Source: Patescibacteria group bacterium UBA2135
GTDB taxonomy: Bacteria; Patescibacteriota; Minisyncoccia; Phycocordibacterales; UBA2135
Reading direction: 5' to 3'
DNA length: 64,000 nt
Assembly (NCBI GenBank): GCA_002327685.1
Contig: DCXN01000003.1
Coordinates: 6,981-70,980, forward strand
Shown here: one piece after another, positions 1 through 64,000 of the stretch
How positions within the stretch are numbered: position 1 is the stretch's first letter
Layout of the letters: each line of letters begins with the position of its first letter
The notes under the pieces: model-generated
What the model was told of the DNA's origin: nothing
Seen by the model: only the letters and a program-made list of their open reading frames with translations
The model's database searches: none
Translations under genes and position numbers: made by a program

Positions 1-153
1 CGGAACTATCCCAAAACAATAGAGTTTGCACGAAAAATAATGCTCCTTTGTAGGCTGCCAGAAGAATCCGAAATCAAAGACGAGATATTCGGCAAGCTCT
101 CACAACCACTACAAGAGCTTCTTCAAGAAGTGATTGCCAAGTGGCGACCATAA
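1..153 (+). CDS. C-terminal fragment of an unknown protein, truncated by the window start
   Basis: Open frame 1 runs from the window start to a TAA at 151-153 (...QELLQEVIAKWRP*). An intrinsic terminator follows. Confidence 0.4.
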   Translation, partial: RNYPKTIEFARKIMLLCRLPEESEIKDEIFGKLSQPLQELLQEVIAKWRP

Positions 154-183
154 TCTACTCTTGCCAACAGTCCACAAAACAAA

Positions 184-216
184 GGCGTCCTCACAACCAC
201 GAGGACGTTTTTTTAC
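184..216 (+). terminator. Rho-independent terminator
   Basis: Hairpin CGTCCTC-N8-GAGGACG followed by TTTTTTT. Confidence 0.6.
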
Positions 217-235
217 ACCCCCCCCTTTTTTTTCT

Positions 236-301
236 CCGCAAGGCCCGGCCTTACATGGGGATAACCTGTTGATAAACTACCCCGCAAGGCCGGGCCTTGC
301 G
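236..301. repeat. REP-like element, family 1 (copy 1)
   Basis: CCGCAAGGCCCGGCCTTAC-ATGGGGATAACCTGTTGATAAACTACCCC-GCAAGGCCGGGCCTTGCG: two inverted arms around the palindromic core AAGGCCCGGCCTT. About 10 copies occur in the window. Confidence 0.8.
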
Positions 302-314
302 AATCAATAAACTT

Positions 315-360
315 TTACAAAAAAGGCTGCCACACAGACACCGTGTCTGTGTGGCAGCCA
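315..360 (-). terminator. Rho-independent terminator for the 392-991 gene
   Basis: Perfect 17-bp stem GGCTGCCACACAGACAC/GTGTCTGTGTGGCAGCC preceded by an A6 run (T-run on the minus strand). Confidence 0.7.
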
Positions 361-391
361 ATGAAACGCGTAGTCTTTAGCCCGTCGAAAC

Positions 392-991
392 CTAACCATT
401 AAGACAACGTTGCTCAAAATATTCCAGTCCAGCAGGCGCAAACTTTCCTTCGCGTGCATCAAATCTCATCATGGAAGAAAATGCGTTTTCGAAGAACCTT
501 GGATCGTGGTGTTTCTCAGCAATCTTACGTCGCCGATCTGAATCTGCAAAAATCGCAATCGGCAAAACATGAAGATCAACAAGTGGCATCTCGAGCAAAT
601 CTCGGATGTCAAGATCATTTCTCGAAAACCCAAACCATCCCTCAGAGAGCCGTGTAAGATTATCTCTAAGGAATGCGTTACTAGAATCTCCCGTCAGGCC
701 TTTAGTGAATTCAACCGATAGAACGTTCGAGTAGAATCCCCTATCAAAGACCATGAGATCAATGTCACCCACCTCGTCGGAATCGTTCGATTTGGCAGTA
801 GAGCCAAAAAGGATGATTTCCACAATACTCGGATCCAGTGCTTCGGTATCCTTATTTTTCATCGCCGACATTATGGAAAGAGTGCCCATAATGGTTTGAT
901 TTGTTGCGGAGGTTCTTTCGACTTGCCGTGAACCAGAGAGAATGAGCTGGGCAATTTTTTCTGCCCATTCAAGAGCTTCCGTACGTTTCAT
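392..991 (-). CDS. Minimal nucleotidyltransferase (Pol-beta superfamily)
   Basis: Motif ILFGSTAKSNDSDEVGDIDLMVF matches the G[GS]-x9-13-DxD signature of nucleotidyltransferases, and a third acidic cluster lies downstream. 199 aa. Confidence 0.6.
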   Translation of the reverse strand: MKRTEALEWAEKIAQLILSGSRQVERTSATNQTIMGTLSIMSAMKNKDTEALDPSIVEIILFGSTAKSNDSDEVGDIDLMVFDRGFYSNVLSVEFTKGLTGDSSNAFLRDNLTRLSEGWFGFSRNDLDIRDLLEMPLVDLHVLPIAIFADSDRRRKIAEKHHDPRFFENAFSSMMRFDAREGKFAPAGLEYFEQRCLNG

Positions 992-1117
992 GGTATTAAC
1001 CTCTCAGCTTTGTTCGTTTTCGGAAAATAAAGCTAACTCCAACTACATTATACACGATAATAAGTATTTGTCAAGAGGCGCCACAGCCTAGACATCAAAC
1101 CCCTATCTCCTACCACC

Positions 1118-1190
1118 CCTCCCTCCAAAACACACCAAATCACCACCAAACACCCTAAAGCCCCAAAATGCCCCGCATTTGGGGGTTTCA
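1118..1190. repeat. C/A-rich ~75-bp intergenic repeat (copy 1)
   Basis: Contains CAAAACACACCAAATCACC ... AAAATGCCCCGCATTTGGGGGTTTC. A near-identical copy is at 12038-12112. Confidence 0.6.
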
Positions 1191-1217
1191 TCTAAAAAAA
1201 CAACGAAAATCCTTAAC

Positions 1218-1853
1218 CTATATCACCCCCATCTTATCCACCAAAACCTCATGCGGATAGTCAAAAACGTCCCGAATAAATTTATCATATACACTTTTCC
1301 TATAGAGAAAATCATCTGTTTTAAGCACTGAATATTGCAATTCCCGCCCTATTTCAGACTCCAAATTCTTAAGAGATACCTTAATAATCCGATGTTTAAG
1401 ATGATCCCCCACCACAAGAACATCAATACGTCCGCGATTTTCAGTCCGCTCAAGCTCATCAACAAATATCCCAGATACCACAAGCAATTTCAATCTCCCA
1501 ACTTTTTTAAAACGATTAACAATATTTTCTTTCTGAAATGAATCACTATTCAAAAGAATATGCCGCAATGGCTCAATATATTGAAAATTCTCATCCAAAA
1601 CCCAGCCACGAACCTTTCGCTTCACAACCTTCTCCCCGCTTTTTGTTTTCTTTACCACTTCTTTAACAAAATTCTTTCGTTTTATGAGCCCAAGACTATG
1701 AATATATGCAAGTTCACGTCTCGTAGTATCAGCAAGTACTTGTGTGCGCATTCGCACATCTTTCGTCTCAAACGACACACCCGGATTAAACAAAAACAGC
1801 CGCATTATTTTCACATACGCAGTACTCCCAAATAATTTAGTAAGAATATCCAT
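1218..1853 (-). CDS. Winged-HTH domain protein, possible antitoxin or regulator partner of the downstream nucleotidyltransferase
   Basis: N-terminal LFGSTAYVKIMRLFLFNPG...RRELAYIHSLGLI resembles an ArsR/PadR-type wHTH. 211 aa. It sits directly upstream, on the same strand, of the nucleotidyltransferase gene. Confidence 0.5.
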   Translation of the reverse strand: MDILTKLFGSTAYVKIMRLFLFNPGVSFETKDVRMRTQVLADTTRRELAYIHSLGLIKRKNFVKEVVKKTKSGEKVVKRKVRGWVLDENFQYIEPLRHILLNSDSFQKENIVNRFKKVGRLKLLVVSGIFVDELERTENRGRIDVLVVGDHLKHRIIKVSLKNLESEIGRELQYSVLKTDDFLYRKSVYDKFIRDVFDYPHEVLVDKMGVI

Positions 1854-1893
1854 GATAGATTTTTAACGAGCGTAGCGAGTATAAAAATCATCA
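1854..1893. promoter_or_regulatory. Duplicated 5' leader/promoter-proximal sequence (copy 1 of 2)
   Basis: GATAGATTTTTAACGAGCGTAGCGAGTATAAAAATCATCA immediately upstream of the start codon. The identical sequence precedes the rplJ start at 4559-4590. Confidence 0.5.
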
Positions 1894-2000
1894 AAATATA
1901 ATCACTTCGCTCATTATTTTATCAATTGTACCACCATTAAAACACCTGCCAACTTGACAACCCACAAAGCTCTCCCTCCCAACACCGTCCCACCCCCCCC

Positions 2001-2063
2001 GCCGCAAGGCCCGGCCTTACATGGGGATAAGTTGTGGAAAACCTACCCCGCAAGGCCGGGCAT
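2001..2063. repeat. REP-like element, family 1 (copy 2)
   Basis: CCGCAAGGCCCGGCCTTACATGGGGATAAGTTGTGGAAAACCTACCCCGCAAGGCCGGGCATT. Confidence 0.75.
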
Positions 2064-2140
2064 TAAAGAGAAACTTACAGATTTTTCACCACCACGCAAA
2101 AGAGCCCCTCTTAACTAGAGGGGCCCTTCACACAGAACAG

Positions 2141-2569
2141 TTATACTCCATACTTCTGCACCAACGCTAAGAATTTTTTTAATTCTTGCAACAGTTCGTT
2201 AAGAGGAACTTCCTTAAAAAGCACGACACGGCTTGCTCCGTCAAAATCTCCTTCATATTCATACCCAAGACGCCTATTAAGACTTTTCTGAAATTCCACG
2301 GAATGCGTTAAGAACGCATCACGGCCATAATACGAGGCAAGCAAGCGAATCCAGATTTCAGCGACACCTTGTCTTATTTTCTCGCCATCATGCCTCACCT
2401 CAAAAGTATCCACAGGGAGAGTCCATTTCTTAGGGAAAGAAGAAGGAATAAGAAACGTTGCTTCTCCGTCACCTCCGTTACGTTCAACACATAAACCCAC
2501 GGACTGAACAATACCTTCAAATGTAGAAAAATATGACATCCTTTCCATCACACACCTCTTCCATGCCAA
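2141..2569 (-). CDS. Hypothetical protein
   Basis: 142-aa ORF with mixed composition and no recognisable motif. Flanked by REP copies. Confidence 0.4.
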   Translation of the reverse strand: MAWKRCVMERMSYFSTFEGIVQSVGLCVERNGGDGEATFLIPSSFPKKWTLPVDTFEVRHDGEKIRQGVAEIWIRLLASYYGRDAFLTHSVEFQKSLNRRLGYEYEGDFDGASRVVLFKEVPLNELLQELKKFLALVQKYGV

Positions 2570-2775
2570 TTATTAACTTTCTAAAATAACCATAACACCA
2601 TAACGCACTGAAAGAAAGGAAACAATAGCCCCACACCGCCGCCGCAGGGAAAAACGAGTTAAGCACAGAGAATTATATCTTGTATACCAACTTCACGAAC
2701 AGAGAAGTTAAAATTGAACAAGAAAAGAAAAGCCACTCAACCGAGAAGGTCAAGTGGCTACTAATCAAGAGTTGA

Positions 2776-3240
2776 TCAAGCAACGGAAGCGTCGTTTTCT
2801 TGTTGAATTTTTTCGGCCAAAATGGCGCGCACTCCTTCGGGCTCCTGCATAAATTGCTTGAAAAGCTCATCCGCCGCTTGTCTATGTTGATCTTCTTCCG
2901 ATAACTGCTGCATCCTGGTTCGCTTCAGAGAGTCGTCAATAGACTGCAGCACTTCAATCAACGGCGTTCTGAGCTTAGCTCTCGGAACATCTTTCGCGTC
3001 CACGCCAAGAGCTTTGAGCATCCAGCGCAAGTTGAGCTGATGTCCACGATAACGCATTTCAGAGATTGTCTGAGACACGAAAAACATTCCGCTGAATGGT
3101 CCATCTCCTCCAGTATCCTCAATAATCTTATTACACAAAGCAATGCATTCATCACAGATATGCACTGCCGGACCAGCAATGAGCTTATGGACTTCATGCT
3201 GACTTTTACCGCAGAATGAACAATCTAAGGCTTTAGGCAT
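2776..3240 (-). CDS. Standalone ClpX-type zinc-binding (ZB) domain protein
   Basis: N-terminus [40 protein letters not shown] closely matches the ClpX N-terminal C4 zinc-finger, but there is no AAA+ domain (155 aa). Start adjusted to ATG 3238-3240, which has an AGGGAG RBS 8 nt upstream. Confidence 0.6.
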
Positions 3241-3357
3241 ATCAAAACTCCCTTTGAACAACAAACGATAGAGTCCTAATCTATTGCTATTGTAACATAA
3301 ATAAAACTAATGTCAACAAGATATGTACACAAAATATTCCTAAAACACCCTAAACCG

Positions 3358-3426
3358 CCGCCGCAAGGCCCGGCCTTACATGGGGATAACCTGTGCATAA
3401 ACCACCCCGCAAGGCCGGGCCTTGCG
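3358..3426. repeat. REP-like element, family 1 (copy 3)
   Basis: CCGCCGCAAGGCCCGGCCTTACATGGGGATAACCTGTGCATAAACCACCCCGCAAGGCCGGGCCTTGCG. Confidence 0.8.
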
Positions 3427-3499
3427 TAAGCTCCTCGCATGCCACACACAAAAAGCCCCTACAAAAGGGACTTTCCGCTCAAACCACTCAAAAAAACAA

Positions 3500-3940
3500 T
3501 TACTTCAACTCAACCTTCCCCCCTGCCTCTTCAATCTTCTTTTTCATATCTTCCGCGTCTTCCTTCTTCACCCCTTCCTTAAGCATAGCCGGCACACCAT
3601 CAACAAGATCTTTCGCATCCTTAAGCCCAAGACCAAGTATCTCTTTTACAGCTTTGATAACCTGTATTTTTTGTTCTCCGCTAGAAGTAAGCTCAACATT
3701 AAATACAGATTTCTCCTCCGCCGCTCCACCAACATCTCCACCTGCAGGAGCAGCAGCAACAGCCGCAACAGCTTGCGCCGACACGCCAAATTTCTTTTCC
3801 AAAACCTTAACCAATTCAGAAAGATCAAGAACACTCATTTTCTCAATCTCCTCAACTAATTTCTTAAATTTTTCAGGAACCTCTACAACCTCGTCCTGCT
3901 GTGATTCCTCTTTAGATTCAGATTTCGTTTCTTCAACCAT
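3500..3940 (-). CDS. rplL: 50S ribosomal protein L7/L12
   Basis: Ala/Glu-rich hinge and the C-terminal domain [29 protein letters not shown]...GGKVELK. Confidence 0.9.
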
Positions 3941-3945
3941 GTTAC

Positions 3946-4027
3946 TAGGCTCTAGATTTTAGGCTCTAGGCTCTAGGAAAGAATCCGTGTTCCGTCCTAA
4001 AGCCTAATGCCTAATGCCTAATGCCTT
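3946..4027. repeat. Short tandem repeats in the rplJ-rplL spacer
   Basis: GGCTCTAG x3 followed by GCCTAATG x3. Confidence 0.5.
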
Positions 4028-4036
4028 TGTTAATTA

Positions 4037-4558
4037 TTAATTCTTCGCCTCCGCGACCTGGTGCAACACACTCACAAACGACTGCGTCATCCCATTTAAC
4101 ACCTGAACAGTCTGCTGAACAGGCGCGTTTATAACCATAACAAATTGCCCAAGAAGAACTTCTCGAGAAGGTATCTTCGCAAGAGCAACAACCTCTTCTT
4201 TCCTCAAATACCTTTTTTCAAGAATACCACCCACAGCCGATACCGCATTTTCAAATTTCTTCTGAAATTCCGCGATACCCTTTGCCGGCAAAACCATATC
4301 CTCACCATAAGCAAGCGCAATTTCTCCCTCAAGCTCCGGCAAATCCCCTTCCATCTCAGCATCTTGAAGTACTCGCTTAAGCAATGTTTTCTTCACTACA
4401 ACATACGAAACCCCCTCCTTACGAAGCGCGCTCCGCATTTCACTTGCGTCAGTTACAGACAACCCATGAAAATTAACAAACACAACAGAGTTCGCATTCT
4501 CCACTACATCAGCAGCCTGTTTGACGATTTCTTCTTTTTTCTGTTTTGTTAAAGCCAT
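4037..4558 (-). CDS. rplJ: 50S ribosomal protein L10
   Basis: MALTKQKKEEIVK...VVFVNFHGLSV...LKR signature of L10. Immediately upstream of rplL. Confidence 0.9.
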   Translation of the reverse strand: MALTKQKKEEIVKQAADVVENANSVVFVNFHGLSVTDASEMRSALRKEGVSYVVVKKTLLKRVLQDAEMEGDLPELEGEIALAYGEDMVLPAKGIAEFQKKFENAVSAVGGILEKRYLRKEEVVALAKIPSREVLLGQFVMVINAPVQQTVQVLNGMTQSFVSVLHQVAEAKN

Positions 4559-4586
4559 GATAGATTTTTAACGAGCGCAGCGAGTA

Positions 4587-4900
4587 TAAAAATCATCACC
4601 CCCTCACTCGAAAATTAATTGGAAATGCTTCTTTTTATTCTCCTCTTTAAACTAATAAGAGCCCCCGCTCTTCGCTTAATTTGCCGTTCTCTTTCACGAG
4701 CATCCTGTTCTGATTTATACGCTTCATAATACACAACATCAAATGGCTTTCTATTTTCTGTTGATGACACATTTCCATTATTATGTTCTTTCACTCTTTT
4801 CTGTAAATCACTGGTATATCCAAAATATAAATCTTTATCTTTCAATGATTGTAATGTGTAGAAAAAGAACATAATAATTAATTTTCGAGTGATGGGGGTT
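4587..4900. mobile_element. Small element bounded by 24-bp terminal inverted repeats and carrying a GIY-YIG nuclease gene
   Basis: Left end CACCCCCTCACTCGAAAATTAATT (4587-4610). Right end AATTAATTTTCGAGTGATGGGGGTT (4876-4900). The same inverted repeats bound the non-coding element at 26880-27034. Confidence 0.55.
4615..4872 (-). CDS. GIY-YIG nuclease superfamily protein
   Basis: FFFYTLQSLKDKDLYFGYTSDLQKRVKEHN matches the GIY-x10-YIG...R...E...N pattern. 85 aa. Confidence 0.7.
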   Translation of the reverse strand: MFFFYTLQSLKDKDLYFGYTSDLQKRVKEHNNGNVSSTENRKPFDVVYYEAYKSEQDARERERQIKRRAGALISLKRRIKRSISN

Positions 4901-5123
4901 AAGAATTAAAAAGAGTCCTTCAAACAAAGGACCGGAGAAACGCTAGCCAACAAAATGGCTAACGAACAATTTCGACCTCGGCAGGACTTCTCGCGAGCTA
5001 CGCTCACGCGCCTACTGTCTCCGATCTTAGATAAAGTAAGTATATTCAATTTAGCCCCCTTGTCAATGCTTCAAATACTTAAACTTTAAATATTTAAACT
5101 CTTCCGTCTTTAACAAGAAACCA

Positions 5124-5144
5124 GCCGCCAATAAATTGGCGGCC
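5124..5144 (-). terminator. Putative terminator hairpin
   Basis: GCCGCCAAT-AAA-TTGGCGGC, with a T-rich tract on the minus strand. Confidence 0.4.
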
Positions 5145-5197
5145 GATAAGCCCATATCCATTAACCCCACTTCTAGCCATCTTCTTAAAATGACCAA

Positions 5198-5413
5198 TTA
5201 AGCGCGGTGGCCATGAACCGGACATCCTGGCCAAAACCTGTGAACACTCGGACAAGTACATTTATACTTCTTCCCCATTCTCTTTGTTTCTTTCCTCATC
5301 CTTTTCTTCATTTTTTTTCTTAACTCTTTCTTCGCCTCCTTCAACTCTTCCCTCATCTTTTTCTTCGCTTCTTTATTCAACTTTTCACCTAGCGTTTGGA
5401 CACCCTTCGCCAT
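5198..5413 (-). CDS. Small Lys-rich protein with a C-terminal Cys/His cluster
   Basis: 71 aa. ...KYKCTCPSVHRFWPGCPVHGHRA. A duplicated 90-bp leader lies directly upstream. Confidence 0.4.
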   Translation of the reverse strand: MAKGVQTLGEKLNKEAKKKMREELKEAKKELRKKMKKRMRKETKRMGKKYKCTCPSVHRFWPGCPVHGHRA

Positions 5414-5503
5414 GATCTTACTCCTCTAGTCTTAGGTTTATGTGAACCAATCTGTCACCTATATAACACAACTTACAATTTAACACCAGCGTTGCAAGAA
5501 AAT
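5414..5503 (-). promoter_or_regulatory. Duplicated 90-bp 5' leader (copy 1)
   Basis: Identical to 5824-5913. Ends ...AGACTAGAGGAGTAAGAT(C/T)AT-ATG, with a GGAG RBS. Confidence 0.55.
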
Positions 5504-5625
5504 TACAAAAAAGCAGGCCGCCCGCTTCGCCACCACCCGCTCCGACGAGTCGGAGACGAGGCGAGAGGCAAGCAAACGACCCGTTACAAGACTTCTTCCC
5601 TATTCTCTTCATCTCTGTGTCTTTA

Positions 5626-5823
5626 TCAGATATCCATGTCATCAATCGACACCCTCATCCCCTCTGCCATTTTTTTATCCGCCTCTTCTTTCTCTTTTAC
5701 TTTAGCCAATTTACCACTATCCACCACCATGATCGAATTAATCCTATCAATCGTCTTCTCCATTTTCTCCATTTTTTTCTTTAATTCTGCCACTTGTACT
5801 TCAATCTCCTCCAAAGTCGACAT
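5626..5823 (-). CDS. Small coiled-coil protein
   Basis: 65 aa, charged heptad-like sequence. Preceded by the same 90-bp leader as the 5198-5413 gene. Confidence 0.4.
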   Translation of the reverse strand: MSTLEEIEVQVAELKKKMEKMEKTIDRINSIMVVDSGKLAKVKEKEEADKKMAEGMRVSIDDMDI

Positions 5824-5913
5824 AATCTTACTCCTCTAGTCTTAGGTTTATGTGAACCAATCTGTCACCTATATAACACAACTTACAATTTAACACCAGC
5901 GTTGCAAGAAAAA
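5824..5913 (-). promoter_or_regulatory. Duplicated 90-bp 5' leader (copy 2)
   Basis: Identical to 5414-5503. Confidence 0.55.
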
Positions 5914-5925
5914 AGGCAGACTACG

Positions 5926-5947
5926 AACAGTCTGCCCTCACATATCT
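5926..5947 (-). terminator. Rho-independent terminator
   Basis: GGCAGACT-ACGAAC-AGTCTGCC hairpin with a T6 run on the minus strand. Confidence 0.55.
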
Positions 5948-6285
5948 TTAGTCGAATGAATCTCAAATCCTTCATCCTGAACATCCTGAGCCCACCGCGT
6001 ATCTTTCCCAAGATACGGATTATGATCCTTACACACCCTATATTTCTCTAATTTTACACTTCCCTCACTTCCGCCACTTCGCAAATCACGTGATGCTGAC
6101 TTACCCGGCGGAATAAAAAAAACGGTAAATTGAGCTTTGTTTAAACATTTTTCTCCCGTATTCGTATGCGGACACTCGCAACAAATCTCCCGCAAAACCT
6201 TGCCCTTCCTAAATTTTCTAAACATCCTAAACTTTCTCAAAAAAGCAAACCAATTCCACAACATCAGCTTACCTCCTTTTTTCAA
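5938..6285 (-). CDS. Hypothetical protein (Cys-containing)
   Basis: 115-aa ORF containing CCECPH...C. Confidence 0.35.
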   Translation of the reverse strand: MKKGGKLMLWNWFAFLRKFRMFRKFRKGKVLREICCECPHTNTGEKCLNKAQFTVFFIPPGKSASRDLRSGGSEGSVKLEKYRVCKDHNPYLGKDTRWAQDVQDEGFEIHSTKDM

Positions 6286-6328
6286 ATCTCCAAACTAACC
6301 ACATCTTACCACCTTATCGCCGCGCTAT

Positions 6329-6397
6329 CGCCGCAAGGCCCGGCCTTACATGGGGATAAACTGTGGAAAACCTACCCCGCAAGGCCCGGCCTTGCGG
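6329..6397. repeat. REP-like element, family 1 (copy 4)
   Basis: CGCCGCAAGGCCCGGCCTTACATGGGGATAAACTGTGGAAAACCTACCCCGCAAGGCCCGGCCTTGCGG. Confidence 0.8.
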
Positions 6398-6720
6398 GTT
6401 TTTATATCCCACCCCTAAACACAAAATCACCTCATTTCCTAGAGCCTATTCACAATCTCGCCGCAAGTGAAAGAAATACTGCTCGCCGGCCAAAATCTCG
6501 AAATTCAGGCTGCAAATTATTCAAGACTCGTCGCCATATCTCGATATGCCTCCTCGTCTTTCATAATTTTCGCTCTGAATTTCGAAATTTATGGCTCGGC
6601 GCGAGATCGTAAACAGGCTCTAACGTCTCAAAATTAAAGCATCATTTTTTAAAAAACAATCCCGAAAATACATTATAAATTAAGGGTATTTTAGGAGCAT
6701 AAACAATCACCAAAAAACAC

Positions 6721-6749
6721 TTGACAAACAGATTTAACCATGATACACT
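6721..6749 (+). promoter_or_regulatory. Sigma70-like promoter (TTGACA-17-TACACT)
   Basis: TTGACAAACAGATTTAACCATGATACACT followed by RBS AGGAGG and ATG at 6794. A near-identical motif is at 14810-14838. Confidence 0.55.
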
Positions 6750-6793
6750 CTACATGGAGACTAGAACTTCACACTTGACTAGGAGGACATCAA

Positions 6794-7210
6794 ATGTCCA
6801 AAAAGGATGCGACGAAAGAAAGACAGCCCAGCGGTCCTTTCAGCGGACTCAGGTCTTGGCTACGTAAAGCCAAAACACCGGAGACCAGCCTAACAGCTAG
6901 CTCCCCAGAGAACCAGCCTGAAAAGCAACCGCCAGAGCTAGTCTTGACGCATCAAACCCATAAGCACAAACGGATCGGCTCGATCAGTGTATCGGTGCCA
7001 GTGCTCGCCAAAGGGAAAATTCTCACCCTTAACTCCCGCCAAGACAAGGGTCAGACACCATTGACTCGTGTCTTATTCAACGAGGTAGCAGGGATCGAGG
7101 GTATGATACTTCGACAGCACAGGGTTCAGATCAGAAGAGTCAAGGGTTCTCACTGGAACCAAATCTTTCCCGATGCAGAAAAAGTTATCCGTCAACATCT
7201 GACGGGCTAA
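6794..7210 (+). CDS. Hypothetical protein
   Basis: 138-aa ORF with a consensus RBS and promoter. Confidence 0.55.
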   Translation: MSKKDATKERQPSGPFSGLRSWLRKAKTPETSLTASSPENQPEKQPPELVLTHQTHKHKRIGSISVSVPVLAKGKILTLNSRQDKGQTPLTRVLFNEVAGIEGMILRQHRVQIRRVKGSHWNQIFPDAEKVIRQHLTG

Positions 7211-7272
7211 TACGCCCGTCACAAAACCAGCCGGCCCACACAGGGTCGGCTTTGTTTTTCACCCCCTCCCTC

Positions 7273-7341
7273 CGCCGCAAGGCCCGGCCTTACATGGGGA
7301 TAACTTGTTGATAAACTGCCCCGTAAGGCCGGGCCTTGCGG
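7273..7341. repeat. REP-like element, family 1 (copy 5)
   Basis: CCGCCGCAAGGCCCGGCCTTACATGGGGATAACTTGTTGATAAACTGCCCCGTAAGGCCGGGCCTTGCGG. Confidence 0.8.
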
Positions 7342-7378
7342 AAACAAAAACACGACCGAACCTTTTGGGTTCGATCGT
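7342..7378 (-). terminator. Rho-independent terminator for the 7401-7823 gene
   Basis: ACGACCGAACC-TTTT-GGGTTCGATCGT hairpin with a T-run on the minus strand. Confidence 0.55.
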
Positions 7379-7400
7379 ATAAAAATTGACACATATCTAT

Positions 7401-7823
7401 TCAGCCACCTGTATTCTCATCACCGTCACCTTGCGCCACAAAATGTTTCTCCGCACCACGACGTGTTACAAAAGCAAACATAAACGCGCCAACATAAAAA
7501 GAAAGAAGAAAGCCAATAATAAGCCAAAGTGGTGTTAAAGACCAAAACGAGATTTCAAAAAGGACTATCGCAAAAAGCATAAGAATGAAAATTTTGACGT
7601 GTGTATAAATCCAAGATTTTTTATGGCGAACTTGCGCCAATAGACCAAAAGCAAACGGGGTAATCAATATACCGATTACTCCAAGAGGTTCTATCGCAAA
7701 ATACATTCCGGTCATTCCGGAAGATTCTATACTTGTTACCGCCACAAAATACATTCTAGCTATCAAACCAAGACCCAAACTGCCCAACAATACCGGAAGT
7801 GTAGACCAGTTAATAATGCGCAT
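7401..7823 (-). CDS. Integral membrane protein
   Basis: 140 aa with four predicted transmembrane segments. Confidence 0.55.
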   Translation of the reverse strand: MRIINWSTLPVLLGSLGLGLIARMYFVAVTSIESSGMTGMYFAIEPLGVIGILITPFAFGLLAQVRHKKSWIYTHVKIFILMLFAIVLFEISFWSLTPLWLIIGFLLSFYVGAFMFAFVTRRGAEKHFVAQGDGDENTGG

Positions 7824-7955
7824 GATAATTTCCTTTCATATCTATTCGCATTTATTCACATTTCTGCGATAAACTCATGAGACTTATGTAACTTCTAAAA
7901 CTAAGTATCCCCAAAAACATTTTTTTGTCAACAGTCAACACACCACCCCACACCC

Positions 7956-8024
7956 CGCCGCAAGGCCCGGCCTTACATGGGGATAAGTTGTTGATAACCC
8001 ACCCCGCAAGGCCGGGCCTTGCGG
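7956..8024. repeat. REP-like element, family 1 (copy 6)
   Basis: CGCCGCAAGGCCCGGCCTTACATGGGGATAAGTTGTTGATAACCCACCCCGCAAGGCCGGGCCTTGCGG. Confidence 0.8.
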
Positions 8025-8079
8025 CATACCCAACCTTTCCCCCCCCACACAACACTGCTCTTACCTAACCACAGCCCAC

Positions 8080-10323
8080 CTACGGCCCCACCCCATACCT
8101 CCAATTCAAAACACCATAATCAAGATGCGGTGGAGCCCCCGCGCCAGTTTTAAAAAACGCCCTAAAATCAGCGACGTCATTATAAGAGAAACTATTACGC
8201 ACCTTATAAATCGCAGCAAACAATCGCTCCCCCTGAATAGGATTCAAAATGTCATCATTTTGCTGAGAACTAGGGCTCGTACCCAAAGAATGCCCATTAA
8301 CAATCGTTGAACTCGCCACAACCCCCCGATATAAATCACCATACACCGTCCCAGATATACCAGAATAAACATACTTGCAAGAGCCACTCTCTGGAATATA
8401 ATATCCCCCTTCAGAAAAACTTGAAGTCTCCGACGGGCAAAAATAACCAATCGCGAGAAGCGAAACACTGTTCTGCGCGCGCGGAGTACCATTAAGCGCG
8501 CCGCCATCCGCATCCGTGCCATTCACGGTAAAAGTATTATTTGATTTCCAATTCGTAGCAAGCGCGCCGTCTACCCCAAAGCTCACCCGCTCCATAGAAA
8601 GATAGTCAGAACCAGCGCTCCCGCCACACCATCCGCCGCCACAATCAGAAAGCGCCGGCGTCTCATCAAGCGTCGTAGTAGCAAAACCACCAAGATACTG
8701 AACAAGACTCAACACCTCGCCGCCATTCCCCAGATCAGAACTGCCGCCCGATCCGCTAAACGCTACTACTAAATCTTCAACAACACTCGTAGTATTACCG
8801 TCAGTCCGCTCTATAAGATAAAATCCGCTTGACGTCGCAGTCGCAGCCCCATCCCCTAACGAAATATCAGGCGCGCCATCTTCAGCGACAAGCGAAACAT
8901 TCGCAAGGGTAATGTCATGATTTGAAGGACTAAACAACTCCACCCACTCATCCGCACTTGACGCGTCCGTTCCTCCCCAGGCAATTTCATTAATAACAAG
9001 CGGGCGCGTAACCACCTCAACAGATTGCGCAGTCGTAGTAGCGCCATTTCCAACGGCATCATAAACAGCAGCTTGTAGATTATACGAGCCATCAGCTGAA
9101 ACCGTTATCGTCCCCGACGCGTCTGTCGTCGTAGCGGTCAACACACCGTCCCGGACGAGCGCGTAATACGCTATGTCAGTTGAAGAAGAACTCCACGAAA
9201 GGTTAAGCGTCATTCCGCCTGACAAACATGTCTCTGACGAAAGAGAATATTCACATTGAAGAACCGAGAACGAGCCAAACACAGGCGCGATGGTGTCTAC
9301 CGAAATAGTTTTCGCCGACGATGTCGCCGTCATCCCCTCACTGTTGGCGGCAATAATTTGAATAGCCGTTTCCCCTTCTGGAAAATTACTCAGCACAAGC
9401 GTCCAACTTTCGTTTTCATCCGCTGTCGTAGTCGCATTATTAAAATTGTTTGAGATGACAAGCGTTGACGAAGCAGTGCCGGAAAACGTGAGCGACGTCG
9501 TCGCGGTGTCAAAAACATCATCCGCGGGAGAAATAATAATCGGCGCGGAAATGACAACAGCCGCTGACTCCTCTTCTTCTTCAGCCTCTTCCTCTTCTTC
9601 TTCCTCCGCAGACTCACTCTCTTCAGCGTCATCCTGCGGCGCCTCCGGCGCCGTACCACCACCCCCACTCCCACCACCAAACCCCGGCTGATACGGTTGC
9701 GGCTGATATGGCTCCGACTCCAACAGGTCATCACCATCAATATCCGTCAATAAATCATCAACATCCGTCGCCACCTCCTCAGACTCAACCGGAATCTCCG
9801 CAAGCGGAGATTCCCCCACAGGCACAACCACAACTTCCGGCGCAACCACATCCACATCCCCCCCAAAAACCTCCCCCACCGACGGCTCCGCAAGCGGAGC
9901 CGTCACACTCACAAGCGGCGCCTCCGGCGCCGCCACAATTGAGAAAAAGGCTTCTTTGTCAGTTTTTTTATCAAGCTCAAAATTTTTTATTCTTTCTATA
10001 ACTTGAGATAGTTGCTGTTCTTGTTTTGCTTTTTCTAAATCACTTTTCATCTCCTCCCTATCATCCGGCAAAAAATACTTACTCGCCAACTCCACATCCT
10101 CCGCCTCAAGCGCTTCAATAAAAAGCGCGAGTGTTTCTTCCGGTGTTGCGCCGCCGAAGGTGTCATTTTCATATTCCTTCTCCAAATTTTCAAAATATTC
10201 AATCGCCGCGCGCTCCTGCCGCCCCTCGGGATTCAAATACGCCACCCCAACCCAAACAAGCAAGCCAACGACAATAATCCCCAAAAACCCTAATAAAAAC
10301 CTTTTACTTGTACCATTTAACAT
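8080..10323 (-). CDS. Large membrane-anchored surface protein with a lamin-tail domain, Ig-like repeats and an acidic/Pro-rich linker
   Basis: N-terminal transmembrane segment. Glu-rich and PQPYQP repeat tract. VINEIAWGGTDASSADEWVELFSP matches a lamin-tail domain. 747 aa. Confidence 0.7.
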   Translation of the reverse strand: MLNGTSKRFLLGFLGIIVVGLLVWVGVAYLNPEGRQERAAIEYFENLEKEYENDTFGGATPEETLALFIEALEAEDVELASKYFLPDDREEMKSDLEKAKQEQQLSQVIERIKNFELDKKTDKEAFFSIVAAPEAPLVSVTAPLAEPSVGEVFGGDVDVVAPEVVVVPVGESPLAEIPVESEEVATDVDDLLTDIDGDDLLESEPYQPQPYQPGFGGGSGGGGTAPEAPQDDAEESESAEEEEEEEAEEEEESAAVVISAPIIISPADDVFDTATTSLTFSGTASSTLVISNNFNNATTTADENESWTLVLSNFPEGETAIQIIAANSEGMTATSSAKTISVDTIAPVFGSFSVLQCEYSLSSETCLSGGMTLNLSWSSSSTDIAYYALVRDGVLTATTTDASGTITVSADGSYNLQAAVYDAVGNGATTTAQSVEVVTRPLVINEIAWGGTDASSADEWVELFSPSNHDITLANVSLVAEDGAPDISLGDGAATATSSGFYLIERTDGNTTSVVEDLVVAFSGSGGSSDLGNGGEVLSLVQYLGGFATTTLDETPALSDCGGGWCGGSAGSDYLSMERVSFGVDGALATNWKSNNTFTVNGTDADGGALNGTPRAQNSVSLLAIGYFCPSETSSFSEGGYYIPESGSCKYVYSGISGTVYGDLYRGVVASSTIVNGHSLGTSPSSQQNDDILNPIQGERLFAAIYKVRNSFSYNDVADFRAFFKTGAGAPPHLDYGVLNWRYGVGP

Positions 10324-10395
10324 AAGTCCTCATATTATATAAAGCTAATAAAAAATAAACTTGACTGACAAAAAATATATACTCTAACAAGCAAA

Positions 10396-10575
10396 CGAAC
10401 GGGAAAGGTCTGACCTTGAGGAAAAAACTGTGTCGCCAGGTCTGGCCTTGAGGAGGAGCGGAGCGACGGGAGAAGACCAGACCTTGCGGTACAGTTTTTG
10501 GGAAAAGGTCGGACCTCGCGGAGTCCATTTGCCGAACTGAGGAGTTTCAGCCCGAGACTGATCCGCCTCAGGCGG
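10396..10575. repeat. Family-2 GC-rich repeat array
   Basis: Units such as GGTCTGACCTTGAGG / CCAGGTCTGGCCTTGAGGAGGAGCGGAGCGACGGGAGAAG / ACCAGACCTTGCGG / GGTCGGACCTCGCGG. The core resembles the family-1 arm (CCGCAAGGYCCGGCCTT). Confidence 0.75.
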
Positions 10576-10595
10576 AAACACAAAACAAAATGCTT

Positions 10596-10835
10596 TTATT
10601 TGAATAGCCTTAATATATCCTCCTTGGTTATAGAAGAATCGCACTTCAAAACAAATTTAGCAATATTATTCACAACCTCACTTTTTATTTTTTTATGTCG
10701 CGGTAATGGACATTTAGTACCAGTATTCTCACAAGGAATTTGATCATGTTTTTTCCCGTTTATAATTGAAAACCCCAGTGTCTCTAGGGCTTTAGTAATT
10801 TTCCTATGGGTACTTTCAAAGAAGTAGTCACTCAT
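10596..10835 (-). CDS. hicA: HicA-family toxin (YcfA-like mRNA interferase)
   Basis: KITKALETLGFSIINGKKHDQ...PLPRHKKIKSEVVNNIAK follows the HicA pattern (LeklGF...kGSHh...vPvH.k.ik.g.lk.Ilk). 79 aa. Confidence 0.5.
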   Translation of the reverse strand: MSDYFFESTHRKITKALETLGFSIINGKKHDQIPCENTGTKCPLPRHKKIKSEVVNNIAKFVLKCDSSITKEDILRLFK

Positions 10836-10838
10836 TTT

Positions 10839-11222
10839 TTAGGCAACAATTTTTTCCATAACAAAATTTCTATCCAAATATTCATTTGGTATTGTCATGC
10901 CAAATTTTTCAACAAGTTCTTGTGACGGCTGATAATGTGTTACAAATTTTCTGTAATCCTCAGGAATTCCCAAGGAAGTATGCATGGCATCGTTCACCAT
11001 TTCAATTATTTCTTTTCCAGAATTTGCTTGTGTTATACAGTTATCAATATTTCCTATTTCAGCAACATAGCCGCCATCTTTAGATGATTGTATTCTGACG
11101 TCTATGGAGTCCGGAATTTTGGAGTTAAAAGCGACGATTAACTCCGGACGAATTGGTTCTTTGGTCCTAAAAAGAAAGTCTGTAAAAGACATATTTATAT
11201 TTATACTACATAAGCAAGACAT
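10839..11222 (-). CDS. hicB: HicB-family antitoxin (UPF0150-like)
   Basis: ...SSKDGGYVAEIGNIDNCITQANSGKEIIEMVNDAMHTSL matches the HicB N-terminal fold pattern. A 4-nt gap separates it from hicA. The true start may be the internal Met at 11192. Confidence 0.5.
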   Translation of the reverse strand: MSCLCSININMSFTDFLFRTKEPIRPELIVAFNSKIPDSIDVRIQSSKDGGYVAEIGNIDNCITQANSGKEIIEMVNDAMHTSLGIPEDYRKFVTHYQPSQELVEKFGMTIPNEYLDRNFVMEKIVA

Positions 11223-11529
11223 TGCAAGAAGCCCATCTCACAAACTTTTCAGCGCACTAACTAAAAGAACACTCTCACACCAAACACAAGAAGCCCGATA
11301 ATGACAACAGCGATAAAAATAAAAACGAGATACAAGAAAACTTCTTTCACAAACGAACGCCCTTTTTTAGACTCCTTTCCTGTTAATTCTTTATCCATAT
11401 TTTTATTTTACCAAAACGATACTCCTCTTCCTACAAACTGCACTCAATTCTGAAAGCAATAAAACGTCTTGCTCTAGAGCAAATTCAGGAGTTTGCTATG
11501 AAGCTCTTTTAAAAAATTTACACTGCCCG

Positions 11530-11817
11530 TCATTCGAAAAATTCAACTTCAATATCAATAGAATTATTTTGTTCGTTAAGAGTCCCTACCATCGCTATAA
11601 TGTGACGTCCTCCAGTTACTTCATTGGCTTGATACATGACAAGCGGACCCTCAAAGCTGCGCCCCTTAGGTAACGCATCTTTAATTCTCTGCACAGCATC
11701 ATCTTTTGAAGTAGCTTGTGCCATCGCTTCCTCCATAGCTTTTTTTGTCGGTACGACAACCTCACGCTTGAATTTTTCTCGTGATGTTTCAACACCAGGT
11801 GCATCTTCTTGTGACAT
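11530..11817 (-). CDS. Hypothetical protein
   Basis: 95-aa ORF with protein-like composition. Confidence 0.4.
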   Translation of the reverse strand: MSQEDAPGVETSREKFKREVVVPTKKAMEEAMAQATSKDDAVQRIKDALPKGRSFEGPLVMYQANEVTGGRHIIAMVGTLNEQNNSIDIEVEFFE

Positions 11818-11929
11818 AAATTTATGTTTAATTATAAATATAAAGTTATATTAACACGATAAGCAAAATTTAATAAATGATAAATGATAGCCCAAAATAA
11901 GGCCAGTCACTTTTTTGCAATTATTAATC

Positions 11930-12033
11930 ACTCGTCTGCCAAATATTATTACACGCCGCGCTTTTCTGCCATCCAGCCGCCATAGCCTCCTCTTCGGCAC
12001 AAAACCACTGCTCCCCTTTCCGCGGGTCAATCC
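11930..12033 (-). pseudogene. Duplicated 3'-terminal fragment of the thermonuclease gene
   Basis: About 105 bp at ~90% identity to 12690-12795, which is the last ~35 codons plus stop of the 12684-13475 gene. Confidence 0.6.
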
Positions 12034-12037
12034 TCAC

Positions 12038-12112
12038 CCCCCCCACTTCAAAACACACCAAATCACCTCCTCCCCAAAAAAACACTATAAAATACCCCGC
12101 ATTGGGGGGTTT
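12038..12112. repeat. C/A-rich ~75-bp intergenic repeat (copy 2)
   Basis: CAAAACACACCAAATCACC...AAAATACCCCGCATTGGGGGGTTTG. Hairpin plus T-rich tail. Confidence 0.6.
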
Positions 12113-12239
12113 GTTTATTCTTTCAAATCATATCCTTGACATATAGCATGTATCGTGCTAGGATTACCGTAGAAAGCCTACATCATGGTAGTTCAAACGA
12201 CAAATATATTGTCCTAATCTGAAACGAAAGGAGTCCATA

Positions 12240-12485
12240 GTGTTGAAAGAGAGAGACGACGAAATCATTAGCAAACACGTTCGCGTTAAGGCATGTGAAG
12301 CACTCGAGCACGGCGATAACGTTGGATGTGTTTGTCATCTTATCGGCAAGGTGGTTAAGATCAAAAAGCGCTACAACGCACCACTCGCTGGCACACCCTC
12401 ATATCACATCAAGGGTATGAATCAGCGCGTCCGGCGTAGTGAAGTCACGCTGCTGAGAGACCAGTCAACACCCTTGAGTAAGTAG
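12240..12485 (+). CDS. Hypothetical small protein (GTG start)
   Basis: 81 aa. AAAGGAG RBS upstream. A hairpin GAGAATCC-GTC-GGATTCTC follows the stop. Confidence 0.4.
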   Translation: MLKERDDEIISKHVRVKACEALEHGDNVGCVCHLIGKVVKIKKRYNAPLAGTPSYHIKGMNQRVRRSEVTLLRDQSTPLSK

Positions 12486-12683
12486 CCCTCGAGAATCCGT
12501 CGGATTCTCAATCGAACTCTCAAGAAGTAACCAGGCGCACGACCTTCGGGTACGGCGTCTTTTATTTTGGAAAATAGGGACAGTTTAGAAAATAAGGTCA
12601 CCCACTTCCCCAACAAACCCCAAAATCACCCCTCCGCGTTACTTAACAAAAAATCAAATCCAAAATCATAAATCATAAATCCC

Positions 12684-13475
12684 TCACCCTTTCGTCTGCC
12701 AAATATTATTACACGCCGCGCTTTTCTGCCATCCAGCCGCCATAGCTTCTTTTTCCGTACAGAACCACTGCTCCCCTTTCCGCGGGTCAATTTTCACACG
12801 TTTGTAATTCGGACATCCCGGAAAGAAATAGTCCTTTTCATAACGCTTATTAATATTCCCCTTTATCACACACTCATCACTAAACGGATCACTCGCTTGC
12901 TCCCGCTCCGCGCTCGCTGACGCTTTTTCATAATCACACGCGCCCCACATTCCCAATTCTTCTTCCTCGGCTTCGCTTTGAGTCGCTTGCAGTTGCGATA
13001 AATATCGCCTGTTGGGTTTCACATAAACGCTCTCCGCATAACCACCACGCACAAGTTCTTTGTTCACAAACACATCATCAATTTCCGGATTCTCGCTACG
13101 CAAAACAACATACCGAAGTAATCTATCATAATTATCACTCGCAGTTTGATCCTTCTCTAAAAGAATCTCTTGTCCTAACACCAATCCAGTCAACTCTTTT
13201 TTAGCTTCCTCACCAAAACACTCCGCGCTCTCCGGAGCATCAATTCCTAACAAACGCACACGAATGTTGTTTTCAATAATTAAAGTATCACCGTCTACGA
13301 CTTGCTCCACAAGATGCAGTCGCTCTTCAAAATTAGCCCCATATTTCCCATAATTTTTAACAACCGTATACCCGCCATAACCCCCAGCCGCCATCACAAA
13401 CGCCAACACGCCCATAATCACCTTGTGCGAAAAAATATTCTTAACCATACCCTTAATTATGCACCATATACTCAC
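12684..13475 (-). CDS. Thermonuclease (staphylococcal nuclease-like, SNc) family protein with an N-terminal membrane anchor and a C-terminal Cys-containing domain
   Basis: VVDGDTLIIENNIRVRLLGIDAPES...DNYDRLLRYVVL...VNKELVRGGYAE is the SNase fold signature. The C-terminus carries ...GEQWFCTEKEAMAAGWQKS. Confidence 0.7.
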   Translation of the reverse strand: MSIWCIIKGMVKNIFSHKVIMGVLAFVMAAGGYGGYTVVKNYGKYGANFEERLHLVEQVVDGDTLIIENNIRVRLLGIDAPESAECFGEEAKKELTGLVLGQEILLEKDQTASDNYDRLLRYVVLRSENPEIDDVFVNKELVRGGYAESVYVKPNRRYLSQLQATQSEAEEEELGMWGACDYEKASASAEREQASDPFSDECVIKGNINKRYEKDYFFPGCPNYKRVKIDPRKGEQWFCTEKEAMAAGWQKSAACNNIWQTKG

Positions 13476-13535
13476 AAAAAAATATCATAAAAAAGCCAGC
13501 TGTTTGGGGCAGAACAACTGGCAAACCATTTTTGA

Positions 13536-13736
13536 TTAAAAAAACAGGTAGAACACTAGGCCGGCAAAGACCATGCCCTCCAATATATAGGTGAATTCGT
13601 GTAATGCCCTCTGAGCCCACCCGTGCGTCTCGTAGTAACTCCGCTTATAGTCAGTCAGGTGGTCAGAAACCATTATAACCCCCATGCTGACCACAGTAAA
13701 AAAGGTAAATATTACGACAATCTTGACGTCTACCAT
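13536..13736 (-). CDS. Small membrane protein
   Basis: 66 aa, two hydrophobic segments. Confidence 0.3.
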   Translation of the reverse strand: MVDVKIVVIFTFFTVVSMGVIMVSDHLTDYKRSYYETHGWAQRALHEFTYILEGMVFAGLVFYLFF

Positions 13737-13875
13737 AACGCCCTCCTTTTCTCGGTTGAACTTTAGGATTACTGGAAAACGAGTCTAAATACATTATACA
13801 CAACGATAAGTATCTGTCAAGTAAAAGCCGCACTTGCATTGCAAAAGTGCGGCTTCATAATTACATGACCCTCGT

Positions 13876-14061
13876 TCAGTCGCTCTCTTTCGTAATGAGC
13901 CATTTCGAGAGAAGATAAGCTGCGACGAGAGCACCGACAGCCACAATGGTCATGTTGATTTTGTCGGTGACCTGGTACGCGGCTAAAACGACACCGCTTG
14001 CGCCCAGCCATACAATAACGAGTGCGATAAGTTCGGTCGGTGAAAAACTTCTCATTGACAT
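13876..14061 (-). CDS. Small membrane protein
   Basis: 61 aa, two hydrophobic segments. An overlapping alternative frame (13817-14086) looks less protein-like. Confidence 0.3.
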   Translation of the reverse strand: MSMRSFSPTELIALVIVWLGASGVVLAAYQVTDKINMTIVAVGALVAAYLLSKWLITKESD

Positions 14062-14129
14062 TGATTGTACTCCTCATAGCTATCAAATAACCTCAATCAT
14101 ATTATCATACTTAAAAGATTACGTCAACC

Positions 14130-14199
14130 CCGCCGCAAGGCCCGGCCTTACATGGGGATAAGCTGTTGATAAACTACTCCATAAGGCCGGGCCTTGCGG
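14130..14199. repeat. REP-like element, family 1 (copy 7)
   Basis: CCGCCGCAAGGCCCGGCCTTACATGGGGATAAGCTGTTGATAAACTACTCCATAAGGCCGGGCCTTGCGG. Confidence 0.8.
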
Positions 14200-14285
14200 A
14201 CAAATGAATTTTTACCAAAACAAAAAAGACCGCCCCCTCGCATACGAAGCGAGGGTTTGGTCTCTCGTTTCGCCGAAGTGGCGGT

Positions 14286-14708
14286 TTAAGGGAACGTCCC
14301 ACAACACTCATAGCAATAGAAGGTGAAACCAACGTGGCTCGGGCCAACGCTACCTCTCGTGTTGCAATGCGGACAGACGGGATACTCCCTCGCCAGCTCC
14401 ATGTCGGTGGCAGTTTCAAATCCCGCTTTGTTGACTCTCCTAAGGAAGATGTTGATACCCACCCTCAGAGAATCTGACAGCGGTTCTACGAAGACATCAT
14501 CCTCCTTTCTAATCAACTGTTCTAGAACACCGATCTGCTGAAACTGGGTCATCGCTTCAACTTGTTCCTTAGTCGTACCGTCGGGAAAAGTTATCCCTTC
14601 TTGAAACACACAATTGATGAGACGGGCAAGCTCATCCTCATCTTGTAAAAGTTTGAGGTTTTGGGCACTCGCCCAATCTCTGATCTTTTGCGCCATTGCG
14701 TCGTCCAT
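14286..14708 (-). CDS. Hypothetical protein with a C-terminal zinc-ribbon-like Cys cluster
   Basis: 140 aa. ...CPHCNTRGS...FYCYECCGTFP. Confidence 0.45.
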   Translation of the reverse strand: MDDAMAQKIRDWASAQNLKLLQDEDELARLINCVFQEGITFPDGTTKEQVEAMTQFQQIGVLEQLIRKEDDVFVEPLSDSLRVGINIFLRRVNKAGFETATDMELAREYPVCPHCNTRGSVGPSHVGFTFYCYECCGTFP

Positions 14709-14809
14709 CGTTACCTCGCTTTCTTTACAATAAATAGGTAATTGACTAAATTGTTTATTCTAAAGCAATTATACTCTATCTAATCCAACATGTCAAGCTC
14801 GCTAAACAT

Positions 14810-14838
14810 TTGACAAATAGATTTAGTTATGACACACT
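14810..14838 (+). promoter_or_regulatory. Promoter motif paralogous to 6721-6749
   Basis: TTGACAAATAGATTTAGTTATGACACACT, 23/29 identical to the 6721 copy. Precedes the 14884 gene. Confidence 0.5.
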
Positions 14839-14883
14839 TTAGATAGACAAAATCGACAAACCCACCTTTTCGGGAGAATCATA

Positions 14884-15177
14884 ATGCCGAAAGAAGCAAC
14901 AACGCGCGAAAGACAAAAATCTTGGGGCTTGGTCATCTTCATGTTAGGATCCGCCGTCTGGATCTTTGTCTATGGAGGAATGTTATACGGAGAAACGCAA
15001 TTCGCGGAATCGGACTACATGACAATAGTTGGAATCATAACCGCAGGCGCACTTCCTCTCGCTATAGCTATCACCATTATCTTCCGGCTTGGAGTTGAGT
15101 ACGGGAGATCGTACGCCGAACGCGCACAGGGGCATAGAGATATCACCACCTGCCACTTCATGAATGATACGAACTAA
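14884..15177 (+). CDS. Small membrane protein
   Basis: 97 aa, two transmembrane segments, GGAG-type RBS. Confidence 0.5.
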   Translation: MPKEATTRERQKSWGLVIFMLGSAVWIFVYGGMLYGETQFAESDYMTIVGIITAGALPLAIAITIIFRLGVEYGRSYAERAQGHRDITTCHFMNDTN

Positions 15178-15268
15178 CCACGCCCATCACAAGCCTCGCC
15201 GACCTCGCCAAGAGGTCGGTTTTTCATTTCCCCCTCTGGCTTCTTTCAAAAAAAATATGGGCGAGATT

Positions 15269-15784
15269 TTACCCTCGCCCATTTATTAGCCTCGCCGCTT
15301 CATCTCCACAATAATGATCACTGTATAAGAATTCAATTATCTTATCACGCTCCCAGTCGGCAATGTCAGGAATCTCATCAAGTCCTAAGGAAAAAGCTGC
15401 CGCAGAAAGATGAATCCTGTCTCTAAGAGGACTCTCAGCAACACTTTCTATCTTGTGACCAGACTCGTGACCAAACCAACCACTCTCGTTTATATATTCA
15501 TAATCGTAATACATAGCAAGCAAGATAGACAATCCGCATTTTGCTTTCTCTTCATAGCCATCCGTTAGCCAAGAGAACACTTTTTCTAGAATACCACTCC
15601 GAAGACTTCTACCACATGAATGCCCTCCAGAATCATAACCACGACATACTTCTATGATGCAATAAAGTGCGATGTCTTTTTTAGAGCCTTCCCTTTCTAG
15701 TAATTTCGCAACTTCTTCTTCAAAATATTCCATTTGTAGTGGAGGAATATTTTTATCCTTGCAAAGAACTTTTAAAGACCTCAT
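15269..15784 (-). CDS. Hypothetical protein
   Basis: 171-aa ORF with no recognised motif. Confidence 0.45.
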   Translation of the reverse strand: MRSLKVLCKDKNIPPLQMEYFEEEVAKLLEREGSKKDIALYCIIEVCRGYDSGGHSCGRSLRSGILEKVFSWLTDGYEEKAKCGLSILLAMYYDYEYINESGWFGHESGHKIESVAESPLRDRIHLSAAAFSLGLDEIPDIADWERDKIIEFLYSDHYCGDEAARLINGRG

Positions 15785-15863
15785 CTCAACCTCCTTAAAT
15801 AGCGCTACTTTCTATCACAGATACTACATATATCTTAGCGAGAGTAAAGAATTAAATTAAACC

Positions 15864-15884
15864 ACGCAGGGCCGGGCCTTGCGG
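15864..15884. repeat. REP-like half-element (family-1 arm) downstream of the RAYT gene
   Basis: ACGCAGGGCCGGGCCTTGCGGG. Confidence 0.6.
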
Positions 15885-15890
15885 GAATCT

Positions 15891-16046
15891 ACGGAATTCT
15901 TTCAGAAGACGTTGGTTGATATGTACGAGCTTCTTTTTGCTCCACGTCAATATATCCGGCAACTAGAGCGCCGACAACGCCAATAAGTACAATGAGCACA
16001 AAACGAGTTAAGAATTTGAGAAATGTTGGAGTAAATACTTCCCTCA
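15891..16046 (-). CDS. Possible 52-aa membrane peptide
   Basis: MREVFTPTFLKFLTRFVLIVLIGVVGALVAGYIDVEQKEARTYQPTSSERIP from a hand translation of the minus strand. Not in the ORF track (under 60 aa). Confidence 0.2.
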
Positions 16047-16054
16047 TCACATTA

Positions 16055-16891
16055 TTATACCACAGTCACCCGTTGTTCTTGTTCTTGTTCTTGTGTTTGT
16101 TGCTGTGATTGTGTGCTTTCAATGTCTTCAGCACCTTCAGCATCTTTAACGTCTTCAACAATCTCAATCCGCGCATCTGCCTGCATATCCACCCTCCCCT
16201 CCTCACCCTCCAATTCAAGAATCTCTTTACTATACGTCAACCACGCGTTGATAAATTCATCAAATTCAGCAAAATCCTCAAAATATTCAGGGAAAAATTC
16301 TTTAGCGTTACTGACAATAGCGCCCTCCGGACGTACTTTCCCGATGAAATCCAAATAGCTTGAATAGTCATAATGCAAAAGCTGTGTGCGAGCTTCTTGC
16401 AGATTTTGAATACCTTTTTCTTTCCATGTTGAGTCAACTAGTTTCACCGGATTTAAATGAATATATGCAAAAAGATATCTCAAGTAATTATCGTGGATGG
16501 CGCGTTTTGACTTAAATCTGCCCTCAAACAACGTACCAGAACGTTCATATTTCGTATTGAAGTACATTGAATACGCCGTCATCAATTTTTGCATGAATCG
16601 TGAAATACCGTTTGGCTGTATTTGTCTTATGAGAATGTGAAAATGATTGGGCATCAAGCAATACGCGCCAATCGCCACAAGAGGTTTTCGTCGTGAAAAC
16701 ATTTTAAGCAATTCAGAAAAAGAAAGCGTTCTTAGAACTTCCATCCTAATTTCACTTTCACCATTACACACATACAATAAACGCATAAAACGATCATAAT
16801 CTTCCCTTTTGAGAAAAATATCACGCTTATCAACACCTCTATTATAGAGATGATAAAATTCATTTTCTGCAAATTGTTCTTTACGAGCCAT
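16055..16891 (-). CDS. REP-associated tyrosine transposase (RAYT; IS200/IS605-like Y1 HUH transposase)
   Basis: YHLYNRGVDKRDIF...AYCLMPNHFHILI (the HUH motif) ...GTLFEGRFKS...YLRYLFAYIHLNPVK (the catalytic Tyr). REP-like elements lie on both sides. Confidence 0.75.
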   Translation of the reverse strand: MARKEQFAENEFYHLYNRGVDKRDIFLKREDYDRFMRLLYVCNGESEIRMEVLRTLSFSELLKMFSRRKPLVAIGAYCLMPNHFHILIRQIQPNGISRFMQKLMTAYSMYFNTKYERSGTLFEGRFKSKRAIHDNYLRYLFAYIHLNPVKLVDSTWKEKGIQNLQEARTQLLHYDYSSYLDFIGKVRPEGAIVSNAKEFFPEYFEDFAEFDEFINAWLTYSKEILELEGEEGRVDMQADARIEIVEDVKDAEGAEDIESTQSQQQTQEQEQEQRVTVV

Positions 16892-16957
16892 ATGTTTGAA
16901 AATTACGCTTAATTACATCATTGTGTTTAATTACATGATTCTATCTTACAAGCACCA

Positions 16958-17031
16958 CCCCCGCAAGGCCCGGCCTTGCAAGTTATCCACAGGTTATCCC
17001 CCAAAAACCTCTCTCAAGGCCGGGCCTTGCA
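16958..17031. repeat. REP-like element, family 1, inverted variant (copy 9)
   Basis: CCCCGCAAGGCCCGGCCTTGCAAGTTATCCACAGGTTATCCCC...CAAGGCCGGGCCTTGC. The central part is the reverse complement of GGGGATAACCTGTGGATAA. Confidence 0.7.
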
Positions 17032-17116
17032 GAAAATCATCCACTCAAAAACCGCCTCACTTATTAGCAAGGCGGTTTTTAATGATTTGCTTTATCTTCG
17101 TATTAGCTTCTTTTCT

Positions 17117-18427
17117 TTATTGCGAAAGCAAAGTTTGCAGTTGCGCCTGAAGTTCTTCTACTTGCTTCAAAGCGTCCTGAATACTCTGCTGAAGCACTGC
17201 GCGTTCTGCAGTCTCCCCGCTTGTTGCCGGAGTTGTCGGCACAACCGGAGCTGTTGGAGTGGTCGGCACAGTAGTACCGCTAAACACTTCCTGCAGTTTC
17301 GCCCGTGTCTTAGGACCAACATACCCATATCCCACATCTCCCGAGCTAGCAACACCATATTTCACTTGGAATTTCTGCACGGCCTTTTCAGTCAAAGAGC
17401 CAAAGAATTCTGTTTCACTGCCCGCCGAACCAACACCTGAAGCCGCAATACTCGTATCAGGATCAGAGTTCAGAAGTTGTTGAAGTCGTTTGATATTAGT
17501 AGATGACATACCGCGACTCATTCCTGTACTAAACACCGGAGAAACTACTGACGCAACTGGACTTGGCGTTGCAACAGATGGCGCCACTGGTGTTACTCCT
17601 GTTGAGAACACTGTGAACAATTTCGCCCGCGTTGCAGGACCAACAAGTCCGTATCCGGTTGTTTCTGGCGTACCAGATGAAGCAAGACCATATTTCGCTT
17701 GAAATTTCTTGACGGCCGCTTCAGTCAAAGAGCCATAATAATTTGTTTCTTTTCCTGGAGAACCAACACCTGAAGCCGCAATGCGCGTGTCAGGATCAGA
17801 GTTCAGAAGTTGTTGAAGTTGCTTAATGTCAGCAGATGACATTCCTTTCTTCATCGTGCTCGTAAAGACAGGAGCAACTGATATCACAACTGGCGTTACT
17901 GTTGGCGTAGTTGCAGTCGGAACTGCCACAGCTGTAGCAGCTGCAGTAGTTGCAGGAGGAGTATATCCTCCTCCTCCACCACCGCCGCCTCCTCCACCGC
18001 CAGAGACACCACCACCACCAGTATTACATGTACCAGAAGATGCTGGTGTGACCGTAACAGTTATCGTACCCGTTCCACTTGGCGGACCCTTCAGGATTAG
18101 GACAGAACTTGATGAGCCGCATTCAAAAGATTCCATTTGGGCAGCTGGGCTAACAGTAAACGTCCTTCGGTTGGTTGAAGTGATTGACATCCCAGAACCG
18201 GTTGGCATATCAACAGTAAAATTACCTGAATTTACCGTAATTGATTCTGCACCTGATTCCTTGACTGTAACAGTCTCGCCATTAGCAGTAATTTCTGTTC
18301 CTATATTGAGGAGCACAGTATCATACGCGGCAAATGTGAGAAGCGGCAGGAAAAGAAAGCTTACCAAGAATACTACGAGGGCATATAGCCACGATTTATC
18401 TGAATTGACTTGAGAATAAACTTTCAT
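17117..18427 (-). CDS. Secreted protein with two peptidoglycan-binding-like (PG_binding_1-type) repeats, a Gly-run and Thr/Pro-rich linkers
   Basis: Signal peptide. Two repeats of ...SSADIKQLQQLLNSDPDTRIAASGVGSPGKETNYYGSLTEAAVKKFQAKYGL.... A G14 tract. 436 aa. Confidence 0.6.
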   Translation of the reverse strand: MKVYSQVNSDKSWLYALVVFLVSFLFLPLLTFAAYDTVLLNIGTEITANGETVTVKESGAESITVNSGNFTVDMPTGSGMSITSTNRRTFTVSPAAQMESFECGSSSSVLILKGPPSGTGTITVTVTPASSGTCNTGGGGVSGGGGGGGGGGGGYTPPATTAAATAVAVPTATTPTVTPVVISVAPVFTSTMKKGMSSADIKQLQQLLNSDPDTRIAASGVGSPGKETNYYGSLTEAAVKKFQAKYGLASSGTPETTGYGLVGPATRAKLFTVFSTGVTPVAPSVATPSPVASVVSPVFSTGMSRGMSSTNIKRLQQLLNSDPDTSIAASGVGSAGSETEFFGSLTEKAVQKFQVKYGVASSGDVGYGYVGPKTRAKLQEVFSGTTVPTTPTAPVVPTTPATSGETAERAVLQQSIQDALKQVEELQAQLQTLLSQ

Positions 18428-18471
18428 GAGATTAATAAATGATTAATTAACAAAAGTAAACGATGGAAACT

Positions 18472-19665
18472 TTACGGAGTTTCACACAAACCTGCCTCTA
18501 TGACAAGGTCAAAGAAATTATCTGTTTGAGAAGCGGGGGTAGTGGTTGCATAGATCCTTACTACCGCACCGTCAGTTGTTCTCATTTGAATACAAGTTCC
18601 AGTATTTGCTGCCCCAGCGTGGAGGCGCAATGTCGTCGTTCCAACAGTACCACCGGCAGAAATGTCACCGTTTACCCCAAGTTTCGCGCCGATATCAGGA
18701 GTTGAGGTTCCTACACCAAGCATGCTACCAAAAGTATTACCACCAAGGGTTGTTGTCGCAAATGTGTCAGCAATTGAAACAGTTGTCGTCGCGTATCCCG
18801 CAACATCAAATGATAATCCTCTTACTGTAAACGCATTTGACGTCGTCGCGTTGCCAGTAATAATAATCGCATCTCCCACAGCATCACCGAGGGTAACCGC
18901 ACCATTTAACGTGGTGTTACCAGTAACGGTTAAAGTACCTTCTGTTTGAATATTACCTGTTGAACCTGAAGTAGTCGCGTATCCGGAAACAACAAGAGCA
19001 TCAGCGACAAGAGCAGTTGTTGACAGCATAGTGGTAGAGGCATTCCCTATTGTATCAATAGAAAACACTTCAGTTTGTAAATAATTGTACGCGTTCAAGA
19101 GATTCCCACCGTATGCACCCTTTCCCATAATGACAAGTGGCACAGATGCTGATGTTGTCGCGTTCACATGCAAAATTGCATTTCCACTATCAACTTCTGT
19201 AACAGGAAGAGTTGATGTTCCAAGCGCCATGTAGCCAGTTGCAATGGTATTAAACCGAACCCCCCTAGAAGCGCCGAGAACGAGTCCCTCGCTTGATGTG
19301 GTAGACGCAACAGTTCTCCAATCCACCCCATCATAAACTTTGATGACACGGTCATCGCTATCAAAGAAAATTGCGCCTGTTGCATCAGCCGTTGGATTTG
19401 CAGCTTGTGACAAAAGAGTAACCTGGTCATAGAAAAATGCCTTACCGGTTACAGCAAGAGTACTAGTTGCAAATACACTTCCAGCTGTTGTCACATCTCC
19501 GGTTAACGTTGATGCGCCGCTAACGGTTAACGTTCCGCCAGTGTTAATGTTTGTACTGATAGTTGTCGCACCATTTACCATTATTGCGACAAATGCAAAT
19601 GAAATAACGACCGCGAGTAATACTGAATAGAAATTTCTATTCGTTAATAATTTTCCCATACTCAT
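18472..19665 (-). CDS. Membrane-anchored Thr/Gly/Ser-rich repeat surface protein (beta-helix-like)
   Basis: N-terminal transmembrane segment, then low-complexity T/G/S/A-rich repeats. 397 aa. Confidence 0.5.
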   Translation of the reverse strand: MSMGKLLTNRNFYSVLLAVVISFAFVAIMVNGATTISTNINTGGTLTVSGASTLTGDVTTAGSVFATSTLAVTGKAFFYDQVTLLSQAANPTADATGAIFFDSDDRVIKVYDGVDWRTVASTTSSEGLVLGASRGVRFNTIATGYMALGTSTLPVTEVDSGNAILHVNATTSASVPLVIMGKGAYGGNLLNAYNYLQTEVFSIDTIGNASTTMLSTTALVADALVVSGYATTSGSTGNIQTEGTLTVTGNTTLNGAVTLGDAVGDAIIITGNATTSNAFTVRGLSFDVAGYATTTVSIADTFATTTLGGNTFGSMLGVGTSTPDIGAKLGVNGDISAGGTVGTTTLRLHAGAANTGTCIQMRTTDGAVVRIYATTTPASQTDNFFDLVIEAGLCETP

Positions 19666-19867
19666 AATGTAACTTTTGAACGCCCAGAAGCGTTCTTAAT
19701 ATTAGAAAGCTAATAATAACTAATAAAAAAGACCTTTAAATTAAGTGACCAATTACTACAGTAAGGAACGCACATATCTTTTAAAAAAGATATACGCACA
19801 GATTACTTCTCATTATTATATAATCTTACTGTAAAGACTCCTAAAAAAACACTGTGGATAACTTCCA

Positions 19868-20065
19868 AAAATTAGGGAGTCCTCCGACCCGAGTCGGAGG
19901 ATGACCATAATTTTTGCGAACCCCCACACCTTTCAAACCGTTGTTTTGCGAAGCAATATCACTATAATTTGAAAAACCAACTTCGTGAGCTATTTTGGCA
20001 CAGAGCGTTTTTTAACAGCAAAACGAAAGCTACGGTTTGAAAGGTGTGGGGGTAATAAAAACATA
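19868..20065 (+). ncRNA. Candidate structured small RNA or MITE-like element with a 21-bp perfect inverted repeat
   Basis: CCTCCGAC-CCGA-GTCGGAGG hairpin, then AACCCCCACACCTTTCAAACCG ... CGGTTTGAAAGGTGTGGGGG enclosing ~95 nt with nested stems. No ORF. A TATAAT-like box at 19819-19824 upstream and a bidirectional terminator at 20118-20152 downstream. Confidence 0.3.
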
Positions 20066-20117
20066 GCCGCTTCACTCCTTATCTTTATTAGCTTTCGTGC
20101 TTTCTACTCATAGCAAA

Positions 20118-20152
20118 AGCACCCCGCCTTACACAGGCGGGGTGCTTTTGTA
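20118..20152. terminator. Bidirectional rho-independent terminator
   Basis: GCACCCCGCC-TTACACA-GGCGGGGTGC flanked by an A-run and a T-run. Lies downstream of the 20165-20869 gene on the minus strand. Confidence 0.65.
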
Positions 20153-20164
20153 AAAGTCTAAACG

Positions 20165-20869
20165 TCAATGGTCAATGGTTGCGCGTAGCGCAGCTTTAAG
20201 CATTTCATCATCCGGAATCTCTGAAATCCCTTTTTCAAGTATACTCTTCGCTTTTTCAGTGCTATCCATCACTTCCACATAAAAATCAGCTATTTGCACA
20301 TAAAGATACGGCAATTTTGGGTCATTTTCAAGCGCTTTCAGGTAGTTTTCCTCCGCAAGAACCGGATTTTGAAGATAATAACCATACAAAACACCTAGAT
20401 TGCCAAACGATAGTGAGTTTTGTGGCCGTATAGCACCTGCGTATTCCCAAACTTGCCGCGCTCCTTCGTAATCTTCAATAGATTTGCGCAAAAGACCCAA
20501 ACCAAGCCATTGATTAAACAAATCAGCGTCTTGCCTCAAAAGTGCAATAATATTCTCTATTTTGTTGGTTATTTCCTCTTTCTGCTCCAAAGAATATGAA
20601 TCTGGGATAATGATCCCCCCATCTAAATCTGGTATGTTAGGCAAAATAACCGCATCGCCTCCATCTTCCGCCCCCACTTCAACAATTTCCACCACTGCAT
20701 CTTCCACTTCTTCCACTAACGTGTTAACAGGTTGCTCTTCAGATAATACTGACGTAGCAACAAAGTCATCTCTCACCATCAGGTCAGTATATATAAAGTA
20801 GCCAATAAAACCTCCTAAAGTAAGCACAATAAGTGCTATAAATATGTTGTTTTTGTTCATGTTAAACAT
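20165..20869 (-). CDS. Membrane-anchored TPR-repeat protein
   Basis: N-terminal transmembrane segment (NIFIALIVLTLGGFIGYFIY), acidic linker, TPR-like repeats. Start placed at the internal Met at 20869 because the 5' extension runs into REP copy 10. Confidence 0.55.
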   Translation of the reverse strand: MFNMNKNNIFIALIVLTLGGFIGYFIYTDLMVRDDFVATSVLSEEQPVNTLVEEVEDAVVEIVEVGAEDGGDAVILPNIPDLDGGIIIPDSYSLEQKEEITNKIENIIALLRQDADLFNQWLGLGLLRKSIEDYEGARQVWEYAGAIRPQNSLSFGNLGVLYGYYLQNPVLAEENYLKALENDPKLPYLYVQIADFYVEVMDSTEKAKSILEKGISEIPDDEMLKAALRATIDH

Positions 20870-20909
20870 ATTATACCTAACAAATTGATTTACGCAACAC
20901 TCATACTCA

Positions 20910-20950
20910 CCCCGCAAGGCCCGGCCTTACATGGGGATAACCTGTGGATA
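20910..20950. repeat. REP-like element, family 1 (copy 10, left arm plus centre only)
   Basis: CCCCGCAAGGCCCGGCCTTACATGGGGATAACCTGTGGATAG. Confidence 0.65.
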
Positions 20951-21105
20951 GTGCCCGGTCTTCGCATTGCTTCGCGTCCCTAGGCAACTTCGTGCCGGGA
21001 TCCCGGCGGTAATGCCGTCTAGGGATTACCATTCGCATCATTTCGCATGGTATATTCGCACCGATTCGCATTACCCGTTCACGTTCTTGCGCTTATCATA
21101 AATAC
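20951..21105. other. GC-rich structured non-coding segment with palindromes and spaced TTCGCA(T) repeats
   Basis: GCCGGGATCCCGGC palindrome, TCCCTAG...CTAGGGA inverted repeat, and five (A/T)TTCGCA(T/C) motifs at roughly 10-bp spacing. About 55% GC in a ~40% GC context. Confidence 0.4.
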
Positions 21106-21107
21106 AC

Positions 21108-21138
21108 ACAAAAAATCCCCCGTGAGGGGGATTTTTTG
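21108..21138. terminator. Bidirectional rho-independent terminator for the 21199-24822 gene
   Basis: AAAAAATCCCCCGTGAGGGGGATTTTTTG. Confidence 0.75.
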
Positions 21139-21198
21139 TGACTCTCCACATCATCTCTTTAGATAAGAGGTGGATCACAAGATAGCCATTTTTAGATT

Positions 21199-24100
21199 TT
21201 AGTGAATAAAGACTCTGTTTGGCAAATCTTGACCAACTGTTGGGAATCCAGGAAGTCCGTAACTGTTTGTCCAGTCAGTCGTCTGATTTGAAGCCGCTGC
21301 TGCTGAAATTGTCGTCGTTGAGTTCGGAGACCATACAAATCGGTCAGTCGTTGACGCACTGTTAAGCACATCATCAACACAACTCATGTGATTATCGTTA
21401 TTGAACCAACATGTCTCTCCTACTCCTGAAGGCTCAGCAGTGTCAGTAAGCAACCTAATACTTAACGTTTCAGTGCTACCCGAAGTAAGTGTAGTTATTG
21501 TGTCTGCGCGCAATGCATATGTCTTTGAAGTTCCTGCTTGAACGATTCGGTCTGGGGCAGTCGGATCAAAGATAATCTTCAATTTCTCCTGCGCGCCAGC
21601 ACCGGCTATAGCCGAAGTTGATGTTGCTACAGTCGTTCCGTTTAAGCTTCCTGATGGGCCGCGAAGTTGGAATCCAGAAATCCCAGACAATCCAACAACG
21701 CCCACGTTAAATGACATTGAGTGCAATGTCACGTCACGCCCCGAAGCAGCAGTTAGCTTAACTTTGTAGAGGTCTGTTCCTGCAGAAAGAGCAGTAGTAG
21801 TGGTAACGTCTTCAATAGTAATCAAGCCGCGGTAAATCTTCGTTGCATTTGACGCTGTATCACTGCTTGAGCCACTAATTGTTACCCCTGAATCAGCGCC
21901 GGTCGCGTAGTTACCATTAAGACCATTGTTGCTTCCGTCATAGTCAACCGAGATTACTGCGCCGAACGCGCCTACAGAGCTGTTTGTGTCTTGCGGTGTA
22001 AAGTCACCCTTAACCGTCAACACAACAGACTCAGATTTCGGAACATGAACCGCAGTCGACAGTGTTGATGTCGCATAGTCAAGGTTCGTGCCCAAACCAA
22101 ATTGTCCTTCACCAACCTTGGTACTTCCCTTCCAGATTGACACTTTTTGGTTAAGGAGGTCATTTGTCGTGTTAGATGCAGTGTTGCCTAACTGAAGCGC
22201 GATTCCTTTAATGTCAATGTCTTCCTGTGCACCCGCGTCAAATCTGTATTTCGCCAAGACAACATCTGTTGCTCCGGCTTGCGCCGCTTTGAAGAGAACT
22301 GACGTGTCGTTTGCAACCGTGTATGAACCACTTGCGGCCGCAGTCATCACCTGACCATTCGCGTCAGTAAATGACTCATTAATTGTCTGGCCAGATGTAA
22401 CTCCTGATGCACCAGTGTACGATGCGTCGCCATCAATACCCCACCAATACAGCGCAGTAACACCAGTCTTGATGTTACATCGGAGAGACAGTGTCTTTGA
22501 AGTTCCCTTTGGAAGGACAAGGCCTGTCCCATCAAATGTAATTGTTGTTGAAGACGCTGTGCCATCCGTTGCCGGGTTTTTCACATTTGAACCAGTTGTC
22601 AATGATGTTGCATTTGTCGCAGTACCATCATAGAGCTGACAGTTGGTAAGGTCAGTTCGCGTACCACTTGTGGAATAATACAGCGGAATAGTGGTAACTC
22701 TAATGTCCTCACCTGACTGCGTTACATCAAAGATGTAGCGAGCAAATTCAAACTGTGTTGCTCCCGCAATAACAGTTCGCGCAGTCGGCTGTGCTGAAAC
22801 AGATACCGCAAACGTTCCGGCTTTCACTGTCTGTGATGAACCAGATACCGCCGATGCCGGCGCCGGTGTAATTGTATTTCCGGTTACCTGTCCGGTTACT
22901 GTGGTGAAGTCTGAACTTGGTGTCGTTGATGCCGCGATTGTATTATCAGACACGAAATCGGTGCCCAACTTTGCCTTCAAGATTGCATTAGTAACACCAA
23001 CTGGGAATGTCACAGTATCGGTAAGTGTTATTGTCCCGTTATTTGCAGTTGCTCCTGCGCCATCTACTGGTCCTGCAAGCACCGAGCCATTTTCGTCAAC
23101 CAAAGTGACATTTGTAACATCCGCCAATCCAAGTGCAGCTGCGCTACCTGTCAAGGTGACGTTAAACGCCATGGACGCAACTGAAATTGGTTCACCCTTT
23201 ACGTCAATGGTAAACCCTGCAATTGGCTGGTCACTCAAGTTTATCGCTACGTTTTGCGCGGGTACTCCCACAGTCCATGAAGATACGTTCAAGGTTCCTG
23301 CAGAAATAGTAACCTGTGCCGCGTCGTAATATGGATTGTTCGAGTTGTTCACGTCAGCGCCATCTGCTGCTGCTGCTGTTCCATCAAATGGTAGTAGGAC
23401 ACCGAATCCATAAGTATTTCCAACCAAATGAATGTCAGTACGCCGTTCAACATCAAAGTCAACTGTTCGATTTGACCCATCAATAAGGTCAGCTCTCACA
23501 GAAACATCCTTTGAAAATCCTTTCTTAATCTCTAAGCCGCCATCAGGGAAGACGGTTGTGTGGAACCGTCCATTTATGACAGTCGGATACTCCACTCCAT
23601 CAAGCAGTGTAACGATATTTGTAAGATCGTCACCTGTTGCTGAACCAGATTGGTACCACCTGATTGACCTAAGAGTTAAGTCTTCGGCTGATCCTGCAGT
23701 TAACTTAACACCTGAGAATATGTAGTTGGTAACGCCAACCTCTTTGGTCTGATTCGCGCCAGGATCAAGTGCACCACGCTGTATCGTAACCGATCCAATG
23801 GAAAGCGATGAGTTCACCGTGTGATTCGCACCAGCAATTGGAAGTGTTCCATAAACTGTTGCCGCGGTATTGACCGCAATGACTGCAAGTGCTGGAACTT
23901 CTCCCGCCTCACCTGAAAGGTTTGAAGCAGTATCCATGTTTCCACCAATGATCACTGTTTTTGTTGTCCCCGCGGGAATAGTGAAGTCTACTCCAATAGT
24001 TGCTTGATGAGATGAATTCAGTGTTTTTTCAATACCGATCAACGTTCCATCATCATTCATAAGGACAATACCGACGAATGAAGTGTCAGAAGCAATGCCC

Positions 24101-24822
24101 CGCCGCTCAACAACCAAACTGTTGACGACAACATCGCCGTCAGCGCTTGCGGTCAAGTCAACTTTGGTAAACGGCACTCGTGTTGCGCTTCCCGGCGCAA
24201 GTGAGTTTGCCGGCTGATTTGCTGACGCAGAAACCGTCAAGCCGCTACCAAGTGGTACAACCACTGGTGTAGTCGGCGTTGTAGGTGTCGTTGGCGTTGT
24301 AGGCGTAGCAACCGCTACAGAACAAAGATCATTTGCTTTCGCGCGTGACATTGTTCCGAAGTATCCGGTACCTGCCGAAAGGCCAATAGGTGTCAGAACT
24401 TCTGAAGCATACTTGTTCTGCCATTTTACAACTCCAGTTTTGGTGATTGAACCAAAGTATGATGTTTCATTTCCTGGAGATCCAGCTCCACTTGAACCAA
24501 GCGAGGTCGTAGAATCTGAATTCAAGAACTGTTGAAGTTTCATAACATCATCTCCAGAGCTACCAGATGTCAGACTGCGAGTCCATGTGTACGGACACAC
24601 ACCCGCACCGACTGTTGCTGTTGTGCCTCCTCCGATTGAAGTAATCTGCGCTTGCAGTGCCGCAATCGTATCAAGCAAACTTTGAATTTGTGCTTGAAGT
24701 GATTCAACGGTTTGTGCTGATGCTTTACCTGGTGCCACCGCTACGAAAGCAGTTGCAAAAAGCAAAACCGCAATAACCAAACCGATGATTTTGACAGTTT
24801 TAGATGAAATAATAGTACTCAT
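21199..24822 (-). CDS. Giant secreted/surface protein (1207 aa) with a PG-binding-like domain and many Ig-like beta-repeat domains
   Basis: Signal peptide. Coiled coil LQAQIQSLLDTIAALQAQI. PG-binding-like SGDDVMKLQQFLNSDSTTSLGSSGAGSPGNETSYFGSITK. TPTTPTTP linker. Long Thr/Ser/Gly/Val-rich repeats. Confidence 0.7.
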   Translation of the reverse strand: MSTIISSKTVKIIGLVIAVLLFATAFVAVAPGKASAQTVESLQAQIQSLLDTIAALQAQITSIGGGTTATVGAGVCPYTWTRSLTSGSSGDDVMKLQQFLNSDSTTSLGSSGAGSPGNETSYFGSITKTGVVKWQNKYASEVLTPIGLSAGTGYFGTMSRAKANDLCSVAVATPTTPTTPTTPTTPVVVPLGSGLTVSASANQPANSLAPGSATRVPFTKVDLTASADGDVVVNSLVVERRGIASDTSFVGIVLMNDDGTLIGIEKTLNSSHQATIGVDFTIPAGTTKTVIIGGNMDTASNLSGEAGEVPALAVIAVNTAATVYGTLPIAGANHTVNSSLSIGSVTIQRGALDPGANQTKEVGVTNYIFSGVKLTAGSAEDLTLRSIRWYQSGSATGDDLTNIVTLLDGVEYPTVINGRFHTTVFPDGGLEIKKGFSKDVSVRADLIDGSNRTVDFDVERRTDIHLVGNTYGFGVLLPFDGTAAAADGADVNNSNNPYYDAAQVTISAGTLNVSSWTVGVPAQNVAINLSDQPIAGFTIDVKGEPISVASMAFNVTLTGSAAALGLADVTNVTLVDENGSVLAGPVDGAGATANNGTITLTDTVTFPVGVTNAILKAKLGTDFVSDNTIAASTTPSSDFTTVTGQVTGNTITPAPASAVSGSSQTVKAGTFAVSVSAQPTARTVIAGATQFEFARYIFDVTQSGEDIRVTTIPLYYSTSGTRTDLTNCQLYDGTATNATSLTTGSNVKNPATDGTASSTTITFDGTGLVLPKGTSKTLSLRCNIKTGVTALYWWGIDGDASYTGASGVTSGQTINESFTDANGQVMTAAASGSYTVANDTSVLFKAAQAGATDVVLAKYRFDAGAQEDIDIKGIALQLGNTASNTTNDLLNQKVSIWKGSTKVGEGQFGLGTNLDYATSTLSTAVHVPKSESVVLTVKGDFTPQDTNSSVGAFGAVISVDYDGSNNGLNGNYATGADSGVTISGSSSDTASNATKIYRGLITIEDVTTTTALSAGTDLYKVKLTAASGRDVTLHSMSFNVGVVGLSGISGFQLRGPSGSLNGTTVATSTSAIAGAGAQEKLKIIFDPTAPDRIVQAGTSKTYALRADTITTLTSGSTETLSIRLLTDTAEPSGVGETCWFNNDNHMSCVDDVLNSASTTDRFVWSPNSTTTISAAAASNQTTDWTNSYGLPGFPTVGQDLPNRVFIH

Positions 24823-25829
24823 AGTTTAAGTTGTTTACACATATTACTCAGATTACTTAGTTTAGAGTGATATATGTTTAATACAATTTTTTACTAACAA
24901 TAAATTAGCTGATAAAGGGTTTCGAGACATGCTCTAACCCCGCGAATAAACTTGTGAACAAATTCAGTGTTCACAGCAAGATAATAAATTTAAAGTGTGA
25001 GTTGTGTAAAATGCGAATGAACATTTTACAACATTTGCACTCTACACAACTCACACAACGATATGTATTTCCACTTCGATCACCGCACACAATAAATGAT
25101 TGGCAATTATAAGCGACGTAGAGCGAGCGCAATCTAAAAGACGAAACGAAGTGGAGTTTTTCAGATTGCCAAGCCGAGGAGCTTATACAAGACGAAGTGC
25201 TTTTATTTTCGACTATTTTCGACCTTTGCTATTTCTCTGTTTTTGAGTGGCAACATACCACTCGACCATTCATTAATTTTAATTTCAGATTTAAGATTTC
25301 AGATTAAATTAAATAAATTTGCAATTTAAAACTTGCAATTATTTTAATTTCTTTTCATTCGGTATCTTTATTTAATTGTCAAAGTGCGCGTACCTATTCT
25401 TTCAATCTTCAAGTATCTTAATTCATTCTACTCACACTCCTATTTCAACCAACCCCAAAAGGGTTACAAGTTACAGAAACTACAGAAAAAATCAGCGCGT
25501 ATTTTTCGCATCAATACTTTTCCATTTCCTACACATTATTATAATACGAATACAATAATGCACAATAATGTTGTACAAAAAAACTGTGGATAACTTCACC
25601 ATTTTTTCGCAACAACTAGTAAGTTATATTACCTCAAAATAAAGGAAAAATACCTTGAAATTATATAGATTTGTGGGATAATTAATTTCAGATTTATGAT
25701 TTAAGATTTATGATTTTGGGAATTTTAGATTTACGATTTTCGATATATGATTTATGCCTTGCGTGATGTTTTACGCGTCGCTACCATTTTCGTCTTTGTT
25801 CGTAAATCTTATATCATATATCTTAAATC
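24823..25829. promoter_or_regulatory. About 1-kb ORF-poor AT-rich upstream region of the giant surface protein gene, with inverted and tandem repeats
   Basis: TTGTGAACA-N7-TGTTCACAG palindrome near 24957-24982. GTGTGAGTTGTGTAAAATG...CATTTTACAACATTTGCACTCTACACAACTCACAC inverted repeat near 24996-25060. AGATTTATGATTT-like tandem repeats at 25680-25760. ATTTCAGATTT repeats near 25290-25320. Confidence 0.4.
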
Positions 25830-26654
25830 TTAAATCAGCGTATACCTACTCCACCGTCTCTCCCCTATACGACTCACTTTCCCTAAGCGTATCAAAGACA
25901 TAAGTTCCCGCTGAATTGTCTTTTCACTACATTCAGAAATAATTTCAGAAATGTCTTTTATATTCGCCTCACCTCTCGTGCGAATTACTTTTAAAATCAT
26001 ATCCCGACGCACTCCCTTTTTCCCTGTCAATGACACATTGTCACTGTTATTGCTGGGGCTCTGCGAGCAAGACACCTTCTCACGATTAGTCCCCTGTTCA
26101 GTATCATAAAGGACATTTCCATCTGCTTTTTGTCCTTTATGATATTGTCTTTTATTTTGTCCTTTATCTAGAGTGTTTGATACCTCGAAAAGATCTTTTG
26201 AAAGAAAAAAGTTGTCAACAATACTTTGGGTTGATAATTGCGCGTGCAGTATGTCATACAATGTACTGTATTCTGACTGCAAAATTGAATAATTCATACG
26301 AGAAATAAGACGTATAGATAGACCTAGCCTCAAAAGAGACATCGTTTCTGAAAGAATAGGAAGTATATCTACAATAATATGTTCTTTTTTGGTTGCAGAA
26401 GAAGCGCTGGAAAAAAGTGTTATAAGAGACAAAAAATGAACAGCTTTCTCTCTAATCTCCCATTTAAATGGTTCTTTAAAATTCAAAAAGTCAGTAATCA
26501 TATAAAGCGCTGTGGTTAATTTTTCTGCCTTTTTCGCCACAAACAACATTTGTTCGTTATATTGTATTAAACCAAGCCTTGATATGCCTTGTTTGTCATT
26601 ATTGTGATATCTCTGCTTCTGGTTGTCTTTTTGATGTCTTTCATTTGAATACAT
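25830..26654 (-). CDS. Putative transcriptional regulator with a C-terminal winged-HTH
   Basis: C-terminus ...ILKVIRTRGEANIKDISEIISECSEKTIQRELMSLIRLGKVSRIGERRWSRY is DeoR/GntR-like wHTH. 274 aa. Confidence 0.45.
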   Translation of the reverse strand: MYSNERHQKDNQKQRYHNNDKQGISRLGLIQYNEQMLFVAKKAEKLTTALYMITDFLNFKEPFKWEIREKAVHFLSLITLFSSASSATKKEHIIVDILPILSETMSLLRLGLSIRLISRMNYSILQSEYSTLYDILHAQLSTQSIVDNFFLSKDLFEVSNTLDKGQNKRQYHKGQKADGNVLYDTEQGTNREKVSCSQSPSNNSDNVSLTGKKGVRRDMILKVIRTRGEANIKDISEIISECSEKTIQRELMSLIRLGKVSRIGERRWSRYTLI

Positions 26655-26879
26655 AGAATTGTCCTAAAGAGAAGAAGGATAATGTAGTGTCCGTTATTCT
26701 GTATTATATAAAAGACATGCATCGTGCATAGTTTACAGTCGCGAAGTTATAGGTTGTAGGAAGTAATACATTTGACCTTTGACAATTGACTCGACGAATA
26801 AGTCACGGGTTAAATGTCAAATGTTGGTAATATGTTATGATTAAATAAAATAACGAACGAAGTGAGTATATTTTGTTAA

Positions 26880-27034
26880 CCCCCCTCACTCGAAAAATTA
26901 TTGACGACGTAGAGCGAGGTAAATGGACGGGAAAGGTCTGACCTTGAGGAGGAGCGAAGCGACGGGAGAAGGTCGGACCTTGCGGAGTCCATTTGCCGAG
27001 CCGAGGAGTTAGTAACTTTTCGAGTGAGGGGGTG
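26880..27034. mobile_element. Non-coding MITE-like element with the same inverted repeats as the GIY-YIG element, carrying a family-2 repeat core
   Basis: Inverted repeats CCCCCTCACTCGAAAA (26881-26896) and TTTTCGAGTGAGGGGG (27017-27032) enclose GACGGGAAAGGTCTGACCTTGAGGAGGAGCGAAGCGACGGGAGAAGGTCGGACCTTGCGGAGTCCATTTGCCGAGCCGAGGAG. Confidence 0.55.
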
Positions 27035-27072
27035 CTCAAAAATTATAGTCGCTCCGCTCCTTAATTTTTAGC

Positions 27073-29355
27073 ATGACAAGAAAATACAAAAAAAGACGCG
27101 GGAAATCTTCTTTCCTGCCCGCATTAAAAGAAGAGACGCGGCGCTTCATATTCTCAATCCTCTCGTTTGTTATCGCGATCTTTTTTCTGCTTGCATACGC
27201 TAATCAAGCTGGAATTGTAGGAGAATCAATACGAAACATATTCAACAAATTCTTCGGTGTCGGATATTTCCTCTTTCCCGCCTTTCTCGTAGGAGCTGGT
27301 ATAGTATTTCTTTCAATAAAACGCACACATATTGCCGCGGCAACTTTTTTAGGCGGTCTTTTATTTCTCACATCCGGCCTTGCGCTAATCAGCACATTCA
27401 ATAGTGAGGCTGGAGGCATTGTGGGAGCGATACTCTCTTCTCCTTTTGTCGCACTCTTTGATACATTTGCCACAAAAGTGATCCTTATCGCTTTACTATT
27501 CGTCTCGTTACTAATCTTATTTGACGCAACCCCTACAAAGATTATTTCCTCTCTCTCCGAGCTGGCAAACTGGTTAAAAAATTTGGTGAGCAGAAAACAG
27601 GAATCACTAGATTCTGATGAATACGAGGAAGATGAAGACGGTGAAGAGGGTGAATATGATGATGAGGAGTATGATGAAGAAGACGAGATAGAGGCACAAG
27701 ACGAATCGGAAGGAGAGACTACGCACAAAGAAGACGCCGAGAAACGTACTGCGCCTTTTGCGCAAACACTATCGCAAACCAAAGAAAACATTCTTTCATT
27801 CGTACAGGCTACCTCAAAAGAGTACACTCCTCCCCCACTATCGCTTTTTGAAACAGACAAAGGCAAACCTGATGTTGGAGACATAAAAGCAAATGCGAAT
27901 ATTATCAAAAGAACGCTTCAACATTTTGGTATAAATGTTGAAATGGACGAGGTGTCTATCGGTCCATCAATTACACGTTACGCGTTAAAACCGGCACAAG
28001 GAGTAAAACTTTCCCGCATTATAGGACTTCAAAACGATCTATCGCTCGCGCTTGCGGCACACCCTCTTCGCATTGAAGCACCAATACCTGGAAGATCTTT
28101 AGTCGGTATTGAAATACCAAATAATAAAAAAACTATCGTTGGTCTTGGTTCACTTCTAAAATCGCCTGAAATAAAGAAAACATCTGCTCCACTTGCGTTT
28201 CCTATCGGACGCAGTATTACAGGAAATCCAATTGTCGGAAACTTAAACAAAATGCCGCACCTGCTAATCGCCGGAGCAACTGGTGCGGGAAAATCGGTTT
28301 CCCTGCACACGATTATTACATCGTTACTCCACCGTAATGCACCTACAAACCTTAGGATTATCATGGTAGACCCTAAGCGAGTAGAATTGACACTCTATAA
28401 CAATATCCCACATCTTCTGACACCAGTCATCACCGATCCTAAAAAGGCAATTTTAGCACTCAAGTGGGCCGGCAAAGAAATGGATCGCCGATATGATGTT
28501 TTAGAAGCAGAATCAGTACGCGATATCGCTTCATATCATAAAAATGTTGTTGAACCTGCTTATGCAGAACAAGCGCAGAACAAGCGCGGAACAAGCGCGG
28601 CGGAACAAGAACAAGAACAGGAAGTAAATCCACTACCAGAAACAATGCCGTATATTGTTGTCATCATTGATGAGCTAGCGGATATTATGAATCTATATCC
28701 ACGAGAACTTGAGTCAGCAATTGTACGCATTGCGCAGATGGCGCGCGCTGTAGGTATTCATCTCATTCTCTCAACACAACGACCACAGGTAAACATCATC
28801 ACCGGACTAATTAAGGCAAACATTCCAACACGCATCGCGCTTCAAGTCGCTTCACAAACCGACTCAAGAACAATTCTTGACATGGGTGGTGCCGAGAAAC
28901 TCTTAGGTTCCGGTGACCTACTCTATCTTTCAAGTGAGATGTCAAAACCGGTACGTCTGCAATCTGCCTATATCGGAGAATCAGAAATAAAGAAGATAAC
29001 TAAATTTCTCGCAAAGCAAAACAAAGACGGTAAATTTGATGTTGACGTACACATTAACTCTCCCAAGAAAGACGTATTATTTGAAGCAAACCTTGAAGAA
29101 AATCTGGAGGACAAAGAAGGCACCGAGGAAGATGAATTGTATGAAGATGCCCGGGAAATCGTCATTCAAAGCAAAAAAGCATCAACAACGTACCTTCAAC
29201 GAAAATTAAGAATTGGATACGCTCGCGCGGCGAGCATCATGGACATGCTTGAAGAGCGCGATGTTGTAGGGCCCGCGGAAGGATCCAAGCAAAGAGAGGT
29301 ATTAATATCCGCTGGTGAGGAGACAGATTATGATGATGAAAACGAAAGTATTTAG
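27073..29355 (+). CDS. ftsK: DNA translocase FtsK/SpoIIIE
   Basis: N-terminal transmembrane segments, an acidic linker (EYEEDEDGEEGEYDDEEYDEEDE), Walker A GATGAGKSV, and a C-terminal gamma winged-helix TTYLQRKLRIGYARAASIMDMLEERDVVGP. Confidence 0.9.
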   Translation: MTRKYKKRRGKSSFLPALKEETRRFIFSILSFVIAIFFLLAYANQAGIVGESIRNIFNKFFGVGYFLFPAFLVGAGIVFLSIKRTHIAAATFLGGLLFLTSGLALISTFNSEAGGIVGAILSSPFVALFDTFATKVILIALLFVSLLILFDATPTKIISSLSELANWLKNLVSRKQESLDSDEYEEDEDGEEGEYDDEEYDEEDEIEAQDESEGETTHKEDAEKRTAPFAQTLSQTKENILSFVQATSKEYTPPPLSLFETDKGKPDVGDIKANANIIKRTLQHFGINVEMDEVSIGPSITRYALKPAQGVKLSRIIGLQNDLSLALAAHPLRIEAPIPGRSLVGIEIPNNKKTIVGLGSLLKSPEIKKTSAPLAFPIGRSITGNPIVGNLNKMPHLLIAGATGAGKSVSLHTIITSLLHRNAPTNLRIIMVDPKRVELTLYNNIPHLLTPVITDPKKAILALKWAGKEMDRRYDVLEAESVRDIASYHKNVVEPAYAEQAQNKRGTSAAEQEQEQEVNPLPETMPYIVVIIDELADIMNLYPRELESAIVRIAQMARAVGIHLILSTQRPQVNIITGLIKANIPTRIALQVASQTDSRTILDMGGAEKLLGSGDLLYLSSEMSKPVRLQSAYIGESEIKKITKFLAKQNKDGKFDVDVHINSPKKDVLFEANLEENLEDKEGTEEDELYEDAREIVIQSKKASTTYLQRKLRIGYARAASIMDMLEERDVVGPAEGSKQREVLISAGEETDYDDENESI

Positions 29356-29432
29356 TATCTGGTATTTAGTATTTAGTATACGATTAAATTTTTTTATACT
29401 AGATACTAGATACTAAATACTTGATACCCATG
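29341..29432. repeat. AT-rich inverted-repeat region built from ATACTAAATAC / GTATTTAGTAT units
   Basis: GTATTTAGTAT x3 followed by ATACTAGATACTAGATACTAAATAC. The same unit family occurs at 33781-33875. Confidence 0.5.
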
Positions 29433-29786
29433 AAATTCAAATCAGGCATCAAAATTGCCCTCGGAGCAATTGTCATCACAACTATACTCGGATATGCTTA
29501 TTCAAAGACTGAATCATTTCTGCGCGGACCAACTATAGACGTTACTACCCCGCAAAGTGGGTCCAGCGTACATCAACAAATTACTGTTATAGAAGGAACA
29601 ATTGAACGCGCGGCGCATATTACGTTAAATGGACGGCAAATTTACACAGACGAAGCAGGCGTATTAAAAGAAGAGGTGTTGCTCGCGGAAGGATACAATG
29701 TTCTTGAACTTTCTGCGAGAGATAGGTTTGGAAGAGAGACGAGGGAGATTATAGAGATAGTGTACAATCAGAGTCTCCAATTTTGA
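29421..29786 (+). CDS. Membrane-anchored hypothetical protein
   Basis: 121 aa with an N-terminal transmembrane segment. Confidence 0.45.
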   Translation: MIPMKFKSGIKIALGAIVITTILGYAYSKTESFLRGPTIDVTTPQSGSSVHQQITVIEGTIERAAHITLNGRQIYTDEAGVLKEEVLLAEGYNVLELSARDRFGRETREIIEIVYNQSLQF

Positions 29787-29789
29787 ATT

Positions 29790-29900
29790 TTTAATTTCGA
29801 ATTTCGAATAAATTTTAAATGAATGAATGTTTCAAAATTAGTACATTCGAATTTGATTCAAAATTCAAAATTAGAAATTCGAAATTAAATGTTAGAGTAA
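29790..29900. promoter_or_regulatory. AT-rich inverted repeat upstream of recA
   Basis: TTAATTTCGAATTTCGAAT ... AGAAATTCGAAATTAAAT arms about 70 nt apart. Confidence 0.35.
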
Positions 29901-29925
29901 TTATATTAATTTATATCCCATATTT

Positions 29926-30930
29926 ATGACAAATAAAAAACAGACAAAACCCAAAAAGGAGACAAACACCGGTCTTGAAAACACCATTGAATCAATTAAA
30001 ACAAAGTTCGGCGAAGGCGCTATTATGAAACTTGGCGACAGGCCAAAGGTTAACATTGATGCAATTCCAACCGGTTCAATTGGACTTGACGCAGCACTTG
30101 GTATTGGAGGACTCCCGCGCGGACGCATTGTTGAAATCTACGGCCCAGAATCTTCCGGAAAAACCACGTTGGCACTCCACGTAGTCGCAGAAGCACAAAA
30201 AAAGGGCGGCGTATGTGCATTTGTTGACGCAGAACACGCCATGGATCCTGAATATTCAAAAAAGCTAGGAGTAGAAACAAAAGAATTACTCATTTCACAG
30301 CCGGATACCGGCGAACAAGCGCTTGAAATCACAGAAAGTCTCGTTCGCTCTGGAAAAATTGACGTAATTGTCGTTGACTCTGTCGCAGCGCTCACTCCTA
30401 GAGATGAGATTGAAGGCGAAATGGGAGCGCACCATGTAGGAAAACAAGCACGATTGATGTCACAAGCGCTTCGGAAATTAACTGCAATTGTCGCGAGAAG
30501 CAAGACCGTCGTTATTTTTATAAATCAAATTCGCATGCAAATAGGCGTGATGTTCGGAAATCCAGAAACTACTCCGGGAGGTAAGGCGCTTAAATTTTAC
30601 ACTTCAGTCCGTATTGATATCAGGAGAATCGCACAGATTAAAAAAGGAGATGATGTGATCGGCTCGCGAACACGAGCAAAAGTTGTTAAGAACAAAGTTG
30701 CCGCCCCATTCAGAAAAGCAGAGTTTGACCTAATCCACAATGAGGGAATCTCTCGCGAGGGAGAAATACTTGTCATCGGAGAAAATATAGGAATTATTTC
30801 AAAGTCCGGAGCATCATACAGTTTCGCAAAAGAAAAATTAGGCAGAGGATACGACGCAGCACGCATCACCCTCAAAGAAAACACCAAACTACGAAACGAA
30901 CTCCTAAAAGAAATTAAGGGACAATTGTAA
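29926..30930 (+). CDS. recA: Recombinase RecA
   Basis: [36 protein letters not shown]...[22 protein letters not shown]. Confidence 0.95.
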
Positions 30931-30942
30931 ACTAAATCATGT

Positions 30943-31070
30943 AGCCAGGTCTAGCCTTGAGGAAAAAACTGTACGGCCAGGTCTGACCTTGAGGAGGAGC
31001 GGAGCAACGGGAGAAGGTCGGACCTTGCGGTATAGTTTTCGGAAGAAGACCAGACCTTACGGACCTTGTC
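30943..31070. repeat. Family-2 GC-rich repeat array
   Basis: CCAGGTCTAGCCTTGAGGAAAAAACTGTACGGCCAGGTCTGACCTTGAGGAGGAGCGGAGCAACGGGAGAAGGTCGGACCTTGCGG...GACCAGACCTTACGGACCTTG. Confidence 0.75.
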
Positions 31071-31230
31071 GGAATAAAACGATAACAATTACTATCACAA
31101 TAACAACGTTATGGTTATAGTTATTAGTTACGGTTATAATTATTGTTTCTCACAAAAACCCATTTTCCTCTTGCTACGCCGCTACCAAAAACTCTCCGAC
31201 TTTCATCGATGAGTTTTCAATTTACAAGCT

Positions 31231-33078
31231 CTAATCCCCTATTGAAAGATTAGGATATTTGGTACGCAGGTCATCTCTTTCCGACAAAATGAGACCACTA
31301 AGATGAACGTTGCCGTCTACACGTTTTGGTAATTTAAGACCTTCGGATGATGTTAAGCCACTAAGATGAAGATTGCCGCTTACATTTTCGGGCAACTTAA
31401 GACCTTCAGATGATATTAAGCCATCAAGATTAAGACCACCGTCCATATGCTCGGGAAAATTGAGGTCTTTAGCTGACGTTAATCTTTCGAGATTAAGGCC
31501 GTCGCCTATATATTCGGGAAGATTGAGGCCTTTGATTGAGGTTAATCTGTTGAGAACCAGATGCCCACCTACATATCCGGGTAGCTTAAGACCTTCGACT
31601 GATGTTAATCTGAAGAAGTCAAGGTTGCCACCTACACGATTAGGTAATTTGAGCCCTTCGAACGAGGTTAAGTTATTGAGATAAAGGTTGCCACCTATAT
31701 ATTCAGGTAATTCAAGACCTTTAGTTGACGTTACGTCTTTGAGGTCTAAATGACCAAGGTGAAAAAGTATGCCACCTTGTAGAGCTTCTTCTTTGGTTAT
31801 ACTTACCTTATCTTTTGGCACATCAAATGCGAAAGATAAATCTTCTTTAACGTCTCTTTGATTTTGTATCTCTTTAATACGCGAGTCTCGTTGATGACCG
31901 AATCCTTCAATCTTAGAATCAATTTCGTAAAGAAATTTTATGTCGTCTTTTGAAAGTTCTTCGCCAGCCCGCCCTGAGTCTTGTCGAAGGGTTTTTCTCT
32001 CAATCTCGGTAAGCCGCTTCATGTCAGAAGTCTTCTTTTTGTATTGCTCTCCGTCAGGGAATTCCTGGAGTTTTTCTTCCACCACAGGAGCAATGTTTGA
32101 ATCAAGGTTTTGCTGTTCAGCTATGCCACGGACTTCTGCGATTTTGCCTTGTTGCATACGAATAGCAGCTCTCGGAATTATTGGTTTCCCATCTTCGTCG
32201 TATGAATAATATACATAAAAGTCACCTCCTTTAAGTTGTGTTTCCGCGGTTGACTCTCCCGCGGTACACCATCCTGTACCATGTCCTTGGAGAGAATGTA
32301 CCAATGGCATATGGTCTGAATTTCTGTCATATTTTATCCATTTTCCTTCTGTTCCGATTAGTTGTTCTTTTGACGCAGGTGTAATGCTTTCTATCGCGAA
32401 AGCATAGAGTTTGGAGAAGTTTTCGCCCTGGAGGAGTTCGTTAAATTTTTTCTGCTTTTCTTCATCAAACAAATACACGTCTAAATCTTCTCCCTTTGCT
32501 TTCTCTTCTATAGAATCAAGGACATAAGCCAAAGCTTCTCTGTTTAAGTCTGGGAATGGTTTTACAGTACCTTTTGTTCGCTTGGTGAATGATTTTTTCT
32601 CTTTGTCGTATTCACCCATTCCAAGCATACTTCGAAATGCGTAGTACTTTAACCAATCGGGGTATGTGGCATCTTTTGATGACAGATAGTCAGTCCATAC
32701 ATCCATGGAGCTTTTTTGGTCTGTGATGATAACTTCTGTCGCCTGCTCGCGAAGTTCTCCGCTAATCTCTACATCGCCGTGTCCTTGTTCACGCGCTATT
32801 CTCTGTTGAGCATCAAAATAGCTTTCGGATATTTCATCTTCCTTTATGACAAACTTGTCATAAAGCACCTTTTTCAGAGCTCGCATGCCGCGTTCGCGTT
32901 TTTCGGGATCTTCACGTTCAATAATCTCCTTAAAGCGATTAAGGTAGTTTTGTATCTGCTCTGTTGGTTTTTGTGGCACACGCTCACCCGTGATGGTTTC
33001 CGCACGCCTTGTAGCAGATTTCACCTCCGGTTTATTATGTAAATCGTATTTTTTCTTTAGAAATTCAGGATTTTCCAT
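31231..33078 (-). CDS. Leucine-rich-repeat protein (unknown N-terminal domain plus ~8 C-terminal LRR-like 23-24-aa repeats)
   Basis: Repeats LKLPxxVGGNLxLxxLTSxEG at the C-terminus. 615 aa. Confidence 0.55.
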   Translation of the reverse strand: MENPEFLKKKYDLHNKPEVKSATRRAETITGERVPQKPTEQIQNYLNRFKEIIEREDPEKRERGMRALKKVLYDKFVIKEDEISESYFDAQQRIAREQGHGDVEISGELREQATEVIITDQKSSMDVWTDYLSSKDATYPDWLKYYAFRSMLGMGEYDKEKKSFTKRTKGTVKPFPDLNREALAYVLDSIEEKAKGEDLDVYLFDEEKQKKFNELLQGENFSKLYAFAIESITPASKEQLIGTEGKWIKYDRNSDHMPLVHSLQGHGTGWCTAGESTAETQLKGGDFYVYYSYDEDGKPIIPRAAIRMQQGKIAEVRGIAEQQNLDSNIAPVVEEKLQEFPDGEQYKKKTSDMKRLTEIERKTLRQDSGRAGEELSKDDIKFLYEIDSKIEGFGHQRDSRIKEIQNQRDVKEDLSFAFDVPKDKVSITKEEALQGGILFHLGHLDLKDVTSTKGLELPEYIGGNLYLNNLTSFEGLKLPNRVGGNLDFFRLTSVEGLKLPGYVGGHLVLNRLTSIKGLNLPEYIGDGLNLERLTSAKDLNFPEHMDGGLNLDGLISSEGLKLPENVSGNLHLSGLTSSEGLKLPKRVDGNVHLSGLILSERDDLRTKYPNLSIGD

Positions 33079-33111
33079 GTGTTTAGGTTATCATAGTTTC
33101 GTTATGTGTTA

Positions 33112-33141
33112 AACATTCCAACATTCTGCAGAATGTTGGAA
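33112..33141. promoter_or_regulatory. Perfect 15-bp-arm palindrome upstream of the LRR gene
   Basis: CATTCCAACATTCTG/CAGAATGTTGGAATG. Confidence 0.4.
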
Positions 33142-33429
33142 TGTTAATGATATGCGAAAAAATCAAAACATATCCTTGATTATACGCTAATCTACATATC
33201 CCATCACTATACGATCGTGAGATAATAGGATATGTGTAGGATGGGCAAAAGAAACTATTGAAGTCCGACTTCAACAATAAGCAATCTAAAATCTAAAGCA
33301 CCTCTACCAAAACAGCCCCGCCATTCGGCGAGGATGTTTTGGTGTTTTTATTTCCACTAACTACCTTTGAGTTATTTAAATCTCTTATCAGCGTTAGTTC
33401 AGCGTTGCTATCAGCGTAATTTCAGCGAT

Positions 33430-33765
33430 CTACACAGGCATAAATGCTTCGGTTGTAATTTTTCGTCTCTGAATAATATCTCGTGCTAGAAGCGCAGTAA
33501 ATGCGATCATACCGAGTACAAGTATTTGCGTCATTACTTCAGTATTCAAAACCGCAGACTCAAGAAATGTAAAACTTCCCGTAAGTCCCCCGTCAAGATT
33601 CCAATTAGCAATGACATGTTTAATTGAAACATATGAAGTAATCTGCCATCCCAAGAGAACAATCAACACAGCTTTTATTGAAAGTGGATTAAATACATGC
33701 CTTAGAAACCACAGAAGATATATTCTCCGCATAATATATGCTTTGTTTTGTTCAGGTGTTTTCAT
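33430..33765 (-). CDS. Membrane protein, possibly the anti-sigma partner of the upstream ECF sigma factor
   Basis: 111 aa with transmembrane segments, immediately downstream of the sigma factor gene on the same strand. The function is inferred from position only. Confidence 0.4.
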   Translation of the reverse strand: MKTPEQNKAYIMRRIYLLWFLRHVFNPLSIKAVLIVLLGWQITSYVSIKHVIANWNLDGGLTGSFTFLESAVLNTEVMTQILVLGMIAFTALLARDIIQRRKITTEAFMPV

Positions 33766-33780
33766 TTTTAAATCAAAGTA

Positions 33781-33875
33781 TCTCGTATCTAGTATCTCGT
33801 ATTTTGTATAAAAACTAAAAAAAATTAACCGTATATACCATACTAAATACTAAATACCAGATACTAAATACTTTC
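33781..33875. repeat. AT-rich ATACTAAATAC-type repeat region
   Basis: ATCTCGTATCTAGTATCTCGTA...ATACTAAATACTAAATACCAGATACTAAATAC. Confidence 0.5.
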
Positions 33876-33876
33876 G

Positions 33877-34434
33877 TTAATTGTTAATTTTACTATTTAC
33901 TTTTTTAAACTCTCGCTTTGCGCGATAAATGCGTGTTTTTACCGCAGATATGGAAATGCCTTCAAGTGCGGCAATTTCTTTCTGTGGCATGCCATCAAGA
34001 AAATGAAGTTTTAACGCCCTACCCAACTGTTTAGGCATTCTCGTCAAAACAGAAGCTACAAAATCATATGTTTCAACATCCTCTACTTTGTCGGGAAATG
34101 CTTCATATACTTCCTTTTCAACCCGTAATAACGCGCCATCACTTTTCTTTAACTTCTGATAGTGTGAAAAGGTTGTGTTCAATAGTATTTTATATCCCCA
34201 TGATTTGAATGAAGCGCCCTGCTGAATTTTAAACCGGCCCGCATTTACATAAATTTTTACAAATGTTTCTTGCACAATATCATCAACTTCTTCCCGAGGA
34301 CCCAATATCCCACGCACCTTATTAAGAAACGGTGTTTGATAACGTTCAATCAACACCTCAAATACTGCCGGTTTTTTTACCGACAGAAAAAGAATCTCCT
34401 CATCACTTTTATCATGAAGTTCTTCGTGTTTCAT
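33877..34434 (-). CDS. RNA polymerase sigma factor, ECF (sigma-70 family)
   Basis: Region 2 (...DIVQETFVKIY...) and region 4 HTH (LDGMPQKEIAALEGISISAVKTRIYRAKREF). Start placed at the internal Met at 34434. Confidence 0.75.
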   Translation of the reverse strand: MKHEELHDKSDEEILFLSVKKPAVFEVLIERYQTPFLNKVRGILGPREEVDDIVQETFVKIYVNAGRFKIQQGASFKSWGYKILLNTTFSHYQKLKKSDGALLRVEKEVYEAFPDKVEDVETYDFVASVLTRMPKQLGRALKLHFLDGMPQKEIAALEGISISAVKTRIYRAKREFKKVNSKINN

Positions 34435-34444
34435 ACCTTTAATA

Positions 34445-34534
34445 CCTACAACATACAACTAACAACCTACAACTTAAAACCGATTGTGTTGATTGCTAGT
34501 CACCAGTTGTTAGTTGTTAGTTGTATGTTGTTGG
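34445..34534. promoter_or_regulatory. Long hairpin (29-bp arms) between rpsR and the sigma factor gene
   Basis: CCTACAACATACAACTAACAACCTACAAC ... GTTGTTAGTTGTTAGTTGTATGTTGTTGG. Confidence 0.5.
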
Positions 34535-34723
34535 TTATTTTGAGACATACGGCAAAAAACCCATAAAACGAGCTCGTTTCACCGCTTCAGAAATTTTTCT
34601 CTGATTGCGAGCGCTCACTTTTGTATATTTCTTTGAGACAATGCGAGCATGCAAATTAATATACTTTTTCAGCGTCTCAGTGTCCTTATAGTCTATATAT
34701 TTTAAGTTTGTGGCGTTATTCAT
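34535..34723 (-). CDS. rpsR: 30S ribosomal protein S18
   Basis: ...YIDYKDTETLKKYI...ARNQRKISEAVKRARFMGFLPY. Start taken at the internal ATG, which has a GGAGCGAAGGAAC RBS. Confidence 0.8.
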   Translation of the reverse strand: MNNATNLKYIDYKDTETLKKYINLHARIVSKKYTKVSARNQRKISEAVKRARFMGFLPYVSK

Positions 34724-34738
34724 GTTCCTTCGCTCCAC

Positions 34739-34873
34739 TCAGTCAAATTAAAAATGTAAAGCTCAAAACGAAAAATGACGGAGTAAAATGTAAAAATTAG
34801 AAAAATTTTAAAATTGTGGTATTTTGAATTTTAAATTGTAGTTTTGATTTTTGATTCTTGCACTTTGAGTTTA
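34739..34873 (-). promoter_or_regulatory. Duplicated ~130-bp leader (copy upstream of rpsR)
   Basis: About 90% identical to 35363-35489. Ends with GAGTGGAGCGAAGGAAC-ATG. Confidence 0.5.
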
Positions 34874-35347
34874 CTAGAACGGTATATCCCCTGGTTTAAT
34901 ATCTTCTTCCGGATATTCAATCGTGTCAAGCTCTTCTTTTTTTTCACCAACTGACTGCGTCTGTCCGGCGGAATCTTTTTGCGAAGACTGGGTCGGTGCC
35001 ATACCACCACCTCCCCCACTTGACCTTGGACCAAATTGCACGCGATCTGCCACAATTTCGGTACGATATTTCTTTTCCCCATCCTGTCCATCCCAACTTC
35101 TGTTTTGTATTCGTCCTTCAATTAAAGCAGAGCTTCCTTTGCGCAAATACTGTGAAACAGTTTCAGCTTGCCGTCCAAATACAACTACATTATGAAAATC
35201 AACACTTTCTTGCTGTTTACCGTCTTTGTCTTTCCAGACACGATTAGTTGCAATAGAAAAATTGGTAACAGGTGTACCTGATGGAAGTGATTTCAATTCA
35301 GGATCACGCGTAAGATTTCCAAATATGAATGCTTTGTTTAGATACAT
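34874..35347 (-). CDS. ssb: Single-stranded DNA-binding protein
   Basis: OB-fold (LNKAFIFGNLTRDPELK...), Gly-rich tail and C-terminal DIPF. Confidence 0.85.
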   Translation of the reverse strand: MYLNKAFIFGNLTRDPELKSLPSGTPVTNFSIATNRVWKDKDGKQQESVDFHNVVVFGRQAETVSQYLRKGSSALIEGRIQNRSWDGQDGEKKYRTEIVADRVQFGPRSSGGGGGMAPTQSSQKDSAGQTQSVGEKKEELDTIEYPEEDIKPGDIPF

Positions 35348-35362
35348 GTTCCTTCGCTCCAC

Positions 35363-35489
35363 TCAGTCAAATTAAAAATAAAAAACTCAAAACTAAAAAT
35401 GACAGAGTAAAGTGTAAAAATTAGAAAAATTTTAAAATTGCGGTATTTTGAATTTTAAATTGTAGTTTTGATTTTTGCGCTTTACGTTT
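35363..35489 (-). promoter_or_regulatory. Duplicated ~130-bp leader (copy upstream of ssb)
   Basis: About 90% identical to 34739-34873. Confidence 0.5.
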
Positions 35490-35996
35490 TTAGTTTCCTA
35501 CAAGTTCTTCAATCGTCTTATCAAGTTCTTCTTCCGAAAGCTGTTTTCCAGGCTTCTGCACCTTTTGCTCTTTTGTTATGCGGCCTGTTGGCTGTTTCGG
35601 TTTAAGAAACGTCATCTTCTTTACTGATGGCAGCTTCTCGCGAGCTATTTTCACTAAAATAAATCGCAATATATGTTTATTATGCTTTAATTCTTTGTCA
35701 AATTCAAGAAGATCTTTTGGAGACATCTGAAATTTAATCCAACCAAAAAGCGCGGTATCAAAATACTTTCGCTTTTGACCCATAATTTTAGACATAGAGT
35801 ACGCAAGAGACATAACTCTAGGCATCTGATCAGAGACCATAGCACCGCTATGTTTTTCAATACCGTCCTTAAGAACCCCCACTTCCTGTGGAATTTCTTC
35901 TTCAGAAAGTGTTGGCAATAGATGATAACCGAGCTCGTATAAGCGCGGTTCTTTGTCGTCTATATTCTCTTGTAATTCTATATCAACTTCTGTCAT
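35490..35996 (-). CDS. rpsF: 30S ribosomal protein S6 with a C-terminal extension
   Basis: YELGYHLLPTLSEEE... S6-like N-terminus. Position is the conserved rpsF-ssb-rpsR order. Confidence 0.65.
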   Translation of the reverse strand: MTEVDIELQENIDDKEPRLYELGYHLLPTLSEEEIPQEVGVLKDGIEKHSGAMVSDQMPRVMSLAYSMSKIMGQKRKYFDTALFGWIKFQMSPKDLLEFDKELKHNKHILRFILVKIAREKLPSVKKMTFLKPKQPTGRITKEQKVQKPGKQLSEEELDKTIEELVGN

Positions 35997-36087
35997 GTGA
36001 AAGAATGGTAACAGAAGGATTATTAAAAGTCAAAACCCGTTCTACGCGAGATCAAAAACGGCGGGCATAATGCCCGCCGTATATACG

Positions 36088-37491
36088 CTACTTTTTCATC
36101 TCAATAGCAACAAATCTAGGCCCAAATTCACTTTCAACGTACAACAACACATCCGTACGCCCAGCTGTACGCAGTTCATCAAGCACACGCAAAACATCAA
36201 CAACATCAGTGACACTCTGATTTTGAATCTTTGAGATGATATCTCCAAACTTCACGCCCTTTTGCTCAGCAGGACTACCTTTTTCAACTGCAATAACCAC
36301 TACACCCTGTTCATTAATATTATATACCTCACGCAATAACGGAGTAACAAGTGAAAGCGTAACACCTAATTGTGGAATTTTTTGCCCTTTAACAACCTGC
36401 GAATCTTCTTCTTTCTCAGAAGAATCGTCCTCAACCTTACCTATGGTAACAAAAACTTTCTTTTCTTCTGACTCGCGCCACACAGTGACAACGACTTTGC
36501 TGTTGGGTTGAATATTCGCAATCATATGAACCAACATGCGCTTTTCAGAAATTTTTTTCTCGCCCACAAAAAGAATTATATCACCCATCTTGATTCCTGC
36601 CTTGTGAGCTGGACCACCCTCAATCACATGTGTAACGATAACGCTAAACGCTTCTTTATTAAAGCCAAATGCCTTAGCTATTCCTAGAGTTATTGTCTGA
36701 AGATGAACACCAAGCCATCCTCGGCGTACTTCTCCATGTTGAATCAGTTGCTCAACAACAGATTGCGCTATTGAACTAGGGATCGCAAATCCGATACCGA
36801 TATTGACACCGGTTAGTGAAAAATGACCTGAGACAATACCAATGACTTTGCCAAAAATATTAAACATCGGGCCACCCGAATTCCCCTTATTAATGGCCGC
36901 ATCAGTTTGAATAAAACCAACGAAGGAACTGTTACTAAGTTTGCGACCGAGTGCCGAAATAATACCCCAGCTCATTGTGTCAACAAAATCAAGCGGACTG
37001 CCAATTACAATAATCAAATCTCCAACCCGAGCTGTATCAGAATTACCAAACCTCACAAACGGTAATTCTTTTTCTGAATTAATCTTCAAAACAGCAAGGT
37101 CTGTCATTGGATCATGTCCAACAAGTTTTGCATCAAATTCTGCACCATCTAGCAGAACAACAACAATTTCCAAAGCATCTCTAATGACATGAACGTTGGT
37201 CACCACATAGCCATCACTACTGATAATAAATCCTGAACCGGAACTTCTTTGTTTGTGTTTCGGAGCTTGCTTTGGTACAGGAAGATCAGGGACATCGGAA
37301 GGAACTTCGACCCGCTTCACTAAAACACGAACCACAGCAGGACGAACTTTTTCTGCCAAGTCAGCTAAATCAGTTAAGCCAACAGGGTTAACTAGCGTAT
37401 CTTTGGTATATATAAAACAAGCAAAAACAATTGCTAAAGAAAGACATACTGATACCAATACAGTAATTACAGGCACAAGATATCGTTTCAT
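36088..37491 (-). CDS. htrA: HtrA/DegP-family serine protease with two PDZ domains
   Basis: Trypsin-like domain with GNSGGPMFN, then two PDZ domains. N-terminal transmembrane segment. Confidence 0.85.
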   Translation of the reverse strand: MKRYLVPVITVLVSVCLSLAIVFACFIYTKDTLVNPVGLTDLADLAEKVRPAVVRVLVKRVEVPSDVPDLPVPKQAPKHKQRSSGSGFIISSDGYVVTNVHVIRDALEIVVVLLDGAEFDAKLVGHDPMTDLAVLKINSEKELPFVRFGNSDTARVGDLIIVIGSPLDFVDTMSWGIISALGRKLSNSSFVGFIQTDAAINKGNSGGPMFNIFGKVIGIVSGHFSLTGVNIGIGFAIPSSIAQSVVEQLIQHGEVRRGWLGVHLQTITLGIAKAFGFNKEAFSVIVTHVIEGGPAHKAGIKMGDIILFVGEKKISEKRMLVHMIANIQPNSKVVVTVWRESEEKKVFVTIGKVEDDSSEKEEDSQVVKGQKIPQLGVTLSLVTPLLREVYNINEQGVVVIAVEKGSPAEQKGVKFGDIISKIQNQSVTDVVDVLRVLDELRTAGRTDVLLYVESEFGPRFVAIEMKK

Positions 37492-37635
37492 TTGTTGCCC
37501 TTTCTACGTATACGACATATCTAATATTCATATTAAAGACAAGAAAGACGCTTGTCAAAAATTCTTGATTTTTCATACATCATCTGGTACTTTCAAGTCA
37601 GAAGACGAGAGAAATTAGACGACAGGAGACATCTC

Positions 37636-38367
37636 GTGAACACATTCAAAGCACTTACTTTATTGGTGTTTCTTGCTATTTTTGCTTTTTCTCCAGTCCT
37701 TGCGGACGAAAGCAACACTATAGCTCCCACACAAGCAACGGATAAAACACCTTCCAGCTACGATCTGGTCAAAAAAATTTTAGGTAAGGATTTCCTTCCA
37801 CCAGAAGAAGTAACAAAAGCGCGCGGCTTCTATTATCTTAAGACACAGCTTGCTAAATTCAAAAAATCACTTCCTTCAAAAGAAGTGCTTGAGTGGCTCA
37901 AAGCAAACGACTATATGCTCGTTGCCGGTCCTCCGTACACACTCTCACTCTTGAGTATGCAAAGACGCGATGACACGCTATTCTATCACGATAGCGAAGA
38001 AGGATGGTACGCAAACTATAAAGAGAGATTTTTCTACGCCGACACCATCAGTCCAGGTTGGCTCGCGCTCCGTAAGTCATCAGTTCCCGGTTCAACGGAA
38101 AAAACATGGGGTGAACAGCAAGCATCACTTTCAGATAACGAACGCGTTCCAAACGCAGCGGAAGTCGCATGGGGATTGACGACATACCAAAAAGTCCGCG
38201 ACACATACCTCATGAGCGGTAATGTCTTGGTACGAACCTCGTCCGTGAGCTCCAGAGGTGTTCAAGTCTACGTTGGCGGCTTCGCCTCACACAAACTAGA
38301 CATCAACGACTGGAAAGGCGAGGCTCCCAATAGCCACTTAGGTGTTGCCGCCGCTCTAAAACTTTGA
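37636..38367 (+). CDS. Secreted hypothetical protein
   Basis: Signal peptide (NTFKALTLLVFLAIFAFSPVLA). GTG start with an AGGAG RBS. The ORF track extends it upstream to 37552. Confidence 0.45.
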   Translation: MNTFKALTLLVFLAIFAFSPVLADESNTIAPTQATDKTPSSYDLVKKILGKDFLPPEEVTKARGFYYLKTQLAKFKKSLPSKEVLEWLKANDYMLVAGPPYTLSLLSMQRRDDTLFYHDSEEGWYANYKERFFYADTISPGWLALRKSSVPGSTEKTWGEQQASLSDNERVPNAAEVAWGLTTYQKVRDTYLMSGNVLVRTSSVSSRGVQVYVGGFASHKLDINDWKGEAPNSHLGVAAALKL

Positions 38368-38458
38368 GCTTTGAATCCTCAAAGCTCAACCCTCAAACCC
38401 CCGAGCCCCGCTTTTAGCGGGGCTCTTTCCTTGATTGAAAAAATATCACCATGTGTGG

Positions 38459-39241
38459 CTAAACACTAAACACCCTCTTCGCATTCGCCACCAACACCTC
38501 CCGAACTTTCTCAAAATCCTCCCCACGAATTTCAGCGATTTTCTTTACCACTTCTTTAACATAAATCGGCTCATTTCGCCGACCACGATACGGAACCGGA
38601 GCAGCAAAAGGACAATCAGTTTCAGATAAGATTGACTCAAGCGGTAAACCACGCACCACATCATCATAGTCTGAAGTGAAAGTAATCACCCCGGGAAAAG
38701 AAATAGTAAAACCTAGTTCCACATATGCATTCGCCTCCGCAAGCGAACCGGTAAAAAAATGAATGTTGCCGAATAATTTTTCTCCATATATTTTTTTCTT
38801 CTCTTGAAGTATTGCTGTTGTTTCTGTATGCGCATCCCGACAGTGAATCATCAGTGATTTTCCTAACTCCACACCAAGTTCAACGTGTTGCATAAACACC
38901 TCTTTTTGTTTTTCAAGTTCTTTCTCACTCCACTCTTTAGTACGAAATAAATCAATTCCGCATTCACCAATCGCAACAACGCCCTCCTTCTGCGCAAGAG
39001 TTTTATAAAAACTTGTAGAAAATTCCTCTTTTAGAGCATCATTTGGATGAAGCCCCACAGCCGCGAATATTCCATCCTTCACAGAAATCATATCGCACGC
39101 CTTCTGCGATGATTCTTTATCAGTCCCAACAACAACAGTAGAGACACTTTCTTCTTTCATTCGTCCCAAAACCTCCGCCAAATCTTCGTCAAAACCGAAA
39201 AATTGAAGATGCGAATGTGTATCAAAATATTTTGGTATCAT
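38459..39241 (-). CDS. tatD: TatD-family metal-dependent hydrolase (DNase)
   Basis: MIPKYFDTHSHLQF...GLHPN...GECGID.... Confidence 0.85.
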   Translation of the reverse strand: MIPKYFDTHSHLQFFGFDEDLAEVLGRMKEESVSTVVVGTDKESSQKACDMISVKDGIFAAVGLHPNDALKEEFSTSFYKTLAQKEGVVAIGECGIDLFRTKEWSEKELEKQKEVFMQHVELGVELGKSLMIHCRDAHTETTAILQEKKKIYGEKLFGNIHFFTGSLAEANAYVELGFTISFPGVITFTSDYDDVVRGLPLESILSETDCPFAAPVPYRGRRNEPIYVKEVVKKIAEIRGEDFEKVREVLVANAKRVFSV

Positions 39242-39261
39242 ATTTAATTTTTTTTCTTTTT

Positions 39262-39300
39262 ATCTATGGGCTAATTCGTGCGAATAAGCCCATAGATACT
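39262..39300. other. Hairpin with core TTATTCGTGCGAATAA (copy 1)
   Basis: TATCTATGGGC-TAATTCGTGCGAATAA-GCCCATAGATA. The same loop core sits in a perfect 18-bp-stem hairpin at 62493-62532. Confidence 0.5.
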
Positions 39301-39800
39301 AGGATCACTCTTGCTCTGCATCGCTGATAAAAAAGCTCCGCTGAAGCGGAGCAAGCCTTGTTTAACGCAAAGAGTTAAACTCATCGGTGGAAAGTCGCGC
39401 CGCTTCAACGGGGGAAATCCTCTCAACAGGGACTTCTCACTCCTCAGCGGTTGCCCAAAGGGGCTCGCGAACAATCCACCGACGCCGAAAAATGGTTCAT
39501 TCAAATTCGATAACAACAGATATTATAATCGCCCTAATTAATTGAATGCTCCTTTGGCTACATCGCTGGAGCAGGACGGGAAACTGCATCAGTGCTCACC
39601 TGCAAATATCCATTGTCATTGTAACATAAAGCAATCAAATTTGTCAGGCAAAACTAACTAACTACTTACCATCCCAAACAAGCCTTGCAATATAAGGGTA
39701 TTTAGGAAGCAGACAAAATTTTCTTTTGTACTTTTTTGAAGTCACCCCTTCCACAAAAAAGGCCCCAAAGAATGCACACGCACTCTTTGGGGCTTAATTT
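39300..39800. ncRNA. Candidate structured non-coding RNA of unknown class
   Basis: About 500 nt with no protein-like ORF and locally elevated GC (~50%). Multiple short GC stems (GCTCCGC-TGAA-GCGGAGC; GTTTAAC-GCAAAGA-GTTAAAC). The only ORF (39271-39516, minus) has an implausible composition. Confidence 0.3.
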
Positions 39801-39811
39801 ACATCCACTTG

Positions 39812-40114
39812 TCATATTCTATCCCCAGGCTTTTCTCTCTGAATATCTCTCCAGCCTTTCCCCTCCTCTATAGGGCAACTCATGCCTTTGGGAGTGGTAA
39901 GCATAATGGTGAAACTTCCTCCAGACGAGATGAAAACCTCTACCAAATTGCCTTTATTGCTAAGTCCGACAGACTTCAGCGCTTCCGAATGTTCCTTTTT
40001 TAGAAATGCGATGACTCTTTTACGTTCGTAGCAATCAATACTAAAACCAGTGTTTGCCGGCGCCGCACAACCATATATTAAAAACAAGAACAACACAACG
40101 AATAAACACCTCAT
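39812..40114 (-). CDS. Small lipoprotein
   Basis: Signal peptide with lipobox LFLIYGC. Start at the internal ATG, which has an RBS. Confidence 0.5.
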   Translation of the reverse strand: MRCLFVVLFLFLIYGCAAPANTGFSIDCYERKRVIAFLKKEHSEALKSVGLSNKGNLVEVFISSGGSFTIMLTTPKGMSCPIEEGKGWRDIQREKPGDRI

Positions 40115-40171
40115 TTCCCTTCTCCTAGCCAAAATTTACGAACTACAACTAACTACTTTCAGTATGTCAAA

Positions 40172-41662
40172 TTAATCCGCTTTTATCAATACAGTCGGAA
40201 TTCTTACAAACAACGGTTCAGGCGCTTTATTTTCCGCAATCGCTTTTTTAATTTTCTCTGCCGTTTCGGGCAAAAATGGCATTAACATACGCGCAACACC
40301 CATTAGCCCATTCACGAGATACACAATGTCGTTTTTTGCTTTATCTTCATCTTCTTTTATTGTTTTAAACGGTTGAGTCTCTTGAACATAAACATCAAGT
40401 TCACCAATTCGCTTCCAGATAATATCAGCTGTTTTTTGAATTTCATACTGCCCCATCAATTGTTCATATTCCCCTTTCGTTACTTCACTCCAGCCTGAGG
40501 CTGGTCCGCCTTGGGCGGAAAATGTCCCGTCACCGACAACGACAGGTTCTTGAAGATGTGTCTCCGCCATTTTCATAACTCTGCTCACTAAATTTCCCAA
40601 ACCGTTGGCAAGGTTCGCATTATACACTTCTCTAAATTTTTCCATTGTGAAGTCAGAATCTTCAAACGGATGAACGTGACGAGCAAGATAATACCGAAGA
40701 GCATCAGTTCCGTATTCATCAATAATTTTGAATGGGTCAACAACATTGCCAATACTTTTGCTCATTTTCTCTCCCCCGCTGGTAATAAAGCCGTGAATGA
40801 CAATTTGTTTTGATGGAGATAATCCGGCAGACAAAAGCATTGCTTGCCACATTGCCGCCTGCTGACGAATTTGATCTTTCCCCGCAAGTTGTACAACTGG
40901 CCACCACATTTCAAACTTTTTCATGTCATCAGGCCAGCCAACTGTAGAGATATAATTAACAAGCGCGTCAAACCAAACAAACATCACATGCTCATCATCC
41001 CCAGGCACAGCAACTCCCCATGGCATTTTTTCCTTTAATCGTGAAATACTGAAGTCCTTTAAGCCGCGCTCTGCAAGCGCTTTTATTTCATTAAAACGAA
41101 AATCTGGAACAACAAAATCCGGCTGTCTTTCGTAAAGTTCCAATAATGGTTTTTGATATTTTGAAAAACGAAAAAAATAATTTTCCTCGTCAATTATTTC
41201 AAGCTCCTGATTAGAATGAAGCGAACAACATCCTTTTTCATTTAATTCTGAATCAGTTTTTTCTAATTCACATCCAACGCAATATTTTACTTTGTAATTC
41301 TTCTTATAAATATCTCCACTTGCATCGCAACGTTTCCAAAATTCCTGCGCCGCTTTTTTATGACGCTCATCTGTTGTCCGTATAAAATTAAGCCCTTCCC
41401 ATAAATTAAGCGCAGGCTGTAAACGTTTGAATTTTTCCGCATACTCATCCACATACGCCTGCGGTTCAACTCCACCCTCTTGCGCCTTCCTATAAATTTT
41501 TATTCCATGCTCATCCGTTCCCGTATTAAAAAAAACTTCATCTCCATTAAGGACATGATAACGAGCAAGTATATCAGCAGACACAATCTCTAAAGCAAAA
41601 CCGACGTGAGGATCGGCATTTACGTACGGTAGAGTCGTTGTAATGTAAAAGGATTTTTCCAT
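40172..41662 (-). CDS. metG: Methionyl-tRNA synthetase
   Basis: Class I aaRS with PYVNADPHVGFALE (HIGH-like), KMSKSIGNVV, and CxxC...CxxC knuckles. Start at the internal Met (MEKSF...). Confidence 0.9.
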   Translation of the reverse strand: MEKSFYITTTLPYVNADPHVGFALEIVSADILARYHVLNGDEVFFNTGTDEHGIKIYRKAQEGGVEPQAYVDEYAEKFKRLQPALNLWEGLNFIRTTDERHKKAAQEFWKRCDASGDIYKKNYKVKYCVGCELEKTDSELNEKGCCSLHSNQELEIIDEENYFFRFSKYQKPLLELYERQPDFVVPDFRFNEIKALAERGLKDFSISRLKEKMPWGVAVPGDDEHVMFVWFDALVNYISTVGWPDDMKKFEMWWPVVQLAGKDQIRQQAAMWQAMLLSAGLSPSKQIVIHGFITSGGEKMSKSIGNVVDPFKIIDEYGTDALRYYLARHVHPFEDSDFTMEKFREVYNANLANGLGNLVSRVMKMAETHLQEPVVVGDGTFSAQGGPASGWSEVTKGEYEQLMGQYEIQKTADIIWKRIGELDVYVQETQPFKTIKEDEDKAKNDIVYLVNGLMGVARMLMPFLPETAEKIKKAIAENKAPEPLFVRIPTVLIKAD

Positions 41663-41666
41663 TCCA

Positions 41667-42764
41667 TTACGTTTTTTTACTAGACCGTCTCTCTTCCTTT
41701 TCAAGACGCTTTTCTTCTTCAAGCTTGTCTTGTTTATCTTTTTGAATGTCGTCAGTAAATTCAACAAGGGCAGCCGCAATCGGTACCGCAAGGATAATTC
41801 CTAAAAGCCCTGCAAGTTCTGCTCCGACAATAAGCGAAATGATAACTAAAATAGGAGAAACACCAACAACTTTTCTCACAACCAACGGATAAATCAGGTG
41901 GTTTTCAAATTGTTGAATAATAACATAAAGTCCAATAACCATAAGCCCTAGAGAAAAGCTTTGAAGAAAACCTAAAGCAATAGCTGGTATGGAGGCAAGA
42001 ATAGGGCCAAACAACGGAATTAATTCAAACAACGCCGCAAGTACCGCAAGTAAAAGCGCGTACGGTACCCCTAAAATAGTGAGTCCTAAATAGACCAAAA
42101 CACCAATAATAACACCCAGAAGAAGTTGTCCCTGCATCCATTTGCCGATTTTCATTTGCGAGCGATTCCACAGGTCCACTATATATTTTTCATGATGCAA
42201 CGGTGTAATGAGACGAAGAAAATTCTCAATTCCTTTTTTTTGAACTGCAAGATAAAAAGATATAACAATAATAAGTACGAAACTAAAAAGACCACCGAAG
42301 ACAGCGCTTAGAGACTGAACAAGCCCACCAGAAATACCTGTAGCAACATTTCTCAATTCTGCAACTGTCTCTTGAATTGAAAATTCCTGTGAAAATTGCT
42401 CAATAAAGGACTGTCCGCTTAAGAACCCACCGGCTTCTGGCGCAAAGAAAGTCAATGACTCAACATATTGCGGAAATGAGGAAAGAAGACCCGATGTCTC
42501 GTTAAGGAGAGGTGGTAGAAAGAGATAAAAGATTCCAATTAAAACAATTGCAAAAAAGAGATAGATAAAAATGACTGCCAAAACACGCGGTATCTTATAT
42601 CGCTCAAACAATTTTGTCATGGGTTCAATTGCTGATGCAATAACAACAGCAGTGAGAAGCACAAGAACAAGATCGCGCAAAATATATAAAACAACAAAAA
42701 GGAGCGCAACTAAAATTGCCTTGAAAAATGCAGCCGCATTGATGTTAATAGTCGTATTTCCCAT
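41667..42764 (-). CDS. AI-2E family transporter (PerM/UPF0118)
   Basis: 365 aa with eight transmembrane segments and a charged C-terminal tail. Typical AI-2E topology. Confidence 0.75.
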   Translation of the reverse strand: MGNTTININAAAFFKAILVALLFVVLYILRDLVLVLLTAVVIASAIEPMTKLFERYKIPRVLAVIFIYLFFAIVLIGIFYLFLPPLLNETSGLLSSFPQYVESLTFFAPEAGGFLSGQSFIEQFSQEFSIQETVAELRNVATGISGGLVQSLSAVFGGLFSFVLIIVISFYLAVQKKGIENFLRLITPLHHEKYIVDLWNRSQMKIGKWMQGQLLLGVIIGVLVYLGLTILGVPYALLLAVLAALFELIPLFGPILASIPAIALGFLQSFSLGLMVIGLYVIIQQFENHLIYPLVVRKVVGVSPILVIISLIVGAELAGLLGIILAVPIAAALVEFTDDIQKDKQDKLEEEKRLEKEERRSSKKT

Positions 42765-42811
42765 TATTTATACTTTATCACACGAAGATACTCCCGCATA
42801 GGGATATTTCA

Positions 42812-44092
42812 CTACAGACTTTTCGCGAGCAAGGAAAGAAATTGCTTATCGTCTTTTGCGGCAATAGGCCCAATAAGCGCGAGGCTCCCTTTCTCCGGTT
42901 TAAATATATCCTTAGCAATTCTTTTCACATCGCTAGCAGAAACCGCCTGTATATCTCGCGCGCGCTCCTGTGGCGTTTTTAATTTCTTCACCATCACTTC
43001 TTCAAGCCCATAGAATTGCGCGCGGGCATGCGAAGTCTCAAGGGATGAAAACAAATTGCCTGTGAGATAATTTTTCACTTTTTTTAATTCCGCTTCAGAA
43101 ACTAAATCTTGTTTTATCAAACGCACTTCATCTAAAATCGCATGGAGTATTTCCGTCACTCGTTTGTTATCAACACCCGTATATATTGTCAGAAGCCCAT
43201 GGTCAGTCAGCGCATCATGTTCAGCGCCGATGTAATACCCCGCGCCCAGCTGATCACGAATACGATGAAACAAACGCGAACTCATACCGCCACCCAACAC
43301 AGCCGCCAGAACAGAAAGCGCGGCATTGTCTTTGTGCCCCGCGCGATATCCGCGAAACCCAAGTGCGAGATGCGTCTGGCTTGTTTTTTTATGCTTGATA
43401 AATACTCGCGGTTTATCCTGCGCATCTTTTGTTTTTTCTTTTTTACCCTTTCTTGATGTGGAAATGTCAGAGAACGCATTTTGTACCGCGCGAACAACTC
43501 CTTTTTCGTCATATTTCCCCGCGACAACAACAACCGTTGAGGAAGCAACATAATGCTCTTGTTTGTACGAAACTATATCTTCACGTTTTATTCGCCGCAC
43601 AGTATCACGAGTTCCTGCGATTGGCCATCCGGCCGGCTGATTACCATACAACAAATCGGTCAAAACGTCCCAAATGTCCCGCCGTGGATCATCTTCGTAC
43701 ATTTCAATCTCGCCAACAATAACACCTCGTTCCTTTTCAATCTCTTCTTTAGGAAGTGTAGAATTAAGATAAATGTCTGACAGCACATCAAGAACGCGCT
43801 TGAGGTGCCGTGACTCTGTTTTTGCGTAATATCCGGTATATTCAAGGCCTGTAAAAGCATTATACTGCGCGCCAAGACCGTCAAGTTCTTCCGAAATAGC
43901 TTTTGAACTCGGCCTTTTTACAGTACCCTTAAAACAAAGATGCTCCAAAAAATGCGAGATACCGTTAATACGTTTTGTTTCGTATTTAGAACCAGTTTCA
44001 GTTAACACCAAAACAGTCGTGGTAAGACTGTTTTTCATGGGAACTAAAATAACCCGCACACCATTTTTCAATGTTTTCTTTTTAAATTTCAT
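42812..44092 (-). CDS. M16-family zinc peptidase (pitrilysin-like)
   Basis: HxxEH motif in GISHFLEHLCFKGT. Confidence 0.8.
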   Translation of the reverse strand: MKFKKKTLKNGVRVILVPMKNSLTTTVLVLTETGSKYETKRINGISHFLEHLCFKGTVKRPSSKAISEELDGLGAQYNAFTGLEYTGYYAKTESRHLKRVLDVLSDIYLNSTLPKEEIEKERGVIVGEIEMYEDDPRRDIWDVLTDLLYGNQPAGWPIAGTRDTVRRIKREDIVSYKQEHYVASSTVVVVAGKYDEKGVVRAVQNAFSDISTSRKGKKEKTKDAQDKPRVFIKHKKTSQTHLALGFRGYRAGHKDNAALSVLAAVLGGGMSSRLFHRIRDQLGAGYYIGAEHDALTDHGLLTIYTGVDNKRVTEILHAILDEVRLIKQDLVSEAELKKVKNYLTGNLFSSLETSHARAQFYGLEEVMVKKLKTPQERARDIQAVSASDVKRIAKDIFKPEKGSLALIGPIAAKDDKQFLSLLAKSL

Positions 44093-44223
44093 CCCGTTAG
44101 AGGTAGGACACGGTCTCCGTAAACCAACCCTACATAATTAAACTTTTGAATTTTTAAACTTTTAAATCTTTAAATAATATGTGCTATGTATGTTCCCATA
44201 ATGACCATGGCTTCGTACGGGAT

Positions 44224-45594
44224 TCATCGTAATTTTGTTGTCAATTCTTTAACAGAAACTCGCTCCTGTTTTCCAGTATCCCTATCACGCACCGTCACAC
44301 TGTCATTTTCAAGAGTTTCAAAATCAATCGTAACGCAATTCGGCGTACCAATCTCATCCTGCCGACGATAGCGTTTACCAATATTCCCATTATCGTCCCA
44401 CATTATTTCAGGAATTTCTTTTTTCAACGCACCAAAAACTTCTTCTGCTTTTTTTACTAATTCCGGCTTATTGCGCATAAGAGGAAAGACAGCCGCTTTA
44501 ATAGGGGCAATGCTTGGCTTCAAACGCAACACAACTCTTTTCTCGCCGTTCATTTCGTCTTCATCGTAACTCTCCGCAAGCACCGCAAGTATTGTGCGAT
44601 CCAACCCCGCAGATGTTTCAACAACATAAGGAATATAACGCTCTTTCGTTTCTTCGTCCATCACCCTGAAATCAACTCCTGAAAACTTTTGATGTTGAGT
44701 AAGATCATAATCACCACGATTATGAACACCCTCAAGTTCATCCCAACCAAACGGATATTTATACTGTATATCCCAGGCGTCTCTTGCATAAAATACCAAA
44801 TGTTCATGTTGCTTCCATCGTAAGTTTTCCTTTTTTATACCAAGATCAATATAATATTGCATACGCTCTTTCTTCCAGTCTTCGTATGCTTTTTCCGCAT
44901 CGCGTGGATGTACAAAATACTGCATTTCCATCTGCTCAAATTCGCGTTTTCTAAAAAGAAATTGTCGCGGACTGATTTCGTTTCTAAATACTTTACCGAC
45001 TTGAGCAATACCAAAAGGAACATTATAAAAACCGGTATTCAGTACATTTTTAAAATTAATAAAAATACCCTGCGCAGTCTCCCCGCGAAGATACGCTTCT
45101 TCGTCTTCTTCCTCAAATTTTCCAAGTGTGGAGGTCGCTAAAAGATTTTTCTGCACAACCTTTCCAAAATTTTTCTTTCCACATACCGGGCATTTGAGTT
45201 TCTCTCGGTTAGTATCAAATAATTCATTCAACTCTGTTTCAGACATTTTTTCATCTGCCTGCACATCTACACTTTCCAAAAGATGATCCGCTCGCAACTT
45301 ACTATGGCAAGAAAAACACACAACCAGCGGATCATTGAAGCCTGACACATGTCCGCTTGCTTCCCACACTTTGGGTGAAGTAAAAATACTTGAATCAAGA
45401 AAAGCCATTTTCCCATGCATCCGCATCGTGCGCATCCACGCATTTACTATATTCTGCCGAAGCGCTACTCCGTGATGCCCATAGTCATACATTCCGGCAA
45501 ATCCGCCATAAATCTCTGACCCTTGAAATACAAAACCCCGCCTTTTAGTAAGACTTACTATTTTGTCTAATTTGGATAAATTGTTGTTTTCCAT
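44224..45594 (-). CDS. glyQS: Glycyl-tRNA synthetase (single-chain class II)
   Basis: Class II motifs and a C-terminal anticodon-binding domain. Start at the internal Met (MENNNLSKLDK...). Confidence 0.85.
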   Translation of the reverse strand: MENNNLSKLDKIVSLTKRRGFVFQGSEIYGGFAGMYDYGHHGVALRQNIVNAWMRTMRMHGKMAFLDSSIFTSPKVWEASGHVSGFNDPLVVCFSCHSKLRADHLLESVDVQADEKMSETELNELFDTNREKLKCPVCGKKNFGKVVQKNLLATSTLGKFEEEDEEAYLRGETAQGIFINFKNVLNTGFYNVPFGIAQVGKVFRNEISPRQFLFRKREFEQMEMQYFVHPRDAEKAYEDWKKERMQYYIDLGIKKENLRWKQHEHLVFYARDAWDIQYKYPFGWDELEGVHNRGDYDLTQHQKFSGVDFRVMDEETKERYIPYVVETSAGLDRTILAVLAESYDEDEMNGEKRVVLRLKPSIAPIKAAVFPLMRNKPELVKKAEEVFGALKKEIPEIMWDDNGNIGKRYRRQDEIGTPNCVTIDFETLENDSVTVRDRDTGKQERVSVKELTTKLR

Positions 45595-45744
45595 ACGCAG
45601 TTTTAATGCACACATCGGCGAGGCTCGCCTCTTAGGCGGCCCGCCTTTTGGCAAGTGAAACTATTTTTGATAATTTATCCATAAATTGCTTACAACTTTC
45701 AACTGTTTCTATGGCGAAAATTAAATCATCACGGTTTCGTTGTT

Positions 45745-45882
45745 CGTCATAGGTCGTAGGTCGTTCGTTGTAGGTCGTTCGTTGTAGGTTGTTTGTCGTA
45801 GGTCGTTCGTTGTAGGTCGTTCGTTGTAGGTTGTTTGTTGTAGGTTGTTTGTTGTAGGTTGTTTGTTGTAGGTTGTTTGTTA
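45745..45882. repeat. Tandem repeat, 14-bp period x ~10
   Basis: (C/T)GTTGTAGGT(C/T)GTT repeated. Lies between the 45880-47808 gene stop and the glyQS start. Confidence 0.8.
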
Positions 45883-47808
45883 CTCGTCTTTAGGCAACAC
45901 TACCTTCCCCTGACTAAAAATAAAGTTCGGGTCAGTGCTAAGCGAAGTATCAAGCGCCTTACTTGAAAGACGCGCGACTGTCTCTGTAAACTCATCAACT
46001 CCTGAAAACGTTGACTCACCAATTACCGTCGGAGTCTGGTTGAGATGCGACAAGCTTGGCATAAGTTTTACCTGAAATGCAACCTCTCGCGGCGGCAATG
46101 TCATACCCGACCCCGCCTCAAGCCGATCAATGTTCCATACCACTTCGCGAGACGATTCATTGTATGAAATATTTTCACTCATTGGCGTAAAAACTCCCAC
46201 CCATTTAACATAAGGAGGTAAAACTGCTTTGACCATTGAGCGAGAGACATGATTTGACGAATTAACAGCCGTAAAAACAACTGTGTATGTTGTTTCGCGC
46301 TCAACTTCCGGCGGTACAGGACCTGTGTTTATAAACGGTCCAACAAAATATACCATACGAGACGTAAATACAACATCAGAGGCAATTTTAATCGTACGCT
46401 CAATTGAATTTTCAACTCGCTCATCAACGCCTGACTCCGAAAGTCGCTTACCACTTGTAGTTACAACAATATCAACAGTTGGATTTTTAAATAGTGAACC
46501 GCTTGTGGTAAAAAGCGGCTGCAACGCAAACCGAAAACTTGTTCTTCCCTGCGCGCCAGACTCAATGTCCGCAAGATCCGGCAGTGAATTCTTATCCCAC
46601 AAAATCGTGTTATCAGCTGAATCAAAGAATCCATTACGCGGCTTCACTGAAAGTTCATTAATAACATCACCTGAAAGCTTTGCTTCAATGCGCGCGTCAA
46701 CAATTTTGGTCGGCAAGTTATTTGTCCATACGACCTCAACGTCAACAAGCGAGCCGCTTCCCACAGCTGGTTCTTTTCTTGTTTCTCCATTGACAAACAA
46801 AAGCGTACTCAAGAAAGGGCGCGCAATTGAAATAGTAGATATTGATGTATTGTATGTAACCCCGAGTTCATTTTCTTTCTCTTTGGATTTAGCGCCGCTT
46901 GAAACCCGGAATACTTTCTCTTCCCCATCTTGCCCTTCAAGAATTCCGCGAACAACAATCACGCGCCGTGCCCGCGGCGCCAAATCACCAATAAGCCATT
47001 TGTTATCGCCAGATACGGCCTGCGGCTCAGCCCCAAGAAATGAAAAACCAAACGGATAGTCTATCTCGACAGCAAGATCACGAGTTATTATGTCGGTATT
47101 TGATATGACTGTAGCTTTAATTTCAAATTCCTGCCCTGCCACCGCTTCAGAAAGTGTCTCTACGGTAAGGCTGGTAGCAGAAGAGCTGATATGTATTTCA
47201 TGTTCTTTTTCTTTTACAAAAATGGCATTAGAATCTTCTACTCTATACTCAAGTGTAATATTAAATTTCTTTTCATCTCCTTCTTGTCCAAACAATACAA
47301 GCCGCAAAGGTTCTTCAATAACCTCCCCTGCTTCAATACGATCAAGCGATTTACGAAAGTTGGAAAGTTCTGTTTTAAGTTTGCCAACACTTCTTGTTCC
47401 TTGCGGATATTCAACCAAAAAATCAACAAATTCAAGAGGGACACTATTGTTATTTTCAATTACAATTTGGAGTTGCACTTCTTCACCCGCGGGCGCCGCA
47501 ACAGGGCCTGAAACAAGAATGTCCACATTTTTTGTGGAGATAACATTAGAATCACGCAGCAAAACAAATGAAGCAACAATCATCGCAAGAACAAAAAAGA
47601 GTATTGAGATAATGAAAAATTTTTTCCAGAATGGCATGATTGGTTTTTTTGCGTCCGCAGGATCCGCTTCTTCGGCTTCCCACCCGCTTTCACCCTCCCC
47701 GTCATGTGTATGAAGCTCAAAGCGTTCACTTGGAGGCAAATTCGCGCCACGCCTATACAAAGACTTTTTAAGCCGCTCTATCTTCCCCTCTTTTTTCACC
47801 TTAGACAT
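45880..47808 (-). CDS. Membrane-anchored large hypothetical protein with repeated beta-rich domains
   Basis: 642 aa. N-terminal transmembrane segment after a charged cytoplasmic head. Extracellular Ig-like repeats. Confidence 0.6.
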   Translation of the reverse strand: MSKVKKEGKIERLKKSLYRRGANLPPSERFELHTHDGEGESGWEAEEADPADAKKPIMPFWKKFFIISILFFVLAMIVASFVLLRDSNVISTKNVDILVSGPVAAPAGEEVQLQIVIENNNSVPLEFVDFLVEYPQGTRSVGKLKTELSNFRKSLDRIEAGEVIEEPLRLVLFGQEGDEKKFNITLEYRVEDSNAIFVKEKEHEIHISSSATSLTVETLSEAVAGQEFEIKATVISNTDIITRDLAVEIDYPFGFSFLGAEPQAVSGDNKWLIGDLAPRARRVIVVRGILEGQDGEEKVFRVSSGAKSKEKENELGVTYNTSISTISIARPFLSTLLFVNGETRKEPAVGSGSLVDVEVVWTNNLPTKIVDARIEAKLSGDVINELSVKPRNGFFDSADNTILWDKNSLPDLADIESGAQGRTSFRFALQPLFTTSGSLFKNPTVDIVVTTSGKRLSESGVDERVENSIERTIKIASDVVFTSRMVYFVGPFINTGPVPPEVERETTYTVVFTAVNSSNHVSRSMVKAVLPPYVKWVGVFTPMSENISYNESSREVVWNIDRLEAGSGMTLPPREVAFQVKLMPSLSHLNQTPTVIGESTFSGVDEFTETVARLSSKALDTSLSTDPNFIFSQGKVVLPKDE

Positions 47809-47862
47809 TACACTTCATTATAGCATTGAATAAGCAAGGTACTAGGTTTTAAGCTAATCGCG

Positions 47863-48053
47863 CCGCCAGGTCTGGCCTTGAGGAGGAGCGGAGCCGAGTC
47901 TGACTCGGCGCAGCGACGGGAAAAGGCCGGACCTTGCGGAACGGTTTTTTCTAATTTGCAGACCTTGAGAAAAAAACTGTGCAGCCAGGTCTGGCCTTGA
48001 GGAGGAGCGAAGCGACGGGAAAAGGCCGGACCTTGCGGAACAGTTTTCCGCAG
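47863..48053. repeat. Family-2 GC-rich repeat array (two large units)
   Basis: CCAGGTCTGGCCTTGAGGAGGAGCG(G/A)AGC...GACGGGAAAAGGCCGGACCTTGCGGAAC(G/A)GTTTT x2, one unit with an inserted CCGAGTCTGACTCGG hairpin. Confidence 0.8.
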
Positions 48054-48150
48054 TTTCCCCCCATTCCATCAGAACCTTGCAAGGTTTTGATAGAATGTTA
48101 ACAATTTAGGCAAAATTCCCCTCAATTTTATATGAATACAGCAATTTTTA

Positions 48151-48190
48151 AACTATTTCAGTTTATCAAAATGAAGGTTCCTCGTGCGCA
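48151..48190. repeat. 36-40-bp direct repeat abutting a stop codon (copy 1)
   Basis: AACTATTTCAGTTTATCAAAATGAAGGTTCCTCGTGCGCA. Copy 2 is at 49075-49113. Confidence 0.6.
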
Positions 48191-48844
48191 TTAGTTCTCT
48201 AAATCAACAACAGTAATATCAGAAAAAACCTCTTGCAATACACGTAATCGTTCTGATGATTCTGTTTGTGACTTCTTTGAAAATTCTTTAATACTGTTTT
48301 CAATGTCATTTGTCATCTCTCCTGTTTTTTTAAATTTTTCTAATTCTCCATTTGGTAACATTGGCCAAAAATCTTTTGGTAAGCCACTCGTACCCTTTCT
48401 AACTCCTCCAATAAATCTCTTGTAGATACGGGATGTATATTTTTCTATTGGTGTGGGGTGAATGTATATAAATTCAAAATCAGACAACGTATCTGAAAAA
48501 ATACTTTTTAATGTATGTGGGTTTGCCATTGAACCTTCCACTACAACATTACCTCGCAATATAGCTTTTCGTAACTCTTGTTGAGCACCGGTAATAAAAG
48601 CTTCTCTCCATTCTGATGGTTCACCAAAACGATATGCCACAACATAAGCTTTAGGAACATCATCTACACCAAATTTTTCAACAACATTTTTTTGTACAAT
48701 TTGATCAAATGAAATCGATACATACCCAAGATCCTCTACTAGTTGATGAGCGAATGTTGTTTTTCCTGTTGAGGTTTTACCACTGATATATACAATCTGT
48801 GGTTTTGTGTTTTTAATCTTCTTATATACTCCCTCAAGATTCAT
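48191..48844 (-). CDS. P-loop NTPase / nucleoside(-tide) kinase-like protein
   Basis: Walker A IVYISGKTSTGKTTFAHQL. 217 aa. Confidence 0.55.
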   Translation of the reverse strand: MNLEGVYKKIKNTKPQIVYISGKTSTGKTTFAHQLVEDLGYVSISFDQIVQKNVVEKFGVDDVPKAYVVAYRFGEPSEWREAFITGAQQELRKAILRGNVVVEGSMANPHTLKSIFSDTLSDFEFIYIHPTPIEKYTSRIYKRFIGGVRKGTSGLPKDFWPMLPNGELEKFKKTGEMTNDIENSIKEFSKKSQTESSERLRVLQEVFSDITVVDLEN

Positions 48845-48909
48845 AAAATTATTATAACGCTGAATACTTAATATATTGAATAAATATAGTACCTCGTGCT
48901 AGCTCTAAG

Positions 48910-48995
48910 ATGCGGAGACTGAGGGATTCGAACTGTCTCGGTCACCCCGATACTAAATGTTAAGTGCGGGGTGTTAGGGATTCGAACACTTCTCG
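48910..48995. other. tRNA-like T-loop motifs (GGGATTCGAAC x2) that do not fold into a canonical cloverleaf
   Basis: Two GGGATTCGAAC motifs 52 nt apart plus a 7-bp stem CACCCCG...CGGGGTG. Manual folding on either strand failed to give T-stem pairing. Possibly a degraded tRNA or att remnant. Confidence 0.2.
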
Positions 48996-49074
48996 TGCGT
49001 AATCACTACGCTCAAATTGCCTAACCTCCTCAAGCTAAAACTTTTGTCGATCAAGCCCCGTAAAGTTTATTTTT

Positions 49075-49113
49075 AACTATTTTAATTTATCAAAATGAAG
49101 GTCCTCGTGTACC
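49075..49113. repeat. 36-40-bp direct repeat abutting a stop codon (copy 2)
   Basis: AACTATTTTAATTTATCAAAATGAAGGTCCTCGTGTACC. Confidence 0.6.
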
Positions 49114-49824
49114 TTAATTTTTAACATCATATTTTAAATGAAGATAGGAATGTTCTAATTGTTTGCAAGATACTAATGTAAGTGGTCTCAACTTCATCAA
49201 CTCGAAGTTATTATGTAATGACTCACCATCAATAAGTGTTGCTGTATTCTTTCCTCCGACTAAAATTGGTGCAACAACAATGGAAAGATGGTCAATCAAT
49301 CCAGCTCTTAACAAAACGGAGTTTAGTGTTCCTCCAGATTGAATTGTGAGCTTGTCAGCCCCATTCTTTTTTAACTTATAGAGTACATCTTGAAAATCAA
49401 TTTCATTATTATATAAAAGAAAAGTAATCTTATCATTCTGACCTGAAAGAATTTTTGCAGGATGATTAGCGTTTGTACTTACAACAAACACGCCTCTAGT
49501 TTTTTCAGCCAAGTATTCAATCCCTTCAGAAGTTAGGTGTGGCTTATTATCAACTACCACGAATGAAACAGGAATACCATCTTGAAATACCTTTTTCTCA
49601 TTTACTCCAATTTTTTCAAAAACTCTACCCGAGTTAAGCGAAAAAGGATCCGTAGTCTGTTCAATATCATAGTATTGTTTCAATCCTTCTTTTACCCCAT
49701 CAACATTAAGGAAATCCTTATCGACATCCATTGCGTCGGTATCTCCAGTCGATATTTTCCCATCGACAGACATAAGCATGAATAGTGTTGTTTCTGGTCT
49801 TTCCATATATTTATCATAACGCAA
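49114..49824 (-). CDS. RibD C-terminal domain / dihydrofolate-reductase-like reductase
   Basis: TLFMLMSVDGKISTGD...VVVDNKPH...IVVAPILVGGKNT. Confidence 0.6.
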   Translation of the reverse strand: MRYDKYMERPETTLFMLMSVDGKISTGDTDAMDVDKDFLNVDGVKEGLKQYYDIEQTTDPFSLNSGRVFEKIGVNEKKVFQDGIPVSFVVVDNKPHLTSEGIEYLAEKTRGVFVVSTNANHPAKILSGQNDKITFLLYNNEIDFQDVLYKLKKNGADKLTIQSGGTLNSVLLRAGLIDHLSIVVAPILVGGKNTATLIDGESLHNNFELMKLRPLTLVSCKQLEHSYLHLKYDVKN

Positions 49825-49894
49825 TCAATAAAATTGCATAACAAATTGCCTACAGATAAATGTGAATAATCGCCATTAATTTTCTGATATTTTT

Positions 49895-51361
49895 TTATTC
49901 CTCTCGCAACTTATCCAACTCAAGAGTTTCGTCTATGCGAATCTGATTTACAAAATCCGAAACGTGAGAAACAAGCACCATGGCCCCTTTATATTGATCT
50001 AGCGCCTTTGCGATGATGGGTAGATGGCGAAAGTTTATATGATTAGTAGGTTCGTCTAAAATAAGCAGGTTCGGTCTCATAAGTGCAAGTTGTGCAAATG
50101 ACACGAGTCCTTTTTGTCCTTCGGACAAATTTCCTATCTTTGTGTATATAAGCTCTCCTGTTATCAAAAATCCTGCCGCCAAACTCCTCATCATCTGTTC
50201 ATCCTCTCTGTCCATTGCCTTCTTCAGCGTGTCATACACAGTCTCATCAAAATCAAGCATGGAAAAATCCTGTCTATAATAGCCCACTCTCACACCATCT
50301 GAAATCTTTGCACCCTGCTCTGTGCCATGCGCCAAATTATTAAGCAAAGTACTTTTTCCTATGCCATTTGGGCCAGTTAAAAGAAGATGCCTATTTTTCG
50401 TTAAAGATACGTCCGCCACTCTAGAAGACAACTTATCGCCTTGCATAATAGAGAGTGCGTGAATCCGCAAAATCTCGCCTACGTGATGCTCCTTAACGTC
50501 TATATCAAATTTTCGTATAGTTTTGTCTTCACGACGCACATCCACTTTGGATTCTTCCGCCTCTTGCGCACTTTCACGCATACGTTTTGCCAAGATCCTC
50601 ATGCGACCTCCTTTGTTTGCGAAAAAGTTTGCCTTGTCTTTTTTCTCTTGAATATGTTTTTCAAATTGAGCGTTTTTTCTACGTTCTTTTTCTACACGAG
50701 CTACTATCTCCTTAACCACGTCTTTGTAGTCACCAACATATTTTTCTATTTTTCTCGTAAAGACATCTAGATACAAAACGCCTTCCGTGAAAGCATTTAA
50801 AAAATCTGCATCATGAGAAATCACGATAACCGTTTTTTTGTAATCAATCAAAAACTTTTTCAAATGTGAAATCCCATCTTTATCTAGATTGTTTGTGGGT
50901 TCATCTAAGAGCAATATGTCAGGGTTCTGTATTAAAGCAGATGCCAAAAGAAGGCGCGCCTGCTGTCCTCCAGAGAAATCTTTTATGAGCTTTTCCTTTG
51001 GGGCGTGTAGGTTTACGACTTCTAAAATCTTATCTATACGCACATCAATGTTATATATTTTCTCCGTGAAGCACTCTTGAAAAAACTCACGCACAGAAAT
51101 TTCAAGCTGGTCACGTGGTATTACCTGTCTAGCTATCGCCACGGAAAGATTCGGCGCGAAATGAATATCCCCTTCTGCAGGCGTACGCTTTTTTGTGATT
51201 AGCTCAAACAAAGTGCTTTTCCCTGATCCATTTTGCCCCATGAGAGTTATTTTTGAGCCACGACGCACAGTAAAGCTCACCTCATCTAATATGGGTTTCT
51301 TTGCGCTGTATTCAAATGACACCTCGTCAAATCTTATTATTACTTCTGTTTTTTCTGACAT
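49895..51361 (-). CDS. ABC-F family ATPase (tandem ABC domains, no transmembrane domain)
   Basis: Two Walker A motifs (GQNGSGKST; GPNGIGKST), two signature motifs (FSGGQQAR; LSEGQKG), and a charged interdomain linker. Confidence 0.85.
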   Translation of the reverse strand: MSEKTEVIIRFDEVSFEYSAKKPILDEVSFTVRRGSKITLMGQNGSGKSTLFELITKKRTPAEGDIHFAPNLSVAIARQVIPRDQLEISVREFFQECFTEKIYNIDVRIDKILEVVNLHAPKEKLIKDFSGGQQARLLLASALIQNPDILLLDEPTNNLDKDGISHLKKFLIDYKKTVIVISHDADFLNAFTEGVLYLDVFTRKIEKYVGDYKDVVKEIVARVEKERRKNAQFEKHIQEKKDKANFFANKGGRMRILAKRMRESAQEAEESKVDVRREDKTIRKFDIDVKEHHVGEILRIHALSIMQGDKLSSRVADVSLTKNRHLLLTGPNGIGKSTLLNNLAHGTEQGAKISDGVRVGYYRQDFSMLDFDETVYDTLKKAMDREDEQMMRSLAAGFLITGELIYTKIGNLSEGQKGLVSFAQLALMRPNLLILDEPTNHINFRHLPIIAKALDQYKGAMVLVSHVSDFVNQIRIDETLELDKLREE

Positions 51362-51371
51362 AGTTAGCAAA

Positions 51372-52090
51372 GCATTTTAATCAATTTAATCAAAAAGAAC
51401 GCACGCGGTGCGTCCTTGCTCCTTGTTGACAGAACTATACTACAAATCCACTACCTACGCAATCATCTTTTTGAAACGCCGTCAGGTCTGGCCTTCCCGC
51501 CTGCCATCGCCCGACTGACCTTTGCGGACGATTAGGCAGTGGCGGGCAGGGAGGAGGAGCGGAGCGACGGGCCTCGGTCTCGGATAATTCTATACCAAGC
51601 ACTACAAGGCTTTTCTGACGGCTTTTAGTTTACTGTTTCAATGCTCCTCGGAACAAAGTGTAAATTGCTTATCCTCGTAAAACAAGCTATCCTTAGATTG
51701 GATGCTTGAGCAGTGCCGAGGCTAATACGGCGAGATCAGCACGCTAGCCCGAATACCTCGACAGTACTTTGACCGGCCTTAGCTTCAAAGTTGAGGAACG
51801 TCGTCCGTAACTATAACGGACCTTCGCTTGAGCATCCACTTTCTTCTAGCCATTTCTTTGGAAGTGGTTTTTCTATTATAAGAAGCTCTTCATACTCTGA
51901 TCATACTCTGAACCTACCCCGAACTACCTGACTGCTTAGAACGATGTTGAAACCTGTTTTATTTTATCAAATTAATCACTCGACAAAGATTCAAATGGCA
52001 GATAATGCTCGAATATTTTAATGAACATCGAGCTGTCCACAGAAACAAGAAAGCCGCCTACTTCAAACATAAAGTGACGGCTTATATTAA
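51372..52090. other. About 720-nt ORF-free region (candidate leader or ncRNA) containing a disrupted family-2 repeat
   Basis: No ORF of 60 aa or more in any frame. Mixed GC. Several stems (AACGCAC-GCG-GTGCGT; CCGCCTGCC...GGCAGTGGCGGG). The family-2 core (51481-51584) carries a 50-nt insertion. Confidence 0.35.
51481..51584. repeat. Family-2 repeat, disrupted copy
   Basis: GTCAGGTCTGGCCTTCC-[50-nt insert]-AGGGAGGAGGAGCGGAGCGACGGGCCTCGGTCTCGG. Confidence 0.6.
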
Positions 52091-52477
52091 TTAGGAATCT
52101 CCGAGAAAAGAATCCAGACTCTCTTTATTAAATTCCATGCAATGACCAACGATAACCAGAACATCACGTGGCTTAAACCACACTGCTTCAAGATTCCGCC
52201 CTTTGAACTTATCTTCGCCTTCACGAAAATTTCGCTGAAATACAGCAGTTGAGGCACCGTGTGTTCCATATTCATGAAAAAACCAACGCTGTCCATCATC
52301 TTCTAAAGGATCCCCTCGAAAGAGGAGGCATGGAACAGTACTTTGTTCACTTGGACCAGAAAACGCGACAGCATCGATTTTTGGAAAAGTACGTCCTTTG
52401 CAATCAAAAAGGTGTTGCCCTTTTACCTCAACCACTTTTAACACAGTAACAAACAAACCTTTTGATATCTCAAACAT
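52091..52477 (-). CDS. Hypothetical protein
   Basis: 128-aa ORF with a protein-like composition. Confidence 0.4.
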   Translation of the reverse strand: MFEISKGLFVTVLKVVEVKGQHLFDCKGRTFPKIDAVAFSGPSEQSTVPCLLFRGDPLEDDGQRWFFHEYGTHGASTAVFQRNFREGEDKFKGRNLEAVWFKPRDVLVIVGHCMEFNKESLDSFLGDS

Positions 52478-52604
52478 TTCTACCTACCTTTAAATTTAAT
52501 ATCAAAATTCTAATACAGTAATAACACTATGTAATTTCTTTTGCAACAGATTACCGCGGGCTAACGAGATAGTTTTTTATGCGACGTAAACGGAAACAGT
52601 CACA

Positions 52605-53459
52605 TTAATTTCTCACATTCTTCCCATCGCTCTTAAAAATAATCGTCCCCTGCTCGTCTGTCCTCAAAATTTCACTTTCAAATTGTTCAAGGCGCGCAAT
52701 CACCTCTTCGTGAGGGTGACCGTATCTATTTGCCACGCCAGCCGATATGACAGAAAATAATGGTGACGCATACCCAAGAAACAAATCGGATGTAGAGGTT
52801 TTTGAGCCATGATGACCAATCTTCAACACATCAACGTCAATCATTTTCCCATCAAGCGAAACAACAAAGTTTTCCATCTTTTGCGACGCGTCACCTGTGA
52901 AAAGAAATGATGTATCTTCATAAATCAGTTTCGCAATAATTGATGCATCATTCGCGCTCACTCCAGACATGTCTCTGTCAGGAAACAAAACAAGTAAGTA
53001 CACTTTTTCATCCAAAAATATTTTCATTCCACGCCGCGCTATAACATTCTCACTTCCCTCTAACGCAATCAAACGCACTAGCTCCTCGTACGCACCTGTT
53101 TCTACCGCAATACCAGGCTCAATAAAATAATCAACTTTAAAATTTTTCAAAACCGCCGGAAGCCCACCGATATGATCTTTGTCCGGATGTGTTGCAAGCA
53201 CAACATCAATTGAACGATCATAAAATGGCATAACAGTGGAAAGCTCCTGCAAAACGCGAGTATTCCCTCCACCGTCTATAAGCATTTGATTCCCATTTGG
53301 CGCTTCAATAAAAACCGCATCCCCCTGCCCCACATCCAAAAACGCAACCGTCAAAATCCCCGCGCGTTCCTCACCAAAAATCGCACACCAAATCAAGGCG
53401 TTCGCAAAGAAAAGCACGCCAAGAAAATACCATTTTGCGTTTTGGCGGATAGATTCCAT
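52605..53459 (-). CDS. Metallo-beta-lactamase-fold protein (ComEC/Rec2 C-terminal domain-like), membrane-anchored
   Basis: LDVGQGDAVFIEAPNGNQMLIDGG...HPDKDHIGG...GHHGS. N-terminal transmembrane segment. Confidence 0.75.
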   Translation of the reverse strand: MESIRQNAKWYFLGVLFFANALIWCAIFGEERAGILTVAFLDVGQGDAVFIEAPNGNQMLIDGGGNTRVLQELSTVMPFYDRSIDVVLATHPDKDHIGGLPAVLKNFKVDYFIEPGIAVETGAYEELVRLIALEGSENVIARRGMKIFLDEKVYLLVLFPDRDMSGVSANDASIIAKLIYEDTSFLFTGDASQKMENFVVSLDGKMIDVDVLKIGHHGSKTSTSDLFLGYASPLFSVISAGVANRYGHPHEEVIARLEQFESEILRTDEQGTIIFKSDGKNVRN

Positions 53460-53533
53460 TTAGGAGAGTATAGCAAAGAGAACAAAAAGAAAAAGCCGTC
53501 TCGCCAAACGACGAGACGACAAATATAAAACTT

Positions 53534-53926
53534 CTAGATATCAAAGAAAAGATACCCAAGCTCCTCACCAGCTGGTTGGCTTGAAAGCGACACGCAATCT
53601 TCACGCGAAGAAAACTGTTTCACTAAACGAAGACATGTCGCTACCCCCTCTACAATATCAGAGTGTAGTGAGAGATTCTGGTTTTGCGTGCTCCAATTGC
53701 ACGGAGCATGTCGTGCCCTTCGCAAGATTCCCAAAACCATGTCGCCGTTGCTGTTTTGGGACACGCCTGCTAACTGCTCAATGAGACGGTCTAGATTTTC
53801 GTGCGAATGGTTGATATCTGGACGCGGAATTGACGGCATTGGTCCCTTCCGAATCAGTTCATCCGCGGCGTTGAATGCTAACAGCGCTAAATCGCTAAAA
53901 ACTAAGGCCACAAGGTCCTCCTTCAA
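53534..53926 (-). CDS. Hypothetical protein in a locally GC-rich, probably acquired segment
   Basis: 130 aa. Local GC is about 50%. Confidence 0.4.
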   Translation of the reverse strand: MKEDLVALVFSDLALLAFNAADELIRKGPMPSIPRPDINHSHENLDRLIEQLAGVSQNSNGDMVLGILRRARHAPCNWSTQNQNLSLHSDIVEGVATCLRLVKQFSSREDCVSLSSQPAGEELGYLFFDI

Positions 53927-54004
53927 GGGTAATTCTGCATTCTTTTTACATGTAACTCAAAAACTTGTCAAGCAACAGTGACGCTCCTGTACATACACAA
54001 AAAA

Positions 54005-54277
54005 TTACCGATAAATATCCTTCCGATTGCCAACGTAAAGAAAATGTACGTTCTTGGCATCAATAAAACGAAATTTGATACGATAGTCTTTATTAATCCA
54101 AAAACTCCACACTTGCTCATGATGTGGTTCCAATTTTTTAGCACGAAGAGACGTGTGAAATGGGTTCTTACGAAATAATTCTGTCTTCATTTCTGCTCTT
54201 CGTTGAACAACAGCTGGTAGCTTCTTATATAACCGAGTAAACGTTGGTGTGATAAAAATCTCCAACATACATATCAT
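54005..54277 (-). CDS. relE: RelE/ParE-family toxin
   Basis: ...LPAVVQRRAEMKTELFRKNPF...KLEPHHEQVWSFWINKDYRIKFRFIDAKNVHFLYVGNRKDIY matches the RelE/StbE pattern. Confidence 0.75.
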   Translation of the reverse strand: MICMLEIFITPTFTRLYKKLPAVVQRRAEMKTELFRKNPFHTSLRAKKLEPHHEQVWSFWINKDYRIKFRFIDAKNVHFLYVGNRKDIYR

Positions 54278-54474
54278 TTACGAAGTTCGCGCAAGGATTT
54301 TATTTTGCGCGCCTTACCTTCTTTTGATTCTTTCAATGATTTGTTGAGAGATTTTAGAAAGTCAGAGTTATACAACCCAAAAACATCCGCCAGCTTTTCC
54401 CACTGGTTGAGGTCAATTTCTATCTTAATTTTTTTCCGTGAGTTTAGTTTATCTAAAATAGTTATTGTTGCCAT
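54274..54474 (-). CDS. Antitoxin (RelB/Phd-like small protein) overlapping the relE start
   Basis: 66 aa. Its stop overlaps the relE start by 4 nt (ATGA). Confidence 0.5.
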   Translation of the reverse strand: MATITILDKLNSRKKIKIEIDLNQWEKLADVFGLYNSDFLKSLNKSLKESKEGKARKIKSLRELRK

Positions 54475-54547
54475 TCGCTTTAATTTATCACACTTTTACC
54501 GATTTCGCAATTTCGTTTCACCCGAAAAATGAAAGGTTGCAATGCCT

Positions 54548-54672
54548 GTTTTACATCCACATCGTCAAAACCGCGCGCTCCTCACCAAAAATTGCGTACC
54601 AAATCAAAGCATTCGCAAAAAAAAGCACGCCAAGAAAATACCATTTTGCGTTTTGCTTAATATTCTTCATAA
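54548..54672 (-). pseudogene. Duplicated 5' fragment (promoter-proximal region plus first ~40 codons) of the metallo-beta-lactamase gene
   Basis: About 125 bp at roughly 85-90% identity to 53327-53459. Forms direct repeats around the 130-aa gene and the relBE cassette. Confidence 0.6.
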
Positions 54673-55581
54673 GGACAGCGATTCAACTACCTTGTTGCCC
54701 ATCTCTAATCCAGTCTGCCAAGCGGCTTTAAGCATTTTAGGGTCAGTAGTTCTTGATCGAACATTAAAATTATTCGGAGGAGCAATAAGTGTTATGTGGG
54801 GATTGTTTTGTATTGATTCCAAGTCCATTTTTAACCTGTCTTCTGTTGTTGCATATGAACGATACAAAGTTGGATCGTCAAACATCCAACTCATAAACTT
54901 TCCCTCAAATATGTTTTTCATCTTGTAACTAAATTTTCTTCGGATTGGGCTGTTCAAAATAATAATTATCTTGCTATTTGGATGCAATTTCAAAAGAGAG
55001 TCCAGCCCGATGATATCCATAATGGCTCCGTCTATATACCGAGAGCCATCAATGACTGGAACTTTATGAACGTATGGAAATGGTTTAACACCAGCTTTTA
55101 GTATCTCCAGGATATCTGGACGACGTGCTTCAATATATTCAACAGTATGAGTCTCTAGGTTGAAAAGCTTCACATACAACGGAATTGACTGAGAAAGAAT
55201 CCGATTGGTATTCAAATACTTTTCGTTTTTCACAACATTCATTAAATAATCAACGTCAAGCGCATCTTGTAACTTATTTTGTGGAACCGATTTTATAAAT
55301 TTATTTTGGAATCGTTGCCAAGTGCCAATCCAAAACCCCTTAGTAGAAATGAAATTTTTATTTAAATCCTCCCAAAACATAGACGACCCATACGGTGTTT
55401 GTCTTGCTAAAAAATATGCTCCGATCAAAACACCGGCGGATGCTCCATAAACAGCCTTTATCCTTGGATAAATACTATGTCGTTCAAATGCTGTGGAAAC
55501 TCCTGCCCCGAATGATCCTGTCATGGTGCCTCCGGCAAAATATATAACAAACTTATCTGAAGAGTCTTTTTTATTATTCAT
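54667..55581 (-). CDS. Patatin-like phospholipase
   Basis: Oxyanion hole FAGGTMTGSFGAGV (GGxxxG) and nucleophile elbow GASAG (GxSxG). Confidence 0.75.
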   Translation of the reverse strand: MNNKKDSSDKFVIYFAGGTMTGSFGAGVSTAFERHSIYPRIKAVYGASAGVLIGAYFLARQTPYGSSMFWEDLNKNFISTKGFWIGTWQRFQNKFIKSVPQNKLQDALDVDYLMNVVKNEKYLNTNRILSQSIPLYVKLFNLETHTVEYIEARRPDILEILKAGVKPFPYVHKVPVIDGSRYIDGAIMDIIGLDSLLKLHPNSKIIIILNSPIRRKFSYKMKNIFEGKFMSWMFDDPTLYRSYATTEDRLKMDLESIQNNPHITLIAPPNNFNVRSRTTDPKMLKAAWQTGLEMGNKVVESLSL

Positions 55582-55745
55582 TAGTCTTCATTTTACAAGA
55601 TTACCTATTTTTTAAAAGAATCTTTTTACCTCACTGAAGTTTTACAAAAGGATTCCATTGCAGATTAACATACATATCAGTACAAAAAGAAAAAGCCGCG
55701 ACTACCCAAAGCAATCGCGGCTCTACCTGGAGGATTTAAAGCAAA

Positions 55746-56399
55746 TCAACCAAGACATTCCCTAATTCTATTCAACGTCTCTCTACCATCTAAATCACGA
55801 ACGCTTGATGCCGGAATATTTACATGAGCTAATGTACGGTATCGTTCAAGTCGCCTTTTAAGCAAAATTGGATAACACCGCCTTAAGGCGTCCTCTTTGG
55901 ACTCACCTGCGTTCATTGAAAAATGACCGCACCAAATAACAGGTTTTGGATTACTAAAAAATTGCTCTATCATGCAGTCTAGAGAATCATTACCAACGTC
56001 AAGGTGAACTACAAGACAACTCTCGTACAAAACCTGAAGAGTCTCTGCATTAAGATGAACAACACTTCCTGTCGTGTCAAGCACAAGGTTTTTACCGCTT
56101 GTCTGAATTGATGCGCGTCTAGTAAGTTGGTCTTCAGATCTTAAATAACATTTTTCACGCTCTTGATAACCTGTATCAGAAGGATGCCCTAGCCATGAAG
56201 ATATATCTGTCATGGAATGAAAATTAAACATTTCCTGGATTTTTTCATCAACATGATGCCAGGAAAAGCCTAGTTTACAACAAAGCACCTTTGATCTATA
56301 ACTTTTCCCTGCATTTGACATCCCGACGAAAGAAAGTCTCAGGGTTTGCCCAGCAACGTGCGTATCAAACTCGCTCTGCTTCAACTGTCCAATGCTCAT
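55746..56399 (-). CDS. P-loop kinase (shikimate/gluconate-kinase-like fold)
   Basis: Walker A FVGMSNAGKSY, then LVLDTTG. Confidence 0.5.
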   Translation of the reverse strand: MSIGQLKQSEFDTHVAGQTLRLSFVGMSNAGKSYRSKVLCCKLGFSWHHVDEKIQEMFNFHSMTDISSWLGHPSDTGYQEREKCYLRSEDQLTRRASIQTSGKNLVLDTTGSVVHLNAETLQVLYESCLVVHLDVGNDSLDCMIEQFFSNPKPVIWCGHFSMNAGESKEDALRRCYPILLKRRLERYRTLAHVNIPASSVRDLDGRETLNRIRECLG

Positions 56400-56623
56400 A
56401 AATTTCCCCTTATGTACTTTTTACAAGAATTATCTGGAGCAATAGTATCAAAGATATATTTTTTAAGCAACGAAATCACAAGAAGAAATGCTTTTGTTCG
56501 GTTTTTAAATCTGAAATTAAATGTTATCCACACCACACGCTTGCGAATTCTACTGTTTAGACTATCATGTTGTTAATTTGTGTCGATTTATAAAAAATTA
56601 AAAGCTAAACAAGCAATATATTT

Positions 56624-57508
56624 ATGCAAGAAACTACATTGCGGAAAAGTGATTCCGTGCAACATAATGTCTCACAATTTATTGACCCCATTGACCCTAT
56701 TGAATTTGATTCCACCGCAAAGAAATTGCGGTATTTTTTTGCCTCACGAGGCTTTATTGAGGTCCCAACGCAACACCGGCTTTCTATTTTAGCGGCCTGT
56801 GAAGACCCGCAAACTATCGCAACATATTCATATCTTGGCACTAAATGGCCCCTCCCTCAGACCGGACAAATGTGGCTTGAACACGAACTCCTGAGACGGC
56901 CGGATATTCCCGGTCTTTTTTGTATAAGCTACAGCTTTCGCGCCGAACCAAACCCTATTCCCGGGCGGCACAATCTTACATTCCCTATGTTTGAGTTTGA
57001 AGCAAAGGGCGATATGGAAACACTTCGCGAACTTGAGATAGATCTCGTAGAATATTTAGGTTTCGGCGCGCGAGATTCTTTCCACGATGCCGACTACGCT
57101 GAAACAGCAGAACGTTACAATACCAAAGAACTTGAAGCTGAACATGAATTAAAACTTTACGATGAGTATGGTCCTGTCGTACTCCTCAAAGATTTTCCAC
57201 AATACACGTCACCATTTTGGAACATGAAAAAAGAAAGAGATAAGGCGCGAAAAATAGATGTTCTCCTTCACGGCGTTGAAACAATTGGCTCAGCAGAGCG
57301 TGGTACAGACCCTGAAGAAATGCGCGAACTCTTTTATACAATTTCAGATGGCATGTATGCTGACATTCTTTTTTCACAATTCGGCCGCGAGCGAGTTGAA
57401 CATGAATTAGAAGATTTCCTTTCGAATGATTTCTTCCCCCGCTGTGGCGGCGGCATCGGCATGACACGAATAATCCGCGCGCTTAATCTAACAAAAAAAA
57501 CGACTTAG
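56624..57508 (+). CDS. asnA: Aspartate-ammonia ligase (AsnA-like class II aaRS paralog)
   Basis: Class II aaRS catalytic core ending ...FFPRCGGGIGMTRI. 294 aa, the archaeal-type AsnA size. Confidence 0.65.
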   Translation: MQETTLRKSDSVQHNVSQFIDPIDPIEFDSTAKKLRYFFASRGFIEVPTQHRLSILAACEDPQTIATYSYLGTKWPLPQTGQMWLEHELLRRPDIPGLFCISYSFRAEPNPIPGRHNLTFPMFEFEAKGDMETLRELEIDLVEYLGFGARDSFHDADYAETAERYNTKELEAEHELKLYDEYGPVVLLKDFPQYTSPFWNMKKERDKARKIDVLLHGVETIGSAERGTDPEEMRELFYTISDGMYADILFSQFGRERVEHELEDFLSNDFFPRCGGGIGMTRIIRALNLTKKTT

Positions 57509-57581
57509 GAAACAACAGCTAATAAGTAAAAAGCCGGAGTTTACGTCCGGCTTTTGCGCAGTATTAAATTTTTGTACAACA

Positions 57582-58859
57582 TCACTCGGAACTGTCTCGT
57601 AAAAGAGAACGCGCCATCTCAAGTTGCGCGTCATAACTAAACGGACCATTAGGATTCCGAGTGTCTTTAACGACATGATTAGGAGAAATACCAAATCCTT
57701 GAACCGACATTCTTGAATTTCCAACCAGAAACTTAAAAGTTGTAAGAATTAACCCTGAATTGTCGGCAAGCTTAAACAATGTCTGTCCTACACCCTTGCC
57801 AAACGATTTCTCTCCGACAACGAAAAAATTACCACTTGAAATACCCCAGTCTTTTATGGTACCTGCATAAATTTCAGATGCGGAGACACTGTATCCATCA
57901 ATCAAAACAGCAACTTTAAAATCGCTGAATTCTCCTGGAGACTTTCTATCTTCCGCGCTCAAAACTTTTTCTCCAGTCTTCGAGTTAGTAGATATTCCAA
58001 GTGGATTTTCAATCGTACGAACATCTTCCCCGTCTCTGGATTTTATGACAAGCATTACATCTTGTGGATTCGCGCTGAAATAATAAAGCATCTTTAGGGC
58101 TTCCGATAATTTACCACCCAAATTGCCGCGAAGATCGATGATAACGCGCGGATTGAGATTCTCCGCACGAAAAGTTCTAAGCGCAATCTCTAAGTCATCT
58201 GCCGTACCCTTTAAAAATTCACTGACACGCGCATATCCGATTCCATCCTTTAGTTCTTTAAAAAATACGGTTTGTGTTTTAGCTTTAATCCTGACTCTTT
58301 GAATCGCCGGTAATCCAATTATGTCTTCACCTCGCTTAATTGTCATGAAAACTATAGACCCAACTAATCCTCCTAGTTTTTCTGTAGCAATTTCAATATT
58401 AGTGATTTGATAAGATTCTGTCTCACCAGCTTGGCGAATATTCAAAATCTTGTCACCTGTTTGTACACCAGCATACCATGCAGGTGTACCGTCTATCACC
58501 TTCGTTATAATCACTTTTCCATTATCTTCTCTAATCTTTATCCCAATACCAACGAAATATCCACGAATATGAGATAGTTTTTTCTTAAGCTCAACAGGAG
58601 TTAAGAATTCAGAATGCCTATCAAGACATACAGATTCATTCTTTTTGTCTCCATCACCCGAAAGCGAACTTCCTGACAATTCTTTTAAAATGTCATCCTG
58701 GCATTTTGTCCAATCAATGTCATATAAATACCTCTCTTTAACAAGTTTTAAAGCATGTTCAATTACGGTAGCTTCTGTTTTCCAGTCAGCATGCGTACTA
58801 GGAATAGAAACTGTAAATAGAAAAATAAAGACTGCAACAACTTTCAAAGCAGTATTCAT
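57582..58859 (-). CDS. ctpA: S41-family C-terminal processing peptidase
   Basis: Signal peptide, PDZ, S41 catalytic region (...IDGYSVSASE... / ...KSFGKGVGQT). Confidence 0.75.
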   Translation of the reverse strand: MNTALKVVAVFIFLFTVSIPSTHADWKTEATVIEHALKLVKERYLYDIDWTKCQDDILKELSGSSLSGDGDKKNESVCLDRHSEFLTPVELKKKLSHIRGYFVGIGIKIREDNGKVIITKVIDGTPAWYAGVQTGDKILNIRQAGETESYQITNIEIATEKLGGLVGSIVFMTIKRGEDIIGLPAIQRVRIKAKTQTVFFKELKDGIGYARVSEFLKGTADDLEIALRTFRAENLNPRVIIDLRGNLGGKLSEALKMLYYFSANPQDVMLVIKSRDGEDVRTIENPLGISTNSKTGEKVLSAEDRKSPGEFSDFKVAVLIDGYSVSASEIYAGTIKDWGISSGNFFVVGEKSFGKGVGQTLFKLADNSGLILTTFKFLVGNSRMSVQGFGISPNHVVKDTRNPNGPFSYDAQLEMARSLLRDSSE

Positions 58860-58991
58860 CTGTCAAACTCCATCACACTAAACTTCTGTTATTGTTTGTA
58901 TCACACAGAGAGCCAATAAACAAAAACATAATCAGCCTCGGGGCGACTTTTCATTATCGGGATCAAACATTAGTTATGTTACAATCAATTC

Positions 58992-59588
58992 ATGCAAAAA
59001 TATAAAGAACAGACATTTAATACCCCTGACTTAGAAGGACTGTCGACGAAACAGATTGAAATACATCTTAAGTTATACGCCGGATACGTAAATCATGTAA
59101 ATTTAATTAGAGAAAAAATCCACGAACTTGAAGCGGAAAGTAGCGAAAAACATGTATACGCTATTGCCGAGCTTCGCAGGAGATTCAGTTTTGAGTTTAA
59201 TGGAATGCGAATGCACGAATATTATTTTGAACAGTGGGAGAACGGGCCCAAAGTACCTGACGAATCGTCAGCGCTTGGACAAGCGATTTCAGAAAAATAT
59301 GGGAGTTGGGAAAAATTTATTGAACATTTTAGAGCAGTTGGTGCGACACGCGGAGTCGGTTGGACAGTCCTCTACTATGACTCTATTGGCATGACTCCAC
59401 ACACGACATGGGTTGGCGAACACGAACTCGGAGTACTCGCGGGACTCCCTGTTATATTAGCAATGGATATGTGGGAGCACGCATTTATGGTTGATTACAC
59501 TCCAATGGAAAAAAATAAATACATAGACGTATTTTTCACAAACCTCAATTGGAGCATCCCTGAAGAACGATTCAATAAAACACAATAA
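58992..59588 (+). CDS. Fe/Mn superoxide dismutase
   Basis: N-terminal HLKLYAGYVNHVN and C-terminal DMWEHAF metal-ligand motifs. Confidence 0.85.
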   Translation: MQKYKEQTFNTPDLEGLSTKQIEIHLKLYAGYVNHVNLIREKIHELEAESSEKHVYAIAELRRRFSFEFNGMRMHEYYFEQWENGPKVPDESSALGQAISEKYGSWEKFIEHFRAVGATRGVGWTVLYYDSIGMTPHTTWVGEHELGVLAGLPVILAMDMWEHAFMVDYTPMEKNKYIDVFFTNLNWSIPEERFNKTQ

Positions 59589-59610
59589 TCATTGAAAAAT
59601 CCCGTCCCGC

Positions 59611-61098
59611 TTACAACTGGACGGGTTTTTTCTTTACAAGATATAAGAGCGCCAGTCCATAGAGAGCGTAAACAACCACCATCACCCACACAGGAAAAGA
59701 TGGCACAGAAACAGAAGCAAACGGTAAACGTGAAAATATATCTACAATGGTAAGCTCATAACTTAAAAGAGCGTAGGCAATATATGCAAATGGTAACGAC
59801 AAAATAATGTGTACAATGCCAAACACGCCGGTTAAAAATCCGAACAACATAGTAAGTGGAATAAATGCAAGAATAAGAATATTGACAACAACGGCGACAA
59901 TACTAAACTGCCCTGTCATATATAAAAGAAGTGGCAAAACAAAAATCTGTGTTGCAATAGTTGCCGTTGCAAACTCTCTTAATCCAAATTTTTTGGGCAC
60001 AAAAGAAAATATGCCCTGCATATGCGGCGCGAGATAAATCAACCCAACCGTAGCAAGAAAAGAAAGCTGAAACGAAGCGTCAAATATTAAAATTTTGGGA
60101 TTATGCACGAGCATTGCAATACCGGCAATTAAAAGTGCTGTTGTAATAGCGTAAAGTCTCCCTGTTGCTCTCGCGAGAAGTACTAACAACGCCATGATGC
60201 TCGCGCGGACAACAGTCGCCCCTGCTCCTGTCATCAAAGCAAAGCCTACAATTCCAAACACTGAAAGCCCTAGTGCAATACCGCGCGGAGCAAATGAGGC
60301 AAGACGTCCGATCCATTCCGCGACAATAGTTACGTTATACCCCGACAAAACGACTATATGGATAATGCCGACTGCGCGAAATGCTTCAAGAAGTTCTTCT
60401 CCAAGCGATTGCTTTGCTCCGAACACGACACCACCTACAAGTGATGCATGCGGTTCAGGAAGTGTAAGCGAAACGCTTTTAAGAAGCTTATTCTTGATTA
60501 AAAAAAGCTTCTGCGCAAATATATTTCCGCCGCCAACCCCAATTTTTTCAACTTCAGGATAAAACATCTGATAAAAAACATTGTCTTTTTTCAGATACCC
60601 AACATAATCAAACACTCGATCAGAGTCGTCTTGAGCAAAATTTTCCGGCTCATCTAAAATGCCCGACACTCGTACAACATCCCCATATTGAAATTCGGGA
60701 TATTTATCTACCACTAATAAAACATTTACCTTTTCCAGAATCTGTCTATCGGGAAGTATGGCATCAGCGCGTACAGTTAATTTTGTATGTCCCTCTCTAA
60801 CATCCGGCTCACGAACAACAGCGCCCTCCAGCACAATCTGTGTATCAATATGTTCTCCAAGTGGTGGTAAAATGTCTCCGATATCAAAACGAATGGTTCC
60901 AAGAGCAAGCGCGAAAATAAAAATTCCTGCCACAACAAAATAGTGTCGATTGCGTATACTCAAAACCGTAAGAATAAAAAACGTAACAGCAAGAAAGGTT
61001 AAAAAATAAACAAAAGTATCACCAAAATCAAAAAACGAACGAAATGCAATTCCGCCCGTAAAACCAACAAACGCAACAAGAAGCCATTTATTTATCAT
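59611..61098 (-). CDS. comEC: ComEC/Rec2 competence channel protein (DUF4131 plus Competence domains; no attached beta-lactamase domain)
   Basis: Polytopic membrane protein with ...AVGIIHIVVLSGYNVTIVA.... The beta-lactamase-like domain is encoded separately at 52605-53459. Confidence 0.8.
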   Translation of the reverse strand: MINKWLLVAFVGFTGGIAFRSFFDFGDTFVYFLTFLAVTFFILTVLSIRNRHYFVVAGIFIFALALGTIRFDIGDILPPLGEHIDTQIVLEGAVVREPDVREGHTKLTVRADAILPDRQILEKVNVLLVVDKYPEFQYGDVVRVSGILDEPENFAQDDSDRVFDYVGYLKKDNVFYQMFYPEVEKIGVGGGNIFAQKLFLIKNKLLKSVSLTLPEPHASLVGGVVFGAKQSLGEELLEAFRAVGIIHIVVLSGYNVTIVAEWIGRLASFAPRGIALGLSVFGIVGFALMTGAGATVVRASIMALLVLLARATGRLYAITTALLIAGIAMLVHNPKILIFDASFQLSFLATVGLIYLAPHMQGIFSFVPKKFGLREFATATIATQIFVLPLLLYMTGQFSIVAVVVNILILAFIPLTMLFGFLTGVFGIVHIILSLPFAYIAYALLSYELTIVDIFSRLPFASVSVPSFPVWVMVVVYALYGLALLYLVKKKPVQL

Positions 61099-61550
61099 AA
61101 AGACAATGACATATTTTCTTTAGAATTTTCCCCTCTGTCCATCGCGTCATTTGCCAGCTTATCCGCTTTTTTATTTTTCTCGCGCCGCACGTGCGTAAAT
61201 GTAATATTTGGAAAATCAGTAACGCGCATGTTGTTCACCGCAATAAATTGCGAAAACAATGTTTCTTTTTTGACTTGATATTCACCGCGCAATTGTTTGA
61301 CAACAAGCTCACTGTCAGTATGCACTTCAACGGAAGATTTTTGGAGTTTTTCTTTTCCTAAAAATTTTTTCAGATATTGAAGCCCTAAAATAATCGCCTG
61401 ATATTCCGCCCAGTTATTAGTACGCGTACCCAAAAATTGAGATATTTCTTTTAAAACGTTCCCCTGCTCGTCCGCGATAACAACACCCGCGCCAGCAGGC
61501 CCCGGATTCCCCCTCGCACCACCATCTGTATAGATAATAACTTTTGACAT
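61095..61550 (-). CDS. rnhA: Ribonuclease HI
   Basis: MSKVIIYTDGGARGNPGPAGAGVV...EYQAIILGL...VHTDSELVVKQ...NKKADKLAN. Confidence 0.85.
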   Translation of the reverse strand: MSKVIIYTDGGARGNPGPAGAGVVIADEQGNVLKEISQFLGTRTNNWAEYQAIILGLQYLKKFLGKEKLQKSSVEVHTDSELVVKQLRGEYQVKKETLFSQFIAVNNMRVTDFPNITFTHVRREKNKKADKLANDAMDRGENSKENMSLSL

Positions 61551-61677
61551 TTAACATTTAACATTTGACACTCAACCAGTCATTTTTTATTGGTTGATCG
61601 TCAAATATCAGATATTAGATCGTTCCAGAGGTTCAATCTCCAAACAAAACCTCCAAACAAATAATTACATTTTTAGT

Positions 61678-61707
61678 GTATCAGAAATTGGCTCCGCGCA
61701 AAGCGCG
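61678..61707. terminator. Strong GC-rich hairpin (13-bp perfect stem) at the edge of the GC-rich island
   Basis: ATTGGCTCCGCGC-AAA-GCGCGGAGCCAAT. Confidence 0.5.
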
Positions 61708-61758
61708 GAGCCAATAGTAAAGTAGCCAAGTACAAGATTCAAGACCACAATTCTCAGT

Positions 61759-62412
61759 TCAACTCGCTGGGACAATAAACGCAAACACGTTGCCAACATC
61801 CCGCCGGTCGCAAGGCTCAAACCAAGTCGCACTGAGCCAAAGACCATCATCGTGTGGACTCAAGCAGAACACGCTCGGACTGCCCTGGCGATCCTTGATG
61901 GGATTATGGGGAACAATAATATGCCGAAATCCCATTTCCTTCATCTGTCGATCCGAGACGGATTCCAGGATGCGCGGCGCAATACCCGCAAGCGGATTTC
62001 CATAGCCGTACTTTTCTGTTCCCCTCTTGCGCAGGTTGTCGTTCGTGCAGTCGGTATCGCACATGATTTCATCGGTGGGCATGAGCACGATTTGGTACTC
62101 CTGTCCCTCGACGAGCCGATGGTTCTTGTCGTAGCCGTCATGCCTCTTGCTCAAGAGGCACGATCGGGGCCAATCGTCCGTGCAGAATCCGGCGGCAGTA
62201 AGCCGCCTAAGCTCCTCCTTGCCCGTAAGGTCAAGCCCTGTGACCTTAAAGACAAAGTGACCGTGCTCGTTGCGCATGAACGAGAACGGGTTCTTGCGCT
62301 GTGTAAACAGCGCAAGTTCGTCGAGCGTAAGACCTCCATGCTGAACCTTGTGGCACAGGTCAGCAAGAAGACCAGCCAAGCGTTCGCCCGGCAAGGTTCC
62401 GATGTCACCCAT
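61759..62412 (-). CDS. Hypothetical protein encoded in a GC-rich (~57% GC) island
   Basis: Start at the internal ATG with an AGGAGAA RBS. Overlapping ORFs in all frames reflect the high GC. Confidence 0.5.
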   Translation of the reverse strand: MGDIGTLPGERLAGLLADLCHKVQHGGLTLDELALFTQRKNPFSFMRNEHGHFVFKVTGLDLTGKEELRRLTAAGFCTDDWPRSCLLSKRHDGYDKNHRLVEGQEYQIVLMPTDEIMCDTDCTNDNLRKRGTEKYGYGNPLAGIAPRILESVSDRQMKEMGFRHIIVPHNPIKDRQGSPSVFCLSPHDDGLWLSATWFEPCDRRDVGNVFAFIVPAS

Positions 62413-62492
62413 CAGAGTTCTCCTGTTTTGCCAGTGGGCTCTCCGACTACCGGAGTTTGCCATAGCAGAAAACCCTGAGCACAATTGCAAGT

Positions 62493-62532
62493 TCGTTGTT
62501 GTAGGCTTATTCGTGCGAATAAGCCTACAACA
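62493..62532. other. Hairpin with core TTATTCGTGCGAATAA (copy 2), perfect 18-bp stem
   Basis: GTTGTTGTAGGC-TTATTCGTGCGAATAA-GCCTACAACAAC. Confidence 0.55.
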
Positions 62533-62722
62533 ACACAGTCTAAGAGCTTTCTGCTACGGCAAACATATTTCAAAATCTGCGCACACTATACCCTACTTAA
62601 TACCACCTTGTCAAAAACTTTTTTTGCACCGCACGCTAAAATCCCAACAGCAACATAAAATCTATTCTAATATTCTCAAGAATTCAAGAATAGATTCAAG
62701 CTCTTGTTTTACATCCCACGTT

Positions 62723-64000
62723 CTACGTTCTCCTTATATCAACAAGTCGCAACCGCGGCTCACGGCTTCCGCGGAAACCATTACGCTCCATGTGGACCGT
62801 GAGAGTTACCCTCTCTCCTTCTTTGAAATCAGTAAGTTTTTTGTCGGCAAAAAAAGAAATTGCTGAAACGATTTTATCATCATTATTTTTAAAAAGAAAT
62901 GTCATGTGATTTTTTTCTTTTCCGAAAAATTGTATATCGTGAATTTTGATATTTTCAAATAAAAATATTGGTTTAGGATTACCCATACCAAATGGTGCAA
63001 GTTGTTCAACAGCAGAAAGCGTACGCTCATTAACTTCGTCAAGTAAAAGTGTAGTATCAACTGGTTTGTCTTTTTGTTCAGATGTATATTTAGGCACCAA
63101 TTCACGCGCGCGCAAAAGAGCTTCTTCAAACGTATGAATCTTTTCATTATGTATTGTAAAACCACCAGCGCGCTCATGCCCTCCGAAGTCACTAAAAACA
63201 TCTCCTTCAACACCCTGCATGAACTCAACAACATGAATACTGCCATCTGAACGACATGAGCCACGAATAATGGGAGACCCTAATCGTCCCCAAAGAAATA
63301 CCGGTCGTTCAAATTCTTTAGAGAGAGTATTCGCGGCAAGACCAAGCACTCCTGGCTGCCAATTAGGATTACCGGCCACAATAATTTCTTTTATTTCATC
63401 CCTGTTTATCTTTTTTCTTGCTTCTTTTACAATACCCGCAACCACACCTTTCCTTTTATCATTCAAACGATTCAATTGTTTAAGCGTTTCCAGCGCCGCC
63501 GTCTCGTCACGTTCAGAAAGAAAATTAAACCCTAAAACAGGGTCATCCATCCTGCTTGCGGCATTAATACGTGGGCCAATCACAAACCCAATGTCATCTT
63601 CAGTTAAAAATCTCTGATTAATATACAAATTTCTGAACAAGCGCATGAGACCGGGACGAGGACTCTTGCGAAGCACTTTAAGCCCAAAGTGAGCAAGTAC
63701 TCTATTCTCTCCAACAAGTGGAACCATGTCCGAGACAGTTGCAATGGCAACCATGTCCAAAAGCCACTTCTCCCAACCATCATGGATATCAAAAATTTCC
63801 TTTTCTTTTCCTTTCTGTATCACGCCTTGAAGAAATTTAAACGCGACACCACATCCGCATAATTCTTTAAATGGATACTCATCCCCTTTTTGATGAGGAT
63901 TTAATATCGCATATGCTTTTGGAAGATCTTCGGAAACTTCACCTGCTTTATCACGAGGCAAATGGTGGTCAGTTATAATTACATCAATATCCAAAGTACG
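62723..64000 (-). CDS. recJ: Single-stranded-DNA-specific exonuclease RecJ (N-terminally truncated by the window end)
   Basis: DHH motif (VIITDHH), DHHA1 (GGHERAGGF), and a C-terminal OB-fold region. RecJ is normally longer, so the gene probably continues past 64000. Confidence 0.75.
   Translation of the reverse strand, partial: RTLDIDVIITDHHLPRDKAGEVSEDLPKAYAILNPHQKGDEYPFKELCGCGVAFKFLQGVIQKGKEKEIFDIHDGWEKWLLDMVAIATVSDMVPLVGENRVLAHFGLKVLRKSPRPGLMRLFRNLYINQRFLTEDDIGFVIGPRINAASRMDDPVLGFNFLSERDETAALETLKQLNRLNDKRKGVVAGIVKEARKKINRDEIKEIIVAGNPNWQPGVLGLAANTLSKEFERPVFLWGRLGSPIIRGSCRSDGSIHVVEFMQGVEGDVFSDFGGHERAGGFTIHNEKIHTFEEALLRARELVPKYTSEQKDKPVDTTLLLDEVNERTLSAVEQLAPFGMGNPKPIFLFENIKIHDIQFFGKEKNHMTFLFKNNDDKIVSAISFFADKKLTDFKEGERVTLTVHMERNGFRGSREPRLRLVDIRRT

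Follow-up and report, generated by a model that had tools for sequence, protein, structure and literature searches.

The DNA analysed here, a stretch of 64 kb referred to as the window, contained an ORF-free gap at positions 51362-52090, located between the stop codon of a gene for a 128-amino acid ORFan, here called p128, and the start codon of a gene for an ABC-F ATPase, both of which were encoded on the minus strand. A previous reading of the sequence alone, here called the sequence-only reading, had described an ORF-free region of mixed composition upstream of the ABC-F gene, with several stems and a disrupted family-2 repeat, and this description was borne out. The longest ORF within the gap was 55 amino acids and located in a GC-rich repeat, stop codons were present throughout all six frames, and no gene had been called in the gap by the gene callers in three independent public contigs with an identical locus. 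The GC content was 0.63 to 0.69 at positions 51480-51600 and 0.54 at positions 51700-51800, as compared with about 0.40 for the locus, and several stems were recovered when the gap was folded. The ABC-F protein had the same sequence as MAG12776.1 (CL630_03120), a protein from a marine Tara Oceans metagenome, and its relatives were Patescibacteria/Parcubacteria. The features identified in the gap and its flanking genes were as follows:

49895-51361, minus strand: gene for the ABC-F ATPase, 488 amino acids, with two Pfam ABC_tran domains, served by the predicted promoter and leader given below
51364-51375, minus strand: mini-ORF ATG-CTT-TGC-TAA, located past the T-run and before the start codon of the ABC-F gene
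51388-51417, minus strand: terminator-like hairpin and T-run in the 5' UTR of the ABC-F gene, 10 bp, -12.2 kcal/mol, hairpin at 51395-51417
51434-51462, minus strand: predicted ABC-F promoter, -35 element TTGCGT (51462-51457), 17-nt spacer, -10 element TATAGT (51439-51434)
51474-51626, minus strand: degenerate, composite copy of the family-2 (REP-like) repeat, a dispersed palindromic family
51665-51693, plus strand: weak promoter-like sequence TTGCTT-N17-TATCCT, read from the sequence and fairly often expected by chance
51699-51838, strand uncertain, plus strand slightly favoured by z-scores and pairings: orphan 140-nt four-way-junction fold
51848-51879, plus strand: weak terminator-like hairpin and T-run, -9.7 kcal/mol with 2 G-U pairs, only -3.3 kcal/mol on the minus strand
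51890-51911, no strand assigned: 11-nt unit repeated twice in tandem, TCATACTCTGA on the plus strand, no further copy found
51961-51969, minus strand: extended -10-like element TGATAAAAT (TGnTAAAAT), hypothetical promoter role without comparative support
52051-52083, minus strand: predicted intrinsic terminator of p128, 14 bp, -17 kcal/mol, with UCUUGUUUCUGU as its U-rich tail
52091-52477, minus strand: gene for p128, the stop codon of which bounds the gap

The hairpin of the p128 terminator begins 8 nt past the p128 stop codon (52091-52093) and lies just beyond the upper edge of the segment at 51627-52050, which we refer to as the orphan part of the gap. The p128 protein itself had no match in Pfam, PHROG, PADLOC, or NCBIfam, and the AlphaFold model was unusable, with a pLDDT value of 32. 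A single homolog was identified among 5.8 billion proteins, with 49% identity by alignment and the common motif EYGTHGASTAVFQ; it was encoded on a contig of 590 nt, on which the downstream sequence was unrelated. It was also noted that a 17-nt sequence at 51962-51978 is a direct copy of the sequence at 51376-51392 near the ABC-F start, that no third copy is present in the window, and that the -10-like element TGATAAAAT falls within the former.

The GC-rich peak of the gap was explained by the family-2 repeat. A canonical copy of this repeat forms a hairpin about 80 nt long, in which the arms AAAACTGTaCCGCAAGGTCyGryCTT and AAGGyCAGACCTGGCgaCACAGTTTTTT flank a loop. The window contained six copies, every one of which was intergenic and located on the minus strand, and the palindromic core AAGGYCNGRCCTT occurred 32 times in the 64 kb as compared with an expectation of 0.3. 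The copy in the gap consisted of a left arm (51606-51626), an extra segment of 34 nt (51572-51605), a loop (51551-51571), a nested GC-rich hairpin insert of 55 nt (51496-51550), and a right arm (51474-51495). At five other sites in the window, the loop of 21 nt, CCCGTCGCTCCGCTCCTCCTC, and the arm AAGGCCAGACCTG were adjacent to each other, whereas in the gap copy the 55-nt hairpin parted the loop from the right arm, in line with the disrupted repeat noted by the sequence-only reading. The family-2 repeat was also present in a sister species, at non-orthologous positions, and a scan of metagenome contigs identified 19 loci. A nested insert of the same subfamily, with the same ends (CCTGCCCGCCACTGCC...GGCGATGGCAGGCGGG), placed at the same position in the loop and with a longer interior, was identified at two of these other loci, L112 (7536-7678) and L102 (2574-2729), while a further subfamily, in which the nested hairpin is of another kind, was found at 47869-47940 in the window and in the sister species. 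The nested insert in the gap copy is not a unique disruption and, given the anatomy of the copy and the recurrence of the insert at L112 and L102, the GC peak represents a nested repeat that resembles the REP/BIME type.

Like the REP and BIME elements of Enterobacteria and Pseudomonas, the family-2 repeats are short, GC-rich, imperfect palindromes that are present in many copies and only in intergenic regions. In both cases, the repeats are often located after genes and in one orientation, contain a palindromic core (AAGGYCNGRCCTT in this family), occur as single, tandem or nested units, and are found at different loci in sister species. The family-2 repeats differ from the classical REPs in that their sequence is unrelated, their units are longer, spanning about 70 to 150 nt, with nested hairpin inserts, and their host is a Parcubacteria (CPR) genome.

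The suggestion that a gap of this length is unusual in a compact genome was only partly sustained. ORFs of at least 100 amino acids covered only about 76% of the window, which contained nine gaps of at least 500 nt, ranging from 515 to 1461 nt, where gaps were defined by the absence of ORFs of at least 100 amino acids and some include smaller called genes. Many of these nine gaps contained GC-rich hairpin repeats. A fold scan of the 64-kb window with 150-nt sliding windows on a fixed grid identified 25 separate loci with z-scores of -5 or lower, and the same scan gave z-scores of just -1.8 to -2.6 over the gap unless the sliding window was registered on the central hairpin. When the gap was folded as a whole, the z-score was -5.4 for the minus strand versus -2.6 for the plus strand. 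Searches for tRNA and tmRNA genes with ARAGORN and for Rfam families at the gathering threshold gave no hits across the 64 kb.

The segment closest to the ABC-F gene contained a candidate promoter of the sigma-70 type, from which transcription is predicted to start near 51427-51430, which would give a leader of about 65 to 72 nt. About 10 nt past the -10 element, a GC-rich hairpin, AAGGACGCAC-CGC-GTGCGTTCTT followed by TTTGATT (51417-51388), lies between an A-tract and a U-tract and precedes AU-rich sequence and the ATG codon. The ABC-F protein of the sister species, P0123, was 96% identical in sequence and the second member of the 90% protein cluster. Its gene was preceded by the promoter sequence TTGCAT-N17-TATAGT, located inside the sole block of DNA common to the two species, and the same hairpin was kept.

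The promoter motif and its spacing recurred upstream of the orthologs in L004 and L006 to L011, with identities of 75% to 80%. The -35 element in the orthologs was TTGnnn (TTGCRT in the five closest), the spacer was 17 nt and often ended in TTTGTnG, and the -10 element was TAnnGT or TATTAT. The hairpins consisted of 4 to 10 bp with an A-tract and a run of 5 to 7 T residues on either side, and were weak, with about 3 to 4 bp, in L010 and L011; another 13 to 22 nt separated the T-run from the ATG codon. The distance from the -10 element to the ATG codon was 42 to 47 nt, and the leaders were likewise 42 to 47 nt long in most orthologs, versus 78 nt in L010 and 72 nt for the ABC-F gene of the window. 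The same order of promoter, hairpin, T-run, and ATG codon, with stems that were unrelated in sequence, was observed in L085, L004, L006, L007, L008, L009, L010, and L011. In L004, the gene upstream has a terminator of its own before the -35 element, and the second hairpin therefore belongs to the ABC-F transcript.

This architecture preceded the ABC-F gene in most orthologs with at least 75% identity and was rare elsewhere. With a strict rule, the module was identified in 9 of 78 ortholog loci, as compared with an expectation of 0.0016 per 110 nt of the same loci, and the only other case in the 64-kb window was a terminator at the end of a gene. In the nine leaders, the hairpin was located 3 to 11 nt from the predicted transcription start, there was no start codon between the two, and each leader showed one hairpin when folded singly. 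An alignment of the nine leaders with MAFFT followed by RNAalifold predicted no pairs, since the unrelated stems were misaligned, and the conservation of the hairpin is therefore judged from the individual folds and from its position. We conclude that a conserved promoter-proximal hairpin with a U-tract precedes the ABC-F gene in this clade, while the use of the promoter, the start of transcription, and termination at the leader hairpin are predictions from the sequence.

A search for short uORFs or leader peptides, as proposed by the sequence-only reading, identified none with a ribosome-binding site before the hairpin, and mini-ORFs were present only downstream of the U-tract. The mini-ORF at 51364-51375 is situated in a segment of 25 nt that has no counterpart in the sister species. 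Mini-ORFs of the form ATG-TAA or ATG-GAT-TAA were found in L004, L008, and L006, all past the U-tract, and none was found in L085, L009, or L011. The best NCBIfam match of the ABC-F protein was NF000355 (ribosomal protection-like ABC-F), with a score of 320 bits that is below the cut-off of 380, and its scores for the named ARE families were far under their cut-offs.

The DNA of the sister species could be aligned only to positions 51470 to 49896 of the window, with 92.4% identity over 1575 nt. The block common to both thus consists of about 110 nt upstream of the ATG codon and the coding sequence, with neither flank beyond, and in the sister species the obg gene ends 82 nt before the ABC-F gene. 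Because the alignment is limited to this block and obg is located only 82 nt upstream in the sister species, the sequence at 51471-52090 is lineage-specific. A second set of contigs from the sister species was collinear with the window, with the Patatin and MBL genes on one side and the genes for p644, GlyRS, and M16 on the other. The sister species contained the genes purK-purE-purC-purB between the MBL gene and a repeat located before p644, and the alignment of the collinear contigs ended at positions 52612 and 47950 of the window, which instead contained p128, the gap, and the genes for ABC-F, RibD_C, and an NB-ARC-like P-loop protein. The break in synteny therefore places the gap inside a lineage-specific island, into which the ABC-F gene appears to have been relocated as a cassette of promoter, leader, and gene. 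A fragment of the MBL gene was duplicated near the gap, and none of the p128, MBL, RibD_C, and NB-ARC-like proteins was encoded beside the ABC-F gene in any of 80 GTDB species. At 77 further ortholog loci, the ORF-free stretch before the ABC-F gene was mostly shorter than 200 nt and AT-rich, and longer than 400 nt at only 3 of the 77 loci; none of these loci showed similarity to the gap.

In the orphan part of the gap, the extended -10-like element was located in AT-rich sequence. The orphan part also contained a predicted four-way junction, in which a 13-bp closing stem (51699-51711 with 51826-51838) encloses hairpins at 51712-51768, 51771-51802, and 51803-51821. The z-score of the fold was -4.99 for the plus strand versus -3.01 for the minus strand (200 shuffles), and none of the 200 shuffles was as stable on the plus strand. 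The plus-strand fold comprised 47 pairs including 5 G-U pairs, as compared with 43 pairs on the minus strand; two of the five G-U pairs are located in the closing stem, and they correspond to A-C mismatches on the minus strand. The GC content of the fold region was 0.51 versus about 0.40 for the locus. The sequence TTGCTT-N17-TATCCT, which was missed by the consensus scan, would place the start of a plus-strand transcript on the first nucleotide of the closing stem. An interpretation of TTATCC-like boxes and the 11-nt tandem unit in the region as a replication origin was dropped, because the cumulative GC skew was monotonic across the region.

No homolog of positions 51627-52050 was identified with nhmmer, blastn, or the covariance model R1 in about 0.9 to 1 Mb of related Parcubacteria loci, of which about 210 kb came from relatives that share the repeat, the sister species among them. 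When all 719 nt were used as a query with nhmmer and blastn against the 80 ortholog loci, the loci of the sister species, and the 19 repeat-bearing metagenome loci, the matches were to the contigs of the locus itself, to the ABC-F leader, or to the repeat only. The covariance model, built from the single sequence of the fold, recovered only that sequence itself and one chance match (E = 0.33) in 915 kb, blastn searches of the gap against phage and plasmid collections gave no matches, and exact-pattern scans of viral contigs with the central hairpin and the repeat loop gave none either. A degenerate pattern anchored on the loop had no match in metagenome contigs, a weak result given that the source locus itself was not returned. 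The examined contigs with this locus, L001 to L003, were identical across the gap and obtained equal nhmmer scores, and covariation was therefore not measurable. Since the comparison is limited to one sister species and fragments of relatives, the absence of homologs is weak evidence.

The structured noncoding RNAs of Rfam 15 (RNase P RNA, tmRNA, 6S, SRP, OLE, ROOL, GOLLD, raiA, HEARO, and riboswitches) resemble the fold in being enriched in GC relative to an AT-rich genome, in having multi-branch folds, and in their intergenic location, but none of their covariance models gave a match. The Rfam scan that had been proposed as a check returned nothing at the gathering threshold, at E ≤ 1 over 2.5 kb, or at E ≤ 10 for a query of 341 nt, and the suggested unannotated noncoding RNA was thus supported neither by Rfam nor by any homolog. 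The same applied to the suggested decayed gene, in that tblastx searches against the window, the 80 ortholog loci, the sister loci, and the repeat-bearing loci gave matches only in the repeat and in the ABC-F leader, and none of the ten longest frame fragments of the gap had a Pfam match at E ≤ 1.

The sequence-only reading had also raised the possibility of a long leader or attenuator for the ABC-F gene. In its full form, the whole gap would be a regulated leader of about 600 to 700 nt, with transcription either initiated at a promoter near 51960-51990 or continuing from p128, and terminated at 51395-51417 in the absence of antitermination. A terminator-like hairpin is indeed located just upstream of the ABC-F start, the z-score of the whole gap is -5.4 on the minus strand, the element TGATAAAAT at 51961-51969 has the form of an extended -10 element, and the ABC-F protein is nearest to the ribosomal protection-like ABC-Fs, a group in which vmlR has an attenuating leader (PMC9226507). 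However, the conserved promoter sits within the gap, only 72 nt from the ATG codon, and the sister species retains the promoter, hairpin, and gene but lacks everything upstream of position 51470. About 150 nt of such a leader would consist of a dispersed repeat copy, the upstream gaps of the orthologs are mostly shorter than 200 nt with only 3 of 77 exceeding 400 nt, and before the hairpin there is neither a uORF with a ribosome-binding site nor room for an antiterminator. What stands of the earlier proposal is a short leader of about 65 to 72 nt; the remaining 620 nt or so (51471-52090) are absent from the sister species, an absence that the sequence-only reading had itself named as counting against its proposal, and we reject the long leader as highly improbable. 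Nearly as improbable is a minus-strand noncoding RNA of about 560 nt that would start near 51953, downstream of the TGnTAAAAT sequence at 51961-51969, and end at the good terminator at 51395-51417. The folding of the whole gap, with z-scores of -5.4 on the minus strand versus -2.6 on the plus strand, is consistent with such a transcript, but it would traverse both the conserved ABC-F promoter and the copy of the repeat, and the sister species has only its last 80 nt at the 3' end, which there belong to the ABC-F gene. No Rfam family matched, including those of large RNAs, and the sub-domains showed no preference for the minus strand.

A protein-coding gene that has decayed, or a scar left by a mobile element, would fit the rearranged island, the duplicated fragment of the MBL gene nearby, and the 17-nt direct repeats (51376-51392 and 51962-51978), which flank 586 nt. 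Against this, the tblastx and Pfam searches gave no protein signal outside the repeat and the ABC-F leader, and terminal inverted repeats, a transposase, and a second copy are all absent. The segment between the direct repeats includes the conserved ABC-F promoter, so that it does not represent a simple insertion into the leader, and for the same reason the direct repeat was rejected as a target-site duplication; we consider a decayed gene or scar to be very unlikely. The remaining alternative concerns the orphan part, which could contain a plus-strand gene, opposite in orientation to the two flanking genes, for a lineage-specific, structured sRNA of about 180 nt, with a weak promoter at 51665-51693, a body at 51699-51838, and a terminator at 51848-51879. 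The z-scores (-4.99 versus -3.01), the five G-U pairs that become A-C mismatches on the minus strand, two of which belong to the closing stem, the stabilities of the terminator-like hairpin (-9.7 versus -3.3 kcal/mol), the position of the signals precisely at the ends of the fold, and the GC content of 0.51 in a locus of about 0.40 all point in this direction. On the other hand, no homolog was identified in any of the sequences searched, the promoter fails the consensus scan, and TTGnnn-N17-TAnnnT is estimated to occur by chance in about 1 of 7 such stretches. Furthermore, 25 loci in the window had z-scores of -5 or lower in the fixed-grid scan, in which the gap approaches -5 only if the window is placed on the fold, and the genome produces multi-branch folds through nested palindromic inserts. 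The sRNA is on this evidence doubtful, if less so than the three other alternatives.

The gap is probably best explained as a composite spacer at a rearrangement junction rather than as a single functional element. Along the minus strand, it would consist of four pieces: the p128 terminator, orphan sequence of about 420 nt, the nested family-2 repeat, and an ABC-F cassette, in which a promoter of the sigma-70 type, TTGCGT-N17-TATAGT, is followed by a leader of about 70 nt that would open almost directly with the GC hairpin. Only the promoter-leader piece was common to the sister species and, as an architecture, to the wider clade. The cassette may have been relocated as a unit beside the repeat copy. 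The 420 nt of orphan sequence are most likely nonfunctional filler, of the hairpin-rich kind that is common in this genome.

We noted that the z-score of about -5 for the fold, the strand-biased G-U pairs, and the promoter-like and terminator-like signals exactly at the ends of the fold count against filler, and are what would be expected of an independent gene for a small RNA. A combined reading, in which the 140-nt fold is a lineage-specific orphan sRNA gene on the plus strand and, separately, the ABC-F hairpin and U-tract form an attenuator that is independent of a leader peptide, appears unlikely.

Within the composite spacer, the promoter-proximal hairpin and U-tract may set the expression of the ABC-F gene, and two mechanisms seem about equally likely. 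One is partial intrinsic termination at the hairpin, which would limit expression with no leader peptide involved. In the other, the hairpin would be a stabilizing stem-loop at the 5' end of the mRNA, followed by an unstructured, U-rich site for ribosome loading. The leaders of ompA, ermC, and aprE are 5'-terminal stabilizing stem-loops of bacterial mRNAs. They share with the ABC-F leader a stem-loop that is located a few nucleotides from the 5' end, here a predicted one, and that precedes an AU-rich translation-initiation region without structure, but these classical stabilizers are not known to have a U-tract resembling that of an intrinsic terminator.

Transcription attenuators that depend on uORFs have been described for the antibiotic-resistance ABC-F genes vmlR and msrD (PMC9226507, bioRxiv 10.1101/2021.11.29.470318). 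The vmlR leader of 219 nt contains a tripeptide uORF driven by an SD sequence, an anti-antiterminator, an antiterminator, a pause hairpin, and a terminator (PMC9226507). Both attenuators resemble the module described here in that a hairpin and a U-tract follow the promoter and precede the start codon of an ABC-F gene. The leaders in this clade differ in that they are only 42 to 78 nt long across the orthologs and contain a single hairpin with no alternative folds, and in that no leader peptide can precede the hairpin, before which there are only 3 to 11 nt. The ABC-F leader is thus not an attenuator of the vmlR type.

Long intergenic stretches that are rich in GC and fold well are common in this genome, where they result from the spread of palindromic repeats and from rearrangements, and caution is therefore needed: length, GC content, and a good z-score for the fold are by themselves insufficient to indicate a riboswitch or a noncoding RNA. 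The compact module of promoter, hairpin, and U-tract that belongs to the ABC-F gene is the sole element in the gap with evolutionary support; it is modest and not a new kind of system. If the hairpin module modulates expression, it would be of a simpler design than the uORF-based attenuators of the resistance ABC-Fs, and the comparison with the sister species suggests that the ABC-F gene has moved between two genomic contexts as a cassette together with its promoter and leader.

Compared with the sister species, the window contains a 4.7-kb island at positions 47951-52611 in place of the purK-purE-purC-purB genes, which are located at 5543-9883 of the sister contig L089. One border of the island is formed by a family-2 palindromic repeat that was found in both the window and the sister genome. 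In the sister species, the ABC-F cassette (contig L085) is flanked by obg on one side and by a 210-aa ORF followed by bipA on the other.

Island and dispersed repeats of the window
47951-52611: island with an NB-ARC-like P-loop protein (217 aa), RibD_C, ABC-F, the ORF-free gap and p128
10405-10517, 26933-26995, 30976-31058, 47867-47940 and 47981-48047, minus strand: family-2 copies outside the gap
225-305, 2006-2064, 3355-3430, 6322-6400, 7268-7345, 7950-8028, 14137-14195 and 16965-17028: sites of the second, ~70-nt repeat family

The family-2 copies outside the gap all have the same orientation, and some are arranged in tandem. The loop of the copy at 47869-47940 contains a nested hairpin (GCCGAGTCAGACTCGGC), and the sister species has this variant too, but at another locus (L089, 15349-15420). 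The second dispersed family of the window has a repeat unit of about 70 nt, CCGCAAGGCCCGGCCTTACATGGGGATAAnnTGTnnATAAnCnnCCCCGCAAGGCCGGGCCTTGCG, in which the palindromic core AAGGCCnGGCCTT occurs twice; this family is shared with a related metagenome contig (L100). No other positions in the window had fold z-scores as extreme as those of its sites, which reached -11.6. Only about 76% of the window is covered by ORFs of at least 100 aa, a low value by Patescibacteria standards, and GC-rich palindromic repeats make up much of the rest. No tRNA, rRNA, tmRNA or Rfam-family match was identified in the 64 kb (1-64000).

The 128-aa p128 protein (52091-52477) is a near-ORFan without a family match. Among 5.8 billion proteins it has a single homolog, which aligns with 49% identity and has the motif EYGTHGASTAVFQ in common with it; the AlphaFold model of p128 was unusable (pLDDT 32). 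The N-terminus of the MBL-fold gene (52605-53459) is duplicated, with 82% identity, in a 38-aa fragment at about 54560-54670, which is annotated as a 39-aa ORF in one contig. This duplicate is located about 1.2 kb upstream of the start of that gene and looks like a rearrangement scar.

Upstream of a distant ABC-F ortholog (L052, 61% identity), we noted an ORF-poor stretch of 1176 nt (2810-3985) with a GC content above the locus mean and no similarity to the gap. Minimal ORFs were identified directly 3' of the leader T-run, a few nucleotides before the ABC-F ATG, in the window and at three orthologous loci; the leaders of L085, L009 and L011 had no such ORF between the T-run and the ATG.

Mini-ORFs upstream of ABC-F
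Window, 51364-51375: ATG-CTT-TGC-TAA
L006: ATG-GAT-TAA
L004 and L008: ATG-TAA

These mini-ORFs could be chance occurrences in AT-rich sequence, or they could be start-stop elements.

Follow-up and report, generated by a model that had tools for sequence, protein, structure and literature searches.

The stretch analysed here (the window) comprises 64,000 nucleotides of Patescibacteria group bacterium UBA2135, and the genes, signals and repeat copies of the locus described below all lie on its minus strand. At the downstream end of the locus is an intact metallo-beta-lactamase (MBL) gene (52605..53459; Pfam Lactamase_B, 2.8e-14), whose product starts with MESIR and corresponds to the C-terminal nuclease domain of a split ComEC. 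It is annotated at NCBI as 'competence protein ComEC', and the DUF4131 and Competence part of the split protein is encoded by a separate gene at 59611-61098. The MBL protein forms a singleton cluster, its nearest relatives being that of L086, at 87% identity, and the next at 68%; its divergence from L086 is at background level. An extended -10 box, TGCTATACT, was read from the sequence 7 nt before the ATG (53467..53475) and is predicted to act as a leaderless-type promoter. The same -10/ATG layout was found in most of the relatives compared, CTCTTTGCTATACTCT being identical in L144. Further upstream, a terminator scan detected an intrinsic terminator with an 11-bp stem and a T-run (53481..53520), which closes a unit made up of a toxin-antitoxin (TA) pair and an ORFan, and is of the ancestral type that precedes MBL genes in relatives.

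This unit belongs to about 1.1 kb of DNA that lies between two copies of the MBL 5' end and holds ORFs of 66, 90 (really 87) and 130 amino acids. The 87-aa product (54005..54268) is assigned by its predicted fold to the RelE/ParE superfamily, in the RelE/YoeB/YafQ branch. The fold typical of these small toxins has a pair of N-terminal helices lying against an antiparallel sheet. Its AF2 model, based on 36 homologues (pLDDT 90.1, pTM 0.80), retrieved 40 PDB entries with E<=1e-3 in a Foldseek search, all of them RelE, YoeB, YafQ or HigB proteins (TM 0.68-0.80), with TM scores of 0.75-0.80 to YoeB, YafQ and RelE, and the protein matched PHROG phrog_1213 ('RelE-like toxin', E 4.2e-9) over its full length. 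Nevertheless, profile scores stayed below the curated cut-offs (given in brackets) both in Pfam, with 21.9 bits for HigB-like (27) and 18.3 for ParE_like (24.4), and in NCBIfam, with 19.5 for Txe/YoeB (51.8) and 16.4 for RelE_StbE (27.9). A sequence search of the PDB gave no match, nor was the toxin found in viral contigs, phages or plasmids. Its 38 homologues all come from Patescibacteria, and the residues invariant in the family (K44, K45, R63, H75, R82, K83, D84 and Y86) are compatible with a putative ribosome-dependent mRNA cleavage by basic and aromatic catalytic residues.

The 66-aa ORF (54274..54474), whose stop overlaps the start of the 90-aa toxin ORF, is the antitoxin candidate by virtue of its position directly 5' of the toxin, where a gene of 51-72 aa is also called in L166-L176 and none in L177. 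Profile searches with this candidate gave only a weak DUF2683 match (21.1 bits, cut-off 27), no match to RelB, YefM or DinJ, and nothing relevant in NCBIfam, PADLOC, PHROGs or the PDB. Thus, the name RelBE used in the first-pass annotation is not justified, although a pair consisting of a RelE-fold toxin and an antitoxin is indeed present; similarly, the 'strong' RelE/ParE toxin described there holds as to fold, with every Pfam and NCBIfam hit below threshold. The pair resembles the type II modules of RelE, YoeB and YafQ in toxin fold and size, in the small gene placed 5' in the same operon and in its scattered chromosomal sites, but differs from them in its low profile scores, its unrecognised antitoxin and the restriction of the family to Patescibacteria. 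Upstream of the pair, the region that includes the left junction (54475..54562) showed no significant homology to MBL against shuffles. An alignment of six TA loci revealed conserved blocks in it at 54522-54532 (TCATTTTTCGG) and 54482-54499, and the upstream block, common to L054 and L169, was supported in the comparison of the window with L054 (0/1000 shuffles). The third ORF (53534..53926), of 130 aa (125 aa if an internal start codon is used), is an ORFan whose only match among 5.8 billion proteins was itself. It had no family hit in Pfam, NCBIfam, PADLOC or PHROGs and no plasmid hit, and its AF2 model (pLDDT 40) was unusable. As had been noted before, it lies in a GC-rich segment between the copies (0.48-0.51, against a window mean of 0.417); its GC1/2/3 values of 0.58/0.38/0.50 are coding-like with a raised GC3, and Rfam searches of the GC-rich segments returned nothing, even at E<=1.

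On the other side of the insert lies an orphan ORF of 39 codons (54551..54670; MKNIKQNAKWYFLGVLFFANALIWYAIFGEERAVLTMWM*), recognised in the sequence and also called by gene callers, which appears to be the native MBL 5' end, displaced from its gene. It is intact and hydrophobic, and it is coupled to the gene of a patatin-like phospholipase (54667..55581; Pfam Patatin, 6.2e-11), whose stop codon overlaps its ATG (ATGA). The MKNIK start and the ATGA overlap are shared with the uninterrupted MBL genes of L086 and L179. In L086, the closest relative, the patatin gene (5090-6004) overlaps the MBL gene (6001-6867), and the same uninterrupted arrangement occurs in L179, whose MBL is 66% identical. 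These two homologous loci provide the empty sites that the first-pass annotation had proposed to look for, and they bear out its claim that the segment between the repeats is an insertion.

The direct repeat has a core at 53360-53444 and 54571-54655 with 78 of 85 bases identical (binomial P ~1e-37, or ~4e-28 once corrected for all position pairs in the window), and it is present in two copies in the whole 64 kb. With one 3-nt gap it runs through TTTTGACG, so that copy A (53349..53444), in the intact MBL gene, and copy B (54563..54655) extend over ~96 nt, corresponding in both cases to codons 6-37 of this ComEC C-terminal domain gene, with the promoter outside the repeat. Past codon ~37, the similarity between 53327-53348 and 54548-54562 was not significant against shuffles (251/1000 and 432/1000), and the supported repeat is therefore ~96 nt long rather than the 125 bp claimed previously. 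The suggested alignment of 53327-53459 with 54548-54672 thus yielded a highly significant core and a remainder at shuffle level. The repeat had also been said to hold the promoter-proximal region, which is contradicted by what precedes each copy: copy B follows the 3' end of the patatin gene, with its stop overlapping the start (TTATGA), whereas copy A follows the terminator and the -10 box, which have no counterpart at copy B.

A repeat of this kind might have arisen if reads of two co-occurring strains, carrying patatin-MBL and TA-MBL respectively, had been assembled into a chimera, and two short Tara scaffolds do end in or just past copy B. However, at least 11 contigs, obtained independently from different samples (several of them from Tara) and with different assemblers (SPAdes, MEGAHIT and the Tara scaffolds), share exactly this structure, which excludes an assembly artefact. 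Moreover, L004 reads through copy B into the insert, and the end of copy B and the TA upstream region have at most 8 nt in common, too short for a k-mer mis-join, making a chimera exceedingly improbable.

The pattern of differences between the two copies is that of alleles. Over codons 6-33 they differ at 7 of 84 bases, six of these being third codon positions (P=0.007); with L086 as outgroup, the copy-B-specific changes are all synonymous (3/3) and the branches leading to A and B are equal in length. Over codons 6-34, 9 differences separate A from B, and 12 and 14 separate copies A and B, respectively, from L086. The L086 sequence matches the window in two stretches, one running from the patatin gene across copy B as far as codon 37 and the other beginning at codon 6 of copy A; hence, 96 nt of the target are present twice. 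Codons 2-5 depart from this pattern, with 8 of 12 bases differing (MESIR vs MKNIK), so that either the 5' end of the donor was itself mosaic or gene conversion later homogenised part of the repeat.

Similar arrangements were found in other lineages. In L087 and L102 the intact MBL gene is preceded by an orphan piece of the MBL 5' end (residues 1-58 and 1-43, respectively), from which ORFan cargo separates it, and these pieces arose independently. Their copies are 25-33% diverged with a coding-type bias (differences by codon position 15/5/29 in L087, p=1e-4, and 13/7/17 in L102), and each L102 copy is nearer the MBL of another genome than its partner, which indicates that neither case is an in-situ duplication. 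L169 shows a haplotype of the donor type, S41-antitoxin-toxin-terminator-promoter-MBL, and L054 retains a decayed remnant of the same TA pair directly 5' of its MBL gene. The junctions fall at codons 37-43 in the window, 41-43 in L102 and 50 in L087, with high-identity blocks at codons 6-37, 22-43 and 43-50, respectively. All three junctions are located at the 5' edge of codons ~37-64 (n=3, with possible detection bias), the most conserved nucleotide block of MBL genes (identity 0.68-0.76 against a gene mean of 0.55 in 85 genes), which includes a 32-nt perfect match even between L179 and L086. Alternatively, the clustering could arise because fragments below ~30 codons escape detection while only short ones are tolerated. 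Two candidate features were set aside in the course of these comparisons: a TTTTTATT junction supposedly shared by the window with L087, L102 and L054, which was not significant against shuffles, and a decayed orphan fragment 5' of the L169 antitoxin, a suggestive match of 16 nt only (11/500 shuffles) that was left unused.

These data bear on the possibility of a duplication in situ, whereby a piece of ~100 nt of the resident MBL gene would have been doubled as foreign DNA inserted, either through replication template switching or because a circularised fragment integrated by a single crossover; the copies would then have diverged, and selection would have retained the orphan peptide. In agreement with this, fewer differences separate A from B than separate either copy from L086, the sharp shift between codons 2-5 and 6-33 resembles a junction at codon 5/6, and the orphan ORF is intact, hydrophobic and coupled to patatin; single-crossover integration of circularised linear DNA, with duplication of the homologous segment, is documented (PMC3240628). 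Nevertheless, the orphan branch has gathered synonymous changes only and shows no acceleration, which one would not expect of a redundant fragment unless it is functional, and an 8% divergence would date the event nearly to the split from L086. Together with the L087 and L102 cases, these findings render a duplication in situ improbable.

The first-pass annotation had found the locus consistent with the insertion of a mobile TA cassette, with either capture of a promoter or duplication of the target. Two traits are indeed element-like, namely the flanking direct repeats derived from the target and the empty site in relatives. Beyond these, no terminal inverted repeats were found at the insert ends, and no transposase or integrase in the 1.1 kb insert, which encodes only the antitoxin, the toxin and the ORFan. 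No recombinase was detected in the inserts of L087, L102 and L054 or among the scanned ORFs of the window, in which an IS200-like Y1 domain ~37 kb away was the only related feature. Nine loci with the TA family of the toxin have no end sequences in common, and there is no short target duplication, the ~96-nt repeat being far too long compared with the 2-15 bp expected for a transposon or insertion sequence. Promoter capture fares no better: the duplicated fragment has no promoter, and the TA pair has its own upstream block, conserved in L054 and L169. It is the insert that gives the MBL gene a promoter, rather than capturing one.

A more specific variant is a non-autonomous, site-specific integrative cassette composed of the TA pair and the ORFan, whose attachment site would carry a substitute for the promoter and 5' end of MBL, the integrase acting in trans or having been lost. 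There is precedent in Escherichia coli, where integration of phage 21 and e14 into icd replaces the end of the gene and creates direct repeats from it, the gene being kept functional by an end that the insert supplies and that differs mainly at synonymous positions. Such a cassette would be in line with the insert-borne restoration of the gene, the existence of empty sites, the finding that three lineages have this TA family adjacent to MBL, and the concentration of junctions in a conserved motif. However, phage 21 and e14 bring their own integrase, recombine at a fixed core site and affect a 3' end, whereas the present locus shows no integrase, no fixed core and an exchange at the 5' end. The independent insertions do not have the same crossover core, as their junction codons differ (37-43 vs 50) and the blocks of identity do not coincide; most other loci of the TA family do not adjoin MBL; hits among viral contigs, phages and plasmids were absent; and the supposed surrogate end is the ordinary, ancestral MBL upstream region of relatives. 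An integrative cassette is thus very improbable.

This last point follows from the architecture of the 5' end of copy A, which consists of a hairpin, GGCTTTTTCTTTTT, TGCTATACT, 7 nt and ATGGAATCTATCCGC. It matches the region upstream of MBL in the patatin-less relatives L169, L178 and L144, and also a relic located 5' of the patatin gene in L086, reading MESLR. The layout upstream of the intact MBL gene represents, as judged from these alignments, the ancestral MBL 5' end. The allele-like copies and the complete ancestral-type 5' end on copy A argue that two MBL-upstream haplotypes recombined, a self-mobile TA cassette being less likely.

A third partial copy of the MBL 5' region, missed in the first-pass annotation, lies upstream of the patatin gene of the window (55639-55724) and consists of a terminator tail, a degenerate -10 and ATGGAATCC... 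This oldest MBL-upstream relic starts with a terminator hairpin with a 15-bp stem (55692..55724), found by terminator scan after a shikimate-kinase-like gene; the hairpin tail GGCTTTTTCTTTTTGT is repeated at 53479-53498, and the hairpin can be aligned with sequence upstream of MBL in L086, L169 and L178. The relic of the promoter and start occupies 55639..55672, with a degenerate -10 (TATGTT, 55667-55672) and ATGGAATCCTTTTGTAAAAC (55639-55658), which reads MESFCKT and then a stop. In local alignments tested by shuffling, the relic was supported against the MBL upstream region of L169 (0/1000 shuffles) and that of copy A (6/1000), as was the orthologous relic of L086 (ATGGAGTCTCTCCGC) against copy A (0/1000). 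A 15-nt match between the window and L169, CGGCTTTTTCTTTTT, was discounted by itself as a common terminator tail, and homology was later supported by longer alignments that take in the -10 and the start codon. The patatin gene is itself an earlier insertion after MBL codon ~5-8 that left the promoter and start behind as a relic, and CAAAAC(GC) is found at both of its junctions. The history of the locus is serial, the patatin insertion having come earlier and the TA/ORFan event afterwards.

The repeat is most readily explained as what remains of a recombination by which the ComEC-MBL gene acquired a second 5' end, with DNA of a related lineage entering through one homologous and one illegitimate joint, a reading to which a probability of roughly one half is assigned. 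From the observations above we infer the donor, the polarity of the exchange (which haplotype was resident) and its enzymology. In the resident state, still seen in L086 and L179, the patatin gene would have overlapped through ATGA an MBL gene whose protein started with MKNIK. The incoming DNA would have carried an upstream gene, the RelE-like TA pair, the ORFan, the terminator, the -10 box and a MESIR-type MBL gene. One crossover would have been homologous, within or beyond the MBL gene, and the other end would have been joined illegitimately to the resident gene at codon ~37-43. As a result, the first ~37 resident codons would persist as the orphan ORF of 39 codons, which would keep its translational coupling to patatin and precede the TA pair, the ORFan and the terminator, with the working MBL gene probably read from its own promoter 7 nt 5' of the ATG. 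No step in identity to L086 was found along the MBL gene, and the right-hand crossover was not located. The donor lineage is unsampled, the MBL gene having no relatives nearer than L086 at 87% and then 68%, which weighs against the model.

The exchange could also have had the opposite polarity, an ancestor of L169 type (TA-ORFan-terminator-promoter-MBL) having received the patatin unit together with codons 1 to ~37 of an MBL gene resembling that of L086, through homology on the left, at the shikimate kinase (SKI) gene and terminator, and an illegitimate joint 5' of the TA pair. Toxin-antitoxin addiction may have selected against recombinants in which the TA locus was cleanly replaced. The identity of the patatin gene to L086 at 4-fold sites fits this order of events, being 0.858 compared with 0.67-0.74 for ComEC_N, SOD, SKI, MBL and the 642-aa gene (p=0.0014), while MBL itself diverges at background level. 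The patatin unit also appears laterally mobile, since L179 and L086 are 0.66 identical at 4-fold sites in patatin and 0.43 in MBL (p=0.004). That patatin has diverged less from L086 at synonymous sites than every one of its neighbours (0.858 vs ~0.72) is, for the favoured model, an adverse observation, as it also suits a piece with patatin and copy B as the incoming DNA. Nevertheless, the window and L086 share the left junction of the relic 5' of patatin (AAAAC..TTxAGTGA), but the relic shows background-level divergence and a 65-nt indel, and the high-identity tract begins only ~50 nt before the patatin ATG, suggesting that the window lineage probably already had patatin and that the tract is a later homologous patch. 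In addition, the third-position identity of copy B to L086 (0.75) is at background and below that of patatin, and uninterrupted patatin-MBL is found both in the sister L086 and in the more distant L179. Arrival of the patatin unit as the incoming DNA is therefore rather unlikely.

As for the enzymology of the favoured recombination between haplotypes, RecA-dependent homology-facilitated illegitimate recombination (HFIR) following natural transformation would be the probable route. Saccharibacteria, which belong to the Patescibacteria, show comEC-dependent natural competence and recombine linear DNA (PMC10633639). RecA, SSB, RecJ and the split ComEC are encoded in the window of this putatively transformable host, and competence has been shown only in cultured Saccharibacteria (PMC10633639). 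As described in PMC3240628, HFIR is known from S. pneumoniae, Acinetobacter and P. stutzeri, joins DNA by one homologous and one illegitimate end, depends on RecA and usually pairs the insertion with a deletion of similar size. The locus would share with HFIR, as characterised there, one homologous and one non-homologous joint, ~1 kb of foreign DNA and a host with competence genes, and the CAAAAC(GC) of the older patatin insertion falls within the 3-10-bp microhomology range. It differs from that portrayal in having no accompanying deletion and in an illegitimate joint that lies inside the homologous gene, with duplication as a consequence. The lack of a detectable deletion and the position of the illegitimate joint inside a region 92% identical to the incoming DNA count against the model, the latter not being the simplest HFIR geometry.

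A structural parallel is the C-terminal displacement known from Rhs/CDI and T6SS effector-immunity loci (Jackson et al. 2009; Kirchberger et al. 2017, PMC5361080). As in those systems, a module brings its own gene end and cargo, the old end remains as an orphan fragment, displacement is serial at one locus, and a conserved stretch anchors homology while the other joint is illegitimate. In contrast to them, it is the 5' (N-terminal) end that is displaced, the gene encodes a housekeeping competence nuclease domain where those loci encode polymorphic toxins, a TA pair, an ORFan or patatin arrives as cargo in place of a toxin tip with immunity, and the incoming end brings a promoter. It is tentatively proposed, as a possibility that falls well short of an even chance, that the 5' end of the stand-alone ComEC nuclease-domain gene, a gene of DNA uptake, is a hotspot of serial N-terminal displacement in Patescibacteria. 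There the block of codons ~37-64 would serve as a one-sided homology anchor, and transformed DNA from diverged relatives would deliver, besides a promoter and start of its own, cargo such as TA pairs, the patatin lipase and ORFan membrane proteins, leaving orphan 5' ends behind. TA addiction may bias which recombinants survive.

For annotation, the locus advises caution, since neither the 39-aa ORF nor the 'RelBE' label is reliable as it stands. It keeps three generations of the same gene end, as a relic promoter and start, an orphan 5' end and a working gene, and represents a sequence-resolved case in which reduced, uncultured Patescibacteria gained accessory genes without classical mobile-element machinery, apparently by recombination anchored at a conserved core gene. 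If the hotspot is real, orphan gene-start fragments would be usable as markers of recently imported DNA in CPR genomes, and natural competence, with its own gene as the landing pad, would be linked to genome plasticity in Patescibacteria.

Every gene of the locus lies on the minus strand. In order of transcription, a shikimate-kinase-like gene (55746-56399) comes first, followed by a patatin-like gene (54667-55581), an ORF of 39 codons (54551-54670), a 66-aa ORF encoding the candidate antitoxin (54274-54474), a 90-aa ORF encoding the toxin (54005-54277; the real protein has 87 aa, from 54268), a 130-aa ORF (53534-53926) and, last, the metallo-beta-lactamase-fold gene (MBL; 52605-53459). NCBI annotates the MBL protein as ComEC. 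ComEC is split here: this protein is its C-terminal nuclease domain, and a separate gene (59611-61098) encodes the DUF4131 and Competence part. The order ComEC_N, SOD (reverse strand) and MBL is conserved in approximately 100 relatives, all of them Patescibacteria MAGs. The two ComEC genes of the window are about 6 kb apart, and the MBL-domain gene has its own N-terminal membrane helix.

The first-pass annotation described a RelBE cassette within a 125-bp duplication of the MBL 5' end, promoter-proximal DNA included. The duplication was borne out: the repeat finder matched 53360-53444 to 54571-54655 as direct repeats with 78/85 bases identical (binomial probability ~1e-37), present in two copies only in the window. 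Its length was not; with one 3-nt gap, the repeat reaches 53349 and 54563 through TTTTGACG, past which similarity is no better than that of shuffled sequence. The supported length is ~96 nt and the repeat starts within coding sequence, so that no promoter-proximal DNA is duplicated. On the coding strand, copy A corresponds to MBL codons 6-37, and copy B to codons 6-37 of the 39-codon ORF (MKNIKQNAKWYFLGVLFFANALIWYAIFGEERAVLTMWM*), whose ATG overlaps the patatin stop codon (TTATGA). The first five codons read MESIR in copy A and MKNIK in copy B, with 8/12 bases different, and 7/84 bases differ across codons 6-33, six of the seven at third positions (P=0.007). Contigs carrying these proteins derive from Tara Oceans marine metagenomes processed with several assemblers, and the identity of the whole locus structure across contigs from different assemblers, together with the repeat statistics, indicates that the observation is real. 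Two short Tara scaffolds end inside copy B (or ~40 nt past it), probably through assembly breaks due to the repeat; population heterogeneity at the joint would be a less likely cause.

The uninterrupted arrangement was found in two relatives. In L086, the locus of the closest relative (MBL 87% identical), the patatin stop overlaps the MBL start with no DNA separating both genes, and the MBL protein begins with MKNIKQNAKWYLLG. Two separate alignments relate this locus to the window: one (92.4%) covers the patatin gene and copy B as far as codon 37, and the other (86.6%) runs over copy A, starting at codon 6 and reaching the stop codon. Thus 96 nt of L086 are represented twice in the window. The more distant L179 (66%) has the same patatin-ATGA-MBL arrangement. 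Judging by both loci, the patatin-coupled MBL gene natively begins with MKNIK and copy B, and the DNA of the window from ~54562 down to 53445 is extra.

This insert contains an intrinsic terminator (53495-53520, minus strand; terminator scan) and an extended -10 box, TGCTATACT, that ends 7 nt upstream of the MBL ATG, and the MBL start arriving with it is ATGGAATCTATCCGC. Most relatives have this layout 5' of MBL: 6-8 nt separate their -10 box from the start, and their N-termini fit the pattern M-E-x-(I/L/F)-(R/K)-x-N. In locus L144, CTCTTTGCTATACTCT recurs unchanged. In locus L169, the same toxin-antitoxin (TA) family has an S41 peptidase gene on one side and terminator-TGTATACT-MBL on the other, and L178 matches this arrangement without the TA pair. 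L169 is an existing haplotype of the donor type; the donor lineage itself was absent from every database searched. In a further locus, L054, the same TA pair persists as a decayed remnant, with antitoxin residues 1-21 joined to the final 27 residues of the toxin. The remnant sits directly upstream of the MBL gene, in a 1.27-kb segment flanked by a duplicated 37-nt terminator. At L054 1535-2845, this terminator (hairpin and T-run), directly repeated at 95% identity, encloses 1274 nt with the TA remnant and two ORFan genes, the second copy ending just before the MBL start, which is the same kind of scar in intergenic DNA.

Regarding the cargo, the assignment of a RelE/ParE toxin holds at the level of fold: a confident model of the toxin (pLDDT 90) fits the structures of YoeB, YafQ, and RelE at TM 0.75-0.80, and the protein has a full-length match to the PHROG 'RelE-like toxin' (4.2e-9), but its scores fall below the curated Pfam and NCBIfam thresholds. 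It has no sequence match in PDB, and its 38 homologues (63-82% identity, ~87 aa each) are without exception from Patescibacteria. The label 'RelBE' does not extend to the antitoxin, which matched no known antitoxin family in searches including Pfam, NCBIfam, and PDB. The 130-aa ORF has no homologue among 5.8 billion searched proteins; its GC shows a coding-like codon-position pattern with raised GC3. Other members of the TA family occupy unrelated genomic sites, and the TA loci compared share no sequence beyond ~70 nt upstream of the antitoxin or 3' of the toxin stop. In one genome (L177, 4001-4904), the RelE-like toxin and a second TA pair next to it, ParE-like and in divergent orientation, make up a small TA cluster.

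A self-similarity scan of 160 related loci revealed two further cases of orphan N-terminal MBL fragments upstream of an intact gene, spanning MBL residues 1-58 (L087) and 1-43 (L102), with ORFan cargo between fragment and gene. Differences between copies were distributed over codon positions as 15/5/29 in L087 (p=1e-4) and 13/7/17 in L102, and the fragments are free of stop codons despite 25-33% divergence. Either copy of L102 is nearer another genome's MBL than its partner; those of L087 are mutual best matches (66-67% aa), yet strongly diverged. In both loci the copies represent two alleles of different lineages, not local duplications. Fragments end at codon 37-43 in the window, 41-43 in L102, and 50 in L087. 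Across an alignment of 85 diverse MBL genes, nucleotide conservation peaks in the block of codons ~37-64 (identity 0.68-0.76 vs a mean of 0.55; 32-nt perfect match between L179 and L086 despite 66% protein identity), and the 36 codons before it are among the least conserved of the gene. The junctions therefore lie at the 5' edge of the best homology anchor. Three junctions within 14 codons have P ~2e-4 if uniform over the detectable range; alternatively, this clustering could reflect a tolerance limited to short fragments.

The suggestion that a mobile TA cassette had captured a promoter or duplicated its target was retained only in part: there is an insertion with a TA pair, but no duplicated promoter, no inverted repeats at the insert ends, and no recombinase gene in any insert (window, L087, L102, L054). 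The scanned ORFs of the window yielded no integrase, and searches with the insert returned no viral, phage, or plasmid relatives. The only integrase/transposase-related match among these ORFs is an IS200-like Y1 transposase domain (Pfam E 6.6e-8) in a 278-aa protein at 16055-16891 (minus strand). The window encodes RecA, SSB, RecJ, FtsK, and both ComEC parts. In Saccharibacteria, natural competence depends on comEC and linear DNA is integrated via homologous recombination (PMC10633639). In homology-facilitated illegitimate recombination, which is RecA-dependent and typically uses microhomology of 3-10 bp, one homologous and one non-homologous end of incoming DNA are joined (PMC3240628), and this process has been proposed for gene-end displacement with orphan fragments at T6SS/Rhs loci (PMC5361080). 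Given the lack of recombinases and this literature, the window is read as the N-terminal counterpart of the same process. We give a probability of about one half to the window being a recombinant of a TA-ORFan-terminator-promoter-MBL haplotype with a resident patatin-MBL haplotype. The incoming DNA, from a relative without the patatin gene, would have joined the resident haplotype at codon ~37-43, and a homologous crossover in the MBL gene or beyond would have completed the event. Single-crossover integration of a circularised fragment (PMC3240628) would also generate the duplication. For codons 2-5 to be so much more diverged than codons 6-33, either the donor must have been mosaic or gene conversion must have acted later.

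An older layer is visible 5' of the patatin gene: in the window (55639-55724) as in L086, the MBL upstream region persists there as a relic, in the order hairpin, GGCTTTTTCTTTTTGT, -10 box, AATCTGCA, and then ATGGAATCC (window) or ATGGAGTCTCTCCGC (MESLR, L086). Between the L086 relic and the MBL promoter of L169, 21 consecutive nt match perfectly, and the relic has the start ATGGA(A/G)TCT(A/C)TCCGC in common with copy A of the window (0/1000 shuffles each). It follows from these similarities that the patatin gene itself was inserted into the MBL 5' end after codon ~5-8, bringing the MKNIK start; CAAAAC(GC) is found at both joints. In the L086 relic (4948-5040), a 10-nt direct repeat, GTCTCTCCGC, flanks ~48 nt missing from the window, which is a further small insertion. 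At 4-fold sites, the window and L086 have an identity of 0.858 in patatin and of 0.67-0.74 in five genes nearby (p=0.0014); for L179 and L086 the corresponding values are 0.66 in patatin and 0.43 in MBL (p=0.004). Divergence this low at synonymous sites indicates that the patatin unit was recently exchanged in lateral fashion between these lineages. Synonymous-site identity to L179 is 0.66-0.68 for patatin vs 0.40-0.44 for MBL. The same low divergence would fit the opposite polarity, with the patatin/copy B piece as the incoming DNA, but this is less likely considering that the relic common to window and L086 shows background-level divergence, as does copy B itself, and that the high-identity tract starts only ~50 nt before the patatin ATG. 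These three observations suggest instead a patatin gene already in residence that homologous exchange patched later. The locus is best described as a serial displacement of the split comEC 5' end by recombination with relatives' DNA, a known process, gene-end displacement, in a new form.

The MBL gene is also flanked by a second variable region on its 3' side, where window 47840-52604 and L086 6868-11270 (~4.5 kb each) are unrelated to each other; synteny resumes past it at a 642-aa gene (91% aa identity), and L169, L178, and L179 have nothing in its place. Positions 51400-51900, between a 128-aa ORF and an ABC-F gene, are GC-rich (up to 0.575 vs a window mean of 0.417) and lie inside a 4.8-kb segment missing from L086, L169, L178, and L179. 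They contain no plausible ORF and neither tRNA nor tmRNA, match nothing in Rfam up to E<=1, and have fold z-scores of just -1.7 and -2.0; the entire 64-kb window lacks tRNA genes, and no Rfam family reaches its gathering threshold there.

As a consequence of the rearrangement, the MBL gene would be uncoupled from the patatin gene and read from its own leaderless-type promoter behind the terminator. The TA pair has its own conserved upstream block and could also be read from the patatin operon, and the 39-codon ORF, predicted to form a single hydrophobic helix, would stay translationally coupled to the patatin gene, so that its product may be a small membrane peptide.

Follow-up and report, generated by a model that had tools for sequence, protein, structure and literature searches.

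ComEC is the inner-membrane DNA importer of natural transformation, and in an uncultivated marine Parcubacteria-type bacterium of the candidate phyla radiation (CPR) the question arises of where its nuclease is encoded. In their accessible text, two domain surveys score CPR ComEC as devoid of the nuclease domain (Pimentel & Zhang 2018; Meheust et al. 2019), and for Silale et al. (2021) it was still open how the non-transforming strand is disposed of when ComEC lacks this domain. The window analysed here, a 64-kb stretch of this genome, contains only one channel-type gene and one metallo-beta-lactamase (MBL)-type gene, which the preliminary description had taken for a ComEC encoded as two genes 6 kb apart. 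Both open reading frames (ORFs) were confirmed, with 6,151 bp and seven ORFs on both strands between them:

59611-61098, minus strand: comEC channel half, 495 aa (Pfam, NCBIfam, alignment to PDB 30bt_A)
52605-53459, minus strand: comEC nuclease half, 284 aa, with a predicted TM11-equivalent signal-anchor helix followed by a ComEC-type MBL-fold nuclease domain

A Pfam search of the channel half recovered a DUF4131/OB fold (PF13567; aa 32-185, E 4.3e-17) and the polytopic Competence channel domain (PF03772; aa 225-489, E 1e-46), and found no MBL domain in its 495 aa, in agreement with the preliminary description. The protein consists of N-terminal transmembrane (TM) helices, an OB fold plus the Competence channel domain, and ends in a basic tail (...LLYLVKKKPVQL) after the TM10-equivalent helix. 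It covers positions 109-367 of NCBIfam TIGR00361, scores 53.8 bits against TIGR00360 (over the 36.5-bit cut-off), and aligns with ComEC residues 55-465 of PDB 30bt_A (E 1e-24). The fused-ComEC references are 30bt, the cryo-EM structure of Moorella/Neomoorella ComEC, and 9ic4, the crystal structure of the nuclease domain. The N-terminal OB fold retains the conserved aromatic pair at the channel entrance: within the FDYxxYL motif, conserved in 24 CPR sequences, Y165 and Y168 align with Y169 and Y172 of the cryo-EM ComEC. R298 (ATVVRASIM) does not vary among 24 CPR sequences and is matched in 30bt by an arginine (PSVSRAGIM); it may correspond to the conserved channel arginine of the VRA motif, equivalents of which are indispensable in L. 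pneumophila, S. pneumoniae, and H. pylori. The nearest 120 relatives of the channel half are all 443-527 aa long, with the same two domains and no MBL.

The nuclease half contains a single hydrophobic helix (aa 11-29, hydropathy scan), a Lactamase_B domain (aa 42-239, E 2.8e-14, Pfam) and the motif HPDKDHIGG (aa 91-99), which bears out its earlier reading as a membrane-anchored MBL of the ComEC C-terminal type. It maps to residues 513-789 of 30bt. Two of its segments are referred to below:

53370-53432, minus strand: TM helix codons, aa 10-30 of the nuclease half (KWYFLGVLFFANALIWCAIFG; hydropathy scan)
53172-53189, minus strand: codons of H91-P-D-K-D-H96, the ComEC-type HxDxDH metal-binding motif (homologue conservation)

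The TM helix is preceded by a basic N-terminus (MESIRQNAK), and the predicted topology is therefore N-in with the MBL domain outside. In the alignment this helix matches the final TM helix of fused ComEC; its W24 is kept in 119 of 120 close homologues and is common to fused Chloroflexota ComECs, while N20 is common among homologues. H91, D95, and H96, as well as the downstream D190, H216, H217, and H248, are present in all 120 close homologues, and D93 in 119. Judged from these residues, the two-metal active site of the MBL-fold nuclease domain (predicted to be extracytoplasmic), with HxDxDH and downstream D, HH, and H ligands, is intact and its catalytic residues are conserved; the HxDxDH variant has likewise been described for the ComEC nuclease domain (PMC12455585). 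The family is very large: at E <= 1e-30 it has 8,414 cluster representatives (50% identity), and its best 150 matches are nearly all stand-alone proteins of ~270-310 aa. The alternative of a generic MBL or beta-lactamase was rejected; the ComEC match scores 128-141 bits and the subclass B3-like NCBIfam model blaAHM only 90.5 bits against a 590-bit cut-off.

Weaker matches, of 90 bits to LmuA, 73 bits to a DRT-associated MBL and 54-60 bits to Avs1a, along with protease genes near some loci, could instead suggest that the protein serves in anti-phage defence as a protease-activated MBL nuclease (LmuA, Avs1a, trypsin-MBL modules), unrelated to DNA uptake. These defence matches fall into two broken stretches and score below the single contiguous match to ComEC. 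The inserted inhibitory loops of defence MBLs are absent from ComEC (preprint 10.1101/2025.09.03.673762), no neighbour gene matches any PADLOC model, the conserved partner is the ComEC channel gene and not a trypsin or NTPase, and the predicted N-terminal TM anchor would put the MBL domain outside the cell. We regard an anti-phage role as highly improbable.

When joined, the halves amount to 779 aa and align end to end with fused ComECs of ~790-800 aa, those of Chloroflexota showing 30-35% identity to the joined halves and covering ~758 of the 779 positions in a MAFFT run on the same sequences. At the level of sequence, each half is homologous to the matching part of ComEC, and the two together are collinear with the fused proteins. 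The domains lie on two polypeptides rather than one, and against TIGR00361 the halves individually score 62.9 and 128.3 bits, both under the 190-bit equivalog cut-off. Fused proteins have a basic linker of ~20-22 residues where the split halves end (...VKKKPVQL) and restart (MESIRQNAKW...), and the TM11 tryptophan motif is common to split and fused proteins. The break falls in the cytoplasmic loop that joins the final pair of TM helices (TM10 and TM11 in the cryo-EM ComEC). In that structure TM10 and TM11 are peripheral, TM11 is mobile, and a cytoplasmic helix lies between them; a small conserved OB-fold-loop interface, not the flexible linker, is proposed to position the nuclease (PMC13539106). 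An AlphaFold2 model of the joined halves was computed from an alignment of both halves' homologues with 40 fused Chloroflexota ComECs as bridges; a block-diagonal MAFFT alignment without bridging sequences mis-registered the two unrelated blocks (channel rows with ~20% identity to row 1) and was discarded. The model has a pLDDT of 90.5 and a pTM of 0.87, with only residues 492-500, the artificial junction, below a pLDDT of 50. With 40 fused homologues in its alignment, the model can test no more than compatibility: it is compatible with a reassembly of the halves and is no proof of a complex.

The genes around and between the halves are as follows:

62723-63994, minus strand: RecJ-like ssDNA exonuclease gene (DHH, DHHA1, RecJ_OB), cut by the window end
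61095-61550, minus strand: RNase H gene, whose stop overlaps the channel-half start codon by 4 nt (ORF list and Pfam)
58992-59588, plus strand: Fe/Mn superoxide dismutase (SOD) gene, antisense, abutting the channel-half 3' end (Pfam Sod_Fe_C)
53534-58859, both strands: block of genes separating the halves (ORFs and Pfam)
57582-58859, minus strand: S41 peptidase, in the separating block
56624-57508, plus strand: class II aaRS-like protein, in the separating block
55746-56399, minus strand: SKI-like kinase, in the separating block
54667-55581, minus strand: patatin, in the separating block
54005-54474, minus strand: small toxin-antitoxin-like pair, in the separating block
53534-53926, minus strand: 130-aa ORF, in the separating block
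53495-53520, minus strand: terminator-like hairpin with an 11-bp stem, 7 G-C pairs and a T-tract (pattern match only)

The upstream order RecJ, RNase H, comEC channel half is conserved and is also found in loci L088-L091. The terminator-like hairpin follows the upstream ORF and stands just ahead of the nuclease gene, and with this hairpin and opposite-strand genes between them the halves cannot be co-transcribed here. Gene look-ups covering ~0.7-63.5 kb of the window found no ComEA, DprA, ComF, or pilus genes. The pilus genes of relatives lie 8-10 kb upstream of the channel gene, and the equivalent place here is beyond the window end. In the public annotation of this genome the nuclease half is a 'competence protein ComEC' and the real channel a 'hypothetical protein'; with such inconsistent labels, competence-gene counts in CPR metabolic reconstructions can mislead.

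The same split recurs across the related genomes sampled, and the ComEC nuclease is therefore encoded separately in this CPR group. In 54 of 80 GTDB species loci the MBL gene is preceded on its own strand by the channel gene, which in none of the 80 is downstream of it or antisense to it. Counting only non-fused CPR-type loci whose upstream flank reaches 8 kb or more, the figure is 40 of 47, and loci fetched through the channel half (L088-L091) have the MBL gene downstream in 4/4 cases. Spacing ranges from overlapping genes to ~8 kb across relatives: among the 54 paired loci the halves abut in 14, are separated by one small gene in 31, and have a gap of 1.8-7.9 kb in 9. The small gene is an antisense SOD in 23 of the 31 single-gene gaps, and also in L088 and L089. 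Most related loci lack the 53534-58859 block and have halves that abut or lie ~0.6-0.9 kb apart; the 6.15 kb gap of the window is an expanded case. This conserved order, together with the homology and collinearity of the halves with fused ComEC, supports the split-ComEC reading of the preliminary description.

Two loci, L046 and L064, have their halves in the same frame with a single stop between them, as would be expected if comEC were frameshifted or had become a pseudogene, if the contig were misassembled, or if the stop codon were read through or recoded. An artefact of this sort is effectively refuted already. The identical arrangement is seen on 11 contigs, and since these include ENA assemblies of two separate marine metagenome samples (one a Tara Oceans run), an assembly artefact is excluded; the ORFs that separate the halves in the window are intact. 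Among the 14 abutting junctions every stop codon and every relative frame is represented, and each has an ATG of its own; a recoded stop or alternative genetic code at the junction was rejected on this basis. Both halves are under strong purifying selection across thousands of sequences.

The nearest fused relatives come from Chloroflexota and one Ignavibacteriae MAG. A different history with the same mechanism would have the two-gene state as ancestral and never fused, the fusion having arisen in other bacteria with no fission in CPR. Pimentel and Zhang reconstructed an ancestor with Competence alone, to which Lactamase_B was later added repeatedly (PMC6299819), and fusion usually starts from adjacent collinear genes. 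However, the nuclease half already has a TM11-equivalent helix with the tryptophan motif of fused proteins, fused forms occur in many phyla, and fused Chloroflexota ComECs are the closest non-CPR relatives of both halves. An ancestral split seems to us quite improbable.

We think it likely that ComEC is here a two-gene protein, broken in the TM10-TM11 loop, whose halves work as one uptake machine, although their reassembly into that machine is something we infer. Gene 1 (59611-61098) would make the OB fold and channel, and gene 2 (52605-53459) TM11 and the extracytoplasmic MBL-fold nuclease. The nuclease half may insert alone as an N-in signal-anchored protein and dock non-covalently on the channel half through the conserved TM helix and the OB-loop/nuclease interface; once docked at the mouth of the channel, it would break down the non-transported strand during import of the other, as happens in fused ComEC. 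The 6-kb spacing would derive from insertions into a once-adjacent gene pair, leaving what are now separate transcription units. In vitro, a soluble OB fold added in trans to the nuclease domain gave no stimulation (0.29 vs 0.26 per min), and tethering, which keeps the nuclease close to a DNA-binding domain, gave ~7-fold (PMC12455585); since mixed soluble domains failed to stimulate, action in trans would depend on a docking mechanism that is still unproven. Transformability has been shown for a single CPR bacterium, a Saccharibacterium, whose ComEC has the channel-half architecture (PMC10633639). That ComEC is composed of DUF4131 and Competence, and no ComEC-type MBL gene is annotated in the Saccharibacterium, so an MBL partner is not universally required.

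The nuclease half could also be a ComEC-derived but independent membrane-anchored extracellular DNase that does not dock stably to the channel half. Acting like pneumococcal EndA or as a scavenging nuclease, it would cut environmental DNA so that a nucleotide-auxotrophic CPR cell could take it up or salvage its nucleotides. Such an enzyme would fit with two genes that form separate transcription units and in most genomes have antisense genes in between, and the transformable Saccharibacterium apparently manages without such a partner. The isolated ComEC nuclease domain is active alone in vitro (PMC12455585; PMC8579336), and related stand-alone MBLs with lamin-tail domains of a DNA-binding type are lipoproteins in Firmicutes; stand-alone ComEC-type MBLs of other architecture, such as a Lysinibacillus lipoprotein, show that the domain can exist independently. 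Against independence, the channel-to-nuclease order on the same strand holds wherever both genes were seen (54 species loci and the 4/4 reverse look-ups), and the TM helix, conserved in sequence (W24, N20) and sharing its motif with TM11 of fused ComEC, exceeds what a generic anchor needs. The nuclease half has no DNA-binding module of its own, while DNA binding by the isolated domain is undetectably weak (PMC12455585), and the joined model is a confident, ComEC-like fold. On balance we judge an undocked DNase unlikely.

On the two-gene reading of ComEC, the nuclease domain has not been lost in this CPR group; it is encoded beside the channel gene or within a few kb of it, and the last TM helix goes with it. 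The split lineage constitutes a natural experiment on the coupling of ComEC domains: that ComEC has persisted as two polypeptides in widely diverged sequences suggests that the halves can do without a covalent link, and covariation analysis can draw on thousands of natural pairs of sequences. A tentative and rather doubtful extension is that the CPR Parcubacteria-type ComEC is a true two-subunit machine, its nuclease subunit docking in trans by means of its own TM helix, and that many 'nuclease-lacking' bacterial ComECs, out of the roughly half that are scored as lacking the domain, use a separate ComEC-type MBL partner. If true, this would answer how the non-transforming strand is degraded in those lineages, and an uncoupled nuclease could double as a DNA-scavenging enzyme for nucleotide-auxotrophic cells.

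No description of a separately encoded ComEC nuclease domain was found in the full-text literature searched, a body of text that holds few subscription-journal papers. The accessible text of Meheust et al. (2019) already reports that the ComEC-MBL fusion is essentially absent from CPR. The channel half has the exact architecture of their 'unfused' CPR ComEC family and of the 'DC-profile' ComECs (DUF4131 and Competence, no Lactamase_B) of Pimentel and Zhang (2018; PMC6299819). Both studies, in the text accessible, treat the nuclease as lost or absent, whereas here it is a conserved collinear neighbour gene that carries the last TM helix.

Compared with full-length ComEC/Rec2 (TIGR00361; B. subtilis ComEC), the module order of OB fold, Competence channel, and TM11 with MBL nuclease is the same, the HxDxDH, D, HH, and H ligands and the aromatic pair at the channel mouth are retained, and OB fold and nuclease are likewise predicted to be extracytoplasmic. 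Unlike the full-length protein, it is encoded by two genes 6 kb apart that are transcribed separately, with the break in the cytoplasmic TM10-TM11 loop. Stand-alone ComEC-type MBLs with a lamin tail (the Lysinibacillus lipoprotein in L075; P0361) belong to the same MBL subfamily, share 42% identity with the window protein and are also predicted to be extracytoplasmic, but they carry a lipoprotein signal where the window protein has its TM11-like anchor, possess an additional LTD domain and have no channel gene in the vicinity. Defence MBL nucleases (LmuA, Avs1a, trypsin-MBL) are cytoplasmic and protease-activated with inserted inhibitory loops, whereas the window protein has neither a protease or NTPase partner nor auto-inhibitory loops, and its predicted location is not cytoplasmic; it also lacks the choline-binding repeats of the phosphorylcholine esterase Pce. 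EndA of Streptococcus pneumoniae offers a precedent, being likewise a separately encoded membrane-anchored nuclease, which acts in trans with ComEC to degrade the non-transforming strand. EndA has a fold unrelated to MBL, that of the DNA/RNA non-specific endonuclease family. Pneumococcal ComEC keeps its own, possibly inactive, MBL domain (PMC8579336); unlike EndA, the putative trans nuclease here is the ComEC domain itself.

Both open reading frames of the two-gene ComEC proposed in the preliminary description are real and lie on the minus strand at precisely the positions reported there. The 495-aa product of the first contains DUF4131 (aa 32-185, E 4.3e-17) and Competence (aa 225-489, E 1e-46) domains and no metallo-beta-lactamase (MBL) domain, while the 284-aa product of the second, which carries the HPDKDHIGG motif, is a membrane-anchored MBL protein with a single hydrophobic helix (aa 11-29) followed by a Lactamase_B domain. 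The distance between these channel-half and nuclease-half genes, estimated at about 6 kb, measures 6,151 bp and holds seven ORFs on both strands (an antisense Fe/Mn SOD, S41 peptidase, class II aaRS-like protein, SKI-like kinase, patatin, toxin-antitoxin-like pair, and 130-aa ORF). Eleven contigs carry the identical arrangement, including ENA assemblies of two different samples (marine metagenomes, one Tara Oceans run), so it is not an assembly artefact. Nearest relatives place the host among marine Parcubacteria/Paceibacteria-type bacteria of the candidate phyla radiation (CPR).

Features of the split ComEC locus
61095-63994, minus strand: RecJ, RNase H, and channel portion of the upstream gene order
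59611-61098, minus strand: channel half
58992-59588, plus strand: antisense Fe/Mn SOD
56624-57508, plus strand: 294-aa protein with a class II aaRS catalytic core only (tRNA-synt_2, E 8.6e-17) and no anticodon-binding domain
54005-54474, minus strand: overlapping pair of 66 aa (weak DUF2683) and 90 aa (weak HigB/RelE- and ParE-like)
53520-53495: terminator-like hairpin (pattern match), just upstream of the nuclease gene
52605-53459, minus strand: nuclease half

A closer relationship of the smaller protein to generic MBL hydrolases than to ComEC C-domains had been named as the alternative, and both profile and PDB matches identify it as ComEC. Its top NCBIfam match is TIGR00361 (ComEC_Rec2), at positions 441-663 of 663 (E 2.6e-37, 128 bits), followed by far weaker matches. 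A search of all PDB sequences at E <= 1e-3 gives only six chains, every one of them ComEC, including the crystal structure of the isolated nuclease domain (9ic4, E 4.5e-40). Residues 12-280 align with residues 513-789 of the full-length cryo-EM structure (30bt), and the N-terminal helix of the small protein therefore aligns with the last transmembrane (TM) helix of ComEC. The HxDxDH-motif ligands, together with D190, H216/H217, and H248, each occur in 119-120 of 120 close homologues; with metal ligands this close to invariant, the nuclease half is predicted to be an active hydrolase under selection. W24 of the TM helix is present in 119 of the 120, and N20 is common. A reading of the protein as a defence effector was tested and rejected. 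In the GenBank pair MAG12774.1 / MAG12765.1, the nuclease half is named 'competence protein ComEC' and the true channel half 'hypothetical protein'; related nuclease halves are named variously 'MBL fold metallo-hydrolase' or 'ComEC/Rec2 family competence protein', and annotation pipelines sometimes label the small protein 'ComEC'.

The two products are collinear with full-length ComEC. The channel half aligns with residues 55-465 of 30bt (E 1e-24), and the combined length of the halves (495 + 284 = 779 aa) compares with 801 aa for 30bt. When joined, they are 30-35% identical to fused Chloroflexota ComECs (~790 aa), which cover about 758 of the 779 joined positions (local MAFFT run, same sequences). 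In fused proteins, the final two TM helices are joined by a basic linker of ~20-22 residues, and the split proteins stop (...LLYLVKKKPVQL) and restart (MESIRQNAKW...) within that basic linker region, while the helix after the junction carries a tryptophan motif common to split and fused forms. Basic residues occur at both new termini, at the end of the channel half and the start of the nuclease half, which by the positive-inside rule would both be cytoplasmic. The cryo-EM ComEC (2026, PMC13539106) has 11 TM helices, of which TM4-9 form the channel and TM10 and TM11 are peripheral, with a short cytoplasmic helix between the two and a mobile TM11 that is absent from one protomer. The peripheral position of both helices and the mobility of TM11 suggest that the break falls at the least constrained point of the structure. 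The authors of the structure propose that the nuclease is held in place by a small, conserved contact with an OB-fold loop and not by its flexible linker. FDYxxYL, an OB-fold motif flanking this interface, is conserved in CPR channel halves.

Relatives of both proteins share this organization. The best 120 relatives of the nuclease half are all stand-alone (262-311 aa), and the best 120 of the channel half all contain DUF4131 and Competence only (443-527 aa). An exhaustive search of 1.84 billion representatives recovered 8,414 cluster representatives at E <= 1e-30, the top 150 of which are nearly all stand-alone, at about 270-310 aa. Synteny, proposed as a check, was evaluated at 80 species-level genome loci fetched via the nuclease half, where both genes were located with purpose-built HMMs. 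In 54 of the 80, and in 40 of the 47 non-fused CPR-type loci with at least 8 kb of upstream flank, the channel gene is upstream of the nuclease gene and codirectional with it; in none of the 80 species loci is it downstream or antisense. A single fused ORF of 800-824 aa occurs in four of the 80 (one Anaerolineae, one Ignavibacteriae, and two Dehalococcoidia), none of them CPR. At 22 of the 80, the channel gene was not found in the flank present, which in 14 of these loci extends less than 5 kb upstream. In order to remove ascertainment bias, four channel-half homologues on long contigs were used as starting points, and in all four loci (L088-L091) the MBL gene follows downstream in the same orientation. 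The split characterizes the lineage. Upstream order is also conserved in L088-L091, running from type IV pilus genes (PilC-like T2SSF, N_methyl pilins) through TIM, PGK, RecJ, and RNase H to the channel half; in the window, the RNase H stop overlaps the channel-half start by 4 nt. Some loci at 50-57% identity to the MBL protein of the window bear the MAG title 'uncultured Candidatus Saccharibacteria', a label that looks unreliable.

Spacing between the halves varies. They abut or overlap in 14 loci, and the abutting junctions use all three stop codons and all relative frames, with an own ATG for each nuclease gene, so these are separate genes and a recoded stop is ruled out. One small gene lies between the halves in 31 loci, most commonly an antisense Fe/Mn SOD (23/31), with an antisense VTT/DedA in four of the 31 (Yonathbacteria-like); we know of no functional link that explains either wedge. 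The SOD wedge is found in the window, in L004, L006, L013, and 20 other loci, and also in L088 and L089. Gaps of 1.8-7.9 kb occur in nine loci, a class that includes the 6.15 kb of the window, where the channel gene and SOD remain adjacent and the extra genes sit past SOD; L089 has its insertions on the opposite side of SOD. The likeliest history runs from an adjacent pair through a wedge gene to further insertions. We favour an origin of the pair by fission of a fused gene over one in which the halves were never fused, since a TM11 homologue is part of the nuclease half and the closest outgroup sequences carry the fusion.

Other details of these junctions were also observed. In a variant split (L046:4062-6434, L064:8462-10768, and L063:8935-10834), the channel half stops ~35 residues early, without a TM10-equivalent helix, and the MBL gene follows directly; both ORFs share a frame, one stop apart, in L046 (TAG) and L064 (TAA). 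Either a second break point or a nonsense mutation of recent date could account for this variant. The overlapping pair in the separating block of the window looks like a toxin-antitoxin module, and in L089 the MBL gene has a HicAB pair as its neighbour; the gap seems to have been colonized by mobile, addiction-type genes. Instead of a tRNA synthetase, the 294-aa aaRS-like protein may be a paralogue of AsnA-like or EpmA/PoxA-like type.

Homology, collinearity, break point, active-site conservation, and conserved gene order, as read from sequence, support the split-ComEC interpretation, and functional coupling of the halves is inferred. The nuclease half would insert independently, N-in with its domain outside, would associate with the channel half via the conserved TM helix and OB-loop interface, and, at the mouth of the channel, would degrade the strand that is not transported. 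Modelled with AlphaFold2 as one joined chain, the halves reached a mean pLDDT of 90.5 and a pTM of 0.87, with pLDDT below 50 only at the artificial junction (residues 492-500) and intermediate confidence for the TM11-like helix. Because the alignment included 40 fused homologues and these values describe a single joined chain, with no inter-chain metric, the model shows compatibility with a ComEC-like whole and not independent proof. Mixing soluble OB fold with nuclease domain in trans left the rate unstimulated (0.29 vs 0.26 per min), whereas tethering raised it about 7-fold (PMC12455585). An efficient split ComEC would need docking or tight co-localisation.

The main rival explanation is that the nuclease half acts independently, as an EndA-like membrane nuclease. 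Three observations speak for it and against tight coupling. The halves are separate transcription units in the window, with opposite-strand genes and the terminator-like hairpin between them; some Firmicutes encode ComEC-type MBLs that stand alone and carry a lipoprotein signal and a lamin-tail domain; and the only CPR bacterium shown to transform is a Saccharibacterium that seems to have no nuclease partner. Its 482-aa ComEC contains DUF4131 and Competence, and its only annotated 'MBL fold' gene encodes an unrelated 211-aa PF13483 protein (PMC10633639, SEML1_0777 / SEML1_0132). We consider independent action unlikely and retain a ComEC in two parts as the preferred reading.

Other features were noted across the window.

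Features elsewhere in the window
8080-10323, minus strand: 747-aa ORF
12684-13475, minus strand: 263-aa staphylococcal-nuclease (SNase) homologue
16055-16891, minus strand: Y1 (IS200/IS605-type) transposase
21199-24822, minus strand: 1207-aa ORF
27073-29355: FtsK
29926-30930: RecA
about 34.9-35.3 kb: SSB
38459-39241, minus strand: TatD-family DNase
45880-47808, minus strand: 642-aa ORF

Pfam returned no confident domain in the 747-, 1207-, and 642-aa ORFs; the 642-aa protein also has a homologue in related locus L001, downstream of the MBL gene. G+C content is 51% in the 8-10 kb region and about 42% elsewhere. Nearly all 2-kb bins have negative GC skew (down to -0.36), cumulative skew falls steadily over the whole window, and the minus strand carries most genes, consistent with the plus strand serving as lagging-strand template throughout.

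The components of this system are known, while the two-gene organization, break point, and conservation appear undescribed. Pimentel & Zhang (2018) listed DUF4131 plus Competence as one of four domain profiles and inferred gains and losses of Lactamase_B (PMC6299819), and Silale et al. (2021) treated strand degradation in CTD-less ComECs as an open question (PMC8579336). Meheust et al. (2019) described CPR ComEC as essentially unfused to an MBL domain. The literature searched, which covered subscription journals in part, does not mention any ComEC nuclease encoded by a gene of its own and equipped with a TM helix. The split is a gene-organization variant of a well-known protein, with a presumed coupling of its halves; it corrects the view that this CPR group has no ComEC nuclease and offers a natural test of nuclease-channel coupling. 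In Lysinibacillus sphaericus (L075:9899-11080, plus strand), a 393-aa lipoprotein (LLAGC lipobox) contains a ComEC-type MBL 42% identical to the window protein and a C-terminal lamin-tail domain (LTD), with no channel gene within 10 kb, and a further protein, P0361 (721 aa), contains two such MBL domains and an LTD. Lysinibacillus has been classified in the Planococcaceae. This family was scored by Pimentel & Zhang as having lost ComEC accessory domains (PMC6299819), and, together with the Lysinibacillus MBL, this indicates that a trans-encoded nuclease may exist outside CPR as well.
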